Origin: a virus
Lineage: Duplodnaviria; Caudoviricetes
Reading direction: 5' to 3' (one strand)
Virus record (IMG/VR): IMGVR_UViG_3300027759_000044
DNA: 64,000 bases
Shown: positions 1 through 64,000 of the stretch, in pieces
Layout of the letters: each line of letters starts with the position of its first letter
How positions within the stretch are numbered: position 1 is the first letter of the stretch
Translations under genes and position numbers: made by a program
The notes under the pieces: model-generated
What the model saw: the letters and a program-made list of their open reading frames with translations, nothing else
Told to the model about the DNA's origin: nothing
Database searches by the model: none

Positions 1-1
1 T

Positions 2-304
2 AAAAATAAATTCAGAGAAGAATTATCAAATAAAAATCCTAAGTACGGTGATGGTCAAATATCATATAGTATACAAGAAGAAGCTTGGTATCTCAAAGAA
101 ATATTTGAAAATAAAGAAGATTCTATATTAACTAGAGAAAAAATGGATAGTTATTTAACTTTAGTTAAAAGAACATTGTTTAGTCAACCGTCGAACTCAA
201 CATTGTATATGCAACCAAATGATTTGTTTAATGAAAGCCTAGCTAAAACATATGCCCGTATGTTGGATAACATCATTGGTTTAGATTACATCAAAAAGGG
301 TTAA
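2..304 (+). CDS. 3' end of a hypothetical protein (runs in from the window edge)
   Basis: Frame 2 is open from base 2 to TAA at 302-304 (KNKFREELSNK...LDYIKKG*). No motif recognised. Confidence 0.6.
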   Translation, partial: KNKFREELSNKNPKYGDGQISYSIQEEAWYLKEIFENKEDSILTREKMDSYLTLVKRTLFSQPSNSTLYMQPNDLFNESLAKTYARMLDNIIGLDYIKKG

Positions 305-340
305 AAACCTGTACAAAAAAATGTGTTTACCCACAAACGG

Positions 341-380
341 GATAAATACTATTGACATTGAGAGTTAGCTATGCTATACT
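341..380 (+). promoter_or_regulatory. Tandem late-type (GATAAATA) and sigma70-type promoter for ssb
   Basis: GATAAATA at 341-348; TTGACA 352-357, 17-nt spacer, TATACT 375-380. Confidence 0.75.
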
Positions 381-383
381 AAC

Positions 384-414
384 TCTTATGTTAGTCGCTT
401 CATAGGGAAGCGGC
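384..414 (+). promoter_or_regulatory. Hairpin or candidate H-type pseudoknot in the ssb leader
   Basis: GTCGCTT 394-400 pairs with AAGCGGC 408-414; TCTTATG 384-390 can pair with CATAGGG 401-407. Confidence 0.45.
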
Positions 415-458
415 GAATATTAAAAACGAGACCATCTCAATTTATAAGGAAATTTATC

Positions 459-1463
459 ATGGCATCATTAGCAGAGATTCGTGCCCGTATTGCGGCACAA
501 GAAAACAAATCAAATTCTGGTTCAACACAGAAACAATCAGATAACTCTATCTACCCTCATTGGAATATGGACGAAGGCACAACAGCCACAATGCGTCTAT
601 TGCCTGACGCAGATAGCAATAACCCATACTTCTGGGTAGAACGACAAATTATTAAACTTCCATTCAATGGGGTTAAAGGTGATTCTAATATTAAACGTAT
701 TGAGGTTCAAGTACCTTGCGTTGAAATGTATGATCCCAAAGCACAATGCCCAATCTTAACTGAGGTTCGTCCTTGGTATAAAGATGAAACATTAAAAGAG
801 TTAGCAAACAAATACTGGAAGAAACGCAGTTACTTGTTTCAAGGTTTTGTTCGTCAAAACCCAATTGGTGATGACAAGACACCAGCTAACCCAATTCGTA
901 GGTTCATTATTAGTCCACAAATCTTTACAATCATTAAAGCAAGTTTGATGGATCCTGAGATGGAAGAATTGCCAACAGACTTTATGCGTGGTCTTGATTT
1001 GAATATTAAGAAAACAAGTAAGGGTGGATATGCTGATTACTCAACAAGTAATTGGGCACGTAAAGAGTCAGCATTGACTGAAGCAGAGCAAGCCGCTATT
1101 GAAGCACATGGTTTATACAATTTGGCAGAGTTCTTGCCAAAGCGTCCTGGTGAAGCAGAGTTGCGTATCATCAAAGAAATGTTTGACGCAAGTGTAGACG
1201 GTCAACCATATGACTTAGAGCGTTGGGGTAGTTACTATCGTCCTTGGGGACTAGAAGCACCTGCAGGAGCAACCGCGGAAAAACAAACAGCTACTACTGA
1301 AACTAGAGCACCCGCAACCGCCCCCGTAGCAGAAACTTCAGCACCATGGGAAGATGACGCTGTAGCAGCCGCAGAATCAATTAAGATTCCAACAGCACAA
1401 CCTTCAAGCGACAAAGCACAAGACATTCTAGCAATGATTCGTGCTAGACAAAACAAGTCTTAA
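459..1463 (+). CDS. gp32: Single-stranded DNA-binding protein, T4 gp32 family
   Basis: gp32-like core (MRLLPD, VPCVEMY...CPIL, YWKKRSY, GLDLNIKK..KGGYADYSTSNW); upstream of uvsX/uvsY; RBS TAAGGA. Confidence 0.85.
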   Translation: MASLAEIRARIAAQENKSNSGSTQKQSDNSIYPHWNMDEGTTATMRLLPDADSNNPYFWVERQIIKLPFNGVKGDSNIKRIEVQVPCVEMYDPKAQCPILTEVRPWYKDETLKELANKYWKKRSYLFQGFVRQNPIGDDKTPANPIRRFIISPQIFTIIKASLMDPEMEELPTDFMRGLDLNIKKTSKGGYADYSTSNWARKESALTEAEQAAIEAHGLYNLAEFLPKRPGEAELRIIKEMFDASVDGQPYDLERWGSYYRPWGLEAPAGATAEKQTATTETRAPATAPVAETSAPWEDDAVAAAESIKIPTAQPSSDKAQDILAMIRARQNKS

Positions 1464-1469
1464 AAGGTA

Positions 1470-1490
1470 GTAGGGAGCATTGCTCCCTAC
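1470..1490. other. Perfect 10-1-10 inverted repeat just upstream of the next RBS
   Basis: GTAGGGAGCA-T-TGCTCCCTAC; no U-tract, so terminator versus processing or operator site is unresolved. Confidence 0.6.
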
Positions 1491-1504
1491 CTAAGGAGAA
1501 CTCC

Positions 1505-1738
1505 ATGACATTACCAGACGAAAGATACCGCGCCATTAAGCAAGGTAAAAAACTATTGGAAGAATTATGCGATCCAGGTAAGACACCTCGTGTACCTAGT
1601 ATCATTAGAGATAGGGCTAGAGGTGCATTACGTCATTATCCAAATGATTGGGAATTAGAATCTATCGCAGAAAAATGTCCAGATATACTAGACAAGCAAA
1701 CATTTAGTGTATATACTAACGGTGTACACGTAAAATAA
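1505..1738 (+). CDS. Hypothetical protein
   Basis: 77-aa ORF with strong RBS AAGGAG; in operon. Confidence 0.8.
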   Translation: MTLPDERYRAIKQGKKLLEELCDPGKTPRVPSIIRDRARGALRHYPNDWELESIAEKCPDILDKQTFSVYTNGVHVK

Positions 1739-1750
1739 AAGGAATATAAA

Positions 1751-1942
1751 ATGAAATACCTAGAAAAATTAAACAAAGTAAATGAATCATTTACCATCAA
1801 TCGTTATACTAATGGTTATATGATTGAAGTAGGTGGTAGAGATTCAGAGAATGATTGGAAGAATTACAAATTTCTTTGCACTACTGATGAAGAACTCTTT
1901 GCTGTAATCAAGGAAGCATTAGCACTAGAATTGGATAATTAA
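1751..1942 (+). CDS. Hypothetical protein
   Basis: 63-aa ORF, RBS AAGGA, abuts uvsX. Confidence 0.75.
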   Translation: MKYLEKLNKVNESFTINRYTNGYMIEVGGRDSENDWKNYKFLCTTDEELFAVIKEALALELDN

Positions 1943-1943
1943 T

Positions 1944-3011
1944 ATGGCAAAACCATTTGATATTAGTAAGTTCCGTAAGGACATTACAAAAAGTATTGAA
2001 GGTCTATCAATAGGATTTAACGATCCTACTGATTGGATCTCGACAGGAAATTATGCTCTCAATTATCTCATTAGCGGCGACTTTAATAAAGGCGTTCCTC
2101 TTGGTAAAGTTACTGTCTTTGCCGGAGAGTCAGGCGCAGGAAAAAGTTTCATCTGTTCAGGAAACCTCGTCAGACACGCACAAGAACAAGGAATCTTTGT
2201 AGTCTTAGTTGACTCTGAGAATGCCCTTGACGAAGCATGGCTACACGCACTTGGTGTATCCACTGCAGAAAATAAACTATTAAAACTAAACATGGCAATG
2301 ATTGACGAAGTAGGAAAAACTATTTCTATGTTCGTTAAAGATTACAAAGCACTACCTGAAACAGATCGTCCTAAGGTATTGTTTGTAGTTGATTCATTAG
2401 GTATGTTATTAACACCCACGGACGTTAATCAGTTTGAAGCAGGTGATATGAAAGGTGACATGGGTCGTAAGCCTAAAGCACTAACAGCACTTGTTCGTAA
2501 TTGTGTTAATATGTTTGGTTCACTGGGCATTGGCTTAGTAGCAACTAATCACACCTATGCTTCACAAGATATGTTTGATCCAGATGATAAAATCTCAGGC
2601 GGTCAAGGTTTCGTTTACGCATCAAGTATTGTAGTTGCTATGAAGAAACTAAAACTTAAAGAAGATGAAGATGGTAATAAGATTAGTGATGTACGAGGTA
2701 TTCGTGCCGCATGTAAGATTATGAAAACTCGCTATGCGAAACCATTTGAATCTGTTCAAGTTAAGATTCCTTATGAAACAGGCATGAGTCCCTATTCAGG
2801 TCTACTAGATATGATTGAGAAGGCCGAACTTGTTAAGAAAGAAGGTAACAGTCTTGTCTACACAACACTTGATGGTGAAATTATTAAGAAGTTTCGTAAA
2901 GGATGGGAAGCTAATACTGACGGTTGCTTAGATATAGTAATGAGCGAGTATAGTCAAAAATCATCTACAAAGATAAGTACTGTAACACCTGAGGAGGAGG
3001 GTACAGAATGA
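1944..3011 (+). CDS. uvsX: RecA/UvsX recombinase
   Basis: Walker A GESGAGKS, VDSENALD, VVDSLG Walker B, GGQGFVYASSIVV, KTRYAKPF. Confidence 0.95.
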   Translation: MAKPFDISKFRKDITKSIEGLSIGFNDPTDWISTGNYALNYLISGDFNKGVPLGKVTVFAGESGAGKSFICSGNLVRHAQEQGIFVVLVDSENALDEAWLHALGVSTAENKLLKLNMAMIDEVGKTISMFVKDYKALPETDRPKVLFVVDSLGMLLTPTDVNQFEAGDMKGDMGRKPKALTALVRNCVNMFGSLGIGLVATNHTYASQDMFDPDDKISGGQGFVYASSIVVAMKKLKLKEDEDGNKISDVRGIRAACKIMKTRYAKPFESVQVKIPYETGMSPYSGLLDMIEKAELVKKEGNSLVYTTLDGEIIKKFRKGWEANTDGCLDIVMSEYSQKSSTKISTVTPEEEGTE

Positions 3012-3256
3012 GTTTAGATTTTGTTGCTGAAGTTTGGGATGCACTACGCACACACATTGATTTCAATGACCGTAGTGATGCCGCAGATACACTTATCAAT
3101 CTATTGATTGACAACAACTACGAAACCGACGATATCAAAGATGCGTTCAAAGGCGACAAGGAAGTGCTTAAGGCATTGAAAGGTTATGCGGAACAACACG
3201 ATGATGTTGAAGATGACTACGAAGAAGAAGACGAAGACCAAGACGATTGGAATTAA
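3008..3256 (+). CDS. Small acidic hypothetical protein
   Basis: ATGA overlap with uvsX; highly acidic C-terminus. Confidence 0.75.
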   Translation: MSLDFVAEVWDALRTHIDFNDRSDAADTLINLLIDNNYETDDIKDAFKGDKEVLKALKGYAEQHDDVEDDYEEEDEDQDDWN

Positions 3257-3718
3257 ATGTCAAATTGGTATACAAGGATCACCGCTAATTTAGTTGTGAT
3301 ACCCGATTTTATTTCACACTATGACAATGAAATAATTTCCGCAAAAAGTGATGTAAAGGTATACGGCAATCTTGAAAAGAATATTGCCGCATTACCCGGA
3401 ATCACAGAACATAGATTTAACCAACTACAAGAGATAGAAGCAGTATTAAATTATCTCAATATTCAATTACGGAAAATTCGCCGAAAGCATTTTCAAAAAT
3501 ACTTAGAAGCGTATAATAGAGCATTGACAAGCCGTGATGCTGAGAAGTATGTTGATGGTGAGGATGAAGTAGTTGACTTTGAAACACTTATCAATGAAGT
3601 AGCATTACTACGCAATCGTTGGTTAGGTATAATGAAGGGCCTTGAAGCTAAACAATGGCAAATGGGACATATCGTAAGATTACGCACAGCAGGCATGGAG
3701 GATATCACAATTGGCTAA
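3257..3718 (+). CDS. uvsY: UvsY-like recombination mediator
   Basis: Helical ~150-aa protein with YLEAYNRALTSRDAEKYVDGE and GIMKGLEAKQWQMGHIVRLR, resembling UvsY; downstream of uvsX. Confidence 0.75.
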   Translation: MSNWYTRITANLVVIPDFISHYDNEIISAKSDVKVYGNLEKNIAALPGITEHRFNQLQEIEAVLNYLNIQLRKIRRKHFQKYLEAYNRALTSRDAEKYVDGEDEVVDFETLINEVALLRNRWLGIMKGLEAKQWQMGHIVRLRTAGMEDITIG

Positions 3719-4547
3719 TACATATAGCAGTAACACAATAACATTGACTGGATCTGGAGGTAGTGGGATGAATTCTATCAGTCCGCACTCTATAAGCCCG
3801 TTATCTATAAATTCATTATCACATAACTCATCTATTACGTTGGATGATACTTATCTTAATAATTTGTTTAAAAACATTAATAGAAGTGACTATGTAAAAA
3901 GATATGAAGTAATAGAAGCCACTGAAGATATATTAGCATTAAGTGTTGCTTGGAAACGATTGCGTGATACAAAAAATGAATCAATACAAACTGGTATTAC
4001 TACATTATTAGATGATAACTTATTCAGAAAAATAGAAGAACCTGACAGGATTCGTGCTAATGAGATAAGAGATTATTTCAGCAAAAAAATTATGTTATGG
4101 ACTCTTAAAAGTGTTAAGTTATCCGCCTATAGACAAGACCTAAATAAATTTATTCATGGTGATGGCAAAAAAGTCACAGAAGAATTGTTACCACTCATTT
4201 ATAGATTGCCTGAGTTCTACGAATATGATGTTCAATTCGACCAGTTCAAAAGAGAAGTTAATGTAGAAATAACTAATTTTGGTAAGATAGATAGTGTTAA
4301 AAAAATCACTACACTAACTCCTGTTACAAGTTTTTACAAAACCAACAAACGGGTAAAACATTTTGAATATTGGTTAAAGGATAACAATGACAATGCTCAT
4401 TTGATTACAATCGAACCAAAGAATCCGTTAAAGCATATTTGGGATAAGATTTTTACTAATGGTCAATTACGTATTGAAGCTACATGCTACCCTAAAAAGT
4501 ATGATGAATTACAATACTTTCAGTTACTAAATTGGTCGGTAGCCTAA
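3711..4547 (+). CDS. Hypothetical protein with Ser-rich N-terminus
   Basis: TTG start with GGAGG RBS; 278-aa ORF. Confidence 0.8.
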   Translation: MANTYSSNTITLTGSGGSGMNSISPHSISPLSINSLSHNSSITLDDTYLNNLFKNINRSDYVKRYEVIEATEDILALSVAWKRLRDTKNESIQTGITTLLDDNLFRKIEEPDRIRANEIRDYFSKKIMLWTLKSVKLSAYRQDLNKFIHGDGKKVTEELLPLIYRLPEFYEYDVQFDQFKREVNVEITNFGKIDSVKKITTLTPVTSFYKTNKRVKHFEYWLKDNNDNAHLITIEPKNPLKHIWDKIFTNGQLRIEATCYPKKYDELQYFQLLNWSVA

Positions 4548-4549
4548 AT

Positions 4550-4578
4550 TTGACAATAAATGGCTTTTAGTATACAAT
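4550..4578 (+). promoter_or_regulatory. Class I sigma70-type (early) promoter, TTGACA-ATAAATGG
   Basis: TTGACA 4550-4555, 17 nt, TACAAT 4573-4578. Confidence 0.85.
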
Positions 4579-4605
4579 AGAGTTTTATTCAGTTGAAAGG
4601 GTCTT

Positions 4606-4818
4606 ATGGGTTACAAAGTTGTTGCTGACAAATATCAGATGGACGAAATGCGTACAAAGTATGGTCCACGTAACGGTCTAGAAGGACCGTTCAATTTCTC
4701 CGGAAGAGTGTTGTATTATGACAACAAAGAAGGCCAATACTACGATCCTAGGAGTGATTTCTACGTGGAACAGTCAGAAATGAATGAAATTCATGCTAGT
4801 TTGATAGCCAAAATTTGA
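4606..4818 (+). CDS. Hypothetical early protein
   Basis: 70-aa ORF with its own class I promoter. Confidence 0.8.
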   Translation: MGYKVVADKYQMDEMRTKYGPRNGLEGPFNFSGRVLYYDNKEGQYYDPRSDFYVEQSEMNEIHASLIAKI

Positions 4819-4843
4819 CAATAAATGGATTTGGCGCTATAAT
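4815..4843 (+). promoter_or_regulatory. Class I sigma70-type (early) promoter
   Basis: TTGACA 4815-4820 (contains the upstream TGA stop), ATAAATGG, TATAAT 4838-4843; 17-nt spacer. Confidence 0.9.
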
Positions 4844-4876
4844 AGAATCTTAGACAGTAAAGAAAAGGACTACGAA

Positions 4877-5254
4877 ATGACTACAGAATTCAAATCTTGG
4901 GAAGAATTGACAACTTTAGAGCAGTATTCCAGCATCTACTGGGATATGTATAAAGATGCTTTTGGCATTCGTCCCCGAGGTATTGATACTTCTGCCTGGA
5001 CTGAAGCAGACTTTCAGGCCGAGTTTAAAGAGTTGGGTGAGGTCATTGACCGTGAAGAAAAGATCCGTGTTGCGGCACAAGAAAATGCAATGTTCTCTTT
5101 TGAGAAAAGGGTTGATGACCTAATCTTTTCAGGTGCCAGAGACCGTGCAACAGCAATTCGCTGGATCCACGAAGCTGAGGACACCCAAGGTGATGATGAG
5201 TATTTGTGCTATACTTTGGGCTTGCCCTACATGTACTTTCGTAAGGTAGCATAA
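4877..5254 (+). CDS. Hypothetical early protein
   Basis: 125-aa ORF (YWDMYKDAFGIRPR), own promoter, RBS AAGGA. Confidence 0.85.
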   Translation: MTTEFKSWEELTTLEQYSSIYWDMYKDAFGIRPRGIDTSAWTEADFQAEFKELGEVIDREEKIRVAAQENAMFSFEKRVDDLIFSGARDRATAIRWIHEAEDTQGDDEYLCYTLGLPYMYFRKVA

Positions 5255-5255
5255 T

Positions 5256-5284
5256 TTGACAATAAATGGCATTCATGCTATAAT
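5256..5284 (+). promoter_or_regulatory. Class I sigma70-type (early) promoter
   Basis: TTGACA 5256-5261, ATAAATGG, TATAAT 5279-5284; 17-nt spacer. Confidence 0.9.
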
Positions 5285-5318
5285 ACTTGTATTGATTGAT
5301 TAACACACAGGAGAAGCT

Positions 5319-6347
5319 ATGTCTACAGTTCGTATTTTGTCAGGTTCATATCGTAATGAAGCAGTTAAAGGTGAAGTGTTTACACTTGTTAAGGGTTTTC
5401 AGACAAGTAAAAAAGGTAGTTATGTGACTGTTAAAAACGATGGTCAGTTCCCGGGTCGTAGTGCTGAGATTAAAATCTTAGTAGATGCGATTGATAATAT
5501 TGAATTTTTAAATGGAGATAAAGTTATGGCTAATGCTGTAGTAGAGTTTAAGAAAGAAGCAGTTAAAGAAACAGAACAGGAAGCAATGGACCGTATTGCT
5601 ACTCGTTTTGAGGTACTTGATGAAATGTCACGTGCATGTATCAATGGTGATATACGTGCTATGATTGTTTCAGGCCCGCCCGGCGTCGGCAAATCTTATG
5701 GTGTTGAGACACAAATGGAGAAAGCAAGTATGTTTGACAAGCTTGCAGGCAAACGTGTGCGTTTTCAAATTGTTAAAGGTGCTATGACAGCATTGGGCTT
5801 GTATACTCAACTGTACAAGTATTCTGACACAAAGAATGTGTTAATTTTTGATGATTGCGATTCAGTTTTTACTGATGACTTGAGTTTGAACATTCTTAAG
5901 GCCGCACTTGATTCAGGCAAGACTCGTAGAATTTGCTGGAATAGTGATTCACGTTTGTTGCGTGAAGAAGGTATCCCGAATACTTTCAACTTCAATGGTA
6001 GTGCTATCTTTATCACTAACTTGAAATTCGGCAATCTGAAATCTAAGAAATTGCAGGATCACTTAGAGGCTTTGCAGTCACGTTGTCACTTTCTTGACTT
6101 GACAATCGATGGTGATCGTGACAAGATGTTGCGTATCAAGCAAGTACATCGTGATGCTGATGGTGGCTTGTTTAAAGATTATGATTTTAATGAAGAACAA
6201 TCACAAACTGTGATTAACTTCATGTGGGACAATCATACTAAATTGCGTGAAGTGTCCTTGCGTATGTGTTTGAAGATTGCGGACTTGGTTAAGATCAGTC
6301 CCGGCAACTGGCAGAATCTTGCTAAGACAACTTGTATGAAAGCATAA
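5319..6347 (+). CDS. AAA+ P-loop ATPase of unknown function
   Basis: Walker A GPPGVGKS, Walker B VLIFDDCD, LQSRCHF arginine-finger region. Confidence 0.85.
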   Translation: MSTVRILSGSYRNEAVKGEVFTLVKGFQTSKKGSYVTVKNDGQFPGRSAEIKILVDAIDNIEFLNGDKVMANAVVEFKKEAVKETEQEAMDRIATRFEVLDEMSRACINGDIRAMIVSGPPGVGKSYGVETQMEKASMFDKLAGKRVRFQIVKGAMTALGLYTQLYKYSDTKNVLIFDDCDSVFTDDLSLNILKAALDSGKTRRICWNSDSRLLREEGIPNTFNFNGSAIFITNLKFGNLKSKKLQDHLEALQSRCHFLDLTIDGDRDKMLRIKQVHRDADGGLFKDYDFNEEQSQTVINFMWDNHTKLREVSLRMCLKIADLVKISPGNWQNLAKTTCMKA

Positions 6348-6422
6348 CCCCTGCAGTGTGCGTAACGGCAATGTCAATAAGCCCGTTTCGATAAGTTTTT
6401 CGTTCCTTCGTTAATCACTTTT

Positions 6423-6447
6423 GAGAGACTTCGGTCTCTCCTTTTTT
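6423..6447 (+). terminator. Rho-independent terminator
   Basis: GAGAGAC-TTCG-GTCTCTC (cUUCGg tetraloop) followed by a T tract. Confidence 0.9.
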
Positions 6448-6483
6448 ATTGATTTTTTGTTTTATTTGTTGTATAATTATTGA

Positions 6484-7512
6484 ATGGTTGAATTTAATAA
6501 CAAAGAACAGTTAGTATATTTTATGGTTACCAACTTAAGATTAAGTAGGTATGATATTAGATTCCTTCAAAATCTTGAAAAAATTATTCTAGTTAAAAAT
6601 CGGATAACTAGTAATCAATCAAATTTAGTTGATAAACTTATTGAAAAATATGAACGTCAATTTGTAAAAAATCAAATGTTTATTAAGGATTTATCAAAGC
6701 TTCCTTGGAAAACACTTGTAGTAGAAACTACCGATGAATATACATCCGCTCATATAGGTATCGTAGATGATAACGTCATTCTTAAAACACCCTATAATAA
6801 AGCATTTATTACAGCATTCAGGAACCTTAGTCAATCTAGTTTTGTATGGGATAATACAAATAAATACTATATTGCTGATTTGAGTACCTTTTCTTTAAAA
6901 CTAGCATTACGTATGACTGCAATTTTCTTCAATGAAATTAGGTTTAGTGACAATGTTAACAAAATATTAAACCAGCAAGAGTATTATAAAGATGTAAAAT
7001 ATTGGACACCCACATTAGTTTGCGTTAATGGGAATTATATGATAGCATCTACTAACTCTGCATTAGATGAAGCTATTAAACATATTACTTTAACTACAGA
7101 ATTAACAACATTAGCTGAACTAGTAAGATACGGAATTGAAATTGATAACAGTATTTTATTAACTGATGAAGAACGATTTGCTGGTTCATATAATCCTAAA
7201 GTAGAATTAACCAACATATGTGATATTGTTCCTTGGTTAAAAAACATCAAATGTGATTATGTTACTGTATCAGGTGTGGGACTATCAACTAATGTAAAGT
7301 TTAAAAATGATTTAAAACAAGCATTAGAACTTGCAGGAATACGTTATAACGATTCTGCAAGAATGATGATACACGATAATACAAGTAAGTATAAATTCCC
7401 AGTAGTAATTAAATTCAAATTGATATCTGATACAGATCATGCTAATACAGCAAAAGTAATCACCGTGGTAAATAGTCAACCAGTTAACTTGGAAAAGAAT
7501 GAAACAATGTAA
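6484..7512 (+). CDS. Hypothetical protein with possible HARP-like segment
   Basis: 342-aa ORF overlapping uvsW; PYNKAFITAFR...WDNTNKYY resembles the HARP pattern (inference). Confidence 0.75.
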   Translation: MVEFNNKEQLVYFMVTNLRLSRYDIRFLQNLEKIILVKNRITSNQSNLVDKLIEKYERQFVKNQMFIKDLSKLPWKTLVVETTDEYTSAHIGIVDDNVILKTPYNKAFITAFRNLSQSSFVWDNTNKYYIADLSTFSLKLALRMTAIFFNEIRFSDNVNKILNQQEYYKDVKYWTPTLVCVNGNYMIASTNSALDEAIKHITLTTELTTLAELVRYGIEIDNSILLTDEERFAGSYNPKVELTNICDIVPWLKNIKCDYVTVSGVGLSTNVKFKNDLKQALELAGIRYNDSARMMIHDNTSKYKFPVVIKFKLISDTDHANTAKVITVVNSQPVNLEKNETM

Positions 7513-8956
7513 AATAATCGTCAAAGACGAAGTGAATGTAAAGATTGAGGGTCTTGAACTATCGGAGCGCAAAGCACTGATGAAAATGTTTGAGTACGAA
7601 ATACCCGGAGCACGTTATCTACCTGCAGTAAGATTAGGTAGATGGAATGGTAAGGTAAGCTATTTCAGTTTAGCCGGTAGTACTTATATCAATCTACTAC
7701 CTGAAATACTCCCTTACCTAGACAATGCAGGATATGACATTGAACTAGAGGATTTAAGAGATTACACAACAACCTTTACATTCGACAAAGTGTCCGAGGA
7801 TACGTTCAAAAATAAGAACTGGCCTAAAGGTCATCCCAAAGAAGGTGAACCGGTAGTTTTACGTGATTATCAAATTGAACTAGTAAACAACTTTTTAGAA
7901 AACCCGCAATCATTACAGGAGATTGCTACAGGGGCAGGTAAGACACTAATGACTGCGGCACTAAGTTATACTATAGAAAAGTATGGTCGTAGTATTGTCA
8001 TCGTTCCAAACAAGTCACTGGTAACACAAACAGAAGCAGATTACATTAATCTAGGATTAGATGTTGGTGTATATTTTGGTGATCGTAAAGAATATAACAA
8101 AACACATACTATCTGTACTTGGCAAAGTCTTAACAATATGCTTAAGAAAACAAAAGCAGGTGAAGCAGAAGTGGATATTGGAGACTTCATTGAAGGTGTT
8201 GTATGTGTGATGGTTGATGAAGTACATATGGCAAAAGCTGACGCACTAAAAACATTGCTAACTGGTGTATTTGCTAAAGTGCCCATTCGTTGGGGATTAA
8301 CAGGAACTATCCCTAAAGCAAAGTTTGAAGCACAAAGTATATATGTAAGTTTGGGTAACGTTATTGGTAAACTATCAGCAAGTGAATTACAGGATCAAGG
8401 TGTATTAGCACGTTGTTATGTTAACATTATTCAATTACAAGATGGTAAAGAGTTTACTAACTATCAAAGTGAATTAAAACATTTACTAGAAGATAGTGAA
8501 AGATTGGATAAGATAGCTAGTTTAATAAATGGTATTAATGATACAGGTAACACATTGATCCTTGTTGATAGGGTTAATGCAGGAAAAGAGATTGTTAGTA
8601 GATTGCCCGGAAGTGTATTTGTCAGTGGTGCTACTAATATGAATGAACGTAAGGAAGAATATGATGAAGTTGCGACAAGCACTAATAAAATTATTGTGGC
8701 TACTTATGGTGTGGCTGCTGTTGGTATCAATATACCCCGTATTTTTAATCTTGTTCTCATAGAACCCGGAAAAAGTTTTGTTCGGGTTATACAAAGTATT
8801 GGACGTGGGATTAGAAAAGCTGAAGATAAAGACCATGTACAAATCTACGACATAACCAGTAGTTGTAAATTTGCCAAAAGGCATTTGACCCAACGTAAAG
8901 CTTTTTATAAAGAGGCTAATTACCCGTTTGATGTAGAAAAGTTGACTTATAGATAA
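7499..8956 (+). CDS. uvsW: SF2 DNA helicase, UvsW-like
   Basis: LRDYQ Q-motif, ATGAGKT, DEVH, GLTGT, QSIGRGIR. Confidence 0.92.
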   Translation: MKQCKIIVKDEVNVKIEGLELSERKALMKMFEYEIPGARYLPAVRLGRWNGKVSYFSLAGSTYINLLPEILPYLDNAGYDIELEDLRDYTTTFTFDKVSEDTFKNKNWPKGHPKEGEPVVLRDYQIELVNNFLENPQSLQEIATGAGKTLMTAALSYTIEKYGRSIVIVPNKSLVTQTEADYINLGLDVGVYFGDRKEYNKTHTICTWQSLNNMLKKTKAGEAEVDIGDFIEGVVCVMVDEVHMAKADALKTLLTGVFAKVPIRWGLTGTIPKAKFEAQSIYVSLGNVIGKLSASELQDQGVLARCYVNIIQLQDGKEFTNYQSELKHLLEDSERLDKIASLINGINDTGNTLILVDRVNAGKEIVSRLPGSVFVSGATNMNERKEEYDEVATSTNKIIVATYGVAAVGINIPRIFNLVLIEPGKSFVRVIQSIGRGIRKAEDKDHVQIYDITSSCKFAKRHLTQRKAFYKEANYPFDVEKLTYR

Positions 8957-9314
8957 AGAAAGTAAAGTAATGAAATTTATAGTAGATATTGATGGTACTA
9001 TCTGTACTGGAACTGAACAACGTGTATACGAAAATGCTAAACCTATTGTTGACCGTATTGAGTATTTTAATAAACTATATGATGAAGGTAATGAAATCCA
9101 TTATTGGACAGCACGTGGAAGTGGAAGTGGAATAAACTGGGATGAACTTACTATTAAACAATTAAATGATTGGGGTGCTAAGTATACAACCGCTAAAACG
9201 GGTAAACCCTCATATGATATATGGATTGACGATAAAGCATTTAATGTTGATAACTATTTTGATTCAATTAAATCCAATTACCCAATCAACAAATAAAAGT
9301 TGACTTATAGATAA
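8918..9314 (+). repeat. Direct repeat pair flanking the HAD gene (8937-8956 = 9295-9314)
   Basis: AAAAGTTGACTTATAGATAA is identical at both sites; AATTACCC at 8918-8925 and 9276-9283 has the same 358-nt offset. Confidence 0.85.
8970..9296 (+). CDS. Small HAD-superfamily phosphatase (capsule-biosynthesis phosphatase-like)
   Basis: Motif I DIDGT, motif II WTARG, KP and motif IV IDDKA. Confidence 0.85.
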   Translation: MKFIVDIDGTICTGTEQRVYENAKPIVDRIEYFNKLYDEGNEIHYWTARGSGSGINWDELTIKQLNDWGAKYTTAKTGKPSYDIWIDDKAFNVDNYFDSIKSNYPINK

Positions 9315-9328
9315 GAATGTGATAGAAT
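9300..9328 (+). promoter_or_regulatory. Sigma70-type promoter for the Hint-like / gp62 / DnaE-C operon
   Basis: TTGACT 9300-9305, 17 nt, TAGAAT 9323-9328 preceded by TG. Confidence 0.7.
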
Positions 9329-9334
9329 AACAAC

Positions 9335-9835
9335 ATGCGTATATTAACACTTGAAAACGAATTTTATAATTTAGAGACATTGCCGGAGGAAATAGACGAC
9401 CTTCGCTTTGCGATACTAGATAACAGTAATCCACAAAACGTAGATTATCATTACATCCCATTAATCTTTTTGGAATCATTTAACAGTCCTGCACTTGTAT
9501 TAAAGATCGGGAATCAAACTGTTAAGATGCCAGTAGATTGGCAAATATTGATTGGCGAACAAGAACACGGAGACTTAGAGACATTGCCTTTAACAAGTAT
9601 CAATGATAGAGGATTTAATGCGTTTGAGTTTAATCCTTTAACAAGCTTTAGCCCAAGTTTTGTACCAATTGAGATTGTAGATATTTACCATGATGTGACA
9701 TGGTATGCACCTAGATTAAAGAATGGCCAATTCTTATGTGTGCCATTAGATGATGGTCCTAAACCAAGATGTGTATATTTTGTAAAAGAGATTAGTCGTA
9801 ACTGTGAGATTGTAGATTATAGTCAGGCATTCTAA
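9335..9835 (+). CDS. Hypothetical protein, possible inactive Hint-fold
   Basis: CDS is clear; the beta-strand pattern resembles Hint blocks A/B/F but lacks the catalytic Cys, His and Asn. Fold call is inference. Confidence 0.7.
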   Translation: MRILTLENEFYNLETLPEEIDDLRFAILDNSNPQNVDYHYIPLIFLESFNSPALVLKIGNQTVKMPVDWQILIGEQEHGDLETLPLTSINDRGFNAFEFNPLTSFSPSFVPIEIVDIYHDVTWYAPRLKNGQFLCVPLDDGPKPRCVYFVKEISRNCEIVDYSQAF

Positions 9836-10425
9836 TGGCAACTAAAAAGAGTACTCCTATTGATGAGAAATTTGTAGCACAAGACTTTGACTTGTTTGAT
9901 GCTCTTACGGCTATGGACAAGAAAGACTATGCGTATTATGATAGGTTAACAGAAGAACAACAAAAGAAGTTTGTTCCCTATATGATGACACATTGGATGA
10001 GTGCTATCAAAGGTTCAGGAGATGTTCAAGGTTATTACTTGCGTAGTGTTGACTATCACGCAAATAAATATCTATTCAATGAATATGTACAGAAGCATCC
10101 TAAATTGCAATGGTATATGTTATGTGCTAGTAGTCCTGGATTAGGCAAACAATTTCATCAGTGGATTCCTCATTTAGGTAGTAAAGTAACATCATTAAAA
10201 GAGCCTGCTAAAGCAAAAGATATTAAAGAATATTACACTAAAATCTATCCCAAAGTAGATAGCGATGATATTGATGAGATAGCAAAAGCATTTGTACAAG
10301 AACATAAACGTAAATGCTATTTGGCAGAAACATACCCTAACTTAAAACAATCTGATATAGAAGTTCTTAGTCAATTGGTGACTGAAGAAGATATTAAGCA
10401 ATATGAAAAAGACCGAGGAAACTAA
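9835..10425 (+). CDS. gp62: Clamp loader small subunit, gp62-like
   Basis: FDALTAM..K...FVPYMMTHWMS...HPKLQWYMLC...GKQFHQWIP matches the gp62 pattern; size fits. Confidence 0.6.
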   Translation: MATKKSTPIDEKFVAQDFDLFDALTAMDKKDYAYYDRLTEEQQKKFVPYMMTHWMSAIKGSGDVQGYYLRSVDYHANKYLFNEYVQKHPKLQWYMLCASSPGLGKQFHQWIPHLGSKVTSLKEPAKAKDIKEYYTKIYPKVDSDDIDEIAKAFVQEHKRKCYLAETYPNLKQSDIEVLSQLVTEEDIKQYEKDRGN

Positions 10426-11101
10426 ATCAGCATATGGATGTGAGTTTTGTAAAGCTACGTTCCAACGTGAAAGTACTGTACTTAAACACATATGCGAACC
10501 TAAACGTAGATGGTTAGAACGTGACCGTCAAGGTAATCGTGTAGGTTTCCAAGCTTGGTTACAGTTTTATAAGAAGAATACTGCAGGTACAAAGAATCGT
10601 ACATATGAAGAATTCATTAAGAATCCTTATTACCTTGCGTTCATTAAGTTTGGTCTATATTGTGTAGAGATTAAATGTATCAATGTTAGTAGATTTAGTG
10701 ATTGGTTATTAAAGAATTCAATTCGCATTGACAATTGGAGACAAGATACTAATTACACAAAGTTCTTGTGTGAATATTTGCGTATTGAAGATCCGTTAGA
10801 TGCGATACATCGTAGTATTGAAATAACAATAGAAAAAGCTGAAGCTGAAAAGATTCAAAGCAGAGATTATTTACGTTATGGCAATCCTAACAATATATGT
10901 TATGAGATTGCTAGAGGACGAATTAGTCCCTGGATGTTATATCAAAGTGATAGTGGTGTCCAATTCTTAAGTACATTACGTGATGACCAGCAGAAGATGA
11001 TTATGGATTACATTAATCCAGAGCAATGGGCATTAAAGTTCAATCGTGATCCTGCGAATGTTAAACAAGTTAAGGAATTATTAAATGCCGGCGGCTATTA
11101 A
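10403..11101 (+). CDS. Hypothetical protein with N-terminal C2H-C zinc finger
   Basis: CEFCKATFQRESTVLKHIC. Confidence 0.8.
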   Translation: MKKTEETKSAYGCEFCKATFQRESTVLKHICEPKRRWLERDRQGNRVGFQAWLQFYKKNTAGTKNRTYEEFIKNPYYLAFIKFGLYCVEIKCINVSRFSDWLLKNSIRIDNWRQDTNYTKFLCEYLRIEDPLDAIHRSIEITIEKAEAEKIQSRDYLRYGNPNNICYEIARGRISPWMLYQSDSGVQFLSTLRDDQQKMIMDYINPEQWALKFNRDPANVKQVKELLNAGGY

Positions 11102-11758
11102 AATACCAAAAACTATTCACATAGTTTGGATAGGTGACGAATCTAAAATACCTAGTGATTGTATTAAAACTTGGGTCGATCTTAATACTACCTGGATAGT
11201 TAAAGTCTGGGGTAACACTGAATATTATAACTATCCATGGAGAAATCGAGAGGCTATGGACAAACTTTGGGATGATGACAAGTTTGAAATTAGTCGTAAG
11301 AGTGGTATTGCTGATATTATGCGCTATGAAATTTTATACAACGAGGGTGGATTTTGTATTGATGCCGATTCAACATGTATCAAACCATTAGAAGATTGGT
11401 TATTTGACGCAGAAGCTTGTGCTGGATGGGAAAATGAAACAGCGCGGCCAGGACTTATTGCTGTTGGATACATGGCATCAATTCCCAATAATTTATTTTT
11501 TAACAGAATTATTGATGAAATATATAACGATCCTGATATTACAGATAATTTACCTTGGATCAAAACCGGACCACTTAGATTAACCAACGCATATAATTCG
11601 CTAAAATACAATAATCTAAAAATCTGGCCATCACACTATTTTATACCAACTCACTATACCGGGATATCCCATACAGGAAATGGTCCGATATTTGGTATAC
11701 AAGAGTGGATGACTACATTTGCTTCAGCAAGGAATTATTAAATGTCGGCGGGTACTAG
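11072..11758 (+). repeat. 30-nt imperfect direct repeat flanking the glycosyltransferase (11072-11101 / 11729-11758)
   Basis: AAGGAATTATTAAATGCCGGCGGCTATTAA vs AAGGAATTATTAAATGTCGGCGGGTACTAG; 26/30 identical; offset 657 equals the GT ORF length. Confidence 0.9.
11085..11741 (+). CDS. Glycosyltransferase, DxD sugar-binding (GT32/Och1-like)
   Basis: IPKTIHIVWIG, VKVW, ADIMRYEILYNEGGFCIDAD, TGP. Confidence 0.9.
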   Translation: MPAAIKIPKTIHIVWIGDESKIPSDCIKTWVDLNTTWIVKVWGNTEYYNYPWRNREAMDKLWDDDKFEISRKSGIADIMRYEILYNEGGFCIDADSTCIKPLEDWLFDAEACAGWENETARPGLIAVGYMASIPNNLFFNRIIDEIYNDPDITDNLPWIKTGPLRLTNAYNSLKYNNLKIWPSHYFIPTHYTGISHTGNGPIFGIQEWMTTFASARNY

Positions 11759-11936
11759 AGTTCGTATATCCTGGAAAAAGGGAGATATAATCGATTGGAA
11801 TGAAACCTGTGCCTGGGTAGTAGAACAATTTGGATTACCCGGTGACAAGTTTGAAACACATGCTACTGAAGATTATATGGATTTTTACTTCAAAGATGAA
11901 AAAGATGCCATTCTATTTGAGTTGACCTGTGGCTGA
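11742..11936 (+). CDS. Small protein, FxF..E.D...FxLxW family copy 1
   Basis: Ends MDFYFKDEKDAILFELTCG. Confidence 0.75.
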   Translation: MSAGTRVRISWKKGDIIDWNETCAWVVEQFGLPGDKFETHATEDYMDFYFKDEKDAILFELTCG

Positions 11937-12144
11937 CGTTATCTTATATATTACTGCTAAAAGAACTATGGAAATAGGACATGAGTTACGAAACATGGGT
12001 TATGTTCAAGGAGTTGATTTTGATTATGCTTATTACCAAGAAAAATATGACAATTTTAGCCATGAACCTATTGTAAAACGACATGCAAGGTTTACTTTTT
12101 ACAATGATAGTAATGCTAGTTACTTTGCACTAAAATGGCAATGA
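11929..12144 (+). CDS. Small protein, same family copy 2
   Basis: Ends ARFTFYNDSNASYFALKWQ; GTG start overlaps copy 1. Confidence 0.75.
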   Translation: MADVILYITAKRTMEIGHELRNMGYVQGVDFDYAYYQEKYDNFSHEPIVKRHARFTFYNDSNASYFALKWQ

Positions 12145-12377
12145 TAATTGAACATTATGATTATGCTGTAGGTTGGGAAAATACTAAACCCGGCTGGCAT
12201 GAATGTACTGTACATGTTAAACATCTTGACAAATATAATGAAATAGTTAAATGGTTAGAAACTAATATAGGTAAACATGAAAGACATTGTAGATGGGGCA
12301 TAACTGATGATGACCTAATCAGCTTTAAGTTTAGATATGAAAAAGATTACATTTTGTTTACGTTGAGGTGGAGTTGA
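12135..12377 (+). CDS. Small protein, same family copy 3
   Basis: Ends ISFKFRYEKDYILFTLRWS. Confidence 0.75.
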   Translation: MAMIIEHYDYAVGWENTKPGWHECTVHVKHLDKYNEIVKWLETNIGKHERHCRWGITDDDLISFKFRYEKDYILFTLRWS

Positions 12378-12643
12378 TGGCATCAATACCTCAAATACAG
12401 GATTATGATGATGACGATCCAAATATAGAACAACGTAAAAATCGTTGGAATTATTGGGAAGCATTGAAAAAAGTTCGTAAAGAATATATGGCACAGAATA
12501 AAGAGTTTGACGCATATGATTTTGAGGATTACCTTACTGGACAATATGGGTTAAAAATGAACATAGTTAATGGTAACATAACTGACGGTTATGAGATTGT
12601 TGACGAAAAGAAGTATCTAATATTTTTATTAAAATTCCAATGA
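12368..12643 (+). CDS. Small protein, same family copy 4 (start may be ATG 12377)
   Basis: Ends YEIVDEKKYLIFLLKFQ; AGGTGGAG SD precedes ATG 12377. Confidence 0.75.
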   Translation: MELMASIPQIQDYDDDDPNIEQRKNRWNYWEALKKVRKEYMAQNKEFDAYDFEDYLTGQYGLKMNIVNGNITDGYEIVDEKKYLIFLLKFQ

Positions 12644-12996
12644 ATCAATTATTTCCCATAACCTCTGTACAAAACGATAAATTTCTAGTATCATGGCCTA
12701 AATGGGAGAACATCCGACAGTTTGACACAAAGAAAAGATTATTGGCTGTGTTGTTTGCTGATATCGGTAGTGATGAAGTTGGTATTGCAATAATGGCTGG
12801 TGTACTAAGTGGTGGAGAACTAGATGTTATGTGGATTAATTCAAACACTTGGGCACAAGATGTTAACGGCGACTATGCTAGATACCTAGAAGATATGTAT
12901 GATATCAAAGGCGTAGTATTTAATAGTGAAGATGAAGCAACAAAGTTTCAAGATTACTTAGAGAAGAAATATATTTGGAAAACATTACAGGCATAA
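12640..12996 (+). CDS. Small protein, divergent family member 5
   Basis: ATGA overlap; VVFNSEDEATKFQDYL near the C-terminus. Confidence 0.75.
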   Translation: MNQLFPITSVQNDKFLVSWPKWENIRQFDTKKRLLAVLFADIGSDEVGIAIMAGVLSGGELDVMWINSNTWAQDVNGDYARYLEDMYDIKGVVFNSEDEATKFQDYLEKKYIWKTLQA

Positions 12997-12997
12997 T

Positions 12998-13540
12998 ATG
13001 GCACAAGATATAATGATTGATATGGAAACGCTTGACACAAGTCCTGATTGTGTTATACTAACTATTGGCGCAGTAAGATTTGATCCTAAATGTAGTGGAG
13101 TTGTTGAGCGATTAGAATTGCGACCTACAATTGAAGAACAAACAGAAATTTATAATAGGAGTATAAATGAAGATACATTACGATGGTGGAGTGAGCAAAG
13201 TCCTGAAGCTCTTGAAGAGGCTATGGGAGAAACTGGACGAATTCCGTTTAGAGAATGTATGGAGATACTTTATAAGTTTTGTTGGAATCGTCGTGCTGTG
13301 TGGAGTAATGGTGCATCATTTGACGTGGTTGTGGCAGAGTCGGCCTGGAGAAATCTTGAAATGCGAACCCCGTGGCCTTTTTATACAGTCAGAGATACTC
13401 GTACCTTGTATGAGATTGCCGGAGTCAAATTAAAAGATGGCGGGCATGTCACCAGTCATAAAGCAGTAGAAGATGCTGAACGACAAGCCATTGTTGTACA
13501 AAAAGCGTATACCAAATTAGGATTAAGTAATGAGAATTGA
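12998..13540 (+). CDS. dexA: DEDDh 3'-5' exonuclease, T4 DexA-like
   Basis: ExoI IDMET, LRWWSEQS, ExoII WSNGASFD, RDTRT, ExoIII HKAVEDA. Confidence 0.85.
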   Translation: MAQDIMIDMETLDTSPDCVILTIGAVRFDPKCSGVVERLELRPTIEEQTEIYNRSINEDTLRWWSEQSPEALEEAMGETGRIPFRECMEILYKFCWNRRAVWSNGASFDVVVAESAWRNLEMRTPWPFYTVRDTRTLYEIAGVKLKDGGHVTSHKAVEDAERQAIVVQKAYTKLGLSNEN

Positions 13541-14093
13541 TAGTGATATTGACATTGACTTCGGAGATAGAGATACTCTATTAAAATTAATACCTCACAC
13601 AAGAGCGGCAATGCGTAATGTTAAGCCTATACGTAATCATGCCACTGGAGTTTATATTACTGACGTACCATATGATCCAGTACACAATATAGCAAGTATT
13701 GACTATACTTCCGCAGATAAACGTGGATATTTCAAATTAGATTTATTGAACGTTCATGTTTATAATCAGGTTCGTGATGAAGCACATCTTATAGAATTGA
13801 TGAGAGAACCCAAATGGAGTAAACTTAAAGATCCTGTATTTGTAGAAAAATTGATTCATTTGAATAATCAGTACTATAATCTACAAAAGATGCGAGAACC
13901 AGTAGATAGTATTCCTAGATTAGCTATGTTTTTAGCTGTTATTCGCCCCGGTAAAAAGCATCTAATAGGTAAACAATGGAGTGATATTGCTAAAACTGTA
14001 TGGGATAAGGGAACTGATGGATATACTTTTAAGAAGTCACATGCCATAAGTTATTCATGGCTTGTTGCAGTTCATATGAATTTGTTAGGGTAA
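13530..14093 (+). CDS. dnaE: Miniature DnaE (Pol III alpha-like), catalytic-aspartate half
   Basis: In order: SDIDIDF, NHATGVYIT, FKLDLL, LAVIRPG, GYTFKKSHAISY, matching DnaE PDxDxDF, KHAGGVVI, KFDFL, ALFRPG, GYGFNKSHS. Confidence 0.85.
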   Translation: MRIDSDIDIDFGDRDTLLKLIPHTRAAMRNVKPIRNHATGVYITDVPYDPVHNIASIDYTSADKRGYFKLDLLNVHVYNQVRDEAHLIELMREPKWSKLKDPVFVEKLIHLNNQYYNLQKMREPVDSIPRLAMFLAVIRPGKKHLIGKQWSDIAKTVWDKGTDGYTFKKSHAISYSWLVAVHMNLLG

Positions 14094-14465
14094 ACGTTTT
14101 ACTAAAGTAATACTACGGCGTTTACTTCTACGTTTGTTTAATTCAATTATACTACATACAGGACCATGTAGTATTGTGAGACTTTTGTTATTAAACGTTC
14201 TAATATAGGGCCTAAAGATACTCCATTCGTCTTTTAAAAATAGATTTATGGGGATTAATCTATTAGATTCCCACCACCAAACATCTCCTAGTTCTAGGAA
14301 TTTCTCTTTAATTACATTATCTATTATAGCACCGTAGTCGTATATAGTGGTAACTATATCGTCTCGGTTCTGGACAATTCCCACATAATCCTGATTTGCG
14401 TAGGAGCAAATAGTTATGAAGGGATGATTTTCGCCTAAGCGTTTAAAAAACTCGTTTTGTATCAT
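14085..14465 (-). CDS. Hypothetical late protein
   Basis: Start re-called to ATG 14465, below a minus-strand GATAAATA at 14486-14493; basic C-terminus. Confidence 0.75.
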   Translation of the reverse strand: MIQNEFFKRLGENHPFITICSYANQDYVGIVQNRDDIVTTIYDYGAIIDNVIKEKFLELGDVWWWESNRLIPINLFLKDEWSIFRPYIRTFNNKSLTILHGPVCSIIELNKRRSKRRSITLVKRLP

Positions 14466-14560
14466 TAAAATTATAGTCTCGGATATATTTATCACCCTTC
14501 CCAAACCATTAATAAAATAATATATATGGGAGACTAAATACACAATAGGAGATTACATTT

Positions 14561-15328
14561 GTGTACTCAACCCAAGTTTTCGTTTATACACAACGCCAGA
14601 TCGTTGTATTATTATCAGGATATTCGCCAAGGAGTTATATGCCTCAGTATGCCAAGCCACTGACCCTACACAAAGGTGTAGACAATCAAATACAGTTTCA
14701 GTTCCTTAATCAGCAACAGAAACCGGTAGATATCACAGGTAAATCTATTGTATGTAGAATTATTAACAATACCGGTGGTGCGGTGCTATTACAAAAAGCA
14801 TTAACACTACAATTACCAGCGACAGGTATTGCAGCCTTAGAATTAAATCCTGCTGATATAGCCAGCTTTGATGCACAAAAATGTTACTATTCATTAGAAA
14901 TCCCAACCGGAGAGTTTGACTTCCCTGTATTTGTAGACCAAAATGCAGGAGCACGTGGTGATTTGAATATAGTTAATAGCATCCTTCCTAGCTTTATTCC
15001 TTCAATGGAAGTATCTATTCCTACAGGACAGGCATTTCCTAATACCAACGCCAATGGTAATAGCGATAGCAATTTGATATATTATACAAGCGTTATTACT
15101 ACCAGTGATGCTAGCATATTGACAATACAAGCTGAGTATAGTGACTATTATGGCAATATTGCTATTGAAGGTTCTACTATTGTCGACGGAGATTGGTATC
15201 CAATTTTTGCCGACACATATGAAGAAGTAACCGATACAAAAGGGTATGTTGTAGAAGGCTTTCACCCATATATCAGAATGCAATTTGAAAGCAATGCCGG
15301 TGCAGTAACAAATATATTGACAAGATAA
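14561..15328 (+). CDS. Putative virion structural protein (BppU-N-like beta sandwich)
   Basis: LHKGVDNQIQFQFLNQQQKPVDITG pattern; CTAAATA late-type motif at 14534. Confidence 0.6.
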   Translation: MYSTQVFVYTQRQIVVLLSGYSPRSYMPQYAKPLTLHKGVDNQIQFQFLNQQQKPVDITGKSIVCRIINNTGGAVLLQKALTLQLPATGIAALELNPADIASFDAQKCYYSLEIPTGEFDFPVFVDQNAGARGDLNIVNSILPSFIPSMEVSIPTGQAFPNTNANGNSDSNLIYYTSVITTSDASILTIQAEYSDYYGNIAIEGSTIVDGDWYPIFADTYEEVTDTKGYVVEGFHPYIRMQFESNAGAVTNILTR

Positions 15329-15370
15329 ACAACCATAGTTGTTGATATCTTTGTTAGAGTATGTTATACT
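15329..15370 (+). promoter_or_regulatory. Class II (AACC-box) sigma70-type promoter for primase
   Basis: AACCATAG-N3-TTGATA 15342-15347, 17 nt, TATACT 15365-15370. Confidence 0.65.
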
Positions 15371-15377
15371 ACTACTA

Positions 15378-16355
15378 ATGTTTGATATTTTATCCATAAT
15401 TCCCGGCAAGAAAAAGACTACAAGTAGCGGATGGCATAGCTTTAATGCTATCTGTTGTGGTCATCTTGGTCATAAACCTGATCGCAGAATGCGTGGTGGT
15501 ATTAAGTTTGACGGACAAACTAACTGGTCTATGCATTGCTTTAACTGTGGATACAAATGTAACTTTGTATTAGGTCGTAGCATAAGTTATAAAACAAAAC
15601 AACTATTGTTATGGTGCGGCATTGATGACACCCAAATAGGTAAGTGGAGCATAGAAAGCCTACAGCAAAAAGATTTACTTGAAATTGTTATACAAAAGAA
15701 AACTAAAATAAAAATCAAATTCAAGGATCATGAATTACCTGAAGGTGAAATGTTAGATGGAAATAATCCATTACACAAAGTGTACATTGATTATGTGCAG
15801 TCGAGGGGGATAAATTATAATGAGTATCCGTTCTTAATAACACCAACTGCAAAAGGTCGTTACGCAAATAGAATAATCATTCCCTACACTTATAAGAATA
15901 AAATTGTTGGTCACACTAGCAGATTCTTAGACAATAAAATACCAAAATACATTAACGAACAACAGCCTGGCTATGTGTTCAATATTGATATACAGAAACC
16001 CGAATGGCAAGTATGTATATTGACTGAAGGCATATTTGATGCATTAAGTATTGATGGTATAGCAATTATGCACGATGACATTAGCAATGAACAAGCACAA
16101 TTAATTGCGTCATTAAATAAACAAATTATTGTAGTACCTGATAGAGATAAAACAGGTTTAAAGATATGTGATAGAGCATTAGAATTAGGCTATAGCGTTA
16201 GTTTACCTAATTGGGAACCGGATATTAAGGACGTCAACGATGCTGTTGTAAGATATGGCAAGTTGCCAACTCTATTAAGCATCTTGCAAAGTGCTACAAT
16301 GAGTAAAATAAAAATAGAAATACAGAGGAAGAAAATTGAGAAAACAATCGGATAA
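15378..16355 (+). CDS. gp61: DNA primase (Zn ribbon + TOPRIM), gp61-like
   Basis: CCGH...HCFNC, LTEGIFDA, PDRD, KDVND; start re-called to MFDIL below the promoter. Confidence 0.9.
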   Translation: MFDILSIIPGKKKTTSSGWHSFNAICCGHLGHKPDRRMRGGIKFDGQTNWSMHCFNCGYKCNFVLGRSISYKTKQLLLWCGIDDTQIGKWSIESLQQKDLLEIVIQKKTKIKIKFKDHELPEGEMLDGNNPLHKVYIDYVQSRGINYNEYPFLITPTAKGRYANRIIIPYTYKNKIVGHTSRFLDNKIPKYINEQQPGYVFNIDIQKPEWQVCILTEGIFDALSIDGIAIMHDDISNEQAQLIASLNKQIIVVPDRDKTGLKICDRALELGYSVSLPNWEPDIKDVNDAVVRYGKLPTLLSILQSATMSKIKIEIQRKKIEKTIG

Positions 16356-17775
16356 TAAAGAATATAGTGTAGAATTGCAGAAGTTGTTTCTGCAAATGAT
16401 GATTACAAATGCCGAGTTATACACCAGAGTTATGAACATTATGAACTCGGAGAACTTTGATAAATCATTAAGATCGGCAGCAGAGTTATTTAAAGAACAT
16501 ACAACAAAATATGGGGTACTACCCGACAGTACACAAATTAAAGCATTAACTGGTATGGATCTTGAAATAATACCTGAATTGAGTCAGGGACATTATGATT
16601 GGTTCTTTGAAGAATTTGAATCATTTACTAAACGACAAGAATTAGAAAGAGCAATATTAAAAAGTGCTGACTTACTTGAGAAGGGTGATTTTGGTCCTGT
16701 TGAAAAATTAATTAAAGATGCGGTACAAATCAGTTTACAAAAAGACATGGGTACAGATTATTTTGCTGATCCGGCAGGGCGTATTAACAAATACTTTAAC
16801 AGTGGTGGGCAAGTCAGTACAGGCTGGCCACAGATGGATAAGATTCTTTATGGTGGCATGAGTCGTGGAGAATTGAATATCTTTGCGGGTGGTTCAGGAT
16901 CAGGTAAATCACTTGTAATGATGAACATAGCATTAAATTGGTTACAGACAGGTATGAGTGGGGTATATGTCACATTAGAATTGAGTGAAGAACTAACTAG
17001 TTTGCGTACTGATGCGATGTTAACTAATATGGGCACAAGAGATATTCGTAAAGATATTGGATCAACTGAACTTAAAGTTAAGATGGTTGGTAAGAAAGCA
17101 GGACAATATCGTGTTAAAGCATTACCAGCACAAAGCAATGTAAATGACATTCGTGCTTATTTAAAAGAGGTTCAGATTCAAACAGGTATTAACATTGATT
17201 TTGTGATGATTGATTATTTGGATCTAGTAATGCCTGTCTCTGTTAAAGTTAACCCTAACGATCAGTTTATCAAAGACAAATATGTTGCTGAAGAATTGCG
17301 TAATCTTGCAAAAGAAATGAGTATTTTAATGGTAACAGCGTCACAGTTAAATCGTAGTGCGGTGGATGAGATTGAGTTTGATCATAGTCATATTGCTGGT
17401 GGTATCAGTAAGATTAATACAGCAGATAATGTGTTTGGTATCTTTACAAGTCGTAGTATGCGGGAGCGTGGGAAGTATCAGATCCAATGTATGAAGTCCC
17501 GTAGTTCAACTGGTGTTGGCATGAAAATTGACCTAGAGTACAATATTGAAACTATGCGTATTAGTGACAACGGAGGTGATGGTGATGATAGTTATAGACC
17601 ACAACCTAGTGCTACTCAGATTATGAGTTATTTGAAGCCACAATCTACCTTACAATCTACAGAACCTATCATAGATCAGGCTACAGGAGAGATATTAGAG
17701 GCGGAAAACAAGAAAATTGTAGTAGATGTTCAGGGATCAAAATTGAAGAATTTGCTGAATAGTTTAAAGAAATAA
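16336..17775 (+). CDS. gp41: Replicative DnaB-like helicase, gp41
   Basis: GGSGSGKS, TLELSE, IDYLD, TASQLNR, KSRSS; overlaps primase. Confidence 0.93.
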   Translation: MRKQSDNKEYSVELQKLFLQMMITNAELYTRVMNIMNSENFDKSLRSAAELFKEHTTKYGVLPDSTQIKALTGMDLEIIPELSQGHYDWFFEEFESFTKRQELERAILKSADLLEKGDFGPVEKLIKDAVQISLQKDMGTDYFADPAGRINKYFNSGGQVSTGWPQMDKILYGGMSRGELNIFAGGSGSGKSLVMMNIALNWLQTGMSGVYVTLELSEELTSLRTDAMLTNMGTRDIRKDIGSTELKVKMVGKKAGQYRVKALPAQSNVNDIRAYLKEVQIQTGINIDFVMIDYLDLVMPVSVKVNPNDQFIKDKYVAEELRNLAKEMSILMVTASQLNRSAVDEIEFDHSHIAGGISKINTADNVFGIFTSRSMRERGKYQIQCMKSRSSTGVGMKIDLEYNIETMRISDNGGDGDDSYRPQPSATQIMSYLKPQSTLQSTEPIIDQATGEILEAENKKIVVDVQGSKLKNLLNSLKK

Positions 17776-17811
17776 AACCGTAAAGTAGATAAATACTATT
17801 AGGAAACTATT

Positions 17812-18066
17812 ATGCAAAAACAAACTCGCAGCCTTCTGCAGGAATTGGAAGCTATCGGCAATAATCGTGATACAAGTCATGTTATTGAGAGTAGAGCCCA
17901 CAACATCATTACTAGTGCTATCAATTTGTTAGAGATGATTAATAGGAATTATCCTAAAGAACAAGCAGAGATATTAGAGAGAAAGTTGCTTGGTGCGATT
18001 AAATCACGTGACCAAGGAAAGTTTTCCAAATCAATAAAGAAAAACAGTGACAAAGAGCAGTTATGA
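17812..18066 (+). CDS. Hypothetical late protein
   Basis: GATAAATA at 17788; RBS AGGA. Confidence 0.75.
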   Translation: MQKQTRSLLQELEAIGNNRDTSHVIESRAHNIITSAINLLEMINRNYPKEQAEILERKLLGAIKSRDQGKFSKSIKKNSDKEQL

Positions 18067-19385
18067 ATTTATCGGAATCGTTATCTATATTAAGCAATAA
18101 ACTATCCTCTATTATATTATCAGAGACCGAGTTGACCACAGCACATTTAACACATCCAGAAGATATAATTGTTATGAAAGGTAGTGAAGGTTTAGAAAAT
18201 GCACTAGACCGAATGACTTCTACACTACAACAACCAGAGCAAGCAACAATCAAGTGGGACGGTAGTCCTGCACTAATATTTGGAAATGGCCCTGATGGTA
18301 AGTTCAGAGTTATGGACAAACATATGTTTGACAAAGTAGATGACAGTGGTAGAAATGTATTCAGTCCTAAACAGTTTGCTCAATATGATGTAAATAGAGG
18401 AGTAGACAGGGGAACTATGATACAAGACATTACCAATCTATGGCCTGGCTTACAAAAAGCAACTCCTAACACTCCCGGATACTACTGGGGTGATGTACTG
18501 TTTGGTGCACCGTTAACAGATACAAATGGATTCTATATCTTTAGACCCAATCCTACAGGAATTGAATATAAAATTCAAGCAAATAGTCCTTTTGCACAAC
18601 AGAATATAAAAGGTAAACGTGCCGGCATAGCTGTACATCAGTTTATACCAGCAGATGCACATCAAAAAGCATTAGAAGCAAATATAGAAGCAAAACGTAG
18701 GGGTAGTAACGAAAAATACGTAGCAACTATGTTCTCCCAATCACTTAATGGTGGTTTGGGAAATCTCCAAGTTTCACCAAAGTCTAGTATAGCTATACTC
18801 CCTAGTAAGATGGCTATTACTCCTGAAATGAATACTGCAGGATGGGATGATGCTATTGAACGAGTTAAACAGATGTTAGCACCTCTAGCTCCTAGTATTG
18901 ATAAGTTTGTAGCTGGTATACCATTAGCTAACATAACAACAAACAATGCTTTTAAAGGATACCTCACTAGTTATATTAACTATGAAGTAAGAAAAATTGC
19001 CCCTAGTTTGAGTGCTAGTAAAACTCCCAAACAGCGTGATGCTGTTATCAATAATGCATTGAAGATGATGGGTAAAGACTTTATGAATTATGTACAGCAG
19101 AAGTTAGATACGAACGCAAAGATGCCAGACAACAATAAACAAATGATATTGAATCACATCAAAGCTAATCAAAAGGGTATGCTTAACTTGTATAGAGTCT
19201 GGGCTGAGGTATACAAGCTTAAAATGCACGTATATAATGACTTAGATGTTGCCGGGAAACAGAGTCCAGTCAAGGGTTACTTGCAAGGGGGTGCAGAGAG
19301 CCAAGAAGGCTATGTAGCACACGGAGTCAAGTATGTAGACCGTTTAGGTGGCTTTAGCGCACAACATTTGGGTGGACGAGGATAA
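18063..19385 (+). CDS. Ligase-like covalent nucleotidyltransferase (KxDG; recalled as DUF6267-like)
   Basis: HLTHPED, TIKWDGSPA (motif I), YWGDVLF (III), QEGYV (IV), KYVDR (V). Confidence 0.6.
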   Translation: MNLSESLSILSNKLSSIILSETELTTAHLTHPEDIIVMKGSEGLENALDRMTSTLQQPEQATIKWDGSPALIFGNGPDGKFRVMDKHMFDKVDDSGRNVFSPKQFAQYDVNRGVDRGTMIQDITNLWPGLQKATPNTPGYYWGDVLFGAPLTDTNGFYIFRPNPTGIEYKIQANSPFAQQNIKGKRAGIAVHQFIPADAHQKALEANIEAKRRGSNEKYVATMFSQSLNGGLGNLQVSPKSSIAILPSKMAITPEMNTAGWDDAIERVKQMLAPLAPSIDKFVAGIPLANITTNNAFKGYLTSYINYEVRKIAPSLSASKTPKQRDAVINNALKMMGKDFMNYVQQKLDTNAKMPDNNKQMILNHIKANQKGMLNLYRVWAEVYKLKMHVYNDLDVAGKQSPVKGYLQGGAESQEGYVAHGVKYVDRLGGFSAQHLGGRG

Positions 19386-19468
19386 ATTAAGCCCAAAACC
19401 GACATTTTTTGTTGCCAGGCATAAATAATAGTAGAGCTATATGCTCACAAACTTAAAGGAATTTTAAA

Positions 19469-19852
19469 ATGTCACAATTTACAAAAACAAACGGCGACTT
19501 GCTACCGGTAATTAACTATGACTTACCGTCATACACAAACAGCGGTGCAAACGCTGTTACTTCAGCGGCTACAGTTCAACCACAAGGTCCTAAGCTAGAC
19601 TTCTTCACGATTACAGCTACTGGTGCTTTGACAGGTACTCAAGTTAACTTGATCATCCAAGCTACACAACAATTAGCTACAGTTTACTTGTATGAGTATA
19701 CAGACGACACTAATGACACATTAGCAATGGCTGTATATCCAACAGGTGCATGGACAACTACAACTTTAGATGCCGCTGTTGAAGCAGTTCTAACGGCAGC
19801 TAGCTTGTCTAATTCTGTAACTACAACAGCTACAGCTACATTCACAGGTTAA
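19469..19852 (+). CDS. Putative small virion protein
   Basis: Thr/Ala-rich; late motif at 19420; strong RBS; own terminator. Confidence 0.7.
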   Translation: MSQFTKTNGDLLPVINYDLPSYTNSGANAVTSAATVQPQGPKLDFFTITATGALTGTQVNLIIQATQQLATVYLYEYTDDTNDTLAMAVYPTGAWTTTTLDAAVEAVLTAASLSNSVTTTATATFTG

Positions 19853-19872
19853 TTTTTAACTTGAATAAAAGG

Positions 19873-19897
19873 ACCCGAGAATTTCTCGGGTTTTTTT
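19873..19897 (+). terminator. Rho-independent terminator
   Basis: ACCCGAGA-ATT-TCTCGGGT followed by a T tract. Confidence 0.9.
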
Positions 19898-19916
19898 ACC
19901 TCTATTAAATAGTAGT

Positions 19917-20375
19917 ATGAGTTACACTATTACTTGCTATACACTATTTGATATTACACCTACTGGAGTAGTCAATCGAAGCCGTCCGGTTGTAGATGAA
20001 GAATTGATACCTTGGCTACATAAAAGAAATACACAATGTAATTTTGATACTGTATTACAAGCAATATCATTACGTAGCCAACCTGAAATTACTAGAACAC
20101 CTGAAAAAACACAGATACGATTTGATGAATTTACTGACTTTGGTTTTTTATATCAACAACAAGAAAATGAATTATATAACTGTTGGTCATTTGATTTTAG
20201 CATACAACATGCTAGTGTGTTTAATGACGATACAAATGATTTAGGAGCATTATATAGTGATTGTGACACGGTACCAATGATTAAAACAGAAACAGTTTGG
20301 GACAAATTACCGGCATTTTTAGATACCAGCGCCGAACTACGTAACATATACTTTAAGGTAGTACAACATGGTTAA
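19917..20375 (+). CDS. Hypothetical protein
   Basis: 152-aa ORF after a TTAAATA motif. Confidence 0.75.
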   Translation: MSYTITCYTLFDITPTGVVNRSRPVVDEELIPWLHKRNTQCNFDTVLQAISLRSQPEITRTPEKTQIRFDEFTDFGFLYQQQENELYNCWSFDFSIQHASVFNDDTNDLGALYSDCDTVPMIKTETVWDKLPAFLDTSAELRNIYFKVVQHG

Positions 20376-20847
20376 GAAAATTAATACAGAAAAACAATTA
20401 GAAAAGTTAATGAAAACTGAATTTGTAGGGCAGTTAGAAGATGTTATTATTTTTCAAAATTCTGACAATAGTTATGAGTTATTCAATATGTATCATATTA
20501 ATAAGAATGATACTAATGAATATATAGTGAAAATGCACACTACATTCACTACTCATAATTTTAATACTCTTAAACATGCTGTAGCATGGTGTACGTTTGA
20601 TAAAAGAAATATGCTATATCAATCAAATAGGATAATTAAATTGGACAATTTATTAGCTGGATTAGAAGTAGATATATCATTACATACCAAAATGTTTAAA
20701 AATGCCAAAAATACAGACGATCGGTTAATATTTTTATCCAAATTAAGTGAAGATAAGCTAAAAAAACGACAGATTACGGATGAATTATATACATATATTA
20801 ATGATTCCAAAAAATGGCAAACTAACAGATTTAACGCAAAACCCTAA
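20368..20847 (+). CDS. Hypothetical protein
   Basis: 159-aa ORF overlapping the previous one by 8 nt. Confidence 0.75.
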   Translation: MVKKINTEKQLEKLMKTEFVGQLEDVIIFQNSDNSYELFNMYHINKNDTNEYIVKMHTTFTTHNFNTLKHAVAWCTFDKRNMLYQSNRIIKLDNLLAGLEVDISLHTKMFKNAKNTDDRLIFLSKLSEDKLKKRQITDELYTYINDSKKWQTNRFNAKP

Positions 20848-20896
20848 CAATAAAACAAAAAAGATAAATACTTTATCTTAGTCTTGGAATATAATT

Positions 20897-21628
20897 ATGA
20901 AACTAACTGAATTCGACAACAAAAAAATATCAACTGCTAAAAGAGCGTTGAATGAACACTATTCTCTTCCGTTCAATACAAAGAGAATGTCCGTAACGGA
21001 AACTAGGTCTATGCTTAGTAAAGTTCGTGGATTGATTAATGAAACTAAATCATCTAATGAATTTTATCAAAGCCAAACTAGTCCATCGTACATGAAACTA
21101 GTATTTATGGAACAAGCATTAGCTGACCATTTTAGCTATTTACAGTCATTACCTAGAACTCGCATCGTTGTAGAAAACGAAGAAGTTGAGAAGTCACAGG
21201 TTGTTCTTGCAGCCCAAGACATGGTAGACCAAGTACAGAAAATGGTTGAAGAAGTATCTGATATGTTAGTAAAAGAATTACCAGCATTAACATCAGGTGT
21301 TCAAAGCGAGATTGGTGTAAATGAAAGTGAAACTTTCAGCCAACAAGTTACTGAAGCATTAACTGCATTGCAAGCCGCATTGACACAAAGCAAAGGAACA
21401 TTACAATCTGCATTGAACGGTATTACTGGTCAAGGTGGTGATATGATGAGTTCTGCTGATGATGCTTTTGGTGATGATTCGGGTGAAGAGACCGCAGATT
21501 TAAATGTAGATATGTCGGGTGATCTAGCCGGTGATGGTGATGATGATTTCAGCGTTGATGATGACATTTCTGTTGAAGAACCAGAAGAAGAAGTACCTGT
21601 AGCAGGTGCCGGTCGCCTAAAGAGATAA
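20897..21628 (+). CDS. Putative prohead core or scaffold-like protein
   Basis: MKLTE start, coiled-coil middle, acidic tail; late motif at 20863. Confidence 0.5.
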   Translation: MKLTEFDNKKISTAKRALNEHYSLPFNTKRMSVTETRSMLSKVRGLINETKSSNEFYQSQTSPSYMKLVFMEQALADHFSYLQSLPRTRIVVENEEVEKSQVVLAAQDMVDQVQKMVEEVSDMLVKELPALTSGVQSEIGVNESETFSQQVTEALTALQAALTQSKGTLQSALNGITGQGGDMMSSADDAFGDDSGEETADLNVDMSGDLAGDGDDDFSVDDDISVEEPEEEVPVAGAGRLKR

Positions 21629-21951
21629 TGCGTTTATTTGAACTATCCAATCCAAACCCACTATTAGTAAGATTAGTTGCTGTAACAAGTCAGTTAACTA
21701 GCGATATTGATAGTGGTGTTGAACATTCGGATTGGACAGTAGATGAATTATTACAATTCTATAAAGATAATGATATCATATTAGCCAAAGAAGATTTATA
21801 TGATATGATTAAAAAATTACCATTGAAGAATAAAATCTCAAATATACAAGGTGATAAGGTTATATTCAAAGGTCAAGAAACTCCAGTTGAACCTGAAGAA
21901 GAAGATAGCAAAAAAGTTGTCAAACAAATGGCACAAAAAGCAATGAAGTAA
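21628..21951 (+). CDS. Hypothetical protein (MRLFE N-terminus)
   Basis: TAATG coupling to the upstream gene. Confidence 0.75.
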   Translation: MRLFELSNPNPLLVRLVAVTSQLTSDIDSGVEHSDWTVDELLQFYKDNDIILAKEDLYDMIKKLPLKNKISNIQGDKVIFKGQETPVEPEEEDSKKVVKQMAQKAMK

Positions 21952-21952
21952 G

Positions 21953-22279
21953 ATGATTACAATCACTGAAAAAGCTTCAAACAAAATAAAACAAATAATA
22001 ACAAAACGTGGTAAGGGTCTAGGTATACGAATAGGCGTTAAGACTACCGGATGTAGTGGTTTGGCATATGTTTTGGAATATGTAGACGAATACAAATATG
22101 ATGAATCCATCATTAATTACGCCCAAAATGAGTTTATTGTTTTAGTAGATAAGAAACATGATGTATACTTAAAGAACATGATAGTTGACTATGTACGTAA
22201 TGGATTAAACGAAGGATTTGAATTCAGTAATCCAAATGAGCGTGATAGATGCGGATGCGGAGAGAGTTTTAGAGTTTAA
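21953..22279 (+). CDS. iscA: Fe-S cluster carrier IscA (A-type carrier)
   Basis: GVKTTGCSGLAY and C-terminal NPN...CGCGESF. Confidence 0.95.
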   Translation: MITITEKASNKIKQIITKRGKGLGIRIGVKTTGCSGLAYVLEYVDEYKYDESIINYAQNEFIVLVDKKHDVYLKNMIVDYVRNGLNEGFEFSNPNERDRCGCGESFRV

Positions 22280-22317
22280 CCTAAATCATTGCGTTAGGTT
22301 ATAAAATACAGTATAAT
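22276..22317 (+). promoter_or_regulatory. Class II (AACC-box) promoter
   Basis: TTAACCTAAA-TCA-TTGCGT 22289-22294, 17 nt, TATAAT 22312-22317. Confidence 0.7.
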
Positions 22318-22320
22318 AGC

Positions 22321-23010
22321 TTGATGTACAATCCAAACAAATATAATTACGTTCCTTTGCTTAGGGAAACAATAAATGGCTCACGTAAATACGCCACGCC
22401 TGATGGTGAGAAACTTCCTAGTGTCACTACAATACTAGATGCTACTAAAAGTGAAGAATCTAAACAAGCATTACAAAATTGGCGAAAGCGAGTTGGTGTT
22501 CAGAAAGCACAAGAAATCACAACAGAAGCCGCAGGTCGTGGAACACGAATGCACAAGTGGTTAGAAGATTATATTAAGACAGGAGTACTCAATGAGCCCG
22601 GAAGCAATCCGTATAGCTTGCAAAGCCATAAAATGGCCCAATCAATCATTAATCAAGGCCTTAGCAAGTGTAGTGAATGGTGGGGTACAGAAGTTCCTCT
22701 CTATTATCCAAAAATTTACGCAGGGACGACAGATTTAGTTGGTATACATGATGGCAGTGATGCTATTATGGACCATAAGCAAACAAACAAGCCTAAAAAA
22801 CGTGAGTGGATTGATGATTATTTTGTTCAGTTAGCAGCCTATGCTAATGCTCATAATGAAGTTCATGGCACAAAGATTCGTAAAGGTGTTATTTTTATGT
22901 GTTCTGCCGCAAATGAATATCAGGAATTTATCTTAGAAGGTCCTGAATTTGTAAAGTATAGTGATATATGGTTTAACCGTGTTGAAAAGTATTATGAACA
23001 GTTCTTGTAA
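22321..23010 (+). CDS. PD-(D/E)XK exonuclease (lambda-exo/MGME1-like)
   Basis: LPSVTTIL, RGTRMH, YAGTTD, IMDHK, QLAAYA. Confidence 0.85.
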   Translation: MMYNPNKYNYVPLLRETINGSRKYATPDGEKLPSVTTILDATKSEESKQALQNWRKRVGVQKAQEITTEAAGRGTRMHKWLEDYIKTGVLNEPGSNPYSLQSHKMAQSIINQGLSKCSEWWGTEVPLYYPKIYAGTTDLVGIHDGSDAIMDHKQTNKPKKREWIDDYFVQLAAYANAHNEVHGTKIRKGVIFMCSAANEYQEFILEGPEFVKYSDIWFNRVEKYYEQFL

Positions 23011-23054
23011 CAAATAATGATAAATAAGTATAAATCTTCTAAAGAATTATACTT

Positions 23055-24977
23055 ATGGCCATTATACAGATATCAAAAATCCAACAGCGTTCAGGTAACC
23101 TTGTAGACCTGCCACAATTATCAGAAGCACAATTAGGTTGGGCTAATGATGCTAAACGCCTTTTTATAGGTGGAACAGGCAATGCTAATACCTATAATGA
23201 AAACATTGAAGTATTAACATCTTATTCTGATATTACCTTTAGTCAGATTAACGGTAGTGAGGGTAATTTAAATATTTCCAATGCTCAGACTGGTCAAATT
23301 CTAACCTATGTAGCTAGTACAAATACTTGGGATAATGCAGGTGGTAACGCATTACAACCCGGCAATTCCGCATTATATACCGGCGGTAATATTCATTTGG
23401 GTGATGTATCTACTCTTAAAATTGGTGGCGGAGCAATAGGATATGTGTTAGAAACAGATGGTGTGGGTAATCTAACATGGACACCCAAATCAACAATTAC
23501 AGCATACATTAGCGCAGTAACAAAAGCTAATCCTGGTGTAGTAACCACTACCGAAGATAATTTCTTTACTGAAGGTGCTGAAATAACTATCACTAATGTT
23601 GGTGGTATGGTAGAGCTTAATGGTGGAAGTTTTTATGTAAATATATTAACTTCTAACACGTTTTCTTTGTACTCGGATTCTGGTTTAACGACTCCGGTAG
23701 ACACAACTGGATATACTACATATACAACCGGTGGTAGGGTAATATCTAGCGTAGGTGGCGCAGGAACTAGTGCAGCCGGCGGTAGCAATACTACTATTCA
23801 ATTTAATGATAATAATGTCATTCAAGGCAACGCTGGATTTACGTTCAATAAAATTACAGGCGCAGTAGCTATTCCAGGTAACCTTACTGCAGGTAATGTA
23901 AGTGGTACACTAGTTACGGGTACATTAACAACTGTAGCACAACCAAACATCACAAGTGTTGGTACATTAACATCACTTGTAGTTACTGGTAACATTACAG
24001 GTGCAAATTTAATAGGTAATCATTATGGTTCAGGTATTGGATTAACTTCTATTCCGGGTGCAAATGTAACAGGTCAAGTAGCTAATGCACTAGTAGCAGG
24101 GACAATCTATACTGCGGCACAACCAAATATCACATCAGTGGGTACATTAACAAGTTTAGCTGTAACGGGTAATATAAGTGGAGCAAATATTACTGGTACA
24201 CATTATGGTTCAGGTATTGGATTAACTTCTATTCCGGGTGCAAATGTAACAGGTCAAGTAGCTAATGCACTAGTAGCAGGGACAGTATATACAAATGCAC
24301 AACCAAATATCACTAGTGTTGGTACACTAACAACTGTAACTGTAAGCGGTAATGCCAATGTAGGTAATATATTAACTGATAACTATAAGTATGCTAACGG
24401 TACTTCTATTAGTTTTGCCGGAACATATGGCAATAGTAATGTAAGTTTATTCTTAGCCTCATATGGTAGCAATACAATTAGTACGACCGGTAACATAACT
24501 GCAGGTAATATTATTACTACTGTTTTAACAGCAGGAGCTAACACGACAGCAGGTAATATTACAGGTAACTGGTCATTAACTACCGGATCTAAATTAACAG
24601 CAACATATGCTGACTTAGCAGAATATTATGAATCAGATAGACATTACGAACCCGGTACAGTACTGGCATTTGGTGGAGACAAAGAAGTTACAATCGCAGA
24701 AGATTCGACTACGAAAGTTGCAGGTATTGTATCAACTAATCCAGCATATGTAATGAATAGTTCTTGTCCAGGTCAACATACAGTTGCATTAGCATTACAA
24801 GGTCGTGTTCCGTGTAAAGTACGTGGTAATATTAAAAAGGGTGATATGTTAGTAAGTGCAGGATATGGCTTTGCCAAATCTACACCCTTCCCAATATTGG
24901 GTACAGTGATTGGTAAATCATTAGAAAACTTTGATGGTGTAGAAGGCATCATTGAAGTAGCAGTCGGCAGACTTTAA
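23055..24977 (+). CDS. Tail fibre or spike-like protein
   Basis: Mtd-N-like start (IQQRSGNLVDLPQL..AQLGW), FCCH-like module, three QPNITSVGTLT repeats, C-terminal ADLAEYY...GTV...GRVPCKV domain. Confidence 0.75.
   Translation: MAIIQISKIQQRSGNLVDLPQLSEAQLGWANDAKRLFIGGTGNANTYNENIEVLTSYSDITFSQINGSEGNLNISNAQTGQILTYVASTNTWDNAGGNALQPGNSALYTGGNIHLGDVSTLKIGGGAIGYVLETDGVGNLTWTPKSTITAYISAVTKANPGVVTTTEDNFFTEGAEITITNVGGMVELNGGSFYVNILTSNTFSLYSDSGLTTPVDTTGYTTYTTGGRVISSVGGAGTSAAGGSNTTIQFNDNNVIQGNAGFTFNKITGAVAIPGNLTAGNVSGTLVTGTLTTVAQPNITSVGTLTSLVVTGNITGANLIGNHYGSGIGLTSIPGANVTGQVANALVAGTIYTAAQPNITSVGTLTSLAVTGNISGANITGTHYGSGIGLTSIPGANVTGQVANALVAGTVYTNAQPNITSVGTLTTVTVSGNANVGNILTDNYKYANGTSISFAGTYGNSNVSLFLASYGSNTISTTGNITAGNIITTVLTAGANTTAGNITGNWSLTTGSKLTATYADLAEYYESDRHYEPGTVLAFGGDKEVTIAEDSTTKVAGIVSTNPAYVMNSSCPGQHTVALALQGRVPCKVRGNIKKGDMLVSAGYGFAKSTPFPILGTVIGKSLENFDGVEGIIEVAVGRL
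24021..24284 (+). repeat. Identical 84-nt direct repeat inside the fibre gene (24021-24104 = 24201-24284)
   Basis: CATTATGGTTCAGG...GCAGGGACA is identical; period 180 nt (60 aa). Confidence 0.9.
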
Positions 24978-24995
24978 AATAATAGGAAAAATAAA

Positions 24996-25553
24996 ATGGC
25001 ATCATACGCATATACAGCAAACACTTCATCAGCTTCGGCATCAGCAAATATAGCAACTGATAAAATAAGAATTGCTACTAGCAATGTAGGAATACAATAT
25101 ACAACTAGCTTCCCCAATGTTGCGATAACAGGAAACGTAACATGTAATACAAGTAGTGCTACGGTTACTGGTGTAGCTACATTGTTTACTACTCAATTAA
25201 ATGTTGGAGCCTGGATAGGTAATATTACTGGATCTAACGTGGGTATTATAAAAGCTATTGCTAATAATACTAGTTTAACTTTAACCGCTAATGCATCAGT
25301 AGCTATTTCAAATACTACTGCTAGATATAACCCATATGGTGTTGCTTATACTGTAGCAAATGCCAATAGCGAATTGGTTCCACCTAATACCGTTAATAAT
25401 AGTATTATTGTAGGACAAGGTAATATTGTATCTTATCTATCAACAGCGGGTGCAAATTCACTATTCACTATTACTGAATTAGGAGCTCCTCATGCTAATA
25501 CAGGCACATCTGGTGTAAATGCTACACCGGCACTTGGCGGTCCTGTAGAGTAA
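24996..25553 (+). CDS. Putative virion structural protein
   Basis: Ala/Thr/Asn/Gly-rich beta-type sequence, RBS AGGA. Confidence 0.65.
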   Translation: MASYAYTANTSSASASANIATDKIRIATSNVGIQYTTSFPNVAITGNVTCNTSSATVTGVATLFTTQLNVGAWIGNITGSNVGIIKAIANNTSLTLTANASVAISNTTARYNPYGVAYTVANANSELVPPNTVNNSIIVGQGNIVSYLSTAGANSLFTITELGAPHANTGTSGVNATPALGGPVE

Positions 25554-25584
25554 AATATACCTTTATAGATAAATACTTAATACA

Positions 25585-25639
25585 TTCTCATTCTGAGAGT
25601 TTATGCAGTAACCCACTGCGTAGCGGCTAGAACCCGCTA
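25585..25639 (+). ncRNA. Candidate structured 5' leader with three hairpins
   Basis: TTCTCA/TGAGAG, TATGCAG/CTGCGTA and TAGCGG/CCGCTA between GATAAATA (25568) and the RBS. Confidence 0.45.
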
Positions 25640-25659
25640 ATTTTATAAAGGAAAATCAA

Positions 25660-27051
25660 ATGGGACGTCCTCTAAAAATCGCAAAGGCTCAAGCAGTCTT
25701 AACAATCACCGATACAGCACAAACAGGTAGTATCGTTACAATCTCAGGTGGAAACTTAACAACTTCTCCTATAACCGGTGTAGCCGCAGGTATGTCATTC
25801 CAAGTAACTACTACCGTTGGTGGTTTAACAGCAGGTGTTACATATTATGTAAATTCAATACTATCAAATACTACATTTGATGTTTCAACTACACAACTAA
25901 GTGTTCAACCGCGTGTTATGGCAACATTGGAAGATACTACTGGTCAAACAAATAAAGTTATTTCATTCAATGTTGTTGATGCTTATTTCAACAATCCACT
26001 TGGTGGCGCAGGCTTTCCAGCAACTAATGCTAACACATACGGTGTAGTTGGTGGCAACACAAATATTGTTGGTAAGCAAGTATTGACAGCAGTAGCTATC
26101 GGTATTGCTGGTACAGGTACTATATATACAAGCAGTGCTAATGCTAACGTATTTGGGGTAGGTACAAACTTTACTGCACAATTGAGCGCAAACTCAGCAT
26201 TACAAGTTGCTGTTGCAAATACAAATGGTTCAACTGATTATGTAAATTTAGGTTTTGTCACAACATCAGTTGCAGGTTATGCAAATATTGAATTGTCTAA
26301 TGCCTCTGCCAGTGGAAATTTTTTGACTTCTGTAGGCAACGCACAAACATTGTTTGCAAATCAGCCAGTAGTATTAACAGCAAATATTGGTGGTCTGATT
26401 GCCGGTACAACATACTTTGTTAAAACTATTTCTAATGCAGCCGCATTCAGTGTTTCTAACTATGTTGGTGGTGCTAACGTTTCTCTTACAAACGCAAACG
26501 TATCATCTTATGCTGTTCAAGACCGTGTTGTATTGACTGGTTCTGCATCAACTACAGCATCTAATGCCGCATTTATTTACGCTGATGATGAAGCAGGTTA
26601 TATTGTTCGTCAAAAAGGTAAAACAAAGTATTTGGTAAAAGGTGGTACAACAGGCTTGACAGCACAATGTTATACTGCTAATCTTGCTAACGCCGCATTG
26701 ACACCAAACACAATGAATATTCTTTCTACTGATGTGGCATCGGCTACAGCATATGTTTCAAGTATTAATGACTATAACTCTGAAGTGTTCCCAACGCAAG
26801 TTGCAGCCGGATCAATATCAGCAGGTACAGTTTATACAATTTACTTTGCTGGTACAACAAATTGGACAGCAATTGGTGCAATGGCTAATATGACAGGTAT
26901 TACATTCACTGCTACTGCATCAGGTTCTGGTACAGGTACTGCTGTTGAATATAGTGTCAATCCTGACGTTATTGCTACATTCAATACTGCGTTTGCCGCT
27001 AATGCAGCTAACGGTCAGCCTAACCCAATCGTAGTTATTGCTAGTGCTTAA
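25660..27051 (+). CDS. Putative virion structural protein with repeated GGL.AG.TYYV modules
   Basis: Ala/Thr/Gly-rich 463 aa; late promoter motif. Confidence 0.7.
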   Translation: MGRPLKIAKAQAVLTITDTAQTGSIVTISGGNLTTSPITGVAAGMSFQVTTTVGGLTAGVTYYVNSILSNTTFDVSTTQLSVQPRVMATLEDTTGQTNKVISFNVVDAYFNNPLGGAGFPATNANTYGVVGGNTNIVGKQVLTAVAIGIAGTGTIYTSSANANVFGVGTNFTAQLSANSALQVAVANTNGSTDYVNLGFVTTSVAGYANIELSNASASGNFLTSVGNAQTLFANQPVVLTANIGGLIAGTTYFVKTISNAAAFSVSNYVGGANVSLTNANVSSYAVQDRVVLTGSASTTASNAAFIYADDEAGYIVRQKGKTKYLVKGGTTGLTAQCYTANLANAALTPNTMNILSTDVASATAYVSSINDYNSEVFPTQVAAGSISAGTVYTIYFAGTTNWTAIGAMANMTGITFTATASGSGTGTAVEYSVNPDVIATFNTAFAANAANGQPNPIVVIASA

Positions 27052-27053
27052 TT

Positions 27054-27365
27054 ATGGTAACAGGTAGAACTATTAAAATGCCAAAAACTGAAACCGATAT
27101 TGCAGTTCTTCAGGTAGAAGTCCAAAACATCACTGATGATATCCGTGAAATAAAAACGGATATCAAAGATATTCACGTTGAAATGGTTAAAAACAACGAT
27201 GATACTAGAGTGATGTTAAAGGGTATGAAGGACGCTAGTTCATCAGCACATCAGGCAATGTCTGAAAAAATTTCCGCATTAGAAAAGTGGCGATGGATGA
27301 TGATGGGAGCAGGTGTTGTAATAGGCTCGCTAGGTTTTGATACTATAGCAAAACTACTAAAATAA
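27054..27365 (+). CDS. Coiled-coil protein with C-terminal TM helix (XhlA/holin-like)
   Basis: Heptad repeats followed by LEKWRWMMMGAGVVIGSLGF. Confidence 0.55.
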   Translation: MVTGRTIKMPKTETDIAVLQVEVQNITDDIREIKTDIKDIHVEMVKNNDDTRVMLKGMKDASSSAHQAMSEKISALEKWRWMMMGAGVVIGSLGFDTIAKLLK

Positions 27366-27390
27366 AAAAACGGTCTTAGGACCGTTTTTT
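27365..27390. terminator. Bidirectional terminator between convergent genes
   Basis: AAAAAACGGTC-TTAG-GACCGTTTTTT. Confidence 0.85.
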
Positions 27391-27792
27391 CGTAAGTGCT
27401 TTTAATTTCTTCTGAACAACATCAAAATTCACTGTACTAAATAATCCAGGATGTAATGGTTTAGGATATTGATTATCACCCACCCAAGCATAACCACAAT
27501 GTTCATAATTTAATATTGGGATGAATTCTTCATCTATCGCACAAAAAAATGTATGATAGGTAAACGTATTATTCACAAATTTTTGTATCGGTACTAGTTT
27601 TGCATTTTCTGGAAAGTACCCAATTTCTTCTTGACATTCTCTATCAATACCCACAAGTAATGTTTCACCGTTTTCTATCTTACCACCTGGTATACCCCAA
27701 TTGCCCGGATTTTTGTTATCCGTTCTAAGTAGATATAAGAATCGTTGTGTGTTTTTAGCGTAAAAGAAAACGCCTGCTGAGATATTATTCAT
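27376..27792 (-). CDS. Nudix hydrolase
   Basis: Nudix box GKIENGETLLVGIDRECQEEIG; minus-strand TTGTAA-17-TATAAT promoter at 27831-27803. Confidence 0.92.
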   Translation of the reverse strand: MNNISAGVFFYAKNTQRFLYLLRTDNKNPGNWGIPGGKIENGETLLVGIDRECQEEIGYFPENAKLVPIQKFVNNTFTYHTFFCAIDEEFIPILNYEHCGYAWVGDNQYPKPLHPGLFSTVNFDVVQKKLKALTKKRS

Positions 27793-27820
27793 ATGCTAAA
27801 GTATTATAGCATAAAGTACT

Positions 27821-29197
27821 TTAGATTACAATACTATAATCACCCTGGTCGTACCAACCTTCCCAAGATTTCATCCATGCATCTTCGGTATTAACATAAC
27901 GATATTGTATGCTGGTTGTTAAATTGGTAACATATTCTACTGTAGTAGCCTGGGCACTATCAAATGATACAAACCATTCGCCTGTACCACTATCATATTC
28001 AATAATGTCATTAGCATATGCTACTACATTACCCCATGCAATAGTTGTATCACCTTCATGACCAATGTTATCTACAATAAGATATCTCATGCCATTTTCT
28101 GCGGGAGGTAACCCTGCATTTGGTCCAGTGACTAGTGGGTTAATCACGCTGTCTACAGGATCCAATGTATTTTGGGGCAGGGTATCTGGATCAATATCAT
28201 ATATCAATAATCTATCATCTACTGGATCCGGAACAATAGTGCCAACAATCTCGGTAGTCATAAATGGGTTTTGTAACCATATTTGACTGATACCGGGACG
28301 TATAGTTCCATAAACATTTAATAGACTTGACCAATATAAACTTGTATTGGGGTTAGGAGGCAAATCTAAATCTTCATTACTTGGATAGAAATCTTGATTA
28401 GCTGGTAATAGTTGTAGGCTATTACCTATCAATAATAATTTATATCCATATGGTGTAATCTTTTGTCTTGTACCTAATAATAAATCATCATTCTGTATAT
28501 CATCCAGTGCTTTACCAGAGAATATACTTGCAATAATCTTTTCAATAACACCCATCTTTTTAAGTTTAGCCGCATTGCTAATCCATATAGGCATATAAAA
28601 TTTCCAACTTAGTACATCAATAGGATTACCTGTACCTTGTGGTATTTGTCTACTACTAAATGTTAAACCATCTTGATACACAACACTTAAACTAGTCCAA
28701 TCAATAAAGTTATCAGTAGATTGAATTTCTAATGAAGGATTGAATAGTGTGCCTAGTTGTTCAATCAATTCTAATTTTTGATTGTAATTAGTTGTCCATA
28801 AATCTACACTCATACGTAATGTATAGGGTACTGGCATTAATCTTTCAACAGTAAATGCTTGTCCTTGTACAGTTTCATAGCTTTGTGTTTCTGCATTATA
28901 GCTACGTTGACGAACTTGAATCTTATCAACAAAGGTAGGATCTTGAGTTCTACGTTGATCATATTCTAAACCAGTAATGTAATAAGTGATTAGTGGTGCG
29001 CTAGGCAAATTACTAGCACTATTGTTAGCAATAATTGTACTTGCTTGACGACTTGAATCACCATACATAACTGGAACACGAACCAATATTTCATTGCCCG
29101 CGGGGTCTTTGCCTTTAGTAACATACCAATTGCTAAAGATTTTTCCAAATTGAATTAGAAATCTGCGTACTTGATTATCATAGAAAAATTGTGCCAT
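27821..29197 (-). CDS. gp15: Tail terminator / sheath stabiliser, gp15-like, with C-terminal extension
   Basis: FFYDNQVRRFLIQFGKIF, VPVMYG, PVPYTLRM, ELIEQLGTLFNP. Confidence 0.75.
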   Translation of the reverse strand: MAQFFYDNQVRRFLIQFGKIFSNWYVTKGKDPAGNEILVRVPVMYGDSSRQASTIIANNSASNLPSAPLITYYITGLEYDQRRTQDPTFVDKIQVRQRSYNAETQSYETVQGQAFTVERLMPVPYTLRMSVDLWTTNYNQKLELIEQLGTLFNPSLEIQSTDNFIDWTSLSVVYQDGLTFSSRQIPQGTGNPIDVLSWKFYMPIWISNAAKLKKMGVIEKIIASIFSGKALDDIQNDDLLLGTRQKITPYGYKLLLIGNSLQLLPANQDFYPSNEDLDLPPNPNTSLYWSSLLNVYGTIRPGISQIWLQNPFMTTEIVGTIVPDPVDDRLLIYDIDPDTLPQNTLDPVDSVINPLVTGPNAGLPPAENGMRYLIVDNIGHEGDTTIAWGNVVAYANDIIEYDSGTGEWFVSFDSAQATTVEYVTNLTTSIQYRYVNTEDAWMKSWEGWYDQGDYSIVI

Positions 29198-29200
29198 TTA

Positions 29201-30919
29201 TTAAATTACCGGTGGTAGTGGATCTGGTGCTATCGTTAAAATAGTTGATAGAGCTTGTTTCTGTGGTATCTCTGTACCATTAGTTGTGACAGTAACATTA
29301 CTGTTATTTATGAAAGTAGATTGCTGTGACAAATCTGTTTCAGTAAATCCTGTAGGTGTTCTGACGTTTTTAGATATACGAACCCATATTCTACCGTCCC
29401 AACGATAAAGAAGTTGTGGTAAATAATCTGTGCGTAAGAAATATGCACCCACTTCTGGGTTTTGAGGAAAAGCAATACCTGCTCCTGTCGGGAATCCATT
29501 TGGTGCTTCGCCCGTACCGTCTAAGTAACCAGTTGTATATCCAAAACTTCTTGGGCTACTACGAGCAATGAATTGGAATCTTGGATCAGAATCTGCACGA
29601 TAGTCCATAGTATCTGGGCCATATGGTTGTGTTCCAGTAAAGTTTGGTGCTACTGGATTCTGATCGGCAAACGCATATGTGTTATCTGAAGTACCATATG
29701 GTCCTGTAATTGGCCCTGTTGGCAATGCTGTTAATACAATCTCACCCTCAACTGCTCCCGAACCGTTACCAATGAGTGTGGGTGCAATAGTAGCAGTTTC
29801 TAAATTAATTTGTCGTGCGGCTTGTAAAGGATCAAATGTCATGTCCGCTGACATATCCCATATACTTTGAATTGTTGCTTTAGGTATGCGTAATATAGGA
29901 CTTGCGTTTTTGTAAGCAGGACTACGAACTATTGCTACAACACCGGTTGCTACAACAGGAGCACCTCCGTTATTAGCAATAACATTTATAGGAGGAGCGG
30001 GTTGATTATATTTACCTGATAATTCTGTATTAGTTTCAAATTCACCATATGTAGGTACAATATATAAATTACTTCTATCGTAACCTGATTTAGGTACTAA
30101 TCTATCAGCCTCTTCAATAATAGCATTATTGATTTGTAGATTCTTATTGTATGTAGCAAGAATATCTTTAAGATTTTGATTAGGATCAAGTTCCCAGAAT
30201 ACTGTATTAGGAGGAGTAATACCAATTGGTACTTCTTGTTTAGATAGATAATTTTTATCACCAAATGTAATAGTATAACCGGCTGGATATGTTCTAGTAG
30301 CATCCCATAATCCAAGATAATTATCCTGATTAATTGGCTCAGATAATATCTGACTAAATTCTTCACTATCAACTAATGGTTCACATTTAATACGCCATAA
30401 ATGCGGATACCAAGTAGGACTAAATCCTTCACTAGCAAAATTACCATCTGTTATTTGATAAAATCTTTTTAATGCTACCGGAATAGTTTCTTTTAATGGA
30501 TTATAATCTAATAGATGAGGTAATTCTAATACATCACCTACCATTAATTTACGACCAATTAAATCAATCATATCATTATAATGAATGGTAATAAAAATAA
30601 TATCGTTATTTAAGAATAAACCAAATTGGCTTAAATTAAAGTCTAAATTCTGAACATTATAATGACCACGTAATCTATAAATATTAGGGTCATATGTTCT
30701 ATCTCTATTCTCTAAAAATAGTAAATCTTGTATATTAGTAGGATCTAATACATCATATTGTGGTTGTGTATAATCAATACTTGCACCCTGATCTGTGGGT
30801 CCTAAGTATTTGTGAATATATAAATCTGTGGAGCCAACAGTAAACATCTCTGATATTGTTCTATCAAAGAATCGATAATCGTTTGATTTTGTCGGGTGAT
30901 ATAGTGATAATCTAGGCAT
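29201..30919 (-). CDS. gp14: Neck / head-completion protein, gp14-like, extended
   Basis: LFLENRDR, LSQFGLFL, GDVLELP pattern; adjacent to gp15-like; minus-strand GATAAATA at 30926-30933. Confidence 0.65.
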   Translation of the reverse strand: MPRLSLYHPTKSNDYRFFDRTISEMFTVGSTDLYIHKYLGPTDQGASIDYTQPQYDVLDPTNIQDLLFLENRDRTYDPNIYRLRGHYNVQNLDFNLSQFGLFLNNDIIFITIHYNDMIDLIGRKLMVGDVLELPHLLDYNPLKETIPVALKRFYQITDGNFASEGFSPTWYPHLWRIKCEPLVDSEEFSQILSEPINQDNYLGLWDATRTYPAGYTITFGDKNYLSKQEVPIGITPPNTVFWELDPNQNLKDILATYNKNLQINNAIIEEADRLVPKSGYDRSNLYIVPTYGEFETNTELSGKYNQPAPPINVIANNGGAPVVATGVVAIVRSPAYKNASPILRIPKATIQSIWDMSADMTFDPLQAARQINLETATIAPTLIGNGSGAVEGEIVLTALPTGPITGPYGTSDNTYAFADQNPVAPNFTGTQPYGPDTMDYRADSDPRFQFIARSSPRSFGYTTGYLDGTGEAPNGFPTGAGIAFPQNPEVGAYFLRTDYLPQLLYRWDGRIWVRISKNVRTPTGFTETDLSQQSTFINNSNVTVTTNGTEIPQKQALSTILTIAPDPLPPVI

Positions 30920-30972
30920 ATCTATTATTTATCTGTTCAGCAGATAGAGTTAAAAACGGGTCAACTGCAAGG

Positions 30973-31001
30973 TTGACAATAAATGGAACATCTGCTATAA
31001 T
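30973..31001 (+). promoter_or_regulatory. Class I sigma70-type (early) promoter
   Basis: TTGACA 30973-30978, ATAAATGG, TATAAT 30996-31001. Confidence 0.9.
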
Positions 31002-31033
31002 ACATAAATGCGCTATAAATTTAGGAGAACTTA

Positions 31034-32218
31034 ATGGCAACACGTAAACCCGCAAAGAAAATCATTAAAGCTAGTGATTATTCACAGGTTAAGACACTTA
31101 ACCCTAGAGACCCGGACATTGAATATTTAGGTCCTGAACCTATGTTTGCCGTACAACCCGATCCAGATAGACGCCGAGTAGCACTTATGCGTAGTTTCAC
31201 ATGGTATGGTCGTTTCTATGGCAAGAAAGATGCTAAAGAATTCTTATCACAATACTTAGACCTACGTGAACGACCACAAGAGGCTAAAATTATGCGTAAG
31301 ATTGATGAAAGAGAATGTATCAATACTCTAGCTTGGTTGGCACGTATGGAATTGCGTGGGCTAGAACTTTCTGAAACAGAATCAGATACCCTACAAAATG
31401 AAATTAAACGATTGCTTGAAACTATTAATAAACCAGAAGTGATTGAAGCTACTGTACCCGAAGTGTCTAATAGACCTAACATTCAGGAAATTCTAAAAGA
31501 TAAAGCACGTGAAGCCGCAGGTGAACTTGAAGGATTGTTTGATGAATATATTACATCAGGTGCAGGATCAAAACATACATTAAGACCAATAGATGAGGTT
31601 GCTAAAAAGAATGTAATGCCACAACATATCAGTTTATTGACCGATGTATGGAAAAAGAAATTGAATGAAATTGAAGAAGTATTAAAAGGTACTGATAGTC
31701 AATTAGTGCAGGGTTATCAACATTTAACTAAAACACAATTGAAAAATATTGTAAAGTTTATTGAGTTAGTTATTAGTGATTTGAATAGTTACATTAGTGT
31801 TAAGAAAGCCGCTAAAGCTCCTAGGGCACGTAAGGCTGTACCTGTAGAGAAACAAGTAGCAAAACTTAAGTATCTTAAAACATTCAAAGATACTGCAAGT
31901 AAACTTGATTTGATGAGTATCAGTCCTATTAAGCTTCATGGCGCAAGTGAAGCATGGGTTTATGATACAGCAAAACGCAAATTACATCATTACATTGCTG
32001 ATGACTATAGCAAAACGTTTACTGTTAAAGGTAGCACATTGTTAGGGTTTGATACAGCACAAAGTGAAGTGAAAACACTACGTAAACCGGCTGAGCAGAT
32101 TAAAGAAGTTATGGGTAGCAAGCCGGCAGCACGTAAGTATTTTAAAGACATTAAAGCAGTTAGTACAACACCTAATGGTAGGTTTAACGACCAAATGATT
32201 ATTTTGAAAGCATTTTAA
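31034..32218 (+). CDS. Hypothetical early protein
   Basis: 394-aa ORF, RBS AGGAG, class I promoter. Confidence 0.85.
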   Translation: MATRKPAKKIIKASDYSQVKTLNPRDPDIEYLGPEPMFAVQPDPDRRRVALMRSFTWYGRFYGKKDAKEFLSQYLDLRERPQEAKIMRKIDERECINTLAWLARMELRGLELSETESDTLQNEIKRLLETINKPEVIEATVPEVSNRPNIQEILKDKAREAAGELEGLFDEYITSGAGSKHTLRPIDEVAKKNVMPQHISLLTDVWKKKLNEIEEVLKGTDSQLVQGYQHLTKTQLKNIVKFIELVISDLNSYISVKKAAKAPRARKAVPVEKQVAKLKYLKTFKDTASKLDLMSISPIKLHGASEAWVYDTAKRKLHHYIADDYSKTFTVKGSTLLGFDTAQSEVKTLRKPAEQIKEVMGSKPAARKYFKDIKAVSTTPNGRFNDQMIILKAF

Positions 32219-32400
32219 TGAGCGATATTCAAGACCGAATGGAAGAACTAATTAAGCCAATAGACCAGCAAATTATGATGTGTGATGATAGGCGTGATTT
32301 GCTTATGTTTAATTGTGCTATGTTACAGCGTGTAAGAGAATTATTTGATGCGCTAGTAGGAGAAGAGGGTAGAAAACAAATGTTTAAGGATTTAGTATGA
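32218..32400 (+). CDS. Hypothetical protein
   Basis: TAATG and ATGA coupling on both sides. Confidence 0.7.
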   Translation: MSDIQDRMEELIKPIDQQIMMCDDRRDLLMFNCAMLQRVRELFDALVGEEGRKQMFKDLV

Positions 32401-32828
32401 ATATTGATTTGAACAAATACAAAGATTTTGTAGAAGCAGTAACTAGTAAACCTAGTAATGACTTAACTACATTTATGGACCGATGTGATGAACTTGATGG
32501 TAATTACATTGGTGACGGATTACATGGACCTGATATCAATGTCCCGCTACTACTCACCGCTTGTCTAGGATTAGCGGCTGAAAGTGGAGAATTTATTGAA
32601 GTGCCCAAAAAGATGTTTTTTCAGGGTAAACCATTAAATGATGAGAACGTCTTTCATATGAAACGAGAACTCGGGGATATCATGTGGTATTGGATTAATG
32701 CTTGTAGAGCATTAAATCTTGACCCAAATGATGTTATTAATGAGAATGTACGTAAATTAGAAAGTCGCTATCCCGGTGGTAGTTTTGACGCACATTATAG
32801 TGAGAATCGTAAACCGGGCGATTTGTGA
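32397..32828 (+). CDS. mazG: MazG-like nucleotide pyrophosphohydrolase
   Basis: GLAAESGEFIE...KK...RELGDIMWY. Confidence 0.9.
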   Translation: MNIDLNKYKDFVEAVTSKPSNDLTTFMDRCDELDGNYIGDGLHGPDINVPLLLTACLGLAAESGEFIEVPKKMFFQGKPLNDENVFHMKRELGDIMWYWINACRALNLDPNDVINENVRKLESRYPGGSFDAHYSENRKPGDL

Positions 32829-32870
32829 TTGTTAGTTGTTTCCTGATAAATACAATATCGGGAAACATAT

Positions 32871-33668
32871 ATGACAATATCAGCAACAGCAAGTATCCTT
32901 TCTACTCCATCTGGTCTAACATTAGATGAATTGAAACAAGCATTATTCCAAAACGTCAGATATCGTCTGGGAGATGGTATCATTGACTTGGAATTAGATC
33001 CTCAACACTATGAGGCAGCATATAACTATGCTATCAAAGTCTATCGTCAACGAGCGCAAAATGCCACAGCAGAATCCTATACTCTTTTCACAATAGAAAA
33101 GAATGTTGATACATATACCCTACCACAAGAATTTATTAACGTCAGATGTTTATATCGTAGAACAGTTGGATTAGAAACAGGACCAAGTTCTAGTTCATTT
33201 GATCCATTCAGTTCAGCTATTCTAAACACATATTTGTTAAATTATAATTATGCTGGTGGTATGGCAACATATGACTTTTATGCTGGTTATGTTGAACTAG
33301 CCGCACGTATGTTTGGTGGTTATGTAGTTTATACCTTTGATCCAGTTACCAAAGTATTGCGTATTGTACGTGATCCAAAAGGTTCTGGAGAACGTGTATT
33401 AATTTGGGCAGATGTACAAAGAACACAAGAAGTATTATTACAAGATCCGGGCGCTGGAGTTTGGATTGGTGATTGGGTATTTGCTGTATTAAAAGGTATC
33501 ATTGGTGAAGCACGTGAAAAGTTTGCTAGTATCGCAGGTCCAGGTGGCGGCACAAGTTTGAATGGTGCGGCAATGAAAGCTGAATCTAAACAACTTCAAC
33601 AAGAACTTATTGAAGAATTGAAACGTTATGTAGATTACAGTCAACCATTGACTTGGGTACAGGGCTAA
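32871..33668 (+). CDS. gp13: Neck protein, gp13-like
   Basis: VRYRLGDGIIDLELDPQHY resembles T4 gp13 RRLGAPIINVELT; late motif at 32845. Confidence 0.75.
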   Translation: MTISATASILSTPSGLTLDELKQALFQNVRYRLGDGIIDLELDPQHYEAAYNYAIKVYRQRAQNATAESYTLFTIEKNVDTYTLPQEFINVRCLYRRTVGLETGPSSSSFDPFSSAILNTYLLNYNYAGGMATYDFYAGYVELAARMFGGYVVYTFDPVTKVLRIVRDPKGSGERVLIWADVQRTQEVLLQDPGAGVWIGDWVFAVLKGIIGEAREKFASIAGPGGGTSLNGAAMKAESKQLQQELIEELKRYVDYSQPLTWVQG

Positions 33669-34076
33669 ATGAGAGCAATTGAATTTATAATTGAATCCAA
33701 TAACATTGCTTCAGCAGAGAAGGTATGGGATTATGTTGATGGCTCTCATCCCAAAGACCAACAAGGTGGCGGATTTTTAAAAAGTTTGGTAATGCGTAAT
33801 CCACAATATGAATTAAAACGTGTACCATTATCAAGTTTACACGTACCAAACGACAAAGATGAAGGCAATGATCCATATGGACGAGCTATGTTTGTCGATG
33901 TTGACCATGCAAGAGAGTATAGTCAACATTACATAGATAAAAAGCCATTAGTAGTTGATTCACGAGGACACATACTAGATGGTGCACATAGAGCTTGGGC
34001 CGCATCAGAGTTATTGAATAAAACTGATATCATGGCTTGGGTTCCTGTTAAACAAGGTGTGGCGGAAGATAATTAA
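33669..34076 (+). CDS. ParB/Srx-like domain protein with head-protein-type N-terminus
   Basis: KPLVVD...ILDGAHRAWA; starts MRAIEFIIE, ends QGVAEDN. Confidence 0.65.
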   Translation: MRAIEFIIESNNIASAEKVWDYVDGSHPKDQQGGGFLKSLVMRNPQYELKRVPLSSLHVPNDKDEGNDPYGRAMFVDVDHAREYSQHYIDKKPLVVDSRGHILDGAHRAWAASELLNKTDIMAWVPVKQGVAEDN

Positions 34077-34114
34077 CCTAAACAGTTTACTTTACGACAC
34101 TCCTGTAGTACAAT
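34073..34114 (+). promoter_or_regulatory. Class II (AACC-box) promoter
   Basis: TTAACCTAAA-CAG-TTTACT 34086-34091, 17 nt, TACAAT 34109-34114. Confidence 0.7.
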
Positions 34115-34135
34115 ATGTATTACAGGAGTTACCAT

Positions 34136-34768
34136 ATGATTATTGGAGTTACAGGTTTAATTGGGTCAGGCAAAGATACGATTGCTGACTATCTTTGTAC
34201 ATTTCACGGGTTCAAACGTGTTAGCTTTGCGGCATCATTGAAAGACGCAGTAGCCAGTGTATTTGGTTGGAATAGAGAATACCTAGAAGGTTCTACTAAA
34301 ACAAGTAGAGCTTGGCGAGAACAGAAAGATGAATGGTGGAGTGAACGTCTTGGTATGGAGATCACCCCAAGATGGGTATTACAATATTGGGGTACAGAAG
34401 TATGTCGTAATAACTTTCATAGTGATATTTGGGTAGCAAGTGTAGAGAATAAACTACGTCAAACCGATGAAAACATTGTGATTACCGATTGCCGTTTTGC
34501 TAATGAAGTTAATTCTATCAAAAGTGTAGGTGGAATAACAATGCGTGTTAATAGAGGTGAACGACCAATTTGGTATAGTGCGGCAGTTGATTATAACAAT
34601 GAACCTGAAGGTAGCGAACAAAAAATAAAAGCTATGGTAGAATTAGGAAACTATAGTGTCCATGCTAGTGAATACTCTAGTATTGGATTATTATATGACC
34701 ATTATATTGACAACAATGGTTCAATCGATGAGTTACATAAACAAGTCAACTCAGTAGTCAACCTGTAA
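34136..34768 (+). CDS. gp1: Deoxynucleoside monophosphate kinase, gp1-like
   Basis: GLIGSGKDT, FAASLK, TPRWVLQYWGTE, ITDCRFANE, HASE; start re-called to MIIGV. Confidence 0.92.
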   Translation: MIIGVTGLIGSGKDTIADYLCTFHGFKRVSFAASLKDAVASVFGWNREYLEGSTKTSRAWREQKDEWWSERLGMEITPRWVLQYWGTEVCRNNFHSDIWVASVENKLRQTDENIVITDCRFANEVNSIKSVGGITMRVNRGERPIWYSAAVDYNNEPEGSEQKIKAMVELGNYSVHASEYSSIGLLYDHYIDNNGSIDELHKQVNSVVNL

Positions 34769-35098
34769 GTCCCCTCGTTTCCAAGTAACTTCTTTCTTTT
34801 TAACTACTTCCACACAGTTAAGACAGATACTACGTAGATTAGATAGTTCAGCGTTATCTAAGTTACCGTCAATGTGAAAGACTGTAATTTGACTTGTAAA
34901 TAGACTTTTGAAGCCGCATAAATCACATGCGGCTTTTTTCTTATATCCCTTGCTTTTCCATTTAGGGATTCTAGGTTTAAGTTTATTTTTCTTTCTCCCA
35001 CACTCATCGCACAAGCTTCTATAGTGTGTTATACCTACACGGTGGTAGTTAACAGAACAGTGATTCTTTCCACAGGTGTTGCATATAGGTCTCATCAT
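34751..35098 (-). CDS. Zinc-finger / HNH-like protein
   Basis: CxxC x4; FHIDGNLDNAELSNLRSICLNC; start re-called to MMRPIC. Confidence 0.7.
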   Translation of the reverse strand: MMRPICNTCGKNHCSVNYHRVGITHYRSLCDECGRKKNKLKPRIPKWKSKGYKKKAACDLCGFKSLFTSQITVFHIDGNLDNAELSNLRSICLNCVEVVKKKEVTWKRGDLQVDY

Positions 35099-35215
35099 GT
35101 ATTTACTCATAAAGCCTTCGAAGGCACGGTAAGTATGTCTTTTTATAAGTATTTGATAAATATTAATATGCAAACAGGTAGTAAACCTTAAAATTTTACA
35201 TAAAGGAAATATAAA

Positions 35216-38200
35216 ATGGCATTAACATCTCCAGGCGTAGAAGTAACGATCATTGACCAGAGTCAATATCTTCCAGCCCCAACGAATTCCGTCCCACTTA
35301 TTCTATTAGCAACAGCGCAAAACAAAGCTGATGCATCTGGAACAGGTATAGCAGCCGCAACAACGGCCGCTAACGCAAATAAACTATTCCAAGTAACAAG
35401 TCAGAGAGACTTAGTAAACTTATATGGTACACCATTCTTCTATACAACGACAAATGGTACACCAATACAAGGTTATGAGTTAAATGAATATGGATTGTTA
35501 GCAGCCTATAGTACATTAGGTGTAACAAACCGTTGTTATGTTTTACGTGCTGATATTGACTTAGCTAGTTTAGTTGGTCAAACAGGCCGTCCAACTGCGA
35601 ATCCAGCTGCCGGAACATATTGGTTAGATACTACTACAAGTACATGGGGTATCTATGAATTTAATCAGACTACCGCACAATTTACACTACAAACTCCGAT
35701 TGTTATTACAAATGCGAGTGATTTAACTGCAGGTGTACCAAATAGTAGTATTGGAAATATTGGTGATTATGCTGTAGATGCTATTCAAATTACTACTTCA
35801 GCCGACGGAACTAATAGAACATATTGGTATAAAACAACATCTAATGTTTGGGAATTTTTAGGAAGCCCTGAATGGAGATCAGATGTCCCTGCTATTCAAG
35901 GCACAAATTCCAATCCAACATTAACAGCCGCTAATACATTTACAATTAATATGTCAGGTATAACAGGAGTAACAGCAACTATTACAGTTCCGGCATCAAC
36001 TAATAATAATGTAGCAGGTGTTGCTGCCGCAATTAATGCTTTAGGATGGACAGGATTATCTGCTGAAGTACGTAGTGGTAAATTATGTTTATTTAGCAAT
36101 CAACGTGTTACTTCCGGTACAACAAGTCTTGTTATCGCAGCCGGTACTGGAACAGTTCTTACTGATATAGGCATTACTGCAGGAACATATAATCAACCAG
36201 TACTCGGATATGGCACAAGTGCTCAAATGCCATTATGGGGTAGTAATCAAACTACTCCTAGACCAACAGGTTCAGTATGGATTAAAGTTGGTTCAGCCGG
36301 TACTGGATTAAATCCAGTATTATCTGTATTTAATGGTGCAACACAATCATTCCAAGCTAAAAATGTATCATTAGCAATAAGTGATTGGGTAGCAACTAAT
36401 AATTTAGATGCCACCGGTGGACAAGCTATTCCAGCTGGTACAATATATGGACAGTATGCATATAATCTTACAGGAACGAACCCAGGAAGTCCTGCTCCCT
36501 TTTACATGTGGGAAAGAATTGCAACTGGCCCAACAGTAATTACTGGTTCTAATACAACTCCAGATTTTACAGCTGGTTCATATTATATGAATGTGTATGT
36601 ATCAATACCCGGAAGTTCCACATTAAGTTCAGCTTATCAATTTACATTAGCAGACAATACTGATGCCACAGATTTTGTTACAGCATGGGCAGCCGCTAGT
36701 ATACCTTATACAACAGCAAGTGTAACTACTGATGGTGCTATACAATTAACACATACTACCGGTGGTGAAATTATATTAAATGATTTTGTAAATAGTGCAT
36801 TTACAAATATCAATGTATCTAATGGTTTAATAGCAGAAGCTGGATTTGAAATTAATACAACACCTGGTGTAAAGTACGGGCCTGCATCTGAGCCTGCATT
36901 TACTGGATTGGCACAAGGATCTAGTTCAGGAAGCGGAACTGGTGCTACATTTAATGTTAATATTTTACCGTCTGTTAATTATGCAATGGTAGGTGATGGA
37001 GTTCAAGCCGGTGGCGCCAGTTATGCTGTAGGTGATACTGTTACTATATTAGGTACTAGTTTAGGCGGAGCTACTCCTGCAAATGATCTAGTTGTTGAAA
37101 TAACATCAGTTTCCGCTGGAGCGGCAACATCATGTACATACGTATCAGGTACACCAGCATCAAACTTTACTACACAATTAAGTAACTGGGTTGAATTTAC
37201 ATATATTGCCAATGAAGGTGAGCCAAATATAGCTCCTGCTAATGATACAAATTGGTTCTACAGTGTAGTTGACCAAGTTGATATAATGATTAACTATAGT
37301 GGTGCATGGTATGGTTATGGTAATAGAGATTATGACAGTAGTGGTTTTCCGCTACCAAGTGGAACCAATGTAACTGATCCTAACGGACCATTGATTAGTG
37401 CTACTGCACCATCAGTACAAAGTGACGGAACTGTATTAGAATACGGTGATATATGGATTGACACTAGTGACCTAGAAAACTACCCAGTAATTAGTCGTTG
37501 GCAAAGTGTTAGTGGTACCGATCAGTGGGTATTAATTAATAATACTGACCAGACAAGTAGTACTGGTGTAGTATTTGCTGATGCACGTTGGTCAAGTGAT
37601 CAAGATACTATTAGTCCAGTAGATGATCCTATCCCAACAATTGTTAGTTTATTAACTAGTAATAATCTCGACTTAGATGCTCCGGATCCAACACTATATC
37701 CATCTGGTATGTTGTTATTCAACACACGCCGTAATGGTTATAATGTAAAACAATATAGATCCGACTATTTCAATAGCACAGATTTCCCAGATGAAACATT
37801 ACCTACATTTACTGATACTTGGGTAACAGTAAGCGGTAATCAAACAAATGGTAGTCCATATATGGGTCGTAAAGCACAACGTGCAATGGTTGTTCAATCA
37901 TTGAATGCTGCAATTGCTACTAATACAGCAATACGTGATGAAGATAATTTCTTTAATTTACTTGCAACACCTAACTATCCAGAACTACAACCCGGTATGA
38001 TTACATTGAATAATGATCGTGGTCAGACTGGTTATATTTTAGGTGATACGCCAATGAGATTACCAGATGATGCTACTGCAATTCAAGCATGGGCCAATAA
38101 TACAGCAGGTGCATCAAGTACAGGTGAAGAAGGTCTAGTAAACCGTGATACATATATGGGTCTATTCTATCCTAGTGGATTGGCAACTGACTTGCAAGGT

Positions 38201-38806
38201 AATCAAGTCGCAGTACCCCCATCATATATGATGTTGCGTACATTCTTGCGTAATGATACTATCAGTTATCCTTGGTTAGCGGCAGCAGGTACTCGTCGTG
38301 GTACAATTGACAACGCATTAAGTATTGGATATATTGATAGTGCTACCGGTGAGTTTATATCAATCAAGACTCGTTTGGGTATACGTGATGTATTGTATAT
38401 TAACTTCATAAACCCATTAGTATTCTTTACTGGTGTTGGATTATTGAACTACGGTAATAAGACCAGCTTTAATAGTTCAAGTGCATTAGATAGAACAAAC
38501 GTTGCTCGTTTAGTTGCTTATATTCGTAGACAATTAACATTAGCGGCAAGACCATTCGTTTTTGAACCTAATGATTCATTAACACGTAATCAAATTGCAG
38601 GTGTTGTACAAACATTGATGGTTGATTTAGTTGCTAAACGCGGTCTATATGATTATCTTGTAATTTGTGATGAAAGTAACAACACACCAGCAAGAATTGA
38701 TAGAAATGAACTTTGGATTGATGTTGCGGTTGAGCCTGTTAAGGCAGCTGAATTCATCTATATACCAGTTCGTATATTGAACACAGGCGAGCTTGGTGGA
38801 CAATAA
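35216..38806 (+). CDS. gp18: Contractile tail sheath protein with large insertion domains
   Basis: SPGVEV, LFQVTSQRDLVNLYG, YPWLAAAGTRRG, INPLV, LDRTNVARL, FVFEPND, AAEFIYI. Confidence 0.95.
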   Translation: MALTSPGVEVTIIDQSQYLPAPTNSVPLILLATAQNKADASGTGIAAATTAANANKLFQVTSQRDLVNLYGTPFFYTTTNGTPIQGYELNEYGLLAAYSTLGVTNRCYVLRADIDLASLVGQTGRPTANPAAGTYWLDTTTSTWGIYEFNQTTAQFTLQTPIVITNASDLTAGVPNSSIGNIGDYAVDAIQITTSADGTNRTYWYKTTSNVWEFLGSPEWRSDVPAIQGTNSNPTLTAANTFTINMSGITGVTATITVPASTNNNVAGVAAAINALGWTGLSAEVRSGKLCLFSNQRVTSGTTSLVIAAGTGTVLTDIGITAGTYNQPVLGYGTSAQMPLWGSNQTTPRPTGSVWIKVGSAGTGLNPVLSVFNGATQSFQAKNVSLAISDWVATNNLDATGGQAIPAGTIYGQYAYNLTGTNPGSPAPFYMWERIATGPTVITGSNTTPDFTAGSYYMNVYVSIPGSSTLSSAYQFTLADNTDATDFVTAWAAASIPYTTASVTTDGAIQLTHTTGGEIILNDFVNSAFTNINVSNGLIAEAGFEINTTPGVKYGPASEPAFTGLAQGSSSGSGTGATFNVNILPSVNYAMVGDGVQAGGASYAVGDTVTILGTSLGGATPANDLVVEITSVSAGAATSCTYVSGTPASNFTTQLSNWVEFTYIANEGEPNIAPANDTNWFYSVVDQVDIMINYSGAWYGYGNRDYDSSGFPLPSGTNVTDPNGPLISATAPSVQSDGTVLEYGDIWIDTSDLENYPVISRWQSVSGTDQWVLINNTDQTSSTGVVFADARWSSDQDTISPVDDPIPTIVSLLTSNNLDLDAPDPTLYPSGMLLFNTRRNGYNVKQYRSDYFNSTDFPDETLPTFTDTWVTVSGNQTNGSPYMGRKAQRAMVVQSLNAAIATNTAIRDEDNFFNLLATPNYPELQPGMITLNNDRGQTGYILGDTPMRLPDDATAIQAWANNTAGASSTGEEGLVNRDTYMGLFYPSGLATDLQGNQVAVPPSYMMLRTFLRNDTISYPWLAAAGTRRGTIDNALSIGYIDSATGEFISIKTRLGIRDVLYINFINPLVFFTGVGLLNYGNKTSFNSSSALDRTNVARLVAYIRRQLTLAARPFVFEPNDSLTRNQIAGVVQTLMVDLVAKRGLYDYLVICDESNNTPARIDRNELWIDVAVEPVKAAEFIYIPVRILNTGELGGQ

Positions 38807-38814
38807 TAAAATAT

Positions 38815-38834
38815 GATACCCCGGAGGGGGTATC
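38815..38834 (+). terminator. GC-rich hairpin after the sheath gene (possible terminator or stabiliser)
   Basis: GATACCCC-GGAG-GGGGTATC; weak T tract. Confidence 0.5.
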
Positions 38835-38871
38835 TATTTAAATAGATAAATATTAATAACAGGAGAAAAAA

Positions 38872-39507
38872 ATGGCAACAGGGTCACAATCATTAGTTAA
38901 CATGACAGTAGCAGGAGATAACTCTGGTGGAAATCAGGGTTTACTAATGCCCAAATTACAATATAGATTTAGAGTTAACTTTTTAAATTTAGGTACTAGT
39001 GCTTCTACTAACGAGTTGACTAAGCAAGTTATTGACGTAACTCGCCCATCAGTTAGTTTTGGAGAAATTACTATACCAATTTACAATTCTACTATGTATT
39101 TGGCAGGCAGACATGAATGGCAACCTTTGACAATAAATGTTAGAGATGATGCATCAGGTAGTGTTGCTAAACTAGTAGGTCAACAATTACAAAAGCAAAT
39201 GGACTTTCTTCAACAAGCTAGTGCAGCCTCTGGACAAGATTATAAATTTCAAACAGACATTCAAATATTAGATGGCGGCAACGGAACATCAACGCCGGTT
39301 GTGTTAGAAACATGGGAAGTATATGGTTGTTTCTTGCAGTCTGCTAATTACAATAATTTAGGATATGGATCAAATGAAGTTGTAACTATACAACTGTCAA
39401 TTCGCTTTGATAATGCACTACAAACTCCTTTAACAACCGGTCTAGGTATAACAGTTGGCAGAACAACGCAGACTTTAGTAACCGGTATTGGTTCTGGTAC
39501 AACGTAA
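38872..39507 (+). CDS. gp19: Tail tube protein
   Basis: PKLQYRFRV, RPSVSF, AGRHEWQPLTINVRDD, W..YGCF; follows the sheath gene. Confidence 0.88.
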   Translation: MATGSQSLVNMTVAGDNSGGNQGLLMPKLQYRFRVNFLNLGTSASTNELTKQVIDVTRPSVSFGEITIPIYNSTMYLAGRHEWQPLTINVRDDASGSVAKLVGQQLQKQMDFLQQASAASGQDYKFQTDIQILDGGNGTSTPVVLETWEVYGCFLQSANYNNLGYGSNEVVTIQLSIRFDNALQTPLTTGLGITVGRTTQTLVTGIGSGTT

Positions 39508-39517
39508 TTATTAATAT

Positions 39518-40690
39518 ATGGCAGGATTCTTTCAAAATTTAGCAACAGACGCGGCAGCAGGGTTTTTTGCCAACGACTATCTACGTGATTATACTCACGC
39601 TAGTAAAACATTTATACCCAATGCATATCAATATGCACCTAAGTTTAAATTTCTATTCCATGTTTATTTTGAAATAAATCCAACCGTATACTCACTTGGT
39701 GCGTCGTCCGATCCAAATTTGGATGCAAACTTTGGATTAGCAGTTAAAACTGTAAAAATACCAAGCTATAGTTTTGACACACATATAATGAATCAATATA
39801 ATCGTAAACGTATTGTACAAACAAAAATTAAATATGATCCAATAGATATTGTTTTTCATGATGATAATGGCGGTTCAGCATCAAGTCCTACAGGCGGCGG
39901 AATAATTCGTAACTTGTGGTATAACTATTATACATATTACTACAAAGATGCAACTAAACCTGTAAATTCAAGTAACTACAATACACGAAATATTTACGCA
40001 AAATCTATTACCGGCAATACCGATTGGGGCTATATAGGAGAAACAGGAAATACAGTTAACGGCTATACTGAAACTAGTACCGGTCAAACTAAAATTCCAT
40101 TTTTTAAAAATATTACCATATATGGATTTAATCAACGTAATTATGTAGCATATACATTAATTAATCCAATGATAACTAGGTTTGCACATGACACTTACGA
40201 TTATTCACAGGGTAATGGTACTATGGAAAATTCTATGTCTATAGATTATGAAACAGTAAAATATTTTAAAGGTGCAATGAATGGTAAAAATCCTAGTAAT
40301 AAAGTTCCTGGATTTGGATTAGATCAACATTTTGATTTGACAACAAGTCCCATTGCCAGACCCGGTAGTCAAGCTACTATTTTAGGTCAAGGTGGTTTAG
40401 TAGATGGAGGAGAAGGAATACTTAACGATTTGACTCCAGATGCAGACGGTAACAGAAACATATTAGGTGCTATACAAAAAGCAGGGGTAACTTATAATAC
40501 TCTTAAAAATATGAATTTGAAACAAGCTGCCAAAGCTGAGATAACTAAAGGTATTACTAATGCTATTATGAACCCACTAAATAATACTGGAAGAAATAAA
40601 ATATTTAATATACTCTCATTCGGTTCTACACCAAATCCACCAAATTCTAGCTTTGCTGGTGTAACTCCTCCTGATATAAGTGCAGGGTGA
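39518..40690 (+). CDS. Tube-fold baseplate / tube initiator protein (gp48/gp54-like)
   Basis: VKTVKIPSYSF...NQYNRKRIVQTKIKYDPIDIVFHDD is a tube-like pattern. Confidence 0.6.
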   Translation: MAGFFQNLATDAAAGFFANDYLRDYTHASKTFIPNAYQYAPKFKFLFHVYFEINPTVYSLGASSDPNLDANFGLAVKTVKIPSYSFDTHIMNQYNRKRIVQTKIKYDPIDIVFHDDNGGSASSPTGGGIIRNLWYNYYTYYYKDATKPVNSSNYNTRNIYAKSITGNTDWGYIGETGNTVNGYTETSTGQTKIPFFKNITIYGFNQRNYVAYTLINPMITRFAHDTYDYSQGNGTMENSMSIDYETVKYFKGAMNGKNPSNKVPGFGLDQHFDLTTSPIARPGSQATILGQGGLVDGGEGILNDLTPDADGNRNILGAIQKAGVTYNTLKNMNLKQAAKAEITKGITNAIMNPLNNTGRNKIFNILSFGSTPNPPNSSFAGVTPPDISAG

Positions 40691-40696
40691 TAAATT

Positions 40697-41059
40697 ATGG
40701 CAAGAATTATAGACGACCGAACTTCACTTGATTTAACCGTTAAAATATTTGACGATTTCTATGCATTTAATATGGTAGTAAACGGAAATGAATTTGATAT
40801 TGTTAACGGTTATTTTAAAACTGTATGTGATACTAAAGCTATTGCTGGTAATTTTACAACATTTCTATTCAGAATAGCACAAGAGACAGGTATACCTGTA
40901 TTAGATTTACTAGGACAAATTCAAGGCACCGGTAGTAAATTACAAATGAATCAAGTTATATCATACTATTTAAACAGTTTTAAATCTAAAACAAGTTTGT
41001 ATGGTACAAGTACAGTACCACAATCTACTCAACCGGTAGCACGTAATATAGTGCAATAA
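40697..41059 (+). CDS. Hypothetical protein
   Basis: 120-aa ORF in the tail operon. Confidence 0.75.
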   Translation: MARIIDDRTSLDLTVKIFDDFYAFNMVVNGNEFDIVNGYFKTVCDTKAIAGNFTTFLFRIAQETGIPVLDLLGQIQGTGSKLQMNQVISYYLNSFKSKTSLYGTSTVPQSTQPVARNIVQ

Positions 41060-41061
41060 TC

Positions 41062-41499
41062 ATGGCAAAGTATGCTCAAGGTACATTTGTCCCAAAAAAT
41101 ACTGAAAAATATGTAGGTAAACATACCCCTAGGTATCGTAGTGGTTGGGAACTAACATTTATGACCTTTTGTGACAATAACAAAAATGTATTGTATTGGG
41201 CTAGTGAGGCGATAAGCGTACCATATCGTAATCCATTTACCGGACTACCAAAAACATATATCCCTGATTTTTTTGTAGTTTATCAAAATAAACATGGTAA
41301 AAATATTGCTGAGATAGTTGAGATTAAACCTAAAAAACAAAGTCTTATAGAGAGTAAAGTTGCTAACGCTAGAGACAGAATGGTAGTAGCAATTAATCAT
41401 GCTAAATGGCAGGCTGCAATGGCCTATTGTAAACATCATGGATACACCTTTAGAGTCATAACTGAGGATGATCTTTTCTATAATGGGCGAAGCAAGTAA
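41062..41499 (+). CDS. gp4: Head completion nuclease, gp4-like (TnsA-N fold)
   Basis: PKNTEKYVG..YRSGWE..F...WASE...PY...YIPDF...EIKP matches T4 gp4. Confidence 0.88.
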   Translation: MAKYAQGTFVPKNTEKYVGKHTPRYRSGWELTFMTFCDNNKNVLYWASEAISVPYRNPFTGLPKTYIPDFFVVYQNKHGKNIAEIVEIKPKKQSLIESKVANARDRMVVAINHAKWQAAMAYCKHHGYTFRVITEDDLFYNGRSK

Positions 41500-41511
41500 C
41501 TAAATACTTGT

Positions 41512-41994
41512 ATGACAAAAAAATTAAACGAATTATTTGAGTTACCACAAGATGAAATAGATAGCTTGCATTTTCCTATTCCAGAAAATGCAAATGAAAT
41601 AACAACTGATGCATTAAGCGCATTAGAAAAGATTGACCATGCATTACCGCAAGTTCGTGGATTGGAAGCGAGTGATACAGAACTAGATGAATTAGCACAA
41701 ATGGCTGTTGATAGTTTTAAGGATCTAAGTGATTTGGGAATGCAAGTTGATAGTAGATTTTCTAGTGAAATTTTTAGTGTAGCAAGTAATATGCTTGGTC
41801 ATGCTATCACAGCTAAAACAGCAAAACTTAATAAAAAGTTAAAAATGATTGATTTACAACTTAAAAAAGCACAATTGGATCAGAAATTAGCTAACCAGGC
41901 TGAGGAGATAGAAAACACTCCTGTCGGTGAAGGTAAAGCACTAGACCGTAATGAGTTGTTAAAGATGTTGGCTAGTAAAACAAACGACCAATGA
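41512..41994 (+). CDS. Possible terminase small subunit (gp16-like)
   Basis: Helical with SEIFSVASNML and a coiled-coil KLKMIDLQLKK; position next to gp4. Weak recognition. Confidence 0.45.
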   Translation: MTKKLNELFELPQDEIDSLHFPIPENANEITTDALSALEKIDHALPQVRGLEASDTELDELAQMAVDSFKDLSDLGMQVDSRFSSEIFSVASNMLGHAITAKTAKLNKKLKMIDLQLKKAQLDQKLANQAEEIENTPVGEGKALDRNELLKMLASKTNDQ

Positions 41995-42020
41995 TAAATA
42001 CATAATACAGGAATAACGCA

Positions 42021-42650
42021 ATGAAAAGCCTAAAAACATACATAACCGAAAGTCTTAAAAGTTACAAATATACTATAAAGATTGCTGGTGACGTGGATAA
42101 AAACTTTATAGATATGTTTAAGTACAATCTAAACAAGTTTGATCCAATCCGAATCAGTGATCCAACAAAGACTCCTATTCAGAAAGATCCATATGGATTT
42201 CCTAATTTAGCAAATCAATCAGTAACTATTATTAAAGCTGACTTTAGATATCCAGCTACTGAACCAATGATTCAGCAGATTGCTCAACTATTGGGCTATA
42301 ATGTTAACATGGTTCGTGTTATTACTACTGATTATAATGATAGCATTAATAGTGAAGCTGAAGGCTATGCTAATGAGATGAAAGATAGTCCGATACTTAC
42401 ACATGAAGAAATGGGTGAGCAGCCTGGTGCTAAAGAAGCTAATAAAGCATATGGTGATAGTTATTTAACTAGCATCAAAGACCAAATGAAGGGTTCAACA
42501 ATTGATATTCCTTATGCAGGTCAAAAGACTCCTAATGCGTTTGATCCGTTCAAACCATATTTGGATGATAAGAAATTAGGCGATAAGAGTCCAATGAGTA
42601 CTATTACTCGCCCAGCAAAGCCAGCAACTGGTGCAAGTGCATCTAAATAA
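42021..42650 (+). CDS. Hypothetical late protein (MKSLKTYITE N-terminus)
   Basis: Late motif at 41993; N-terminus resembles T4 internal-protein targeting peptides. Confidence 0.75.
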   Translation: MKSLKTYITESLKSYKYTIKIAGDVDKNFIDMFKYNLNKFDPIRISDPTKTPIQKDPYGFPNLANQSVTIIKADFRYPATEPMIQQIAQLLGYNVNMVRVITTDYNDSINSEAEGYANEMKDSPILTHEEMGEQPGAKEANKAYGDSYLTSIKDQMKGSTIDIPYAGQKTPNAFDPFKPYLDDKKLGDKSPMSTITRPAKPATGASASK

Positions 42651-42663
42651 AAGGAATATTAAA

Positions 42664-45063
42664 ATGAATATGTTAGATTTAATGAACAAAATGACCCAGC
42701 TTAGTGAAGCAAAAGAAAAAACTAAAACTGGATTAAAGCATACTGCTGAACCCGGTGGCTATGGTCGCAAAGATGACGAAGATGATGAAGGTCATAAAGT
42801 TAAAGCCGATGCCGTGAAAAAAGGAAAAGGTCGTCCTAAGAAAGATGCTGACGATTCAGGTGAAACTAAAAAGTATGACTTTAGTGCATTTGGTGTTAAG
42901 TCTGGCAAAGATGTTAAACTACCTAAACATGATAAAAAGAAAACTACAGTAGTTAAAGGTAAATCACAAAGTCATGCCGATAACAAAAAAGATGATGGCA
43001 CTGATCCTGAGACTAAAGATAAGAAAAAAAGTCTAAAAGAATATTTTGACGCATTAGACAGAGCGATAATGAATGAAGATGGTTATACAACTGCACCAAT
43101 GCCGGGCGCTGTTCAAGTTAAAGATGCGTCTGGTAAAGTTGTTGCAACTGCAAAAAACCCACAAGCTGCCGCAGCCTTTAAAAATGGTGATGTAACTCTT
43201 GGTAATCCAGAAGAAATGAATGAAGGTGACGGTGGTGCTATAGGTGATTTACCAAAACAAACAAGTCCAGAACAACCGTATCAAGTACCATTTGGTGCAG
43301 ATACTAATTTAGTATTTGCACGGGGTAAACGAAGTGGGTTACACTATGCTATGATGCGAGGCATGCTTAGTGATCCTTGGTACTTTAAATTTAACGGTAA
43401 AGTATATTCAATATCAGACAACGGTGATGGTATACCAAAACCAATTGAGCAAGGTATGGCAGAAGCCGATCAACCGTCTAATCAGATGGATATGGGTGCT
43501 GGATTGGGTGCTGGACGTAGCCAAGCAACATTTGAAAGTCGTGCTAAAGCTGATAACAAAGCTGAAAAAGCAGGTAAGAAAGTTACTAAAGACTTAGAAT
43601 ACGATATGAAACATAAAGGTAAAGATGACGAAAAAGCTTTGAAGGCTGGCAAGAAAGTTACCAAAGACATTGAGTATGATGAGAAACATAAAAAGACAGT
43701 AAAAGAAGCGGCTAAGCCTGACTTCCCGGATATTGACAATGACGGCAATAAAAAGGAAAAAATATCTCAGGCAGCACAAGACGCTAAAAGAGATAAAAAG
43801 AAAGTGAAAGAAGGTATGGAACATAAATTAAAAGCAGCTCGCCATACAGGTAAAGCACATGCACTATCTAAGCAAGGATATAACTGTGGTTATGATGATA
43901 TGGAAGAATCAAGACATTATCACGAAGGCTACAAAGAAGGTCTAGATGAGTGCTACGGTCAAATGCCAATTCAAGGTTATGTAGGCGAAGCAAATAACGA
44001 AGTAGCTGATATGGCTAGTTACGGAGCTCACACACCTGAATTAGACGAAATGGATAAAACTTCTTACATGAAGCAACAAGCAATTAAGACTCCGGGCAAT
44101 ACATTTAAGGCATTTGGTCAAACTTTCAAAGATAAAGAAGTAGTAGAAAGTCCATTCGCTTTTGAAGCATGGGAACAAGAATTGAATTCTATCCTAGAAG
44201 GCAAAGATGTTACTGAAGGTATGACCGTTTCTATCAGTAAAGGTCAACAAGGTACTCCTGATTCAGTAAGTGTTTCAGCACAAGATAGTGAAGCTGATCA
44301 ATTATTAAGTATCATTAAGCAATCAGGATTAGGTTTGTTTGGCGGTGATGATGCAGGTCAAACTCAGGGAACACAACCAATGACAGTTGATGGTGGTGAA
44401 GGCCCACAAGCTAATATTGAAGTAGTTGACGACCATGATGATATGTTATCATTAATTCGTAAGATGACTGGTCAAGGTCCTGCACAAGCAAACGGTGATT
44501 ATGAAGAAGAAGGTGGTCATGAAGGTCATGGCCATGAAGACGAAACGTGTGAAAGTTGCGGTGGCATGATGGAAGAAGGTCATTCATGTGGAGAAGCTGT
44601 TGAAGAAGATGAATCAATGGATCAGCGTGAATATGAAGTTGCCGAAGACCAGAGTGGTGGTGATGACTCTGAAGAATCCGATGAAGTTAATAGCGATGCG
44701 GTACGTGATGCCTCACTAGCAACAGCCGCTGGTCAAAGTTTTGCTAATACTGATGCCCCTATTAAAGAAGGTGGTGACGGCGGCGAAGCTTCAGATGCAG
44801 GTGCTGACGGTGTAGATATTGCTGATGTAGCTGATGAAACTGAAGAAGATTTAGAAGAATCATTAGCTAATGGTGCAGATGATACATTTGAGTCTGATAT
44901 TGACTTTATGACTAAAGTTATTTCAGGTGGTTTAAACAAGCAAAAATCTACTGGTCAAACAACAATTCCAGTTGTTTCTACACAAGTAAATCGTTTAGGT
45001 AATCCGATGAGAGAATCTAATGATTTGTTAAAGGATTGGCGCAAATTAAGTGGTATTAAGTAA
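42664..45063 (+). CDS. Large, charged, low-complexity putative internal head polyprotein
   Basis: Start re-called to MNMLD (RBS AAGGAA); many hydrophobic-x-E motifs; DIDNDG; C-terminal WRKLSGIK. Confidence 0.65.
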   Translation: MNMLDLMNKMTQLSEAKEKTKTGLKHTAEPGGYGRKDDEDDEGHKVKADAVKKGKGRPKKDADDSGETKKYDFSAFGVKSGKDVKLPKHDKKKTTVVKGKSQSHADNKKDDGTDPETKDKKKSLKEYFDALDRAIMNEDGYTTAPMPGAVQVKDASGKVVATAKNPQAAAAFKNGDVTLGNPEEMNEGDGGAIGDLPKQTSPEQPYQVPFGADTNLVFARGKRSGLHYAMMRGMLSDPWYFKFNGKVYSISDNGDGIPKPIEQGMAEADQPSNQMDMGAGLGAGRSQATFESRAKADNKAEKAGKKVTKDLEYDMKHKGKDDEKALKAGKKVTKDIEYDEKHKKTVKEAAKPDFPDIDNDGNKKEKISQAAQDAKRDKKKVKEGMEHKLKAARHTGKAHALSKQGYNCGYDDMEESRHYHEGYKEGLDECYGQMPIQGYVGEANNEVADMASYGAHTPELDEMDKTSYMKQQAIKTPGNTFKAFGQTFKDKEVVESPFAFEAWEQELNSILEGKDVTEGMTVSISKGQQGTPDSVSVSAQDSEADQLLSIIKQSGLGLFGGDDAGQTQGTQPMTVDGGEGPQANIEVVDDHDDMLSLIRKMTGQGPAQANGDYEEEGGHEGHGHEDETCESCGGMMEEGHSCGEAVEEDESMDQREYEVAEDQSGGDDSEESDEVNSDAVRDASLATAAGQSFANTDAPIKEGGDGGEASDAGADGVDIADVADETEEDLEESLANGADDTFESDIDFMTKVISGGLNKQKSTGQTTIPVVSTQVNRLGNPMRESNDLLKDWRKLSGIK

Positions 45064-45080
45064 TTAATATTACTCAAAAG

Positions 45081-45107
45081 TGCCCGGCTTTAGTCGGGTA
45101 TTTTTTT
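45081..45107 (+). terminator. Rho-independent terminator
   Basis: GCCCGGC-TTTA-GTCGGGT followed by T7. Confidence 0.85.
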
Positions 45108-45158
45108 GGCTATAGTGTTTGTAAAAAAACGATAAATACTAAATAAGGTGATATAGAT

Positions 45159-47582
45159 ATGGCTCAACAAAATATAGATTTCGGTACCTTCCCGGATGAT
45201 CCAGATGCAGATGCTATTAGAACGGCATTTTCAAAAGTACAGAACAATTTTACTGAATTGTTTGCTACAACTACTGCCGGTAGTGTAGTTTCAGTAAACG
45301 GGGGTGCAGGTATTTCTGTTAACACCCCTACAGGTAATGTAATTGTTACTGCCAACCTTGCACAAGTAGTAGTTAGTACAAGTTCATTAAGAATTGGTCA
45401 AAATAGTAACGGTGGAACAACTGCTGTCATTAATAGTTCTATTCAAACATTAGTAATTGATATTAATCCAGCAAATGTTTTCTCAGGTAACTTTTCTGGT
45501 GTAAGTGGTGCATTAGCAAATCTTAATGGAACATTAACATCAAATTCTAACAGTCAACCTAATATTACAAGTGTTGGTACATTGACTAGTTTATCTGTAA
45601 TAGGAAATATTTCTTCAGGCAATGCTAATTTAGGTAACGTAGTAATAGCTAATTATTTCACCGGAACATTAACAACTGCCGCTCAACCTAATATTACAAG
45701 TGTAGGTAATTTAAGTTCATTAAATGTTACTGGAAATATTAGATCATCATCCTATATAGGTGGAAATATAGCTACAACCGGGGCAAATGCGATATTTATA
45801 GGTGATGGCTATTTGTTAAGTAATTTAACTATTACTGCTGGTAGCTCTATTATTAATGGTAATAGTAATGTAGTAATTCAGGCAAATGGTAACGTAACTA
45901 CCAGTGTAGCTGGTAATAATGATATACTAACTATTACTGGTACTGGTGCTAATATATCAGGTACGGCTAACGTAACTGGTAATATTAGTGGCGGTAATGC
46001 TAATTTAGGTAATGCGGTAACTGCTAATTATTTTATTGGTAACCTTTACGGTAATGCCAATACAGCCGGCACAGTAACAACTGCGGCACAATCAAATATT
46101 ACAAGTGTCGGGACATTAACTAATTTAGGTGTATCAGGAAATGTTATAAGTGGTAATGTGTATGCTAATAGTGGTTTAATTAAAGCACAATATCTATCAG
46201 GAGATGGAAGTAACCTTACTAATTTAAGTGCCGGAATAACTCTTGTTAACGGAAACAGTAACGTCAGTATTCCAACTATCAATGGCAATATTAATATGAG
46301 TGCTGTTGGTAATGCTAATGTAGTAGTTGTGACAGGAACAGGAGTTAATGTATCCGGAACTATAAATGCCACTGGTACTATTACTGGAAATTTCAGTGGT
46401 AATGTTATAACGGCATCACAAGGTAATATTACTAGTTTGGGTAACTTAACTAGTTTAACCGTTAACGGAATAGCTAATTTAGGTGCAGTGGGTAATGTTA
46501 AAATTACGGGAGGCTCCAGCAACGGTTATTTATTTACTGATGGTGCCGGTAATTTAACATTTGGATCAATTGTTAATACTCCTCCCGGTGGAGCAAATAA
46601 TGATGTACAATTTAAAGATGGCGGAACATATCAAGGTAGTTCTAACTTTACATTTAATCCAACATCAAATCTAGTATCAATCACTGGAAACTTATCTGTA
46701 ACCGGTAATGCTAACGTTGGTAATTTAAATGCTACACTATTAACCGGTACACTAACAACAAATAATCAACCTAATATAAAACAAGTTGGTACTTTGGATT
46801 ATTTAATTATTAATACGACTGGATCTCTTGGAATGGGATCTGGTAATATTACTGCAGGAAATATTAGTCTTATTGCTGCCGGTAGTGCTAATTTAGGTAA
46901 TTCAGCAACTGCTAATTACTTTATTGGTAATTTTTACGGAACAGCTAATACAGCAACTAGCGCAACAAATGCTTCAGCCTTATTACAAAATACTTCTACT
47001 GCTACTACAGTTTATCCTATATTTACAACATCATCCGCTAATGGTAATTCATCAGCAGTATTCAATTCATCAATAAGTGCTAACTTAAGTAATGCGTCTA
47101 TTACAGCTACTACATTTGTTGGTGCACTTAGCGGGGCAGCCACAAGTGCAACTACAGCAGGTACTGTAACAACTGCTGCACAAGGCAACATTACAAGTGT
47201 TGGCACATTAACAAGCATGACTTCAAGTGGTAATGTTCAGGGTGCTAATCTTATTGCAACCAGCTATCATATTCGTTCAGTTAATGCGGCAGTTTCAGCA
47301 GCCGGCACAGTTCAAGGAAATGCTACAGCATTAACTACTGAATTTAATAGGGTATCAACTGTTGTTAGTGGAGCCGGTGTTGTGTTACCAACAGCAGTAG
47401 CTGGTATGGCAATATCTATTGTCAATTCTAGTGCTAACTCATTGTTAGTATATCCAGCAACAGGCGCGGCAATTAACTCATTAGCAACAAATGCTGGTTA
47501 TAGTCATGTAACATTAGCAACATTACAATACATAGCAATATCAAGCACACAATGGTATACAGTAGGTGCTTCATACGCATAA
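45159..47582 (+). CDS. Baseplate-anchored fibre protein (gp9/gp10-like N-terminus)
   Basis: IDFG..PDD..ADAIRTAFSKVQNNFTEL anchor motif; six Q(P/S/G)NI(T/K)(S/Q)(V/L)G.L repeats. Confidence 0.7.
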   Translation: MAQQNIDFGTFPDDPDADAIRTAFSKVQNNFTELFATTTAGSVVSVNGGAGISVNTPTGNVIVTANLAQVVVSTSSLRIGQNSNGGTTAVINSSIQTLVIDINPANVFSGNFSGVSGALANLNGTLTSNSNSQPNITSVGTLTSLSVIGNISSGNANLGNVVIANYFTGTLTTAAQPNITSVGNLSSLNVTGNIRSSSYIGGNIATTGANAIFIGDGYLLSNLTITAGSSIINGNSNVVIQANGNVTTSVAGNNDILTITGTGANISGTANVTGNISGGNANLGNAVTANYFIGNLYGNANTAGTVTTAAQSNITSVGTLTNLGVSGNVISGNVYANSGLIKAQYLSGDGSNLTNLSAGITLVNGNSNVSIPTINGNINMSAVGNANVVVVTGTGVNVSGTINATGTITGNFSGNVITASQGNITSLGNLTSLTVNGIANLGAVGNVKITGGSSNGYLFTDGAGNLTFGSIVNTPPGGANNDVQFKDGGTYQGSSNFTFNPTSNLVSITGNLSVTGNANVGNLNATLLTGTLTTNNQPNIKQVGTLDYLIINTTGSLGMGSGNITAGNISLIAAGSANLGNSATANYFIGNFYGTANTATSATNASALLQNTSTATTVYPIFTTSSANGNSSAVFNSSISANLSNASITATTFVGALSGAATSATTAGTVTTAAQGNITSVGTLTSMTSSGNVQGANLIATSYHIRSVNAAVSAAGTVQGNATALTTEFNRVSTVVSGAGVVLPTAVAGMAISIVNSSANSLLVYPATGAAINSLATNAGYSHVTLATLQYIAISSTQWYTVGASYA

Positions 47583-47591
47583 GGAAAACAA

Positions 47592-48215
47592 ATGGTAACA
47601 ATAGAATTATTAACATCAATGTGTCCAAAAACAAGACGCTCTACGTTAGAGGGTTTTGTTGAGCCACTAAACACGGTGGCAGAATATTATGAGATGTTTG
47701 AAAATCCAAAACGTTGTGCTGGATTCTTAGCACAGATAGCACACGAAAGTGGTGGATTTAATGCTGTAGTTGAAAACTTAAACTATAGTGCAAAAGGATT
47801 GATGGGCACATTCAAAAAGTATTTCCCTAACGAAGAACTAGCAAAACAATATGAACGCAAACCAGAGATGATTGCTAATCGTGTATATGCTAATCGTATG
47901 AAGAATGGTGATGAGAATAGCGGTGATGGCTTTAGATTCAGAGGGCGTGGATTAATTCAATTGACTGGTCGTGATAACTATACAAGATTTGCTGAAGCAT
48001 TAGATATGAGTATTGAAGATACAGTTAGATACTTAGAGACACCAAATGGCGCTGTTGCTAGTGCTGGATGGTTTTGGGATAATAATAAACTAAACCAGTT
48101 CTGTGATAAAGATGACTTTGTTACATTAACAAAGCGTATCAATGGCGGAACTATTGGGTTAGAAGATAGAAAACATCACTATCATTTGGCATTAGAACAT
48201 TTAGGCGCACATTAA
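47592..48215 (+). CDS. Glycoside hydrolase family 19 endolysin
   Basis: FLAQIAHESG, FRGRGLIQLTGRDNY, AGWFW, RINGG. Confidence 0.93.
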   Translation: MVTIELLTSMCPKTRRSTLEGFVEPLNTVAEYYEMFENPKRCAGFLAQIAHESGGFNAVVENLNYSAKGLMGTFKKYFPNEELAKQYERKPEMIANRVYANRMKNGDENSGDGFRFRGRGLIQLTGRDNYTRFAEALDMSIEDTVRYLETPNGAVASAGWFWDNNKLNQFCDKDDFVTLTKRINGGTIGLEDRKHHYHLALEHLGAH

Positions 48216-48216
48216 T

Positions 48217-50796
48217 ATGGCACAACCAATTTGGAATACAACTGCTGGTTCTATTGGAACATTTCCTGCTACTATAATAATGGCAACGCAGTTATCAGCA
48301 TCACCTGTATCTCCCGCTACAACAATAACATATACATTATTAAGCGGTACATTGCCACCGGGTACAACTATTACCATTGGTGGATTAATAAGCGGAACCC
48401 CCACGTTAGTTACAGTAGACACTACTACTACTTTTACAATTAGAGCAACTGATAATTTATCTAACATACGTGATAGAACATTCTCAATAACTATATCAGG
48501 AACAGCTATTCCTGAATTCACTACACCGGCGGGAAGTGTTTTATCTACATTAGATAGTGTATGGATTGAATTACCAATTGAATATTCAAATCCCGATAAT
48601 ACTAATCAGATTGTAGTAGAAGTTCAAGAAGGTATTTTACCACCCGGTTTAGAAATTAATCCAGCTGGTGTAATTAGAGGATATGCTAACCCACCGACAG
48701 TTAGTGTTACATTAACTGAAGTAGAAACAAATGCTACTCTAACTGATGGTACTAGTTATTTGATAACATGTACAAGTACCACTCAATTCACAATAGGAAG
48801 ACCAGTAGTATTTACTTCTACTGTATTTGGTGGAATACAAAACGGAGAAACATATTATATTAAAACTATTGATAGTTCTACTACCTTTAGTATAACCTCT
48901 ACACAAAATGGTGATGTGTTTCCATTAACATCAGCATCTGGATCAATGACTGTTACACTCCCTGCTACATCATTTGGTCAACCTACTATTCGCACATATT
49001 CATTTATCCTTAGGTTATCAAGTAATTTAGGCGGTGATACTGCTACATATTCAATTACAGTAGTAAATCAAAATACTCCAGTAAGTCAAGGCGGCCCTGG
49101 ATATACTATTAATTCACGTATACCCACTATACTTAATACTAGACCTAAAACATTTATAATTACTGATAATGACCCATACAGTGGTTATTATATATTACCT
49201 CCAATAAGCCCTACTGTTAATGCTTTCATAGGTACAATACGTAGTGGAGAATACTTTACATTTAAAATAATAGGTTACGATTTTGACGGTAGTTCACTAA
49301 CATATGATTATGTTAATTTGCCAGTAGAGTTAACCGGAGATACTGAAACAGGGTGGATTACCGGAACACCTACATTAAATTCAACTGGTCTAAGTACATT
49401 TTCTTTTGCTGTAAATGTATATAAAACAGATAGTAGTAGTATAGGCACAACTAATTTTAATTTTAGTTATAATTTAAGTAATGAAATTACTGATACTATA
49501 ATATGGTCAACCCCTTCAGATTTAGGAACTATATTTAATAGTTCAATAAGTACAGTAAATGTTTTTGCTGTAGCCGATACTGAATTATCATACAGAATAA
49601 CTAGTGGATCATTACCTCCTAATTTGTTATTATTATCTAATGGAGAAATAACAGGTAAAGTAGCAGATCAACCCACAGACACTTTATTAGAACAAAATAC
49701 TGAAACAGTATTTACCTTTACTATTCAAGCATATTCTGCTTTATTTCCTGCGGTTCAATCTACTAAAACTTTTACAATAACGGTATTACAAGAATATACT
49801 CAACCAACAGATACACTATATATTAAGGCAGCACCTAGTATCAATGATAGAAATATTATTAATACTCTATTAACAAGTGAAACATTAATTCCTGAAGAAA
49901 TAGTGTATAGACCCAATGATATATATTTTGGTAAAGCAACTAGTATAGTATATGAGCATGCATATGGTATATATGCAAGTGAGATTGATGAATATTTGGC
50001 GGCTGTAACTCAAAATCATTATTGGAGAAATATTACTTTAGGTGAAATAAAAACTGCCGTAGCAAAGAATAGTTTGGGAGAAATAATTTACGAAGTGGTA
50101 TATAGTGAAGTCATTGATAACTTAGTTAATCCTGCAGGAATAAGTATTCAACAAGAAATTATTTGGCCAAGACCAATAGATTTAGGATTAGGTCCATGGT
50201 ATACTAGTATTACCGATATCCATGCTAGTTATGAAACTGTGTTAGGACAAGAGTATTATACTAGTTTAACACCTGGTTTTGCACAAACACTGTATCCAAA
50301 TAGTTTATTTAATATGCGTAATCGTGTAAGTCAAGTTGTAGGACAAGAATTTGATAGTCGTTTACTACCATTATGGATGACTAGTCAACAAGAAAACGGC
50401 GGTACATTGGGTTACACACAAGCTTGGGTAATATGTTATACTAAACCTGGAATTATTGTTGATGGTCAACTATTAACTTATGCTGAATTTAAAGCAACCG
50501 GGTTAACAAAGACACGTACTGAGGGTGGCGTAATTATAACAGACTATTTTAGTTCTGCGGAAACTATTAAAAACAATATTAACAATAATTGGCCATATAC
50601 ATTGAATCAAATCAACTTTAGAATTGATAGATTTAGTGTAGATAAGAGCGAAACCTATAATTATGATAAAAAATTAAATCCACCTGCTTGGACAGGATTA
50701 CCGAGTGCAACTCCTGTACCTAATCCAATAGACAGTGAAAATTTCTATGTATTGTTCCCTCGTCAAACAATTTTACCAGACGAATCTCAATACTAA
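48217..50796 (+). CDS. Virion structural protein with repeated Ig-like (He_PIG-type) domains
   Basis: Repeated SGTLPPG...G.I.G.P units (GTLPPG, GILPPG, GSLPPN). Confidence 0.75.
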   Translation: MAQPIWNTTAGSIGTFPATIIMATQLSASPVSPATTITYTLLSGTLPPGTTITIGGLISGTPTLVTVDTTTTFTIRATDNLSNIRDRTFSITISGTAIPEFTTPAGSVLSTLDSVWIELPIEYSNPDNTNQIVVEVQEGILPPGLEINPAGVIRGYANPPTVSVTLTEVETNATLTDGTSYLITCTSTTQFTIGRPVVFTSTVFGGIQNGETYYIKTIDSSTTFSITSTQNGDVFPLTSASGSMTVTLPATSFGQPTIRTYSFILRLSSNLGGDTATYSITVVNQNTPVSQGGPGYTINSRIPTILNTRPKTFIITDNDPYSGYYILPPISPTVNAFIGTIRSGEYFTFKIIGYDFDGSSLTYDYVNLPVELTGDTETGWITGTPTLNSTGLSTFSFAVNVYKTDSSSIGTTNFNFSYNLSNEITDTIIWSTPSDLGTIFNSSISTVNVFAVADTELSYRITSGSLPPNLLLLSNGEITGKVADQPTDTLLEQNTETVFTFTIQAYSALFPAVQSTKTFTITVLQEYTQPTDTLYIKAAPSINDRNIINTLLTSETLIPEEIVYRPNDIYFGKATSIVYEHAYGIYASEIDEYLAAVTQNHYWRNITLGEIKTAVAKNSLGEIIYEVVYSEVIDNLVNPAGISIQQEIIWPRPIDLGLGPWYTSITDIHASYETVLGQEYYTSLTPGFAQTLYPNSLFNMRNRVSQVVGQEFDSRLLPLWMTSQQENGGTLGYTQAWVICYTKPGIIVDGQLLTYAEFKATGLTKTRTEGGVIITDYFSSAETIKNNINNNWPYTLNQINFRIDRFSVDKSETYNYDKKLNPPAWTGLPSATPVPNPIDSENFYVLFPRQTILPDESQY

Positions 50797-50819
50797 ATAT
50801 ATAACGGAACAACAAAAAT

Positions 50820-52094
50820 ATGAGTACAATTAACACAAACGGCATCAATGTAAACTATCCTATACCAGGAGTGAATAACAATAGTCAAGGATTCAGAGAT
50901 AACTTTGCATCTATTAGAACTAACTTGAATACAGCTGGAACAGAAATTACAGACCTACAAAACAAAGTTGTAGTTAAGTCTGCACTAGCCAATTCTACCG
51001 TTAATAACGATATGGCTAATACTCTTATTAGCAATGCATTAACACGTAGTTTCCGTGCTAGTACTTATAATTTGGGCAACGCATTGTCTGGTGTAGTATC
51101 AGTAAATGTATCATTGGGTGACGTACAATATGGTACTATTGCAGGAAATACTATACTTCAGTTTACTGGATGGAGTCCTACTAGTACACAAAGTAATGTA
51201 CAACTTCAATTAGCTGTTTCAAACAATTTAGCAGTATTATCTTTCCCTAGCCAAGTTACAGATGGTGTAACTACATTAGAAAATTATGCTAATGTTGCTA
51301 ATACAAATACTGTTACCGTACCATATGGTGTAACCCAATTAGATTATAGATTCAGTACACTTGATTGCGGTAATACAATTACAGTGGAACCCTTTAATAA
51401 TAATAGAATAGCATCACAAATACAAACACGTAACGTTATTCCTACAGGAAATCAAGGTGATATGGTTGGTGATATTGCAACAAGTACTGGTTTAAATCAA
51501 TTAACTATTACTAGTTCAAACGTATCTGATTTTTTAAATACACCAAATACAACACAACTCTATACTGATATGCCAATAGTATTCACCGGTGTTACTATGG
51601 AAGCTAATATTACAGTTGGAACAACTTATTATGTACGAAATGTTTCTGCTAACACATATTTTACTGTTTCAACAACTTTGGGTGGGGCAAATGTTAACTT
51701 AGCAGGAAATGCTAGTCCAACACTTCCAATGTATGCTAACCCAGTATCATACCTGTACGTGTGTACGGATGATTATAACTCTACTGAATATGCTAAGTCA
51801 GCAAATGCTACTAACAGCACTGGTAATATTACATTAAATAATACCAATTCATTGGCTAATAATGTTCCTATTATATTTACTGGAACAACATTTGGTGGAT
51901 TAGTAGCAAATACAGTATATTATATAAAAAGCGGAACCTTTAATGCTTCCCCGGGAAATATAATAGTCAGTCAATCCAGAACAAACGGTGTAGCAGATAC
52001 CGCACTTACATTAACAACTGCGTCCGGTACATGTGTTGCTACAGCATACGTAGGTTCGGACATTTGGAAAAGAATCGCACTAACTTCTTGGTAA
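50820..52094 (+). CDS. Putative baseplate or fibre structural protein
   Basis: SQGFRDNF N-terminal coiled segment; two GG/EA..TYY(V/I) modules; C-terminal WKRIAL. Confidence 0.65.
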   Translation: MSTINTNGINVNYPIPGVNNNSQGFRDNFASIRTNLNTAGTEITDLQNKVVVKSALANSTVNNDMANTLISNALTRSFRASTYNLGNALSGVVSVNVSLGDVQYGTIAGNTILQFTGWSPTSTQSNVQLQLAVSNNLAVLSFPSQVTDGVTTLENYANVANTNTVTVPYGVTQLDYRFSTLDCGNTITVEPFNNNRIASQIQTRNVIPTGNQGDMVGDIATSTGLNQLTITSSNVSDFLNTPNTTQLYTDMPIVFTGVTMEANITVGTTYYVRNVSANTYFTVSTTLGGANVNLAGNASPTLPMYANPVSYLYVCTDDYNSTEYAKSANATNSTGNITLNNTNSLANNVPIIFTGTTFGGLVANTVYYIKSGTFNASPGNIIVSQSRTNGVADTALTLTTASGTCVATAYVGSDIWKRIALTSW

Positions 52095-52105
52095 TAAATA
52101 TTTGA

Positions 52106-52339
52106 ATGGAACATCCATTCATTTCATCTCTTTCAGACAAAACATTAGAAGAACTACAGGGTTCCATTACGGAACTAACCAAAAAGCTTAACTTTGCATA
52201 TCGTATGCAAAATAGTGCTATGATTCATCAACTTAATATGGTTATGGAAAGTTACAAAGCAGAATATGGTCGTAAAATGGATGAATTGCTTAAAAAGCAA
52301 GGTGATCGTACACAAATCAACATTCAAAAAGAAAGCTAA
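52106..52339 (+). CDS. Hypothetical coiled-coil protein
   Basis: 77-aa ORF after AATAAATA at 52093. Confidence 0.75.
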   Translation: MEHPFISSLSDKTLEELQGSITELTKKLNFAYRMQNSAMIHQLNMVMESYKAEYGRKMDELLKKQGDRTQINIQKES

Positions 52340-52341
52340 AA

Positions 52342-52944
52342 TTGACTACACGAATAGAACGAGAATTTTCATTTCAAGCAGGCGTTTATTTCAAAGAAGA
52401 ATTTTTAATGAACCTGTATACAATAACATTGTATATGGAAGTAGAAACAGAATCTATTAGAGAACAAAATGTCGCAATGGAACGAATAAAATACTTCCTA
52501 AATGAGTGTTTAGAAAATGGTATTTTTGTACAAGACAATGAACATAAAGTTATTGAAAAATATAGTACATGTGGATTCAAAGTCTGTACCGTCCCCGAAG
52601 AACCATATGACCAAATTATAACATTGTTATTACTAACGAAGCTCAACAGTATTACTGAGGGTAGACTAGTTATCACTGATATGACATTAGGTTCACGTAT
52701 AAGTGATGATGTTAGATTCATATGTGATATTGAAAGCCCACGTGGTCCGTTAGAGTTGCCCGGATGGTGGTCAGATAGTGGTACATCAATAGCCGACCCT
52801 ATTAAAAAATCAGTAAAAAAAGACAAAATTGTTAAACTGTTCAAAACACCCTCAACAGATTGGGCAGAATATAATTTGGTTTGGAAAGAAAAAGACCAAA
52901 TTGCTAATTGTGAAATTGTTTTTACAACCGAACACGAAAAATAA
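52342..52944 (+). CDS. Hypothetical protein, possible degenerate QueD-like T-fold
   Basis: IEREFSFQAG, YTITL, EPYDQII...KL, LVITDMTL pattern; Zn-binding His absent. Fold call is inference. Confidence 0.65.
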   Translation: MTTRIEREFSFQAGVYFKEEFLMNLYTITLYMEVETESIREQNVAMERIKYFLNECLENGIFVQDNEHKVIEKYSTCGFKVCTVPEEPYDQIITLLLLTKLNSITEGRLVITDMTLGSRISDDVRFICDIESPRGPLELPGWWSDSGTSIADPIKKSVKKDKIVKLFKTPSTDWAEYNLVWKEKDQIANCEIVFTTEHEK

Positions 52945-52986
52945 TTAACCAAATATATTGTATTTTAGTAACAGTTATGTTATAAT
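52945..52986 (+). promoter_or_regulatory. Class II (AACC-box) promoter for the DnaE-N / groES / gp44 operon
   Basis: TTAACCAAAT-ATA-TTGTAT 52958-52963, 17 nt, TATAAT 52981-52986. Confidence 0.7.
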
Positions 52987-52992
52987 ATACAA

Positions 52993-53499
52993 ATGAAAAC
53001 AGATAAGTATGGTCAATTAATTTACAATCAGCACGATTTGTGCGAATTGTTTCTACAAGATCCTACACGTACTATCACTAACGCACTTATAGATAACCCA
53101 ATTGAATTTAATGGATTTCTCTCATTAGAGAATTTACCCAATCTAAAACAATATGACAATTTAAATCTTTCCATAGAAGAATTTGATAAACAAAATCAAT
53201 CAAAATGGCATATGCCCAAAGAATATTATGAGTTTGATATTGCTAAATGGGTATTAGATCAATGCAAAAATGAAGCTGAGTTACAACGTGCCGGAGATGA
53301 ATTAATTAAGTTTCAAGAACGTAATATGTTTGTATTATTACAGTATTTAAAATACTTAGTAGATACTATGCGTAAAAATAATGTTGTATGGGGTGTAGGG
53401 CGTGGAAGTTCAGTGGCAAGTTTTGTATTGTTTTTAATAGGAATACATAGAATAAATAGTTTGTACTATGACTTATCAATAGATGAGTTTTTAAAATAA
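52993..53499 (+). CDS. dnaE: Miniature DnaE (Pol III alpha-like), GRGS half
   Basis: RAGDELIKF...LQYLKYLVD...WGVGRGSSVASFVLFLIGIHRINSLYYDLSIDEFLK* aligns with DnaE RLETEL...[35 protein letters not shown]. Confidence 0.85.
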   Translation: MKTDKYGQLIYNQHDLCELFLQDPTRTITNALIDNPIEFNGFLSLENLPNLKQYDNLNLSIEEFDKQNQSKWHMPKEYYEFDIAKWVLDQCKNEAELQRAGDELIKFQERNMFVLLQYLKYLVDTMRKNNVVWGVGRGSSVASFVLFLIGIHRINSLYYDLSIDEFLK

Positions 53500-53509
53500 G
53501 GAGAATATT

Positions 53510-53860
53510 ATGGCTAATTATAAAACAGCAATGGGTAAAGTTGTTGATATGTCGGCACTAGCTGCAAAGAATGAAAAAACTAGAGCAGTAGGGAACATGA
53601 AGGTTAATGCACGGGGTGATACCATTGATGCTCAAGGTCGTATTATAAAATCTGCGACAGTTAAAGCAAATGATTCATATAACAGAACTGTGGGTAATCG
53701 TTCTGCTCAACCAGTAAGACCTACCACAAAGCCATCGGCCCCAGCTAAACCAAAAATTGATTTTAGTGAATTAACTGAAATAGAACGTGAGATTGAAGAA
53801 TCTTACATAGATGATTTAGAAGTGGAACACATTAAAGCACAGGAACTTAAAAAGAAATGA
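53510..53860 (+). CDS. Hypothetical protein
   Basis: RBS AAGGAG; 116 aa. Confidence 0.8.
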   Translation: MANYKTAMGKVVDMSALAAKNEKTRAVGNMKVNARGDTIDAQGRIIKSATVKANDSYNRTVGNRSAQPVRPTTKPSAPAKPKIDFSELTEIEREIEESYIDDLEVEHIKAQELKKK

Positions 53861-54234
53861 ACCAATACAGTAAACCGGCATTTAGTCACACCAAAGCAGA
53901 TAAACTGACATTCTTTAGAGATCATGTCATTGTATCTGAGATGCATTTTGATGAACGTATTAGTACCGGAGGTATAATTCTACTAGATGATGATAAGAAA
54001 AGTTCAGGTATTCGTCCTCGTTGGGCAAAGATTTATGGTTTGGGTCCAGAACAGGATGATCCTCAACTAGAGATCGGTAAATGGGTTCTAGTTAGTCACG
54101 GTCGTTGGACAAGGGGTATTACTGTTGAGACACCTTCGGGTAAACAAACATTGCGTAAAGTTGATCCCGGTGATATACTATTAGTATCGGATGAGCCGAT
54201 GGAAGATGAAACAATGAGTGATAAGGTATTTTAA
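53857..54234 (+). CDS. groES: GroES-like co-chaperonin
   Basis: DHVIV...STGGIIL mobile loop...GLGP...IGKWVL; analogous to T4 gp31. Confidence 0.8.
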   Translation: MNQYSKPAFSHTKADKLTFFRDHVIVSEMHFDERISTGGIILLDDDKKSSGIRPRWAKIYGLGPEQDDPQLEIGKWVLVSHGRWTRGITVETPSGKQTLRKVDPGDILLVSDEPMEDETMSDKVF

Positions 54235-54533
54235 TGATAAATTGGTTTAGACAAAAATTACAAAACTTTTTGTATCCACAATATCCACAAGATAGTGAGT
54301 TAGTGGAATCAAAACCACATACCAGAAGAGGTGTTCTCGTTAGAGGGTCAAGCTTTGATAGTAGAGGAATGAGTTTTACTATTCATCAAGCTAGTGGAGG
54401 TTATGTTTTAGAATACTCATCTTATGACGAAAAGACAGATAGACCTAATCACAATCTACATATTATTCCTTCTGATCAGGATATGGGTCAGGGTATCGCA
54501 CACATCATCACATTAGAAATGTTAAGAAAATGA
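54234..54533 (+). CDS. Hypothetical protein
   Basis: TAATG and ATGA coupling. Confidence 0.75.
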   Translation: MINWFRQKLQNFLYPQYPQDSELVESKPHTRRGVLVRGSSFDSRGMSFTIHQASGGYVLEYSSYDEKTDRPNHNLHIIPSDQDMGQGIAHIITLEMLRK

Positions 54534-55459
54534 AAAATAGCCTTTGGGTAGAAAAGTATCGTCCGCAAACAGTAGCAGATTATGTGTTTGTAAACGAAAG
54601 ACAAAAAAATCAAGTAGAGGGTTGGATTAAAGAGGGTAGTATTCCTCATCTTTTACTATCAGGTGATCCGGGTACAGGTAAGACAACTCTTGCTAAAGTA
54701 TTGATACATGAACTTGGTGTTAGTGAATATGATGTATTGGAGATCAATGCTTCACGTGAGAATAGCGTAGATGTTGTACGTAACAAAATTGTTAACTTTG
54801 TACAAACAATGCCTTTCGGTAACTTCAAAGTTGTATTACTAGATGAAGCAGATTATTTGACACCAGCTGGCCAAGCGGCATTGCGTAACGATATGGAAGC
54901 ATATCATATGACAGCACGATTTATTCTAACCTGTAACTATCAGCATAGAATTATCCCAGCATTGAAATCACGATGCCATGAGTTTCACATTACAAAAACA
55001 GATAAAACAGAGTTCACTGCGAGAGCGGCAACTGTGTTAGTAAGTGAAAACGTTGAGTTTGAATTAGATGATTTGGATAGTTATGTTCGTGCCACATATC
55101 CAGACTTGCGTAAATGTTTGAATCAACTACAAGTTAACAGTAGTACAGGAAAACTATTGTCATCACAAACTCAAAGTAGTGGCGAAGATGAGTTATTGGT
55201 AGAGGCAACTACTTTGTTTAAAGCAGGGAAGATCCTTGAAGGTAGACAACAGTTATTACAATATATTGCATTGTATCCTACACGCATTGAAGATACGTAT
55301 GCATGGATGTATCAGAATTTAGATTTATGGGGTAAGTCTAATGAAAAACGTGATGCTAGTATTATTGTTATTAGAAATGGTTTAGCTAATCTAAGTATGG
55401 TAGGAATTCCTGAAATATCACTGGCAGCAACATTAGTAGAATTGACAGGTGATTTATGA
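54530..55459 (+). CDS. gp44: Clamp loader large subunit (RFC/gp44)
   Basis: LWVEKYRPQT, GDPGTGKTT, EINASRE, LLDEAD, SRC motif. Confidence 0.95.
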   Translation: MKNSLWVEKYRPQTVADYVFVNERQKNQVEGWIKEGSIPHLLLSGDPGTGKTTLAKVLIHELGVSEYDVLEINASRENSVDVVRNKIVNFVQTMPFGNFKVVLLDEADYLTPAGQAALRNDMEAYHMTARFILTCNYQHRIIPALKSRCHEFHITKTDKTEFTARAATVLVSENVEFELDDLDSYVRATYPDLRKCLNQLQVNSSTGKLLSSQTQSSGEDELLVEATTLFKAGKILEGRQQLLQYIALYPTRIEDTYAWMYQNLDLWGKSNEKRDASIIVIRNGLANLSMVGIPEISLAATLVELTGDL

Positions 55460-55728
55460 GATATTTATTGATTACATTTATGAGAAAGCCCGGCGGGCAA
55501 ATTGATGAACAAGTTGCTGTATCTAAAAAGGTTAAGCCAAGTGACTTACAGACCTGTAATGTTATATTAGATTATGCTAAGAAAAAAGTAGATAAATGTG
55601 TAATTGAAGGTAAAGTATTAGATAGAGAGTGGGATAAGATGCATGAATATTATTTACGAATTTATCCTAATCTAATTTCACAACTTGAAAAAGAAGCAAG
55701 TATTACTGAAAAAACAAATGGGGCCTAA
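55456..55728 (+). CDS. Hypothetical protein
   Basis: ATGA overlap with gp44. Confidence 0.75.
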   Translation: MRYLLITFMRKPGGQIDEQVAVSKKVKPSDLQTCNVILDYAKKKVDKCVIEGKVLDREWDKMHEYYLRIYPNLISQLEKEASITEKTNGA

Positions 55729-55738
55729 GCCCCATTTT
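55716..55738. terminator. Bidirectional terminator
   Basis: AAATGGGGC-CTAA-GCCCCATTT between convergent genes. Confidence 0.8.
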
Positions 55739-55739
55739 G

Positions 55740-56522
55740 TTAACTGTATAAGTTAAGCACATGTTCAATTATGCGATGACGTTGAACATCTTTTAGTTCA
55801 AACTTACATAATTGCAATCCCGGAATCACCCCCTTCCTCAATCGATTTTGTAAATCTAATAGCCCATTGTCGGCTGTTTTACGATCGGCTTGTTCAATAT
55901 CGCCAGTAATTACAATCTTACTACCGACGCCGATTCTGGTCATAATCATTTTGAGTTGACCCGGGGTTGCGTTTTGTGCCTCGTCTAATACTACCCAACT
56001 ATGTTTGAAATTTCGTCCTCGACAAAATGCTAGAGGTGCAATTTCCACTATCTGTTCTTCTAGCATGTGGGCTATTTCTTTTGTGGTGTAGTATTCACGC
56101 AGAACGTCTAACAACGGCCTAGTCCAAGGTTCCATCTTTTGATTGATATCTCCTGGTAAGAAACCGTGTTTCTCGTCATCAACACCTATTGCTGGCCTAG
56201 ATAATATGATTCTTTCACATTCACCATTACGCATAGCTTTTATGGCAGCAAGCATAGCTAAGTAAGTTTTACCAGTACCCGCAGGACCTGTGACTACGAC
56301 AATATCTGTCTGCTCATCCAGTAGTGCGAGGATATAATTTTCTTGGTTAACCGACTTAGGGATAAGTTGAACGGGTTTTTTATTTACCCGCATTTCCCTC
56401 TGTACTTGTGCGAAATCTATAGTTTTTGATTCATGTGTGTAGAAAGTATGATTATCTTGTTTTTTGCTGTGTGAAAACCGTGTGTCTTGTGTACGTAATG
56501 CGCTAGTTTTTCGTTTGCTCAA
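55740..56522 (-). CDS. phoH: PhoH-family ATPase
   Basis: GPAGTGKT, RPAIG, GFLPG, RGRNF, LDEAQN, GDIEQAD; start re-called to TTG 56522 with AGGAGA RBS. Confidence 0.95.
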   Translation of the reverse strand: MSKRKTSALRTQDTRFSHSKKQDNHTFYTHESKTIDFAQVQREMRVNKKPVQLIPKSVNQENYILALLDEQTDIVVVTGPAGTGKTYLAMLAAIKAMRNGECERIILSRPAIGVDDEKHGFLPGDINQKMEPWTRPLLDVLREYYTTKEIAHMLEEQIVEIAPLAFCRGRNFKHSWVVLDEAQNATPGQLKMIMTRIGVGSKIVITGDIEQADRKTADNGLLDLQNRLRKGVIPGLQLCKFELKDVQRHRIIEHVLNLYS

Positions 56523-56693
56523 GTTAATTCTCCTTTGTAGAGCGTGAGTTCTCATAACACTCAAGTTTATTTAAAGTCAATACATAGAGACATAGTAGCA
56601 TACTTATTGTGTAGCTATTAATGATAAATATTAGGCTACGGTATGAATTAGGCTAATTTCATATATTCAATCTATAAAAGATAAATACTTTAT

Positions 56694-57302
56694 ATGAAAA
56701 CCGCAGACAAATTTTTTGACAACGTTGATTATGTAAGCATAATTGACACAGTAAAAGGTATATTTACCAGCGACGGATCAATGGCTGTATTACTAGACTA
56801 CGAGCGAGTACTAGATGAAGCCGATTTATACGCATTTAAAAACTGGGAATTAGGTGAATTAGTCCAAGGTCCTGACGTTAAACGCTACACAGTAGCATGT
56901 ATATTCATGTTCCCTTACAAACTAATGCCCGATCCACGTGGGGCTAAACGTTTAGCCGGTGTAGGATGTAAAATCAAGTTCAAAAAGACTAAACTTAAAG
57001 TACCTGTTGCTGTTGAAAATCCAGAGGATTACATTCCTGGTACAAGATATCCAAAGACTGCTATGCGTGAAGTGTGGCTAGTTTATATAGAAATGCCTAA
57101 AGAATTGATGAACGATATACGTGAAGGATCAATTGATTTAGCAGGTCAAAATATTGACTTGAATGAATTAGATGATGCTTATGATAACGATTTAGATGAA
57201 GAAGATACCAATGAAGCAGACGATCAACGGGATGATATGATGAATCAAACCGGTACTGCAGCTCCTGGATTAGGGATGCCTCCTCCATTACCGGCAATGT
57301 AA
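56694..57302 (+). CDS. Hypothetical late protein
   Basis: Two GATAAATA motifs upstream (56623, 56680); acidic tail. Confidence 0.8.
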   Translation: MKTADKFFDNVDYVSIIDTVKGIFTSDGSMAVLLDYERVLDEADLYAFKNWELGELVQGPDVKRYTVACIFMFPYKLMPDPRGAKRLAGVGCKIKFKKTKLKVPVAVENPEDYIPGTRYPKTAMREVWLVYIEMPKELMNDIREGSIDLAGQNIDLNELDDAYDNDLDEEDTNEADDQRDDMMNQTGTAAPGLGMPPPLPAM

Positions 57303-57303
57303 T

Positions 57304-57861
57304 ATGACTAATAAAACTATATTAAATGAAGGTTTAGACTATCATGATCTAGAAGATCAAATGATTCCCACTGTAACAGTAGATGAATATGCCGCACATA
57401 TGGGCACTGATAGTGAGATTGTAACATTAGCTTTTACTATTAAAAGCGAAGCAGCCGGCAATGATTTAGTTGATTGGTTTGAACGTGGATATGATTTTGT
57501 ATTAGATGCTCAAGTAAGTGAAGGGGAAGTAAAGCCCGGGCAATACTTAGTATTTGTTGAAATGAATCGTAGAAGTAGTGTACCTAAACGTATCATAGAA
57601 TTACTAGATGATTTAGAAACTTTGACTGATATACCAGTTAAAGATTGGACAATTGTTGTTGATGAAGAAGAATACTCTCCGGAAGAAGAAGTATTGAAAC
57701 AAGTAATTACTATTAGCCCTCATGATTATCGTGAAGAAGTTGAAGTTGAAGAAGAAGAAATTAATGAAATGCGTGAACGTGCTGGCCTAGAAGTCAAAGT
57801 AATTCATGCTGACAAACAAGATGCTGAGATAAAAGCATTTAAATCTATGGCAGGTTTATAA
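57304..57861 (+). CDS. Hypothetical acidic protein (head-protein-type termini)
   Basis: ILNE near the N-terminus; ERAGL and SMAGL at the C-terminus. Confidence 0.75.
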   Translation: MTNKTILNEGLDYHDLEDQMIPTVTVDEYAAHMGTDSEIVTLAFTIKSEAAGNDLVDWFERGYDFVLDAQVSEGEVKPGQYLVFVEMNRRSSVPKRIIELLDDLETLTDIPVKDWTIVVDEEEYSPEEEVLKQVITISPHDYREEVEVEEEEINEMRERAGLEVKVIHADKQDAEIKAFKSMAGL

Positions 57862-58469
57862 TGGCAACAATATTACCTAAAAAGGCAAGTTTTGAACAAC
57901 CAATGGCATTAGATGATGAGCATCACGAAATGTTAGCGGCCGATCCTACAATACAACAATTTCCACAAGGTAGTAGTTATGGTACAAACACATCATTTAG
58001 CGGGAGTTCAGCATTTGGCTCACCTTCGTCAGGAGGTTTCGGCTCACCCGGTAATTTTGGTTCATCAGGATCGTTCTCAAGTCCAAACTTCAATCAACAA
58101 TCAAGTTCAGGATTTGGTAGTACACAAAACATCAATCAATCAAACACTAATCAACCAGTACTCACTGGAGCCGCTCCAACAAATGCCGCAAGCGGGGCAG
58201 ATGTATTAGTAGCTAACGATAATACAGATTGGATTAATAAAAAATGGCGTCCAGTTATGGGTTGGATCTATATGCTAACTTGTACAATGGACTTTGTTAT
58301 ATTTCCAATACTATGGTCACTACTACAAGCATTAAGTAAAGGTAGTGTCACTATGCAATGGCAACCATTAACATTGCAGGGTGCCGGTCTTTATCACATC
58401 GCTATGGGCGCAGTTCTTGGTATTGCTGCTTATGGGCGAACAAAAGAAAAAATTGAAGGTAAATCATAA
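57861..58469 (+). CDS. Holin of 3-TM / gene-transfer-release type
   Basis: WRPVMGWIY...WQPLTLQG...HIAMGAVLGIAAYGRTKEK; disordered Ser/Gly-rich N-terminus. Confidence 0.75.
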   Translation: MATILPKKASFEQPMALDDEHHEMLAADPTIQQFPQGSSYGTNTSFSGSSAFGSPSSGGFGSPGNFGSSGSFSSPNFNQQSSSGFGSTQNINQSNTNQPVLTGAAPTNAASGADVLVANDNTDWINKKWRPVMGWIYMLTCTMDFVIFPILWSLLQALSKGSVTMQWQPLTLQGAGLYHIAMGAVLGIAAYGRTKEKIEGKS

Positions 58470-58511
58470 TAAATATTGACTTAACACACAAATTGTGTTA
58501 TACTTAATATT

Positions 58512-59312
58512 ATGATAGACCATTACTCAACTTTAGGCGTTGGTAAAACTGCTAATGCCGACGACATAAAAAAAGCATATAGAAAATTAGCTGGTAAACA
58601 TCATCCTGATAAAGGTGGTGATACTTCTACATTTCAAAAGATTGAAGAAGCATATCGCATTCTTAGTGATCCACAACAACGACAACAATATGATAATCCA
58701 ATGCCACAAGGCAATCCGTTTCAAGGATTCTCGGGTGGAGGATTTCACTTCAATATGAATGGATTCAATATGGATGAATTGTTTGGACAAATGTTTAGAC
58801 AACATCATCAGCATCCACAACAAAATATATATAGAACTTCATACTGGATTACGTTAGAACAAGCATACAACGGAGGTGAAGAAGTATTAAAATTACAAAC
58901 TCCAACTGGATTACATATGGTTAAGGTAAACATTCCAAAAGGAGTTCCTGATGGTGGACAAGTACGATATGAAAAGGTTGTTGATTCATCTGATTTAATT
59001 GTAGAATATAGGATACATCCTCATTTACAATATGAAAGAAGAATGAATGACTTACATAGCAATTATTCTATATCTGTGTTGGATTTGATTGTGGGTACTA
59101 CATTTCAATTTACTACTATTAATGGTAAATCTATAGAGGTAACTGTTCCACCAAAAACTCAACCATTTATGAATTTGAATTTAGGTGGGCACGGAATGCC
59201 AATACAAGGTACCAATGCGTGTGGTAACCAAATCATCTTGCTAAAACCCTTTATACCTGATAATATAGACAGTCGTATAACTGATAGCATATTGCAATCT
59301 AAATCACAGTAA
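58512..59312 (+). CDS. dnaJ: DnaJ/CbpA-type co-chaperone
   Basis: J-domain with HPD, G/F-rich linker, C-terminal domain, no Zn fingers; TTGACT-17-TATACT promoter at 58476. Confidence 0.92.
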   Translation: MIDHYSTLGVGKTANADDIKKAYRKLAGKHHPDKGGDTSTFQKIEEAYRILSDPQQRQQYDNPMPQGNPFQGFSGGGFHFNMNGFNMDELFGQMFRQHHQHPQQNIYRTSYWITLEQAYNGGEEVLKLQTPTGLHMVKVNIPKGVPDGGQVRYEKVVDSSDLIVEYRIHPHLQYERRMNDLHSNYSISVLDLIVGTTFQFTTINGKSIEVTVPPKTQPFMNLNLGGHGMPIQGTNACGNQIILLKPFIPDNIDSRITDSILQSKSQ

Positions 59313-59336
59313 ATATTATTTTAAAAGGAACTGGAT

Positions 59337-61613
59337 GTGAATAATTCACCCGAAATCGAAGCCATCATTGAACAGGCTATTGAGTTGTCTAAACAACGTA
59401 AACATCAATATTGTACAATTGAACATTTGTTATTATCATTAATAACACATACACCATTTAAAAAATGTTTAGATAGTTTTGGATGTGAAACCTCAACTAT
59501 GATTCAAGAGGTTACTTCATACGTTGATAGCTTACATGCTATTGTAGCAAAGATAGACCCTAACCAAGAAGTTCAACCACGTAAAACTAACAGTTTAGAA
59601 CGTGTAATGAATCGTTCTGTTACTCAGGTACTGTTCACTGGACGTAGACAAGTAACTACTATTGACTTATATCTCTCTATCGCTAGTGAGGGTAATAGTC
59701 ATGCTCACTATTTCTTATTGAAATATGGGATTAATAAGAATGATTTTGTCGCACATTGGCAAAAAACATATAAAGGTTCAGAATTCACTAGTAAACTTTC
59801 TGAAGGTCAAGCAGATGAGATTCTTGAAGAATATACTACTAACTTAACTAATCTTGCACGACAAGGTAAACTTGAACCATTGATTGGTCGTAGTACTGAA
59901 CTAGACGATATTGTTAATGTATTGGCTAAACGATTCAAATCAAATGTATTGATGGTGGGTGATCCGGGTGTGGGTAAAACAGCTATTGCTGAAGGGCTTG
60001 CACAAATGATTGCTGATAAAACAGTACCTGAATTCTTACACGGACATGAACTATATTCACTTGAGATTGGTGCCTTACTTGCTGGATCTAAATATCGTGG
60101 TGACTTTGAAGAAAAAGTTAAAGCTGTCCTTGATGCACTAAACACTAAGAAAAAATCAGTATTGTTTATTGACGAAGCACATACTATGAAAGGTAGTGGT
60201 TCATCTACTAGCGGAAGTATTGATTTTGCTAATATGATTAAACCTGCAATTACTAAAGGTACACTTAAAGTTATTGCTAGCACCACGTGGGAAGAATACT
60301 ACGATTCATTTGAGAAGGATCGTGCTTTAATGCGTAGATTCTATCGTGTATCAATTGATGAACCTTCACATGATAGTACAATTCGTATTCTTAAAGGATT
60401 AAGTTCAAGGTTGAATGACTTCCATGAAGTTGAAATTAGTGATGAAGCAGTAACTGCGGCAGTTGACGCATCAGTACGTTACATTCACGACCGTAAGAAT
60501 CCAGACAAAAGTATTGACTTATTAGATGCGGCATGCGCTAAACAACGTGTTGCGGGTAATAAAGGTGCAATCATTACTAAAGACTTGATCCATGAACAAG
60601 TTGAACGATTCACCGGTGTTCCTGCTGATAAACTTAATGGTGATAACTACGACCGTATCAATAGCCTTGAAGTTAATATCAAAGGTAAACTATACGGACA
60701 AGATGAAACAGTTGAACAAGTGTTAGAACGTATCTATGTTAGCTTTGCTGGCATTGGTAATGAACATAAACCTACAGCAAGTTTCATCTTCTTAGGCCCA
60801 ACTGGTACAGGTAAAACAGAATTAGCTAAGTTGTTAAGTAAAAACCTTGATATGACATTACTCAAATATGATATGAGTGAATATAGTGAAAAACACTCAG
60901 TATCAAGTTTGATTGGTCCTCCCCCTGGCTATGTTGGATTTGGTGATAGTCAAGTAGGTGGTGGTCGTCTAATCAATGACTTAAGCAAGAATCCACATAG
61001 TATCTTACTATTTGACGAAGTTGAAAAGGCTCACCCTGATATCTTTAATATCTTCTTACAGATGTTAGATGAAGGTCGTATTACTGGTAGTAACGGCAAA
61101 GAAGTTAACTGTAAGAATACTATTATTATTATGACAAGTAACTTGGGTAGTAGTGATAGTGAGAAAAACAATATTGGATTTGGTAGTCAAGAAAAGACAG
61201 GTGAGGATGACAAAGCAATTAAAGAGTTCTTCAAACCAGAATTTAGAAATCGTGTTGATTTGATTTGTAAATTTGGTAAACTTGATTTCTTAGCAATTAA
61301 GAAAATTGTTGTTAAGTTTACGGAAGAATTGAAGAAATCATTATTTGATAAGCACAATATTAGTTTGAATCTAAGTGAGCCAGTAGTTGATTATTTGGGT
61401 GAGAAGGGCTATGATAAGAAAATGGGTGCTCGTCCATTAAGCCGTAAGATTGACGAATTGATTCGTGTACCATTGAGCAAGAAAGTACTATTTGAGCGTA
61501 TTAAAAATGCTACAGTAACATGTGTACTAGTGGATGATAAGATTGAGTTCAATGTAGTACAGAAATCAATAGCGAAAGTAGGAGAAGATGGGATTATTGA
61601 AATTAGCAACTGA
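59337..61613 (+). CDS. clpA: ClpA-like AAA+ unfoldase
   Basis: Clp-N domain, GDPGVGKT, FIDEAH, GPTGTGKT, FDEVEKAH, IGF loop (NIGFG), GARPL. Confidence 0.93.
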   Translation: MNNSPEIEAIIEQAIELSKQRKHQYCTIEHLLLSLITHTPFKKCLDSFGCETSTMIQEVTSYVDSLHAIVAKIDPNQEVQPRKTNSLERVMNRSVTQVLFTGRRQVTTIDLYLSIASEGNSHAHYFLLKYGINKNDFVAHWQKTYKGSEFTSKLSEGQADEILEEYTTNLTNLARQGKLEPLIGRSTELDDIVNVLAKRFKSNVLMVGDPGVGKTAIAEGLAQMIADKTVPEFLHGHELYSLEIGALLAGSKYRGDFEEKVKAVLDALNTKKKSVLFIDEAHTMKGSGSSTSGSIDFANMIKPAITKGTLKVIASTTWEEYYDSFEKDRALMRRFYRVSIDEPSHDSTIRILKGLSSRLNDFHEVEISDEAVTAAVDASVRYIHDRKNPDKSIDLLDAACAKQRVAGNKGAIITKDLIHEQVERFTGVPADKLNGDNYDRINSLEVNIKGKLYGQDETVEQVLERIYVSFAGIGNEHKPTASFIFLGPTGTGKTELAKLLSKNLDMTLLKYDMSEYSEKHSVSSLIGPPPGYVGFGDSQVGGGRLINDLSKNPHSILLFDEVEKAHPDIFNIFLQMLDEGRITGSNGKEVNCKNTIIIMTSNLGSSDSEKNNIGFGSQEKTGEDDKAIKEFFKPEFRNRVDLICKFGKLDFLAIKKIVVKFTEELKKSLFDKHNISLNLSEPVVDYLGEKGYDKKMGARPLSRKIDELIRVPLSKKVLFERIKNATVTCVLVDDKIEFNVVQKSIAKVGEDGIIEISN

Positions 61614-62322
61614 TACCCCGGGCATTGATTTCTATGATTATCGGGATAGTGATTACTACGGTAAATACAAATATCGTGTAAGATTCTCTATAGAGGGTGT
61701 TAGATATGCTATGTATGAAAAAAACTTTGATGGGTTGATGAAACGATATAATATCTTAACTGGTTGGAAAAAGATAAAAGATTTGGATAGACCAGTAGTT
61801 ACAGAAAATCTAGAGGCTCTTGGAAAGTTTATAGATTTTCGTAATATGCTTAAAGAAAACAATACTGGGTTAGTTCGTATTGAGAGTAGTAGAATATCAA
61901 TCTTTAGTAATGATTTAGCCTTATTAAAAACAAGTGAAAGTATTAAAGTTGGTATCTTTTATGATTATACAGAAGCTCAAACAAATAATTTTGTAGGAGT
62001 AAAGTCATTTGTCAATGACCCTAAACATAAGTATAGGGTTTATTTGAAATCTAAAATGATTCAAAATACATTTGTCACACAATTAGATGATTTATTAAAA
62101 CGTTCAACAGACTTACATCCTAGTCCGTCATTAAAATACTGGCTACAGGGATATAATAATAATGCCCCTTCTTGGAGTTGGAGATATCGTTACACCAATA
62201 GTAATCACTTCATTGACTATGATGAAGAAACCCTATTAAGCTATCTAGCATTGATGCACGGGGAATATCTAGGAAAACGCTATAAATTAGAAAAGAGAAT
62301 AGAAAATTATGGAACCAATTAG
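61588..62322 (+). CDS. Hypothetical protein with an apparent internal duplication
   Basis: Two KYRV-initiated units (KYKYRVRF, KHKYRVYL). Confidence 0.75.
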   Translation: MGLLKLATDTPGIDFYDYRDSDYYGKYKYRVRFSIEGVRYAMYEKNFDGLMKRYNILTGWKKIKDLDRPVVTENLEALGKFIDFRNMLKENNTGLVRIESSRISIFSNDLALLKTSESIKVGIFYDYTEAQTNNFVGVKSFVNDPKHKYRVYLKSKMIQNTFVTQLDDLLKRSTDLHPSPSLKYWLQGYNNNAPSWSWRYRYTNSNHFIDYDEETLLSYLALMHGEYLGKRYKLEKRIENYGTN

Positions 62323-62722
62323 AAAATTCATAAATGTAGTTGAATCCGCACAAAGTGTAGAGCAACTAGCACATATTAGCGATAAAGCATTAGATGATGC
62401 TTATCATTATGGTCGTAGTCAACCCGGTGCAAGCTTTGGATGGTTGGCTAATATTGAGAGTGCAAAAGCCGCCAAAAGATTGATTGACGCCGGTGAAACT
62501 GATATTGAAAAGATTAGTGATGCTATACATGACGGATGGAATATTACTGCGATGGCAGATTACAACAATCAATTACAATTAGATAGTCCCACGCCTGACG
62601 AAAAGAAGGCTAAAAGAGCTAAATTAGCACAGCAACCCTATAGTCAACTTCCAGAAGAAGAAAAAGAGAAGGATCGTGTTGTGGCAAGGGCGTTATTAAA
62701 AGCAATTACAGGTACTGCGTAA
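62309..62722 (+). CDS. RyR-domain-like protein
   Basis: AIHDGW...QPYSQLPEEEKEKDR matches the RyR repeat signature. Confidence 0.6.
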   Translation: MEPIRKFINVVESAQSVEQLAHISDKALDDAYHYGRSQPGASFGWLANIESAKAAKRLIDAGETDIEKISDAIHDGWNITAMADYNNQLQLDSPTPDEKKAKRAKLAQQPYSQLPEEEKEKDRVVARALLKAITGTA

Positions 62723-62758
62723 AAGTGATAAATACTCTAATAAAATGGAGTATTTACC

Positions 62759-62923
62759 ATGGCAAAGATTGTAACAGAATCAATCGTAATCACTTTTAGT
62801 AAGATAGTAAAAGACACTGATTCAGGCACTAGTATCACTAGTCCTGAAATACAAGCGGCTTTAGAACAAGTTGCCCAAGAATTAATTGGCGATTCAGTAG
62901 TAGTTGAGGTTGTAAAAGCATAA
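62759..62923 (+). CDS. 54-aa hypothetical late protein (below ORF-track cutoff)
   Basis: MAKIVTESIV...VEVVKA*; GGAG RBS, GATAAATA at 62727, TAATG coupling to the next gene. Confidence 0.8.
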   Translation: MAKIVTESIVITFSKIVKDTDSGTSITSPEIQAALEQVAQELIGDSVVVEVVKA

Positions 62924-63309
62924 TGAGCCAAACAACTACTCTCATCTTATTGCCACAAACATCATATGTTAATCCAGGAAATGGTGCCCCCTATACCGTA
63001 ACGGGAAATAGCCAACCCGGGGCATCATACATTATTGCACCTCGTTCATTACAAACTGTTAATATTAACTTGACAAATTGTACAGGTAATATTACAATAG
63101 AAGCTAGTTTAGCTACAACTCCTAGCAGTACTGATTGGTTCAAAGTATATGAATTAACAGCTAATGCAAATGCGGCAGCTAACTCTGCCCCACAAATCGC
63201 AAGTAACGCATCAGTATATACAAATATAGATGGTAATTTTGTATATATGAGAGCAAAGGTTGTAGATTTTGAAGGTGGTGTAGTTAATTTTGTAAAGTTA
63301 AGTTATTGA
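62923..63309 (+). CDS. Putative small structural protein
   Basis: Beta-rich; ITIEASL...DWFKV...YMRAKV resembles the C-terminal half of ORF 14561. Confidence 0.7.
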   Translation: MSQTTTLILLPQTSYVNPGNGAPYTVTGNSQPGASYIIAPRSLQTVNINLTNCTGNITIEASLATTPSSTDWFKVYELTANANAAANSAPQIASNASVYTNIDGNFVYMRAKVVDFEGGVVNFVKLSY

Positions 63310-63310
63310 T

Positions 63311-64000
63311 ATGAAAACTTTAGTTATTATGCCAGGAGGCTTTCATCCATTTCATGCCGGACACGCATCGTTATATCAAGACGCGGTAAAGGCATTTCCC
63401 GGCGCTGATGTATATGTAACCGCTAGCAATGACACTAGTGAAAGATCCTTCCCCTTCGCAATTAAAGAAAAACTAGCAAGAGTTGCAGGCGTACCAGCCG
63501 GACATTTTGTTCAAGTTACCAGTCCTTTTAGTTCAGAAGAAATAACTAGTAGATATGATCCCGATGATACAATATTAATTTTTGTAAAGAGTGAGAAAAA
63601 TTCTAAAAATGGTTCCGACCCTGAAGGTCCGTTCCCAGCAGAAGTTGATCCTGCTACGGGAAAATTACCTCTTGCTAAAAGAGGTAAAAGAAAAGGACTA
63701 CCGGTAAGTGATACATTAAAGTATTATGCCGGTAATGAAAAAAATCTGCAACCTATGAGTAGTAATAGATATATCGCATATTTACCAACTGTGCCGTTTG
63801 GTCCTGGTATTAAGAGTGGAAGCGAGTTCCGTGCATTATGGGATAAATTTACTAAAGTATTATTAAATCCAAAATCAACTCCTGAACAAAAAGCTAAAGC
63901 AACAGAACTTAAAAAAGAATTTGTTACAAATATGTATCCCTCCACCCAATCAAATCCTAGATTAGCTGTCAATGTAGTTAAACTTATGGATAAAGGTATG
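63311..64000 (+). CDS. HxGH (cytidylyltransferase-like) nucleotidyltransferase, truncated by the window end
   Basis: Open from ATG 63311 to the end; GGFHPFHAGH and KSGSEFR motifs. Confidence 0.8.
   Translation, partial: MKTLVIMPGGFHPFHAGHASLYQDAVKAFPGADVYVTASNDTSERSFPFAIKEKLARVAGVPAGHFVQVTSPFSSEEITSRYDPDDTILIFVKSEKNSKNGSDPEGPFPAEVDPATGKLPLAKRGKRKGLPVSDTLKYYAGNEKNLQPMSSNRYIAYLPTVPFGPGIKSGSEFRALWDKFTKVLLNPKSTPEQKAKATELKKEFVTNMYPSTQSNPRLAVNVVKLMDKGM

Follow-up and report, generated by a model that had tools for sequence, protein, structure and literature searches.

Two old insertions of glycan-related genes, each flanked by a duplicated gene end, in a jumbo phage sequence

How can a foreign gene come to lie between two resident genes that share sequence, and leave both of them readable? 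The question is raised by an open reading frame of 218 codons in a 64,000-nucleotide stretch of phage DNA (Caudoviricetes), the whole of which is referred to here as the window. The frame is part of a tightly packed run of genes, all on the plus strand, which comprises a UvsW-like helicase gene (7499-8956; Pfam ResIII, Helicase_C and UvsW_N), a gene for an HAD-type phosphatase of 108 residues (8970-9296), genes for proteins of 166 (9335-9835) and 196 residues, a gene for a C2H2-like zinc-finger protein of 232 residues (10403-11101; PHROG 11058), the 218-codon frame itself (11085-11741) and a tandem array of small paralogues, the first of which encodes 64 residues (11742-11936). Homologues of the zinc-finger protein are present in 158 IMG/VR stretches and, more distantly, in the jumbo phages PA5oct and Atu_ph07 and in Rak2-like coliphages; a C-terminal Gly-Tyr is kept in all relatives. 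A megablast search of positions 9000-13000 against GenBank phages gave no match, and the relatives used below are metagenomic only. As detailed below, the helicase, 166-residue, zinc-finger and 64-residue genes are residents of this run, and the 218-codon frame and the HAD gene were inserted.

The first-pass annotation of this region had described a 30-nt repeat that brackets the 218-codon frame, and we recovered every element of that description on reading the sequence again. Copy 1 (11072-11101) forms the last 30 nt of the zinc-finger gene, and copy 2 (11729-11758) lies at an offset of 657 nt. The copies agree at 26 of 30 positions, with one mismatch in the first 23 nt and four matches in the last 7 nt; all three mismatches in this last part are synonymous in the zinc-finger frame, in which the copies read KELLNAGGY* and KELLNVGGY*. 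Copy 1 contains a Shine-Dalgarno sequence (AAGGA, 11072-11076), a spacer, the ATG at 11085 with which the 218-codon frame begins, and the end and stop of the zinc-finger gene. Copy 2 contains the working Shine-Dalgarno sequence, ATG (11742) and first codons of the downstream gene, and supplies the stop of the 218-codon frame, a TAA (11739-11741) that abuts this ATG. Because the TAA-ATG lies inside the repeat, the equality between the offset and the length of the frame (657 nt) is geometric and not an independent coincidence. Occurrence at chance frequency, which had been named as an outcome that would speak against the earlier reading, is not what we found: with up to three mismatches allowed, the 23-mer occurs exactly twice in the 64 kb, against 0.00 expected (100 shuffles), and the score of the repeat is 20, compared with maxima of 13 among 2000 random window pairs and 17 in 30 shuffled windows. 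Elsewhere in the window, repeats as strong as this are limited to intragenic fibre-like repeats and an early-promoter cassette (at 4540, 4805 and 5253).

The 218-codon frame is an insertion. A scan of IMG/VR with the zinc-finger protein gave 80 loci (64-100% amino-acid identity), none of which encodes the glycosyltransferase specified by the frame or the HAD protein. In 63 of the 80, the zinc-finger gene overlaps the next gene by 17 nt; these are the empty-site alleles whose absence would have told against an insertion. The empty junction is nearly the same as copy 2 and as the first 23 nt of copy 1. Copy 2 is 1 nt away from the commonest native junction, and in copy 1 the first 23 nt are the native junction, the last 7 nt differing from it only at the three synonymous sites of the zinc-finger gene. 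The empty junction is found even in relatives with no more than 64-69% zinc-finger identity, and the empty state is therefore ancestral. A crossover between the copies in the 23-nt core would yield precisely the empty junction that is widespread among relatives, in agreement with the earlier proposal that recombination between the copies restores both neighbours.

Filled alleles, with the insert at the identical position, are present in four independent ENA assemblies (L164-L167), which excludes an assembly chimera or artefact. These assemblies are about 92.5% identical to the window in nucleotide sequence, share its left joint and encode a glycosyltransferase homologue of 93% identity. Because lineages that have diverged in this way share site and left joint, the insertion predates their split. 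Relative to this second filled lineage, dS of the glycosyltransferase gene is about 0.2, against 0.29-0.34 in the flanking genes, and its dN/dS is 0.13-0.18, from which it follows that the gene has been maintained by selection; this purifying selection argues for a functional protein. In the second lineage copy 2 has drifted and now reads KVLLNANGY* in the zinc-finger frame. The first-pass claim that both copies encode the zinc-finger end is correct for the window, but the peptide of copy 2 is not maintained as such. The lone C/T difference in the 23-nt core resides in one copy in the window and in the opposite copy in the second filled lineage. Only a few close lineages carry filled alleles, which occur alongside empty ones in backgrounds that have diverged to a similar extent.

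The inserted frame encodes a member of the GT32 family (PF04488; 31.8 bits against a gathering cut-off of 23, E 2.4e-7), with a DXD motif (D93-A94-D95) and all of the 50 invariant columns common to 11 homologues. Its foreign part is shorter than the frame. Outside homologues all align to residues 6-211 only, and tblastn with residues 207-412 of a 798-residue multidomain protein from another freshwater phage (L082) delimits the core to 11100-11717, the sole part that has homologues outside. The five N-terminal and about seven C-terminal residues show no homology to the family. The start and the first three to five codons are those of the downstream gene, the first 10 nt of the frame being identical to the start of that gene in empty alleles, and the last four to five codons and the stop are those of copy 2. 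The AAGGA at 11072 is the Shine-Dalgarno sequence of the downstream gene, and the TAA is natively in frame directly before the downstream ATG in all relatives. Borrowing of the resident ribosome-binding site and start, as first proposed, is therefore borne out, and extends to the stop.

Stand-alone members of the family, such as the bacterial proteins annotated ‘glycosyltransferase family 32’ or ‘OCH1-like’, are of the same length class (about 210 residues) and share PF04488, the DXD motif and the invariant residues. They differ from the protein described here in their termini, beginning with M-x-IPK and extending 3-9 residues further at the C-terminus, and are at most 58% identical to it. The nearest relative outside the filled alleles, at 71% amino-acid identity, is an internal domain of the L082 protein, which retains an internal Met at the start of the domain; no closer donor was found in IMG/VR or the JGI metagenomes. 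Judged from these sequences, the fragment may have come from either a multidomain fusion or a stand-alone gene. The nearest candidate donors of this gene and of the HAD gene are too distant for the joints to be placed to the base or for microhomology to be seen.

A second insertion with a duplicated gene end, suspected earlier 2 kb upstream, proved to be real. The HAD gene (PHROG 1238, E 6e-27) has its own start and lies between two copies of the 3' end of the helicase gene, whose cores (8937-8956 and 9295-9314) are identical at 20 of 20 positions, at an offset of 358 nt. The distance from the helicase stop to the next ATG is 378 nt in the window and 11-20 nt in relatives, which corresponds to an insert of 358 nt; in 64 relatives the HAD gene is absent and the junction between the helicase gene and the next gene consists of the 11-20-nt spacer only. 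An allele about 90% identical to the window (L168) carries the same HAD insert, with a 62-nt deletion inside the HAD gene, and an empty glycosyltransferase site. Since L168 is filled at one site and empty at the other, the two events were independent. In this allele the middle section of copy 2 is closer to the helicase end than it is in the window, which indicates that the original duplication was about 39 nt long and that its middle drifted in both lineages. An 8-nt match, AATTACCC, 11 nt upstream of the core could have been taken for chance, but the L168 allele identifies it as a remnant of the longer duplication. Copy 1 thus originally spanned 8918-8956, and copy 2 (9276-9314), which the tail of the HAD gene enters, consists of 8 nt that were kept, 11 nt that decayed and the 20 nt of the perfect core. 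Both insertions are old and common to diverged lineages; neither is recent.

The next gene after the HAD insert, encoding 166 residues, has a sigma-70-like promoter at 9300-9328 (TTGACT, a 17-nt spacer and TAGAAT, with a TG), the best promoter match in 8700-12200, and its -35 element lies inside the duplicated helicase end. Relatives have TTGACA-N17-TATAAT at the same place. Of copy 2, the promoter part alone is conserved, and the rest drifts at a roughly neutral rate.

We then asked how common gene-end duplication is among insertions in this phage group. The survey covered every indel of 150 nt or more that lies between conserved neighbours in the region from the helicase to the exonuclease gene (about 8 kb) at the 80 loci. 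Besides the two window inserts, which alone rose above the null, there were about 25 distinct indels without such repeats; one further case, a 17-nt match between paralogue ends, was seen in L037. The remaining indels, without flanking duplication, contain HNH or GIY-YIG homing-endonuclease genes, extra small paralogues or unrelated reading frames. When the comparison was extended to about 55 kb with two long relatives, neither the window-specific inserts at 1750-1943 and 32223-32399 nor four relative-specific inserts had a flanking duplication. One relative has a 329-nt insert between 38-nt copies of the early-promoter cassette. Gene-end duplication is a minority pattern, found at the two junctions where signals of the neighbouring genes physically overlap; the other indels, where the junctions do not overlap, carry none. 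The duplicates span these shared signals (Shine-Dalgarno sequence, ATG and stop at the glycosyltransferase site; upstream stop and downstream promoter -35 at the HAD site) and begin or end at them. Because the duplicated stretches coincide with the shared signals, selection on survivors accounts for their boundaries and no special mechanism is needed. The first-pass annotation had suggested a repeated gene-capture mode that regenerates the end of the target gene; this view is not supported in that form, given about 25 plus six other indels without repeats, two events that are both old, and boundaries that selection explains. The data do not demonstrate a dedicated capture mechanism or a new mobile system.

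For the insertions, duplications, borrowed signals, age and selection described above, we consider the following account probable, though well short of certain: two separate, old, illegitimate insertions without a recombinase, made through staggered joints, and subsequent selection for intact neighbours and against long repeats. On two separate occasions, foreign coding DNA would have come to lie in closely packed gene junctions of a jumbo phage from fresh water, joined perhaps by microhomology-mediated repair or by template switching in the course of recombination-dependent replication. Staggered joints would have duplicated 23-39 nt of the target. The arrangement of the neighbours would then have been decisive, with the zinc-finger stop 17 nt inside the next gene, the Shine-Dalgarno sequence of which sits in the coding end of the zinc-finger gene, and, at the helicase site, the promoter -35 of the next gene within the last helicase codons. 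Since the neighbours share sequence, an insertion must duplicate the stretch that they have in common if both are to remain functional. Duplicates of greater length would soon disappear from a phage that is proficient in recombination. The glycosyltransferase fragment would have arrived without a usable start or stop, to be read from the Shine-Dalgarno sequence and ATG of copy 1 and to end at the TAA of copy 2. Both genes would have persisted under purifying selection as accessory genes of low frequency, and probably spread among lineages by ordinary homologous recombination of their flanks.

Besides the distance of the candidate donors, two observations count against this account. The 7 nt that follow the 23-nt core recreate the Gly-Tyr-stop of the zinc-finger gene with three synonymous differences, for which we roughly estimate a chance of ~0.1-0.5%. 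Possible explanations are imperfect, microhomology-guided joining, origin from a diverged allele ending in TATTAA, or strong selection; zinc-finger alleles with this ending exist among distant relatives. In addition, two such events 2 kb apart, both with glycan-related cargo, exceed what pure accident predicts. In relatives, homing-endonuclease genes occupy these junctions, which suggests that breaks are frequent there; the sites may be insertion hot spots.

The duplicate could alternatively be an attachment sequence and not a scar. Recombination between the copies would then release a circle of 657 or 358 nt with one copy, which the phage's own recombination machinery would insert again into the corresponding junction of another genome through one crossover, as in a short-homology exchange of cassettes. 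Cassettes between direct repeats of 20-38 nt do occur in this phage group, including the 329-nt insert mentioned above, and T4-type phages form mini-circles between flanking cassettes of promoter and stem-loop (PMC2839356). The coexistence of filled and empty alleles in similar backgrounds would fit such traffic, and the C/T difference in opposite copies of the two filled lineages fits copy-to-copy exchange. However, repeats unique to their site would let a circle re-enter the same junction only, which ordinary recombination of the flanks would achieve as well; the origin of the first graft would be left unexplained, and the copies of the second lineage have drifted apart without loss of the insert. 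The data are compatible with exchange through circles but do not require it, and we regard it as possible but doubtful. In an extended form, which we consider a rather improbable speculation, the junction of stop, Shine-Dalgarno sequence and start would be a portable and reversible attachment sequence in jumbo phages with overlapping genes: foreign fragments of reading frames, down to one domain excised from a multidomain protein, would be joined in frame by microhomology to its start and stop and moved as recombinase-free mini-circles among co-infecting genomes. If true, this would be a general way to capture genes and domains, by ‘ORF-grafting’.

It seems very unlikely that an enzyme (a transposase, a homing endonuclease or an integron-like system) made the duplications. 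Such enzymes may act close by: the junction after the helicase gene holds HNH homing-endonuclease genes in either orientation in relatives, GIY-YIG-like genes occur at nearby junctions, neither kind being present at these places in the window, and double-strand breaks are probably frequent in the region. Yet these endonuclease-bearing inserts of relatives themselves lack flanking repeats, and the window inserts contain no nuclease or recombinase reading frame, only the glycosyltransferase or the HAD frame each, unlike a free-standing homing-endonuclease insertion. No terminal inverted repeat, attC-like palindrome or Rfam RNA family was detected at or in the inserts. The ends of the two inserts are unrelated, with no common motif seen, and the lengths of their duplications differ (23-30 nt against 20-39 nt). 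An integron cassette would be expected to show an attC-like inverted repeat at a boundary, and a transposon, IS element or MITE to show inverted repeats and a fixed duplication length. Hardly credible, finally, is the reverse history, in which both genes were present from the start and exact deletions between repeats already in place produced the empty alleles time and again. Loss between the copies would indeed yield exactly the empty junction, but the start and stop of the glycosyltransferase gene are built from that junction, which must have come first, and the empty form occurs in distant relatives whereas the filled form is found in a few close lineages. Our preferred account is thus that of illegitimate insertion followed by selection.

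Single accessory genes between genes that are adjacent in relatives are familiar from lambdoid phages and mycobacteriophages as morons, gained by illegitimate recombination without a mobility gene. Classical morons carry their own promoter and terminator, in contrast to the glycosyltransferase gene, which has no expression signals of its own and relies on resident ones; no terminator-like hairpin was found at this site or at the HAD site. The events described here most closely resemble the insertion with long target duplication known for bacterial restriction-modification units (Nobusato et al., 2000, in Furuta et al., 2010, NAR, PMC2853133). That article describes direct duplications of target sequences unique in the genome, longer than 30 bp (46 to about 400 bp), variable between sites and in some cases overlapping the 3' end of the upstream gene; the units are portrayed there as having no transposase or integrase, and the mechanism is given as unknown (PMC2853133). 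The likeness lies in presence or absence between close relatives, a single repeat copy at the empty site (63 zinc-finger and 64 helicase junctions), a repeat unique within the 64-kb window and no mobility gene. Differences are the host, a jumbo phage, the cargo of single genes for glycan enzymes, duplicates of 23-39 nt and, at one site, an in-frame graft onto the start and stop of a neighbour. Against the criterion of >30 bp (Furuta et al., 2010), the duplicate at the glycosyltransferase site measures 23 nt if clean and 30 nt at 26/30, and that at the HAD site 20 nt if perfect and about 39 nt in its probable original extent.

The next closest phenomenon is the modular shuffling by PeSLs in T4-type phages, in which single small genes of hyperplastic regions are gained and lost without a recombinase (PMC2839356; PMC4122927). 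PeSLs are dispersed, pre-existing cassettes of promoter and stem-loop at many loci, between which excision can give mini-circles (Arbiol et al., 2010, PMC2839356; Comeau et al., 2014, PMC4122927). Here too, short direct repeats in a large virulent phage carry expression signals, the HAD repeat holding an early-promoter -35, and the 329-nt insert of one relative is PeSL-like. The repeats at the two window inserts differ in that they are local duplicates of gene ends, made at insertion; each is a unique pair with exactly two copies within the 64-kb window and not a dispersed element, and the glycosyltransferase repeat contains neither a promoter nor a stem-loop.

The locus is an unusually well-resolved natural record of gene gain in a large virulent phage, in which one can see the site in its empty state, two filled lineages that have diverged, a duplicate in decay and a sibling case that has become a pseudogene. 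It illustrates that a foreign coding fragment without expression signals can become a selected gene by means of the ribosome-binding site, start and stop of its neighbours, and why overlapping neighbours make target duplication obligatory. We see in it no new mobile system and no new class of enzyme, but a clear-cut instance, in a phage, of a recombinase-free type of insertion that is already known. Insertion with long target duplication, described for restriction-modification units of bacteria, is thereby widened to accessory genes of phages, and the locus offers a concrete case on which models of circles and of scars can be compared.

Both cargoes are related to glycans, as the earlier reading had it. 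The GT32 protein likely modifies glycans of the host envelope or of the virion. A kinship with clostridial toxins was considered and rejected: the weak N-terminal similarity to the glucosyltransferase domains of large toxins covers residues 7-48 only, a shared nucleotide-sugar-binding motif. For the HAD protein, the homologue P0121 matches at 98%, and no donor closer than 78% was found outside the filled alleles in IMG/VR and the JGI metagenomes. Homologues in other phage contigs lie between genes for a cytidylyltransferase, a PfkB kinase, a cupin and an epimerase, in what appears to be a heptose or nucleotide-sugar cluster; of this pathway the window has no further gene. Together with the resemblance to a capsule biosynthesis protein (PDB 9iqw, E 1e-10), this points to a likely role as a sugar-phosphate phosphatase of a capsule or heptose-type pathway.

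At the junction between the UvsW-like helicase gene and the 166-aa gene, the window carries the HAD phosphatase gene, whereas related metagenomic phage contigs carry an HNH homing-endonuclease gene at the same junction (L057, 1634-2289; L031, 2255-2933, and likewise L030 and L032), with the genes of L057 and L031 in opposite orientations. In L057, the HNH insert itself supplies a TTGACA-N17-TATAAT promoter to the downstream gene. The HAD gene of L168 (469-771), a relative with an empty glycosyltransferase site, has an internal deletion of 62 nt that truncates the product to 73 aa, and thus descends from the insertion event seen in the window but is decaying. Within window positions 9300-9337, the -10 element TAGAAT ends at 9328. 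Only 6 nt separate it from the start codon at 9335 of the 166-aa gene, which has no Shine-Dalgarno (SD) sequence. RNA from the promoter at 9300-9328 would be leaderless or near-leaderless.

The 23-nt core of the repeats flanking the glycosyltransferase gene contains a single C/T difference, which is found in opposite copies in the two filled lineages: the window has C at 11088 and T at 11745, and L164 has T at 1304 and C at 1961. This swap could be caused by copy-to-copy conversion or by recurrent transitions. Outside the filled alleles, the closest relative of the window's glycosyltransferase is the GT32 domain of a 798-aa protein from another freshwater phage (L082, 1208-3604; also present in L081, L169 and L170). 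This protein has an N-terminal domain of unassigned family, then the GT32 domain, another region in its centre and TPR repeats at its C-terminus.

Small paralogues ending in F.L(R/K)W occupy window positions 11742-12996, and extra copies have been gained and lost in the related contigs L006, L027, L037 and L042. The exchange point in this array seems to be a conserved gene end that overlaps the next start.

GIY-YIG-like endonuclease ORFs of 246 aa (L006, 2651-3432; also L005, L007, L008, L023 and L051) and 204 aa (L184, 256-957) are inserted in relatives at other gene junctions, without flanking duplication. Comparison with long related contigs revealed two window-specific single-ORF inserts of 63 and 60 aa (1750-1943 and 32223-32399), also without flanking duplication; the former has taken over the resident SD and given new upstream sequence to the downstream gene.

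An early-promoter cassette with the core TTGACAATAAATGG occurs at three places in the window (4540-4567, 4805-4832 and 5253-5270). In the relative L187 (reverse strand, 2476-2891), two 38-nt copies of the cassette flank a 329-nt single-gene insert, an arrangement that is cassette shuffling in a jumbo phage, similar to that of the promoter and stem-loop (PeSL) cassettes of T4-type phages.

Follow-up and report, generated by a model that had tools for sequence, protein, structure and literature searches.

A predicted catalytic half of a split, minimal DNA polymerase III alpha in an uncultured freshwater jumbo phage

We conclude, with a probability of roughly 85%, that the open reading frame at positions 13530..14093 (+ strand) encodes the catalytic half of a split, minimal DNA polymerase III (Pol III) alpha, which would act as an accessory to a family B DNA polymerase (PolB). 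The frame lies in the 64-kb stretch of DNA analyzed here (the window), which has ≈35% G+C and is part of a T4-related jumbo phage of an uncultured, freshwater lineage. Its 187-aa product (the C-half) corresponds to the Mg2+- and template-binding part of the enzyme, as judged from phrog_11778, from profile alignment, and from a structural model. The NTP-binding part (the N-half; 168 aa) is encoded on the same strand 39 kb downstream (52993..53499, +). An enzyme of this kind was described from sequence in 2021 as a "minimal, split DNA polymerase III alpha" of group 2.2 jumbo phages (Iyer, Anantharaman, Krishnan, Burroughs and Aravind, 2021; Viruses 13:63; PMC7824862, sections 3.4.1 and 3.5). The enzyme in the window is of this already described kind, as set out in those sections, and credit for recognizing it belongs to Iyer et al. 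Before that, the CBB paper had recorded a truncated, alpha-like N-half.

Sequence and structure of the C-half

The initial annotation, made from the letters of the window, had read five DnaE motifs in the C-half in their DnaE order. All five are present (D6-I-D8-I-D10-F, H37-A-T-G40-V-Y-I, K69-L-D71-L-L, R139-P-G, and F167-K-K-S-H171-A-I-S-Y). That they did not arise by chance is indicated by an alignment of 80 diverse relatives (30-54% identity) selected among the 364 matches that 1.84 billion representative proteins yielded when searched exhaustively. D6, D8, K69, D71, and P140 are invariant in the 80 aligned relatives, and D10, H37, G40, R139, K142, K168, and H171 are conserved in at least 90% of them.

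Profiles were required for these assignments, because a search of Pfam with the C-half as a single sequence returned nothing meaningful and the corresponding search of PDB sequences returned only chance matches to erabutoxin (E ≈3). By contrast, phrog_11778 matches residues 5-186 of the 187-residue C-half at 3.5e-56, and the profile of the 80 relatives matches E. coli Pol III alpha (DnaE) at an E value of 1.5e-5 in three co-linear pieces. Profile positions 4-20 align to DnaE 399-417 (MPDFDVDF), positions 54-140 to DnaE 538-641 (KFDFLGL to FRPG), and positions 151-180 to DnaE 739-769 (GFNKSHSAAYAL). This co-linear alignment implies that D6, D8, and D71 correspond to E. coli D401, D403, and D555. 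The D6-x-D8-x-D10 motif, at 13545..13559 (+), aligns to MPDFDVDF, and K69-L-D71, which contains the third catalytic Asp and corresponds to E. coli K553/D555, is encoded at 13734..13742 (+) and aligns to KFDFLGL. The two finger motifs follow: R139-P140-G141 at 13944..13952 (+), placed by profile alignment on the E. coli FRPG at 638-641, and K168-K169-S170-H171 at 14031..14042 (+), aligned within GFNKSHSAAYAL to E. coli N757-K758-S759-H760.

Equally informative is what the alignment skips. Between DnaE residues 417 and 538 (121 residues) the C-half profile has 34 positions, so that ≈87 DnaE residues, which make up the thumb, lack a counterpart. Only 25 residues separate F11 from H37, which agrees with the ≈25 residues between DIDIDF and HATG, and the deleted thumb, of the initial annotation. 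In a domain test, the thumb that DnaE inserts between its DxD strand and HxxG strand was absent from the C-half, and in the structural model its site is occupied by a short loop only, between the strands at 24-28 and 35-42. Another ≈87 DnaE residues, between 641 and 739, are passed over in the profile alignment; these hold the YQEQ finger segment, which had likewise been called missing. The chain ends 16 residues past KSH (≈15 had been estimated), at the equivalent of DnaE residue ≈776, and thus lacks the clamp-binding, HhH, and OB domains whose absence had been claimed, together with the tau-binding part.

Structural comparison gave the same assignment. The AlphaFold2 model of the C-half has a pLDDT of 96.2 and a pTM of 0.88. 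In a VIA structural search, seven family C polymerases ranked at the top, led by PolC (3f2b; Z 9.3, rmsd 3.3, 181 residues aligned) and followed by Mycobacterium tuberculosis DnaE1 (5lew) and Taq Pol III alpha (2hpi), at Z 8.8 each; the next, unrelated fold scored Z 4.1. These family C matches take in 181-184 of the 187 residues. The match to E. coli Pol III alpha (5m1s; Z 7.3) covers E. coli residues 398-776, such that the 187 residues of the C-half span what occupies ≈379 residues in E. coli. A Foldseek search of the PDB also placed Pol III alpha first, but at an E value of 4e-3, and the VIA result was the clearer of the two.

The N-half and the evidence for a single enzyme

The N-half is recognized by both PF07733 (2.3e-8) and phrog_11127 (2.9e-39). 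It contains the GS motif of the Pol-beta-like fold (G134-V-G-R-G-S-S140; 53392..53412, +), which is invariant in 43 sequences. Its profile covers DnaE 319-392 (E 5.5e-5), with FERFL as the last aligned residues, and the motifs of the two halves are co-linear with those of DnaE. In Pfam, neither half matches the PHP domain (PF02811).

The break between the two halves is sharply placed. Because the N-half alignment stops at DnaE 392 and the C-half alignment starts at 399, the break falls in an interval of ≈6 DnaE residues. All 34 non-redundant N-halves from IMG/VR terminate in EFL[K/R], and this identical ending implies one fixed break point for the whole family. The claim that the C-half begins where its partner ends thus holds to within ≈6 residues, but the distance from its start to the first catalytic Asp had been miscounted as four residues; the stretch MRIDS puts five ahead of the invariant D6. 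In the N-half, the alignment to DnaE continues through the second-to-last residue; in the C-half, it begins at residue 4 by sequence and at residue 1 by structure. Since both halves align right up to the break, no spare length is left for the pieces of a split intein, in keeping with the lack of intein motifs noted at the outset.

The two genes also travel together. Among records of isolate jumbo phages, 96 contain the C-half and 95 the N-half, and the counts per host genus match apart from partial records. Of five large IMG/VR relatives, four encode both halves, and the contig of the remaining one stops short of the expected site. A 543-kb contig (G006) has the N-half, but neither two profiles nor a motif pattern recovered a C-half from it. 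A primase was likewise not detected, so the block that holds the C-half may be absent or divergent in this contig, which is then not evidence for an N-half that works alone.

Natural fusions provide independent evidence, drawn from sequence and models, that the halves form one enzyme. Three metagenomic clusters from three independent samples (P0284, P0391, and P0392) encode single chains of 375-376 aa in which an N-half (34% identity, 2e-14) is joined by 9 residues to a C-half (40% identity, 1e-39). A joint alignment of a fusion with N- and C-halves comprised 49 rows, one of which was misplaced. The model of the P0284 fusion (pLDDT 88.1, pTM 0.86) has its lowest confidence at the linker, and it matches M. 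tuberculosis DnaE1 (5lew) at Z 21.1 (rmsd 4.2, 327 residues aligned), Taq alpha at Z 18.8, PolC at Z 17.9, and E. coli alpha at Z 15.4, compared to 4.6 for the next fold. The fused genes lie in C-half-type gene contexts, and their nearest relatives are stand-alone C-halves. That the fusion is the secondary state would be the more economical reading of this comparison. An origin of the fused form from adjacent split genes was not supported, as the gene upstream of the nearest stand-alone relative is not an N-half.

A model of the complex of the two window proteins points the same way. The pair scored 0.92 compared to 0.01 for the best of three controls; of 80 solved complexes, 58 attain the mark used for this score, as do 2 of 110 mismatched pairs, and a pass may reflect likeness only, because the complex resembles solved single-chain Pol III alpha. 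At least 97% of contacts were common to the model runs, and the pLDDT of the partner was at least 91. In the predicted complex, the GRGS loop packs onto the strand with DxD and the helix with KSH and touches C-half residues 9-11 and 168-181. We consider the natural fusions the stronger argument of the two for one enzyme. Taken with the profiles, models, co-occurrence, and selection, they agree with the earlier proposal of a two-chain, ≈355-aa minimal nucleotidyltransferase of the Pol-beta-like type.

Gene neighborhood, proposed function, and rival explanations

The surroundings of both halves are DNA replication and recombination modules. The C-half is followed by a primase (15339..16355, +; Toprim and phrog_47) and a gp41/DnaB-type helicase (16336..17775, +; DnaB_C at 2.4e-19), and synteny of this primase-helicase pair with the C-half extends to every lineage examined (PA5oct, Atu_ph07, Yen9-04, and the window). 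A UvsX-like recombinase (1944..3011) and a UvsW helicase (7499..8956) are encoded in the same window. A gp44/RFC-like clamp-loader ATPase (54530..55459, +; AAA at 2.1e-16, Rad17, and DNA_pol3_delta2) lies ≈1 kb downstream of the N-half. The window also encodes a tail sheath and a gp15-like protein, and a gp61-like gene is among its T4-type genes. Scans for promoters (17 found compared to 14.8 expected) and terminators (11 compared to 12.6) stayed at background level, and we therefore make no claim of separate promoters.

Immediately upstream of the C-half is a gene for a DEDDh 3'-5' exonuclease (Rv2179c-like; 12998..13540, +; PF16473 at 9.3e-32). The ATG of the C-half, preceded by AGGA, lies 11 nt inside the 3' end of this gene, and 71 of 80 close IMG/VR loci share this upstream exonuclease. 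The genes at this position in PA5oct and Atu_ph07 are unrelated to it, and the exonuclease was for this reason rejected as a family-wide conserved partner. Its translational coupling to the C-half is specific to the clade of the window, where it is a candidate editing partner. A different neighbor has a wider distribution: the small gene at 14085..14543 (- strand; phrog_11637 at 1.9e-30) is convergent with the C-half and extends into its 3' end, and antisense genes of this type are also found in PA5oct, Atu_ph07, Yen9-04, and both fused loci. A look-up of this conserved antisense gene in the Atlas gave no usable match.

The C-half supplies the three catalytic Asp residues (D6, D8, and D71) together with the RPG and KKSH finger motifs, and the N-half supplies the GRGS nucleotide-binding motif and palm helices. 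The two proteins probably assemble non-covalently into one ≈355-aa active site of the Pol-beta fold, and the heterodimer would polymerize DNA on a template, with low intrinsic processivity. In the Taq and E. coli structures of Pol III alpha, contacts to DNA and to the nascent base pair come from the thumb and the YQEQ segment. Low processivity is argued from the loss of both elements, which also means that templated synthesis is not assured; the conservation of RPG and KKSH favors it. Within the replication and recombination machinery, the enzyme would act as an accessory to PolB. Given its primase-helicase, UvsW, and clamp-loader neighbors, plausible roles are extension of lagging-strand primers, gap filling, and recombination-dependent synthesis; the initial annotation had offered priming, gap filling, end tailing, or signal synthesis as conjectures. 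No report of biochemical activity for any member of the family was found in the journals covered, and the PA5oct omics paper does not mention the split-polymerase genes.

Two rival explanations would deny that the frames are a working, non-covalent pair. Both frames are far shorter than DnaE, and the C-half goes unrecognized by Pfam, as might be expected if they were pseudogene pieces of a decaying dnaE, or products of mis-assembly or a frameshift. We give this reading almost no weight, and the selection and conservation data refute it. Pairwise dN/dS values of the split-polymerase genes range from 0.065 to 0.13 in 14 comparisons; thus, both halves are under strong purifying selection. The catalytic residues are invariant down to 30% identity, the split point is identical in the 34 non-redundant N-halves, both halves fold confidently, and each is represented by at least 7,600 clusters at 90% identity. 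Moreover, the 39-kb separation of the two genes in the window has its like in ≈95 finished isolate genomes. The copy in the window reaches 94% identity to freshwater IMG/VR contigs but stays below 60% to any isolate phage, and PHROGs lists both halves (phrog_11127 and phrog_11778) as "DNA polymerase," as do several GenBank records. The other rival invokes a split intein that would link the two halves covalently. Split dnaE genes whose products are joined via trans-splicing do occur in cyanobacteria, and the idea has that precedent. Here, though, the alignments that run up to the break leave no room for an IntN of ≈100 aa or an IntC of 35 aa, and the natural fusion requires only 9 linker residues to connect the same two parts, which makes covalent joining by an intein a negligible prospect.

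The remaining rivals accept one enzyme and differ on what it does. A family A or B polymerase was not found within the 64-kb window, and the split genes adjoin the primase-helicase and the clamp loader, an arrangement that would also suit the main replicative polymerase of the phage. This is very improbable, as a PolB of ≈903 aa is encoded in five of five large relatives (a sixth carries PolB in two ORFs), which fits the statement for the phage group in the relevant sections of Iyer et al. (2021; PMC7824862) that group 2.2 jumbo phages also carry a family B polymerase. The mini enzyme, for its part, has no thumb, no region with a clamp-binding motif, and no built-in proofreading domain. Five relatives of 171-303 kb, in which positive controls were detected, gave no hit to PF02811 (PHP) or PF17657 (Pol III finger) at E ≤1, and PF07733 in related genomes matched the N-half only. 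Because the large relatives carry the ≈903-aa PolB and lack PHP and Pol III finger domains, the split enzyme is most likely an accessory polymerase beside a family B replicase, as predicted from these sequences; the initial annotation had also thought a processive replicase unlikely. A more serious competitor, which we still judge unlikely, is that the heterodimer is a nucleotidyltransferase that tails ends without a template or makes a nucleotide signal. The loss of the thumb, the YQEQ segment, and the HhH, OB, and clamp-binding domains would suit such an activity, and after the polymerases the weak neighbors of the fused model are ANT(2''), CCA-adding enzymes, MenT, and cGAS-like proteins (Z 2.5-4.0). 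These matches to small nucleotidyltransferases are at background level, whereas Pol III alpha and PolC score Z 15-21. The fingers retain conserved RPG and KKSH motifs, both genes lie in replication modules rather than in defense or counter-defense islands, and the sections of Iyer et al. (2021; PMC7824862) on the enzyme assign the C-half to binding of Mg2+ and template.

A templated accessory polymerase remains our preferred reading. A bolder version of it, which we put forward tentatively and think more doubtful than the accessory role itself, is that the two-chain enzyme or its 375-aa form is a self-sufficient minimal family C polymerase that does a job PolB cannot, such as primer extension before hand-off, and that, in the clade of the window, proofreading by the coupled DEDDh exonuclease might complete a miniature alpha-epsilon pair. 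If true, this would be the smallest known working polymerase of the Pol III type and a model for the origin of the bacterial replicase core.

Comparison with known systems

What the window contributes is another lineage of a known enzyme family, in which a family C core has been pared to about one-third of the usual catalytic region and cut in two, in abundant giant phages already equipped with a family B replicase. Beyond the 2021 description, our analysis adds single-chain fusions that occur naturally, a break point that does not vary, values for selection, confident models, and the clade-specific coupling to the exonuclease. The natural fusions are also ready-made constructs for biochemistry.

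The closest system is the split Pol III alpha of Iyer et al. (2021) itself, known from group 2.2, which comprises the Rak2/PA5oct/Atu_ph07-like, T4-related jumbo phages. As described in the sections of that paper on this topic, the enzyme there and the one in the window are each made from two distant genes whose products stand alone, an N-terminal part that binds NTP and a C-terminal part that binds Mg2+ and template, and both lack other Pol III domains; the relatives of the window likewise carry PolB and belong to T4-related jumbo phages. The copy in the window comes from an uncultured freshwater lineage and, set against those sections, shows nothing different in kind. Single-chain fusions are not mentioned in the passages of Iyer et al. 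on this topic.

Compared to bacterial Pol III alpha (2hnh and 5m1s; Taq 2hpi and 3e0d; 5lew) and PolC (3f2b), the window enzyme has in common the Pol-beta-like palm with its GS motif, and the DxD, third Asp, RPG, and KSH motifs occur in the same order. It differs in consisting of ≈355 aa in two chains, whereas the bacterial enzymes have 1,100-1,450 aa in one. The split-intein DnaE of cyanobacteria is also a family C polymerase made from two distant genes. Those halves are full-size and undergo protein trans-splicing; in contrast, the window pair has no intein and is broken just before the DxD motif. In function, the nearest parallels may be B. subtilis DnaE and eukaryotic Pol alpha, which extend primers before hand-off to the main replicase. 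By analogy with them, the split enzyme would be a second, non-processive polymerase beside the main replicase, with its genes near a primase.

Single-chain fusions and the convergent gene beside the catalytic half

The GS-motif half (N-half) and the catalytic half (C-half) of the split minimal Pol III alpha are joined in one chain of 375-376 aa in three clusters of metagenomic proteins, each of a different origin. These natural fusions are represented by P0284 (L100:1066-2193), P0392 (L186:519-1649), and P0391, which comes from the third metagenomic cluster, and the gene surroundings of the fused forms are of the C-half type. In the window, a small gene of phrog_11637 (14085..14543, - strand) runs toward the C-half; a gene of this type is convergent with the C-half, and overlaps its 3' end by 9-17 nt, in the window, in phages PA5oct, Atu_ph07, and Yen9-04, and in both fused loci (L100 and L186). 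The product of the window gene carries a basic tail, KRRSKRRS, at its C-terminus and had no match in Pfam or Atlas. As a conserved neighbour, this convergent small gene might be functionally linked to the C-half.

The coupled DEDDh exonuclease

On its 5' side, the C-half of the window is translationally coupled to a gene for a DEDDh (Rv2179c-like) exonuclease (12998..13540, + strand), and this coupling is kept in 71 of the 80 close freshwater relatives. The exonuclease is absent from the corresponding position by the C-half in PA5oct and Atu_ph07. It is possible that the exonuclease is an epsilon-like editing partner of the C-half, in the clade of the window only. Inside this exonuclease gene, toward its 5' end, lies a near-consensus sigma-70-like site (13032..13059, + strand; TTGACA, 16 nt, TG, TATACT) that agrees at 11 of 12 positions, in a region where promoter-like sites occur at background level.

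Gene order downstream of the N-half

Directly after the N-half in gene order lie a gene for a small 'NARGD' protein of phrog_14844 (53510..53860, + strand) and then one for a 125-aa protein (53857..54234, + strand), which the initial annotation had named GroES-like and for which no Pfam match was found. The same order of three genes recurs in a distant contig (IMGVR_UViG_3300024239_000011; 543,035 bp; completeness rating 100%), where the N-half keeps its usual downstream synteny. Neither a C-half nor a primase was detectable within this 543,035-bp contig, and its family B polymerase seems to be divided over two ORFs, of 549 and 572 aa, with about 7 kb between them.

Elsewhere in the window lies a gene for a complete chaperone of the ClpB/ClpA type with a double AAA+ module (59337..61613, + strand) and Pfam matches to AAA_2 (1.6e-54), ClpB_D2-small, and Clp_N. 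A 640-aa protein (23055..24977, + strand) matches the FCCH domain of ubiquitin-activating enzyme E1 (PF16190) significantly, at 1.5e-9 and above the gathering score.

Genome size of the phages that carry the family

A homologue of the C-half (37% identity, 1e-19; hit H39) is encoded by Alishewanella phage vB_AspM_Slickus01 (OQ508957.1), whose genome of 141,644 bp is well under the 200-kb jumbo threshold. Because of this homologue, the split minimal Pol III alpha family may not be restricted to jumbo genomes.

Follow-up and report, generated by a model that had tools for sequence, protein, structure and literature searches.

A split minimal DNA polymerase III alpha-like enzyme, probably assembled from the products of two distant genes, in a freshwater jumbo phage

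Two short open reading frames that lie 39 kb apart in the DNA of an uncultured freshwater jumbo myovirus most probably encode the two subunits of a minimal DNA polymerase III alpha-like enzyme that the jumbo phages of group 2.2, which resemble RaK2 and PA5oct, carry in split form. We put the probability of this reading at roughly 80%. The window, that is, the whole stretch of 64,000 nucleotides that was analysed, is a fragment of the phage genome and contains genes for a clamp loader, a primase, a helicase and a tail sheath. The two reading frames, referred to here as half A and half B, are located as follows.

52993-53499, plus strand: half A, 168 aa, the N-terminal palm segment of a minimal family C polymerase, identified by Pfam, PHROG and structural matches
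13530-14093, plus strand: half B, 187 aa, the catalytic half of a minimal family C polymerase, identified by PHROG, profile and structural matches

A preliminary description, made from the letters of the window, had pointed to this pair, and its observation proved correct in each detail that could be checked. The implied novelty did not hold. The split mini Pol III is real but already published: section 3.4.1 and Fig. 3b of Iyer, Anantharaman, Krishnan, Burroughs & Aravind (2021, Viruses 13:63; PMC7824862) describe a minimal Pol III alpha that group 2.2 jumbo phages encode in two pieces, and half A had been seen in the 2017 CBB paper as a 172-aa 'truncated' Pol III alpha (PMC5259590). The 2018 Atu_ph07 paper (PMC6102473) predicted both Pol III alpha and epsilon. 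According to that section of the 2021 paper, the enzyme sits beside a family B polymerase, its suggested role is the synthesis of one strand or repair, and the mini Pol III is proposed as a picture of the ancestral Pol III module. Both that system and the pair in the window consist of two stand-alone proteins from distant genes, an NTP-binding part and a Mg2+/template-binding part, with no other Pol III domains in either, and as far as the section goes nothing essential differs. The window proteins belong to the same protein families as those of PA5oct, RaK2 and Atu_ph07, as found with PHROG 11127, PHROG 11778 and tblastn. The fused clade, the exact position of the break and the half-A promoter, which are presented below, are not mentioned in the section. 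A literature search found no biochemical or expression work on any member of the split mini Pol III family.

The phage collection had nothing that matched 8 kb around half A in a blastn search, which leaves the window known at the protein level only. Between 36 and 98% of sampled words of the window were found in 19 freshwater, lake or aquatic DNA runs, which come from 12 studies and of which two possibly represent the source sample. Around both halves the window is syntenic with PA5oct, and homologues in PA5oct (gp288 and gp220), RaK2, 121Q, GAP32, CBB, Atu_ph07 and SCTP-2 are 36-49% identical to the window proteins. Three other regions of the window deserve a remark in their own right. A 758-aa FtsH-like ATP-dependent protease is encoded at 59337-61613 on the plus strand (PHROG 4871, E 5e-234) and is reminiscent of an FtsH-like protein described as an unusual feature of phages MIJ3 and PA5oct. 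The tail sheath at 35216-38806 (plus strand) is unusually long, with 1196 aa, and its match to PHROG 10581 (E 3e-207) covers residues 649-1191 only, so that its N-terminal half has no assignment. Three big reading frames of 810, 807 and 859 aa occupy 42631-50796 on the plus strand and had no PHROG match at E 1e-5.

Half A was assigned by sequence families and by fold. Positions 17-94 of the 260 in Pfam PF07733 (DNA_pol3_alpha) match residues 90-167 with an E value of 2.3e-8, above the curated cut-off, and PHROG 11127 ('DNA polymerase', 171 positions) matches residues 53-168, the C-terminal 116 aa, with an E value of 2.9e-39. In an AlphaFold2 model built on a 54-row alignment (pLDDT 88.5), residues 65/77-168 superimposed on E. 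coli Pol III alpha 276/280-393 with Z scores of 9.2-9.9 and an rmsd of 2.6-2.9 Å over 93-97 residues. The same model gave a Z score of 11.3 with M. tuberculosis DnaE1 308-413 and of 7.2-10.5 with PolC 824-965. For the N-terminal approximately 64 aa ahead of the palm, the structure comparison gave no counterpart, and the Pfam search of the two halves gave no PF02811 match for a PHP domain. The GxGRGS motif occupies residues 134-139. The preliminary description had relied on this motif, which turned out to be invariant in 54 diverse homologues; in these sequences, which are 51-91% identical to the window protein, G134, G136-R-G-S-S140 and S143 do not vary. The protein ends in GVGRGSSVASFVLFLIGIHRINSLYYDLSIDEFLK (SIDEFLK-stop in the translation of the reading frame).

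Half B starts with MRIDSDIDIDFGDRD (MRIDSDIDIDF in the translation) and carries D6, D8 and D10 of the DIDID motif, K69-x-D71 with the third Asp, R139-P140-x-K142 and F167-K-K-x-H171. PHROG 11778 ('DNA polymerase', 197 positions) matches it end to end with an E value of 3.5e-56; there was no Pfam match. As a single-sequence query against the PDB half B returned noise only, so a profile was needed. The profile matched E. coli DnaE with an E value of 3.4e-5 in three collinear pieces, namely residues 399-418 (MPDFDVDF), 539-641 (VKFDFLGL ... ALFRPG) and 739-769 (GYGFNKSHSAAYAL). All 187 residues of the half B model (80-row alignment, pLDDT 96.2) were superimposed on E. coli Pol III alpha 397-776 with a Z score of 8.6. 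Taq DnaE 459-833 and PolC 968-1291 both reached a Z score of 9.4, with an rmsd of 3.4-3.5 Å over 182 aligned residues. The top 14 entries of the structure comparison were all family C polymerases, and the next chain, an unrelated one, scored 2.8. Foldseek returned weak E values (best 4.4e-3), yet its top 12 rows were all Pol III alpha. Among 80 half-B sequences that are 30-55% identical, D6, D8, K69, D71 and P140 are invariant, and D10, H37, G40, R139, K142, K168 and H171 are kept in 90% or more. In the profile alignment the E. coli counterparts of the conserved residues are D401, D403, K553, D555, the RPG motif and the KSH motif.

Then, where is the polymerase broken? The half A model ends at E. 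coli residue 393 and the half B model starts at 397, so on these models the break lies between residues 393 and 397 of E. coli DnaE, in a short linker. This linker connects the helices after the GS loop with the strand that carries two metal-binding aspartates. Ordinary DnaE fragments read FERFL-NPERISLP-DFDIDF at the same spot, with a linker of 8 residues. The preliminary description had aligned half A with DnaE through GRGS and noted that the frame stops at IDEFLK, just before the DxD, which the Pfam match and the superposition ending at residue 393 confirmed. Its further statement that the DxD-bearing strand opens the frame at 13530 was borne out by the start of half B, where DIDIDF falls at the equivalent of E. 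coli 397, and the separation of 39 kb was verified from the coordinates of the two frames. It had also raised the question of whether the break point is fixed. By the sequence comparison, it is fixed across more than 100 loci: half A ends in EF[LI][KR](D)-stop in 79 of 80 IMG/VR loci, and in six isolates its end is 0-2 residues from the EF[LI][KR] position. Half B starts 3-16 residues ahead of D[IV]DID in the isolates and 1-18 residues ahead of the match in full-length representatives.

The two halves travel together. Matches in the phage collection were found in 98 records for half A (tblastn E values of 1e-17 to 5e-30) and 96 records for half B (1e-25 to 1e-39), with the same host genera for both. 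RaK2, SCTP-2, Atu_ph07, Phosso and Vibrio 2.275.O, the five isolate genomes that were searched whole, each contained both halves. When IMG/VR contigs were found through one half, the other half was present in 4 of 5 and in 12 of 26; these 12 take in all six contigs of at least 150 kb and the two records with a completeness of 90% or more, and the contigs without a second half are fragments with an estimated completeness of 15-49%. The co-occurrence that the preliminary description had proposed to look for was thus seen in all complete or large relatives that were checked. Co-phylogeny, its other proposed check, was seen as well: over 23 genomes, the pairwise distances of half A correlate with those of half B (r = 0.95), a value not reached in any of 5000 permutations, and since any two core genes would be expected to give the like, this correlation shows joint vertical descent only. 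The distance between the two genes is mostly about 40 kb and ranges from 30 to 224 kb across the family.

To what extent can the two chains form one enzyme? Complex prediction of A with B gave a score of 0.92 (three runs, 0.92-0.93), compared with 0.00 for the best control; the mark set for this score is reached by 58 of 80 solved complexes and by 2 of 110 mismatched pairs. The runs shared at least 97% of contacts, and the partner pLDDT was 92. The closest predicted contacts join residues 133-135 of A (WGV, in the strand before GRGS) with residues 9-11 of B (IDF of DIDIDF), and further contacts join A 65-73 with B 43-46 and B 65-68. In the model the two chains build a single beta-sheet, as expected of a Pol-beta-type core cut between strands 1 and 2. 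The halves of a split gene can pass such a prediction by their likeness to solved structures, in this case through a memory of DnaE. The interaction that the preliminary description had proposed passes the controls in the model, and what the prediction itself shows is that A and B can be threaded onto DnaE rather than that they meet in a cell, where they would probably bind. GRGS is on half A, and the DxD and the third Asp are on half B, which agrees with the earlier claim that neither half has a full active site alone. Taken together, the motifs, the co-occurrence and the complex model lend good computational support to the obligate heterodimer that had been suggested.

These features suggest a mechanism in which half A would provide the first strand of the Pol-beta-type nucleotidyltransferase core, its GRGS loop would hold the triphosphate of the nucleotide to be added, and the helices after this loop would also come from half A. 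Half B would provide the second strand, which bears the two metal-binding aspartates (DIDID), as well as the strand with the third aspartate (KLD) and a remnant of the fingers (RPGK and FKKSH). The chains would associate non-covalently, without an intein, by completing one beta-sheet, and with one shared sheet neither chain would have an active site alone. The assembled product of A and B may polymerise DNA.

The genes around the two halves belong to different parts of the replication machinery. In the window, they are arranged as follows.

53510..55728, plus strand: downstream of half A, a 116-aa reading frame, a GroES/gp31-like gene (53857-54234), a 99-aa reading frame, a gp44-like clamp-loader ATPase (54530-55459) and a 90-aa reading frame (Pfam AAA/Rad17/Gp44_lid; PHROG 931/3188)
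12998..13540, plus strand: Rv2179c-like DEDD 3'-5' exonuclease (Pfam PF16473, E 9.3e-32), with an 11-nt overlap between its end and the half-B start
14085-14543, minus strand: reading frame of PHROG 11637 (function not assigned), which overlaps the 3' end of half B and is found in the same place in every relative examined, including the fused loci
14561-15328, plus strand: PHROG 14467-like structural protein
15339-16355, plus strand: gp61-like primase
16336-17775, plus strand: DnaB/gp41-like helicase

The genes downstream of half A are separated by 10-nt gaps or overlap, and half A together with the genes at 53510..55728 probably forms one transcription unit, judged by this spacing. The preliminary description had placed half A at the head of an operon with groES and gp44, a proposal in line with the tight spacing and with the synteny to PA5oct. 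The distance from half A to a gp44-like clamp loader downstream is 0.7-3.3 kb in each of the seven genomes compared, and that from half B to a gp61-like primase downstream, where a gp41/DnaB-like helicase is also found, is 1.2-3.0 kb. With A beside the clamp loader and B beside the primase and helicase, each half is anchored in a different replication module. This constant pairing is an addition of the present analysis. In the window's clade, 10 of 16 loci have the DEDD exonuclease directly ahead of half B and three more have it nearby, behind inserts of 0.3-1.3 kb, and it might conceivably act as a proofreading partner of half B. None of the isolate genomes shows this adjacency. As a family-wide partner the exonuclease was rejected: in RaK2 and Phosso the two genes are not adjacent, and SCTP-2, Atu_ph07 and Vibrio 2.275.O gave no match to PF16473.

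The pair was compared with DnaE and PolC (PDB 2hnh, 3e0d and 3f2b). The Pol-beta-type palm, the GS motif, the three carboxylates, the RPG and KSH motifs and the order of these elements are all shared. Whereas DnaE is a single chain of about 1160 aa, the phage pair amounts to 355 aa in two chains. The thumb is reduced to about 33 residues from about 120, the region of E. coli 642-738 is cut to about 10 residues, and the pair ends about 15 residues after KSH, with nothing past E. coli residue ~776. Unlike DnaE, it lacks the PHP domain, the clamp-binding motif, the HhH, the OB and the tau-binding domain. With the thumb, most of the fingers, the HhH, the beta-clamp-binding, OB and PHP elements absent, the enzyme would have no obvious grip on primer-template DNA, and it might act on a substrate other than DNA. 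The loss of the thumb and of all DNA-duplex- and clamp-binding domains, along with the small total size and the family B replicase that relatives already possess, would also suit a heterodimer working as a non-replicative nucleotidyltransferase of the Pol-beta fold, one that might tail RNA or primers, produce a nucleotide signal or act as a terminal transferase. We consider such an activity unlikely. The RPG and KSH motifs, which contact dNTP and template in DnaE, are kept and nearly invariant, the fold match continues through the fingers core to E. coli residue 776, and the linkage to the primase-helicase and clamp-loader genes is conserved.

A split DNA polymerase, the reading that we prefer, would probably share its genome with another one. 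In each of the five long relatives there is a gene for a family B polymerase, about 903 aa in length; the window itself contains none, and PolB is known from the relatives only. The product of A and B may serve as an accessory polymerase beside this family B replicase, in repair or in one step of lagging-strand synthesis. In B. subtilis, DnaE extends primers and then hands off to PolC, and Pol alpha likewise hands off to Pol delta. By analogy, the two-chain mini Pol III might be the primer-extending polymerase of the PolB replisome, which would extend the RNA primer by a few nucleotides before the hand-off to the family B replicase, and its two transcription units would tie assembly to both modules. 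We offer this more specific role as a speculation that is rather improbable as it stands.

The preliminary description had also asked whether fused versions exist. They do, and they are joined exactly at the break. In the best 150 half-B representatives, a single protein, P0284 (375 aa), has its match far from the start, at residues 190-372. Its N-terminal part is half A, and the junction reads ...KEFIK-DNKEGIYNIA-DFDID..., with a linker of 10 residues. Further fused clusters, P0391 and P0392 (376 aa, 78-81% identical), come from separate assemblies, so the fusion is real. The fused genes lie on contigs of about 25% G+C.

L194:1066-2193: fused gene of P0284
L195:519-1649: fused gene of P0392

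The fused locus is of the half-B type and resembles that of the window in having the overlapping reverse frame of PHROG 11637 and then a structural protein of PHROG 14467. When 96 half-B sequences were placed in a tree, the fused proteins formed a clade (support 100) within a 12-row clade (support 98) beside nine stand-alone half B sequences, deep in the family. This placement, in a tree that is midpoint-rooted only, points to a fusion that is secondary and not ancestral. An origin from simply adjacent genes in the nearest stand-alone relative, P0397, was rejected because the reading frame directly upstream of P0397 is not a half A. P0404 and P0405, considered as intermediates between the split and fused forms, were rejected as truncated ordinary bacterial DnaE. 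The rare, naturally fused clade is a further addition of the present analysis.

If the two chains form one enzyme, why are their genes kept apart? The preliminary description had given half A a promoter of its own, and a promoter-like site does stand in the 48-nt gap upstream of half A.

52958..52986, plus strand: promoter-like site TTGTAT-17 nt-TATAAT, with 6 nt from the end of the -10 hexamer to the ATG and without a Shine-Dalgarno sequence

The claim stands in part. The site in the window is below the threshold of the promoter scan, and a simple scan omits it; its support comes from conservation. An equivalent site in the same register, with 9 or more of 12 positions matched, is present in 50 of 78 relatives (loci L102-L181), 43 of which have the 6-nt gap. 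Shuffled sequences averaged 1.7, with 6 at most, and the next 60 nt upstream gave 0. The exact motif TATAATATAC showed no enrichment within the window. A Shine-Dalgarno-like tetramer before half A was found in 1 of 78 loci. Half A therefore likely has its own sigma-70-type promoter in the window's clade, as far as sequence conservation can tell, and a -10 element that ends 6 nt before an ATG with no Shine-Dalgarno sequence makes a leaderless half-A mRNA likely. The suggestion of a conserved promoter placed for a leaderless mRNA is also an addition of this work. More distant relatives have no half-A promoter of this type, and half A directly follows the upstream reading frame. In one lake metatranscriptome run, contigs cover the genes around half A and not half A itself, which is uninformative either way.

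Such a promoter could mean that the split is regulatory, with the halves made from differently timed units and the activity switched on only when both are present, as the preliminary description had ventured. Half B is translationally coupled to its upstream genes in another array 39 kb off, and the separation of the two genes is kept across the family, which would both be in accord with a switch, as would the promoter in the window's clade. We hold a switch to be doubtful, nevertheless. Both halves lie amid replication genes, with no hint of different timing, the distant relatives manage without the half-A promoter, and the existence of the fused clade means that separate expression is dispensable for the enzyme.

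The families of both halves are abundant in metagenomes, which the present analysis adds to the earlier accounts. At 90% identity there are at least 7616 clusters for half A and at least 7986 for half B, and half B still forms 364 clusters at 50% identity; the sources are freshwater, marine, soil and gut samples. These numbers bear on the idea that the halves are functionless, decaying remnants of a captured dnaE, an idea for which one may cite the word 'truncated' that the first authors to see half A used for it (PMC5259590). The frames are intact, the catalytic residues invariant and the ends fixed, and synteny is conserved across proteobacterial phages of soil, sea, salterns and guts. Families so large and so conserved exclude decay for practical purposes.

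Other broken polymerase genes are of a different kind. Wu and co-workers are said to have found in 1998 that cyanobacterial DnaE (Synechocystis DnaE-N and DnaE-C) is broken just before CFNKSH and ligated by a split intein. Cyanobacteria and the phages thus both make a family C polymerase from two distant genes, whereas the phage break lies before the DxD strand and FKKSH is inside half B. The preliminary description had drawn this distinction, and it held: FKKSH is within half B and Pfam found no Hint domain, so with no intein in the phage halves their association must be non-covalent. A joining of the two halves by a split intein after translation, for which the cyanobacterial precedent and the PolB inteins of the related phages MIJ3 and SCTP-2 (PMC6892783) could be invoked, is refuted by the absence of any Hint or intein domain from the Pfam results for both frames and by frame boundaries (A stops 0-2 residues after EFLK, B starts 3-16 before DIDID) that leave no room for intein pieces of about 100 aa and about 35 aa. 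The 'split DNA polymerase' of MIJ3 is its intein-bearing PolB and a separate matter. The family C polymerase of Thomasclavelia phage TR-TP2 (L198, PQ571310.1 19368-23993) is likewise encoded by two reading frames. They are adjacent there, with an HNH homing-endonuclease gene between them (gp30 / HNH gp31 / gp32), and the polymerase is full-sized; its first piece, with 551 aa, extends beyond the GS motif by about 160 residues, which puts the break at another point than in the mini Pol III. Bacteroides phage DAC19 was rejected as a second split family since its DnaE is of full length. Among the DnaE genes of DAC19 and TR-TP2 that were checked, there was no second family broken at the same point.

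The split mini Pol III family is very common among environmental jumbo phages. With about 355 aa in total, it would represent, judged from its sequences, the smallest natural catalytic core of a bacterial replicase, supplied in two pieces that need assembly. The natural 375-aa fused form is a ready single-chain construct for asking whether so little protein copies DNA, and it could also show what the mini Pol III does beside a family B replicase.
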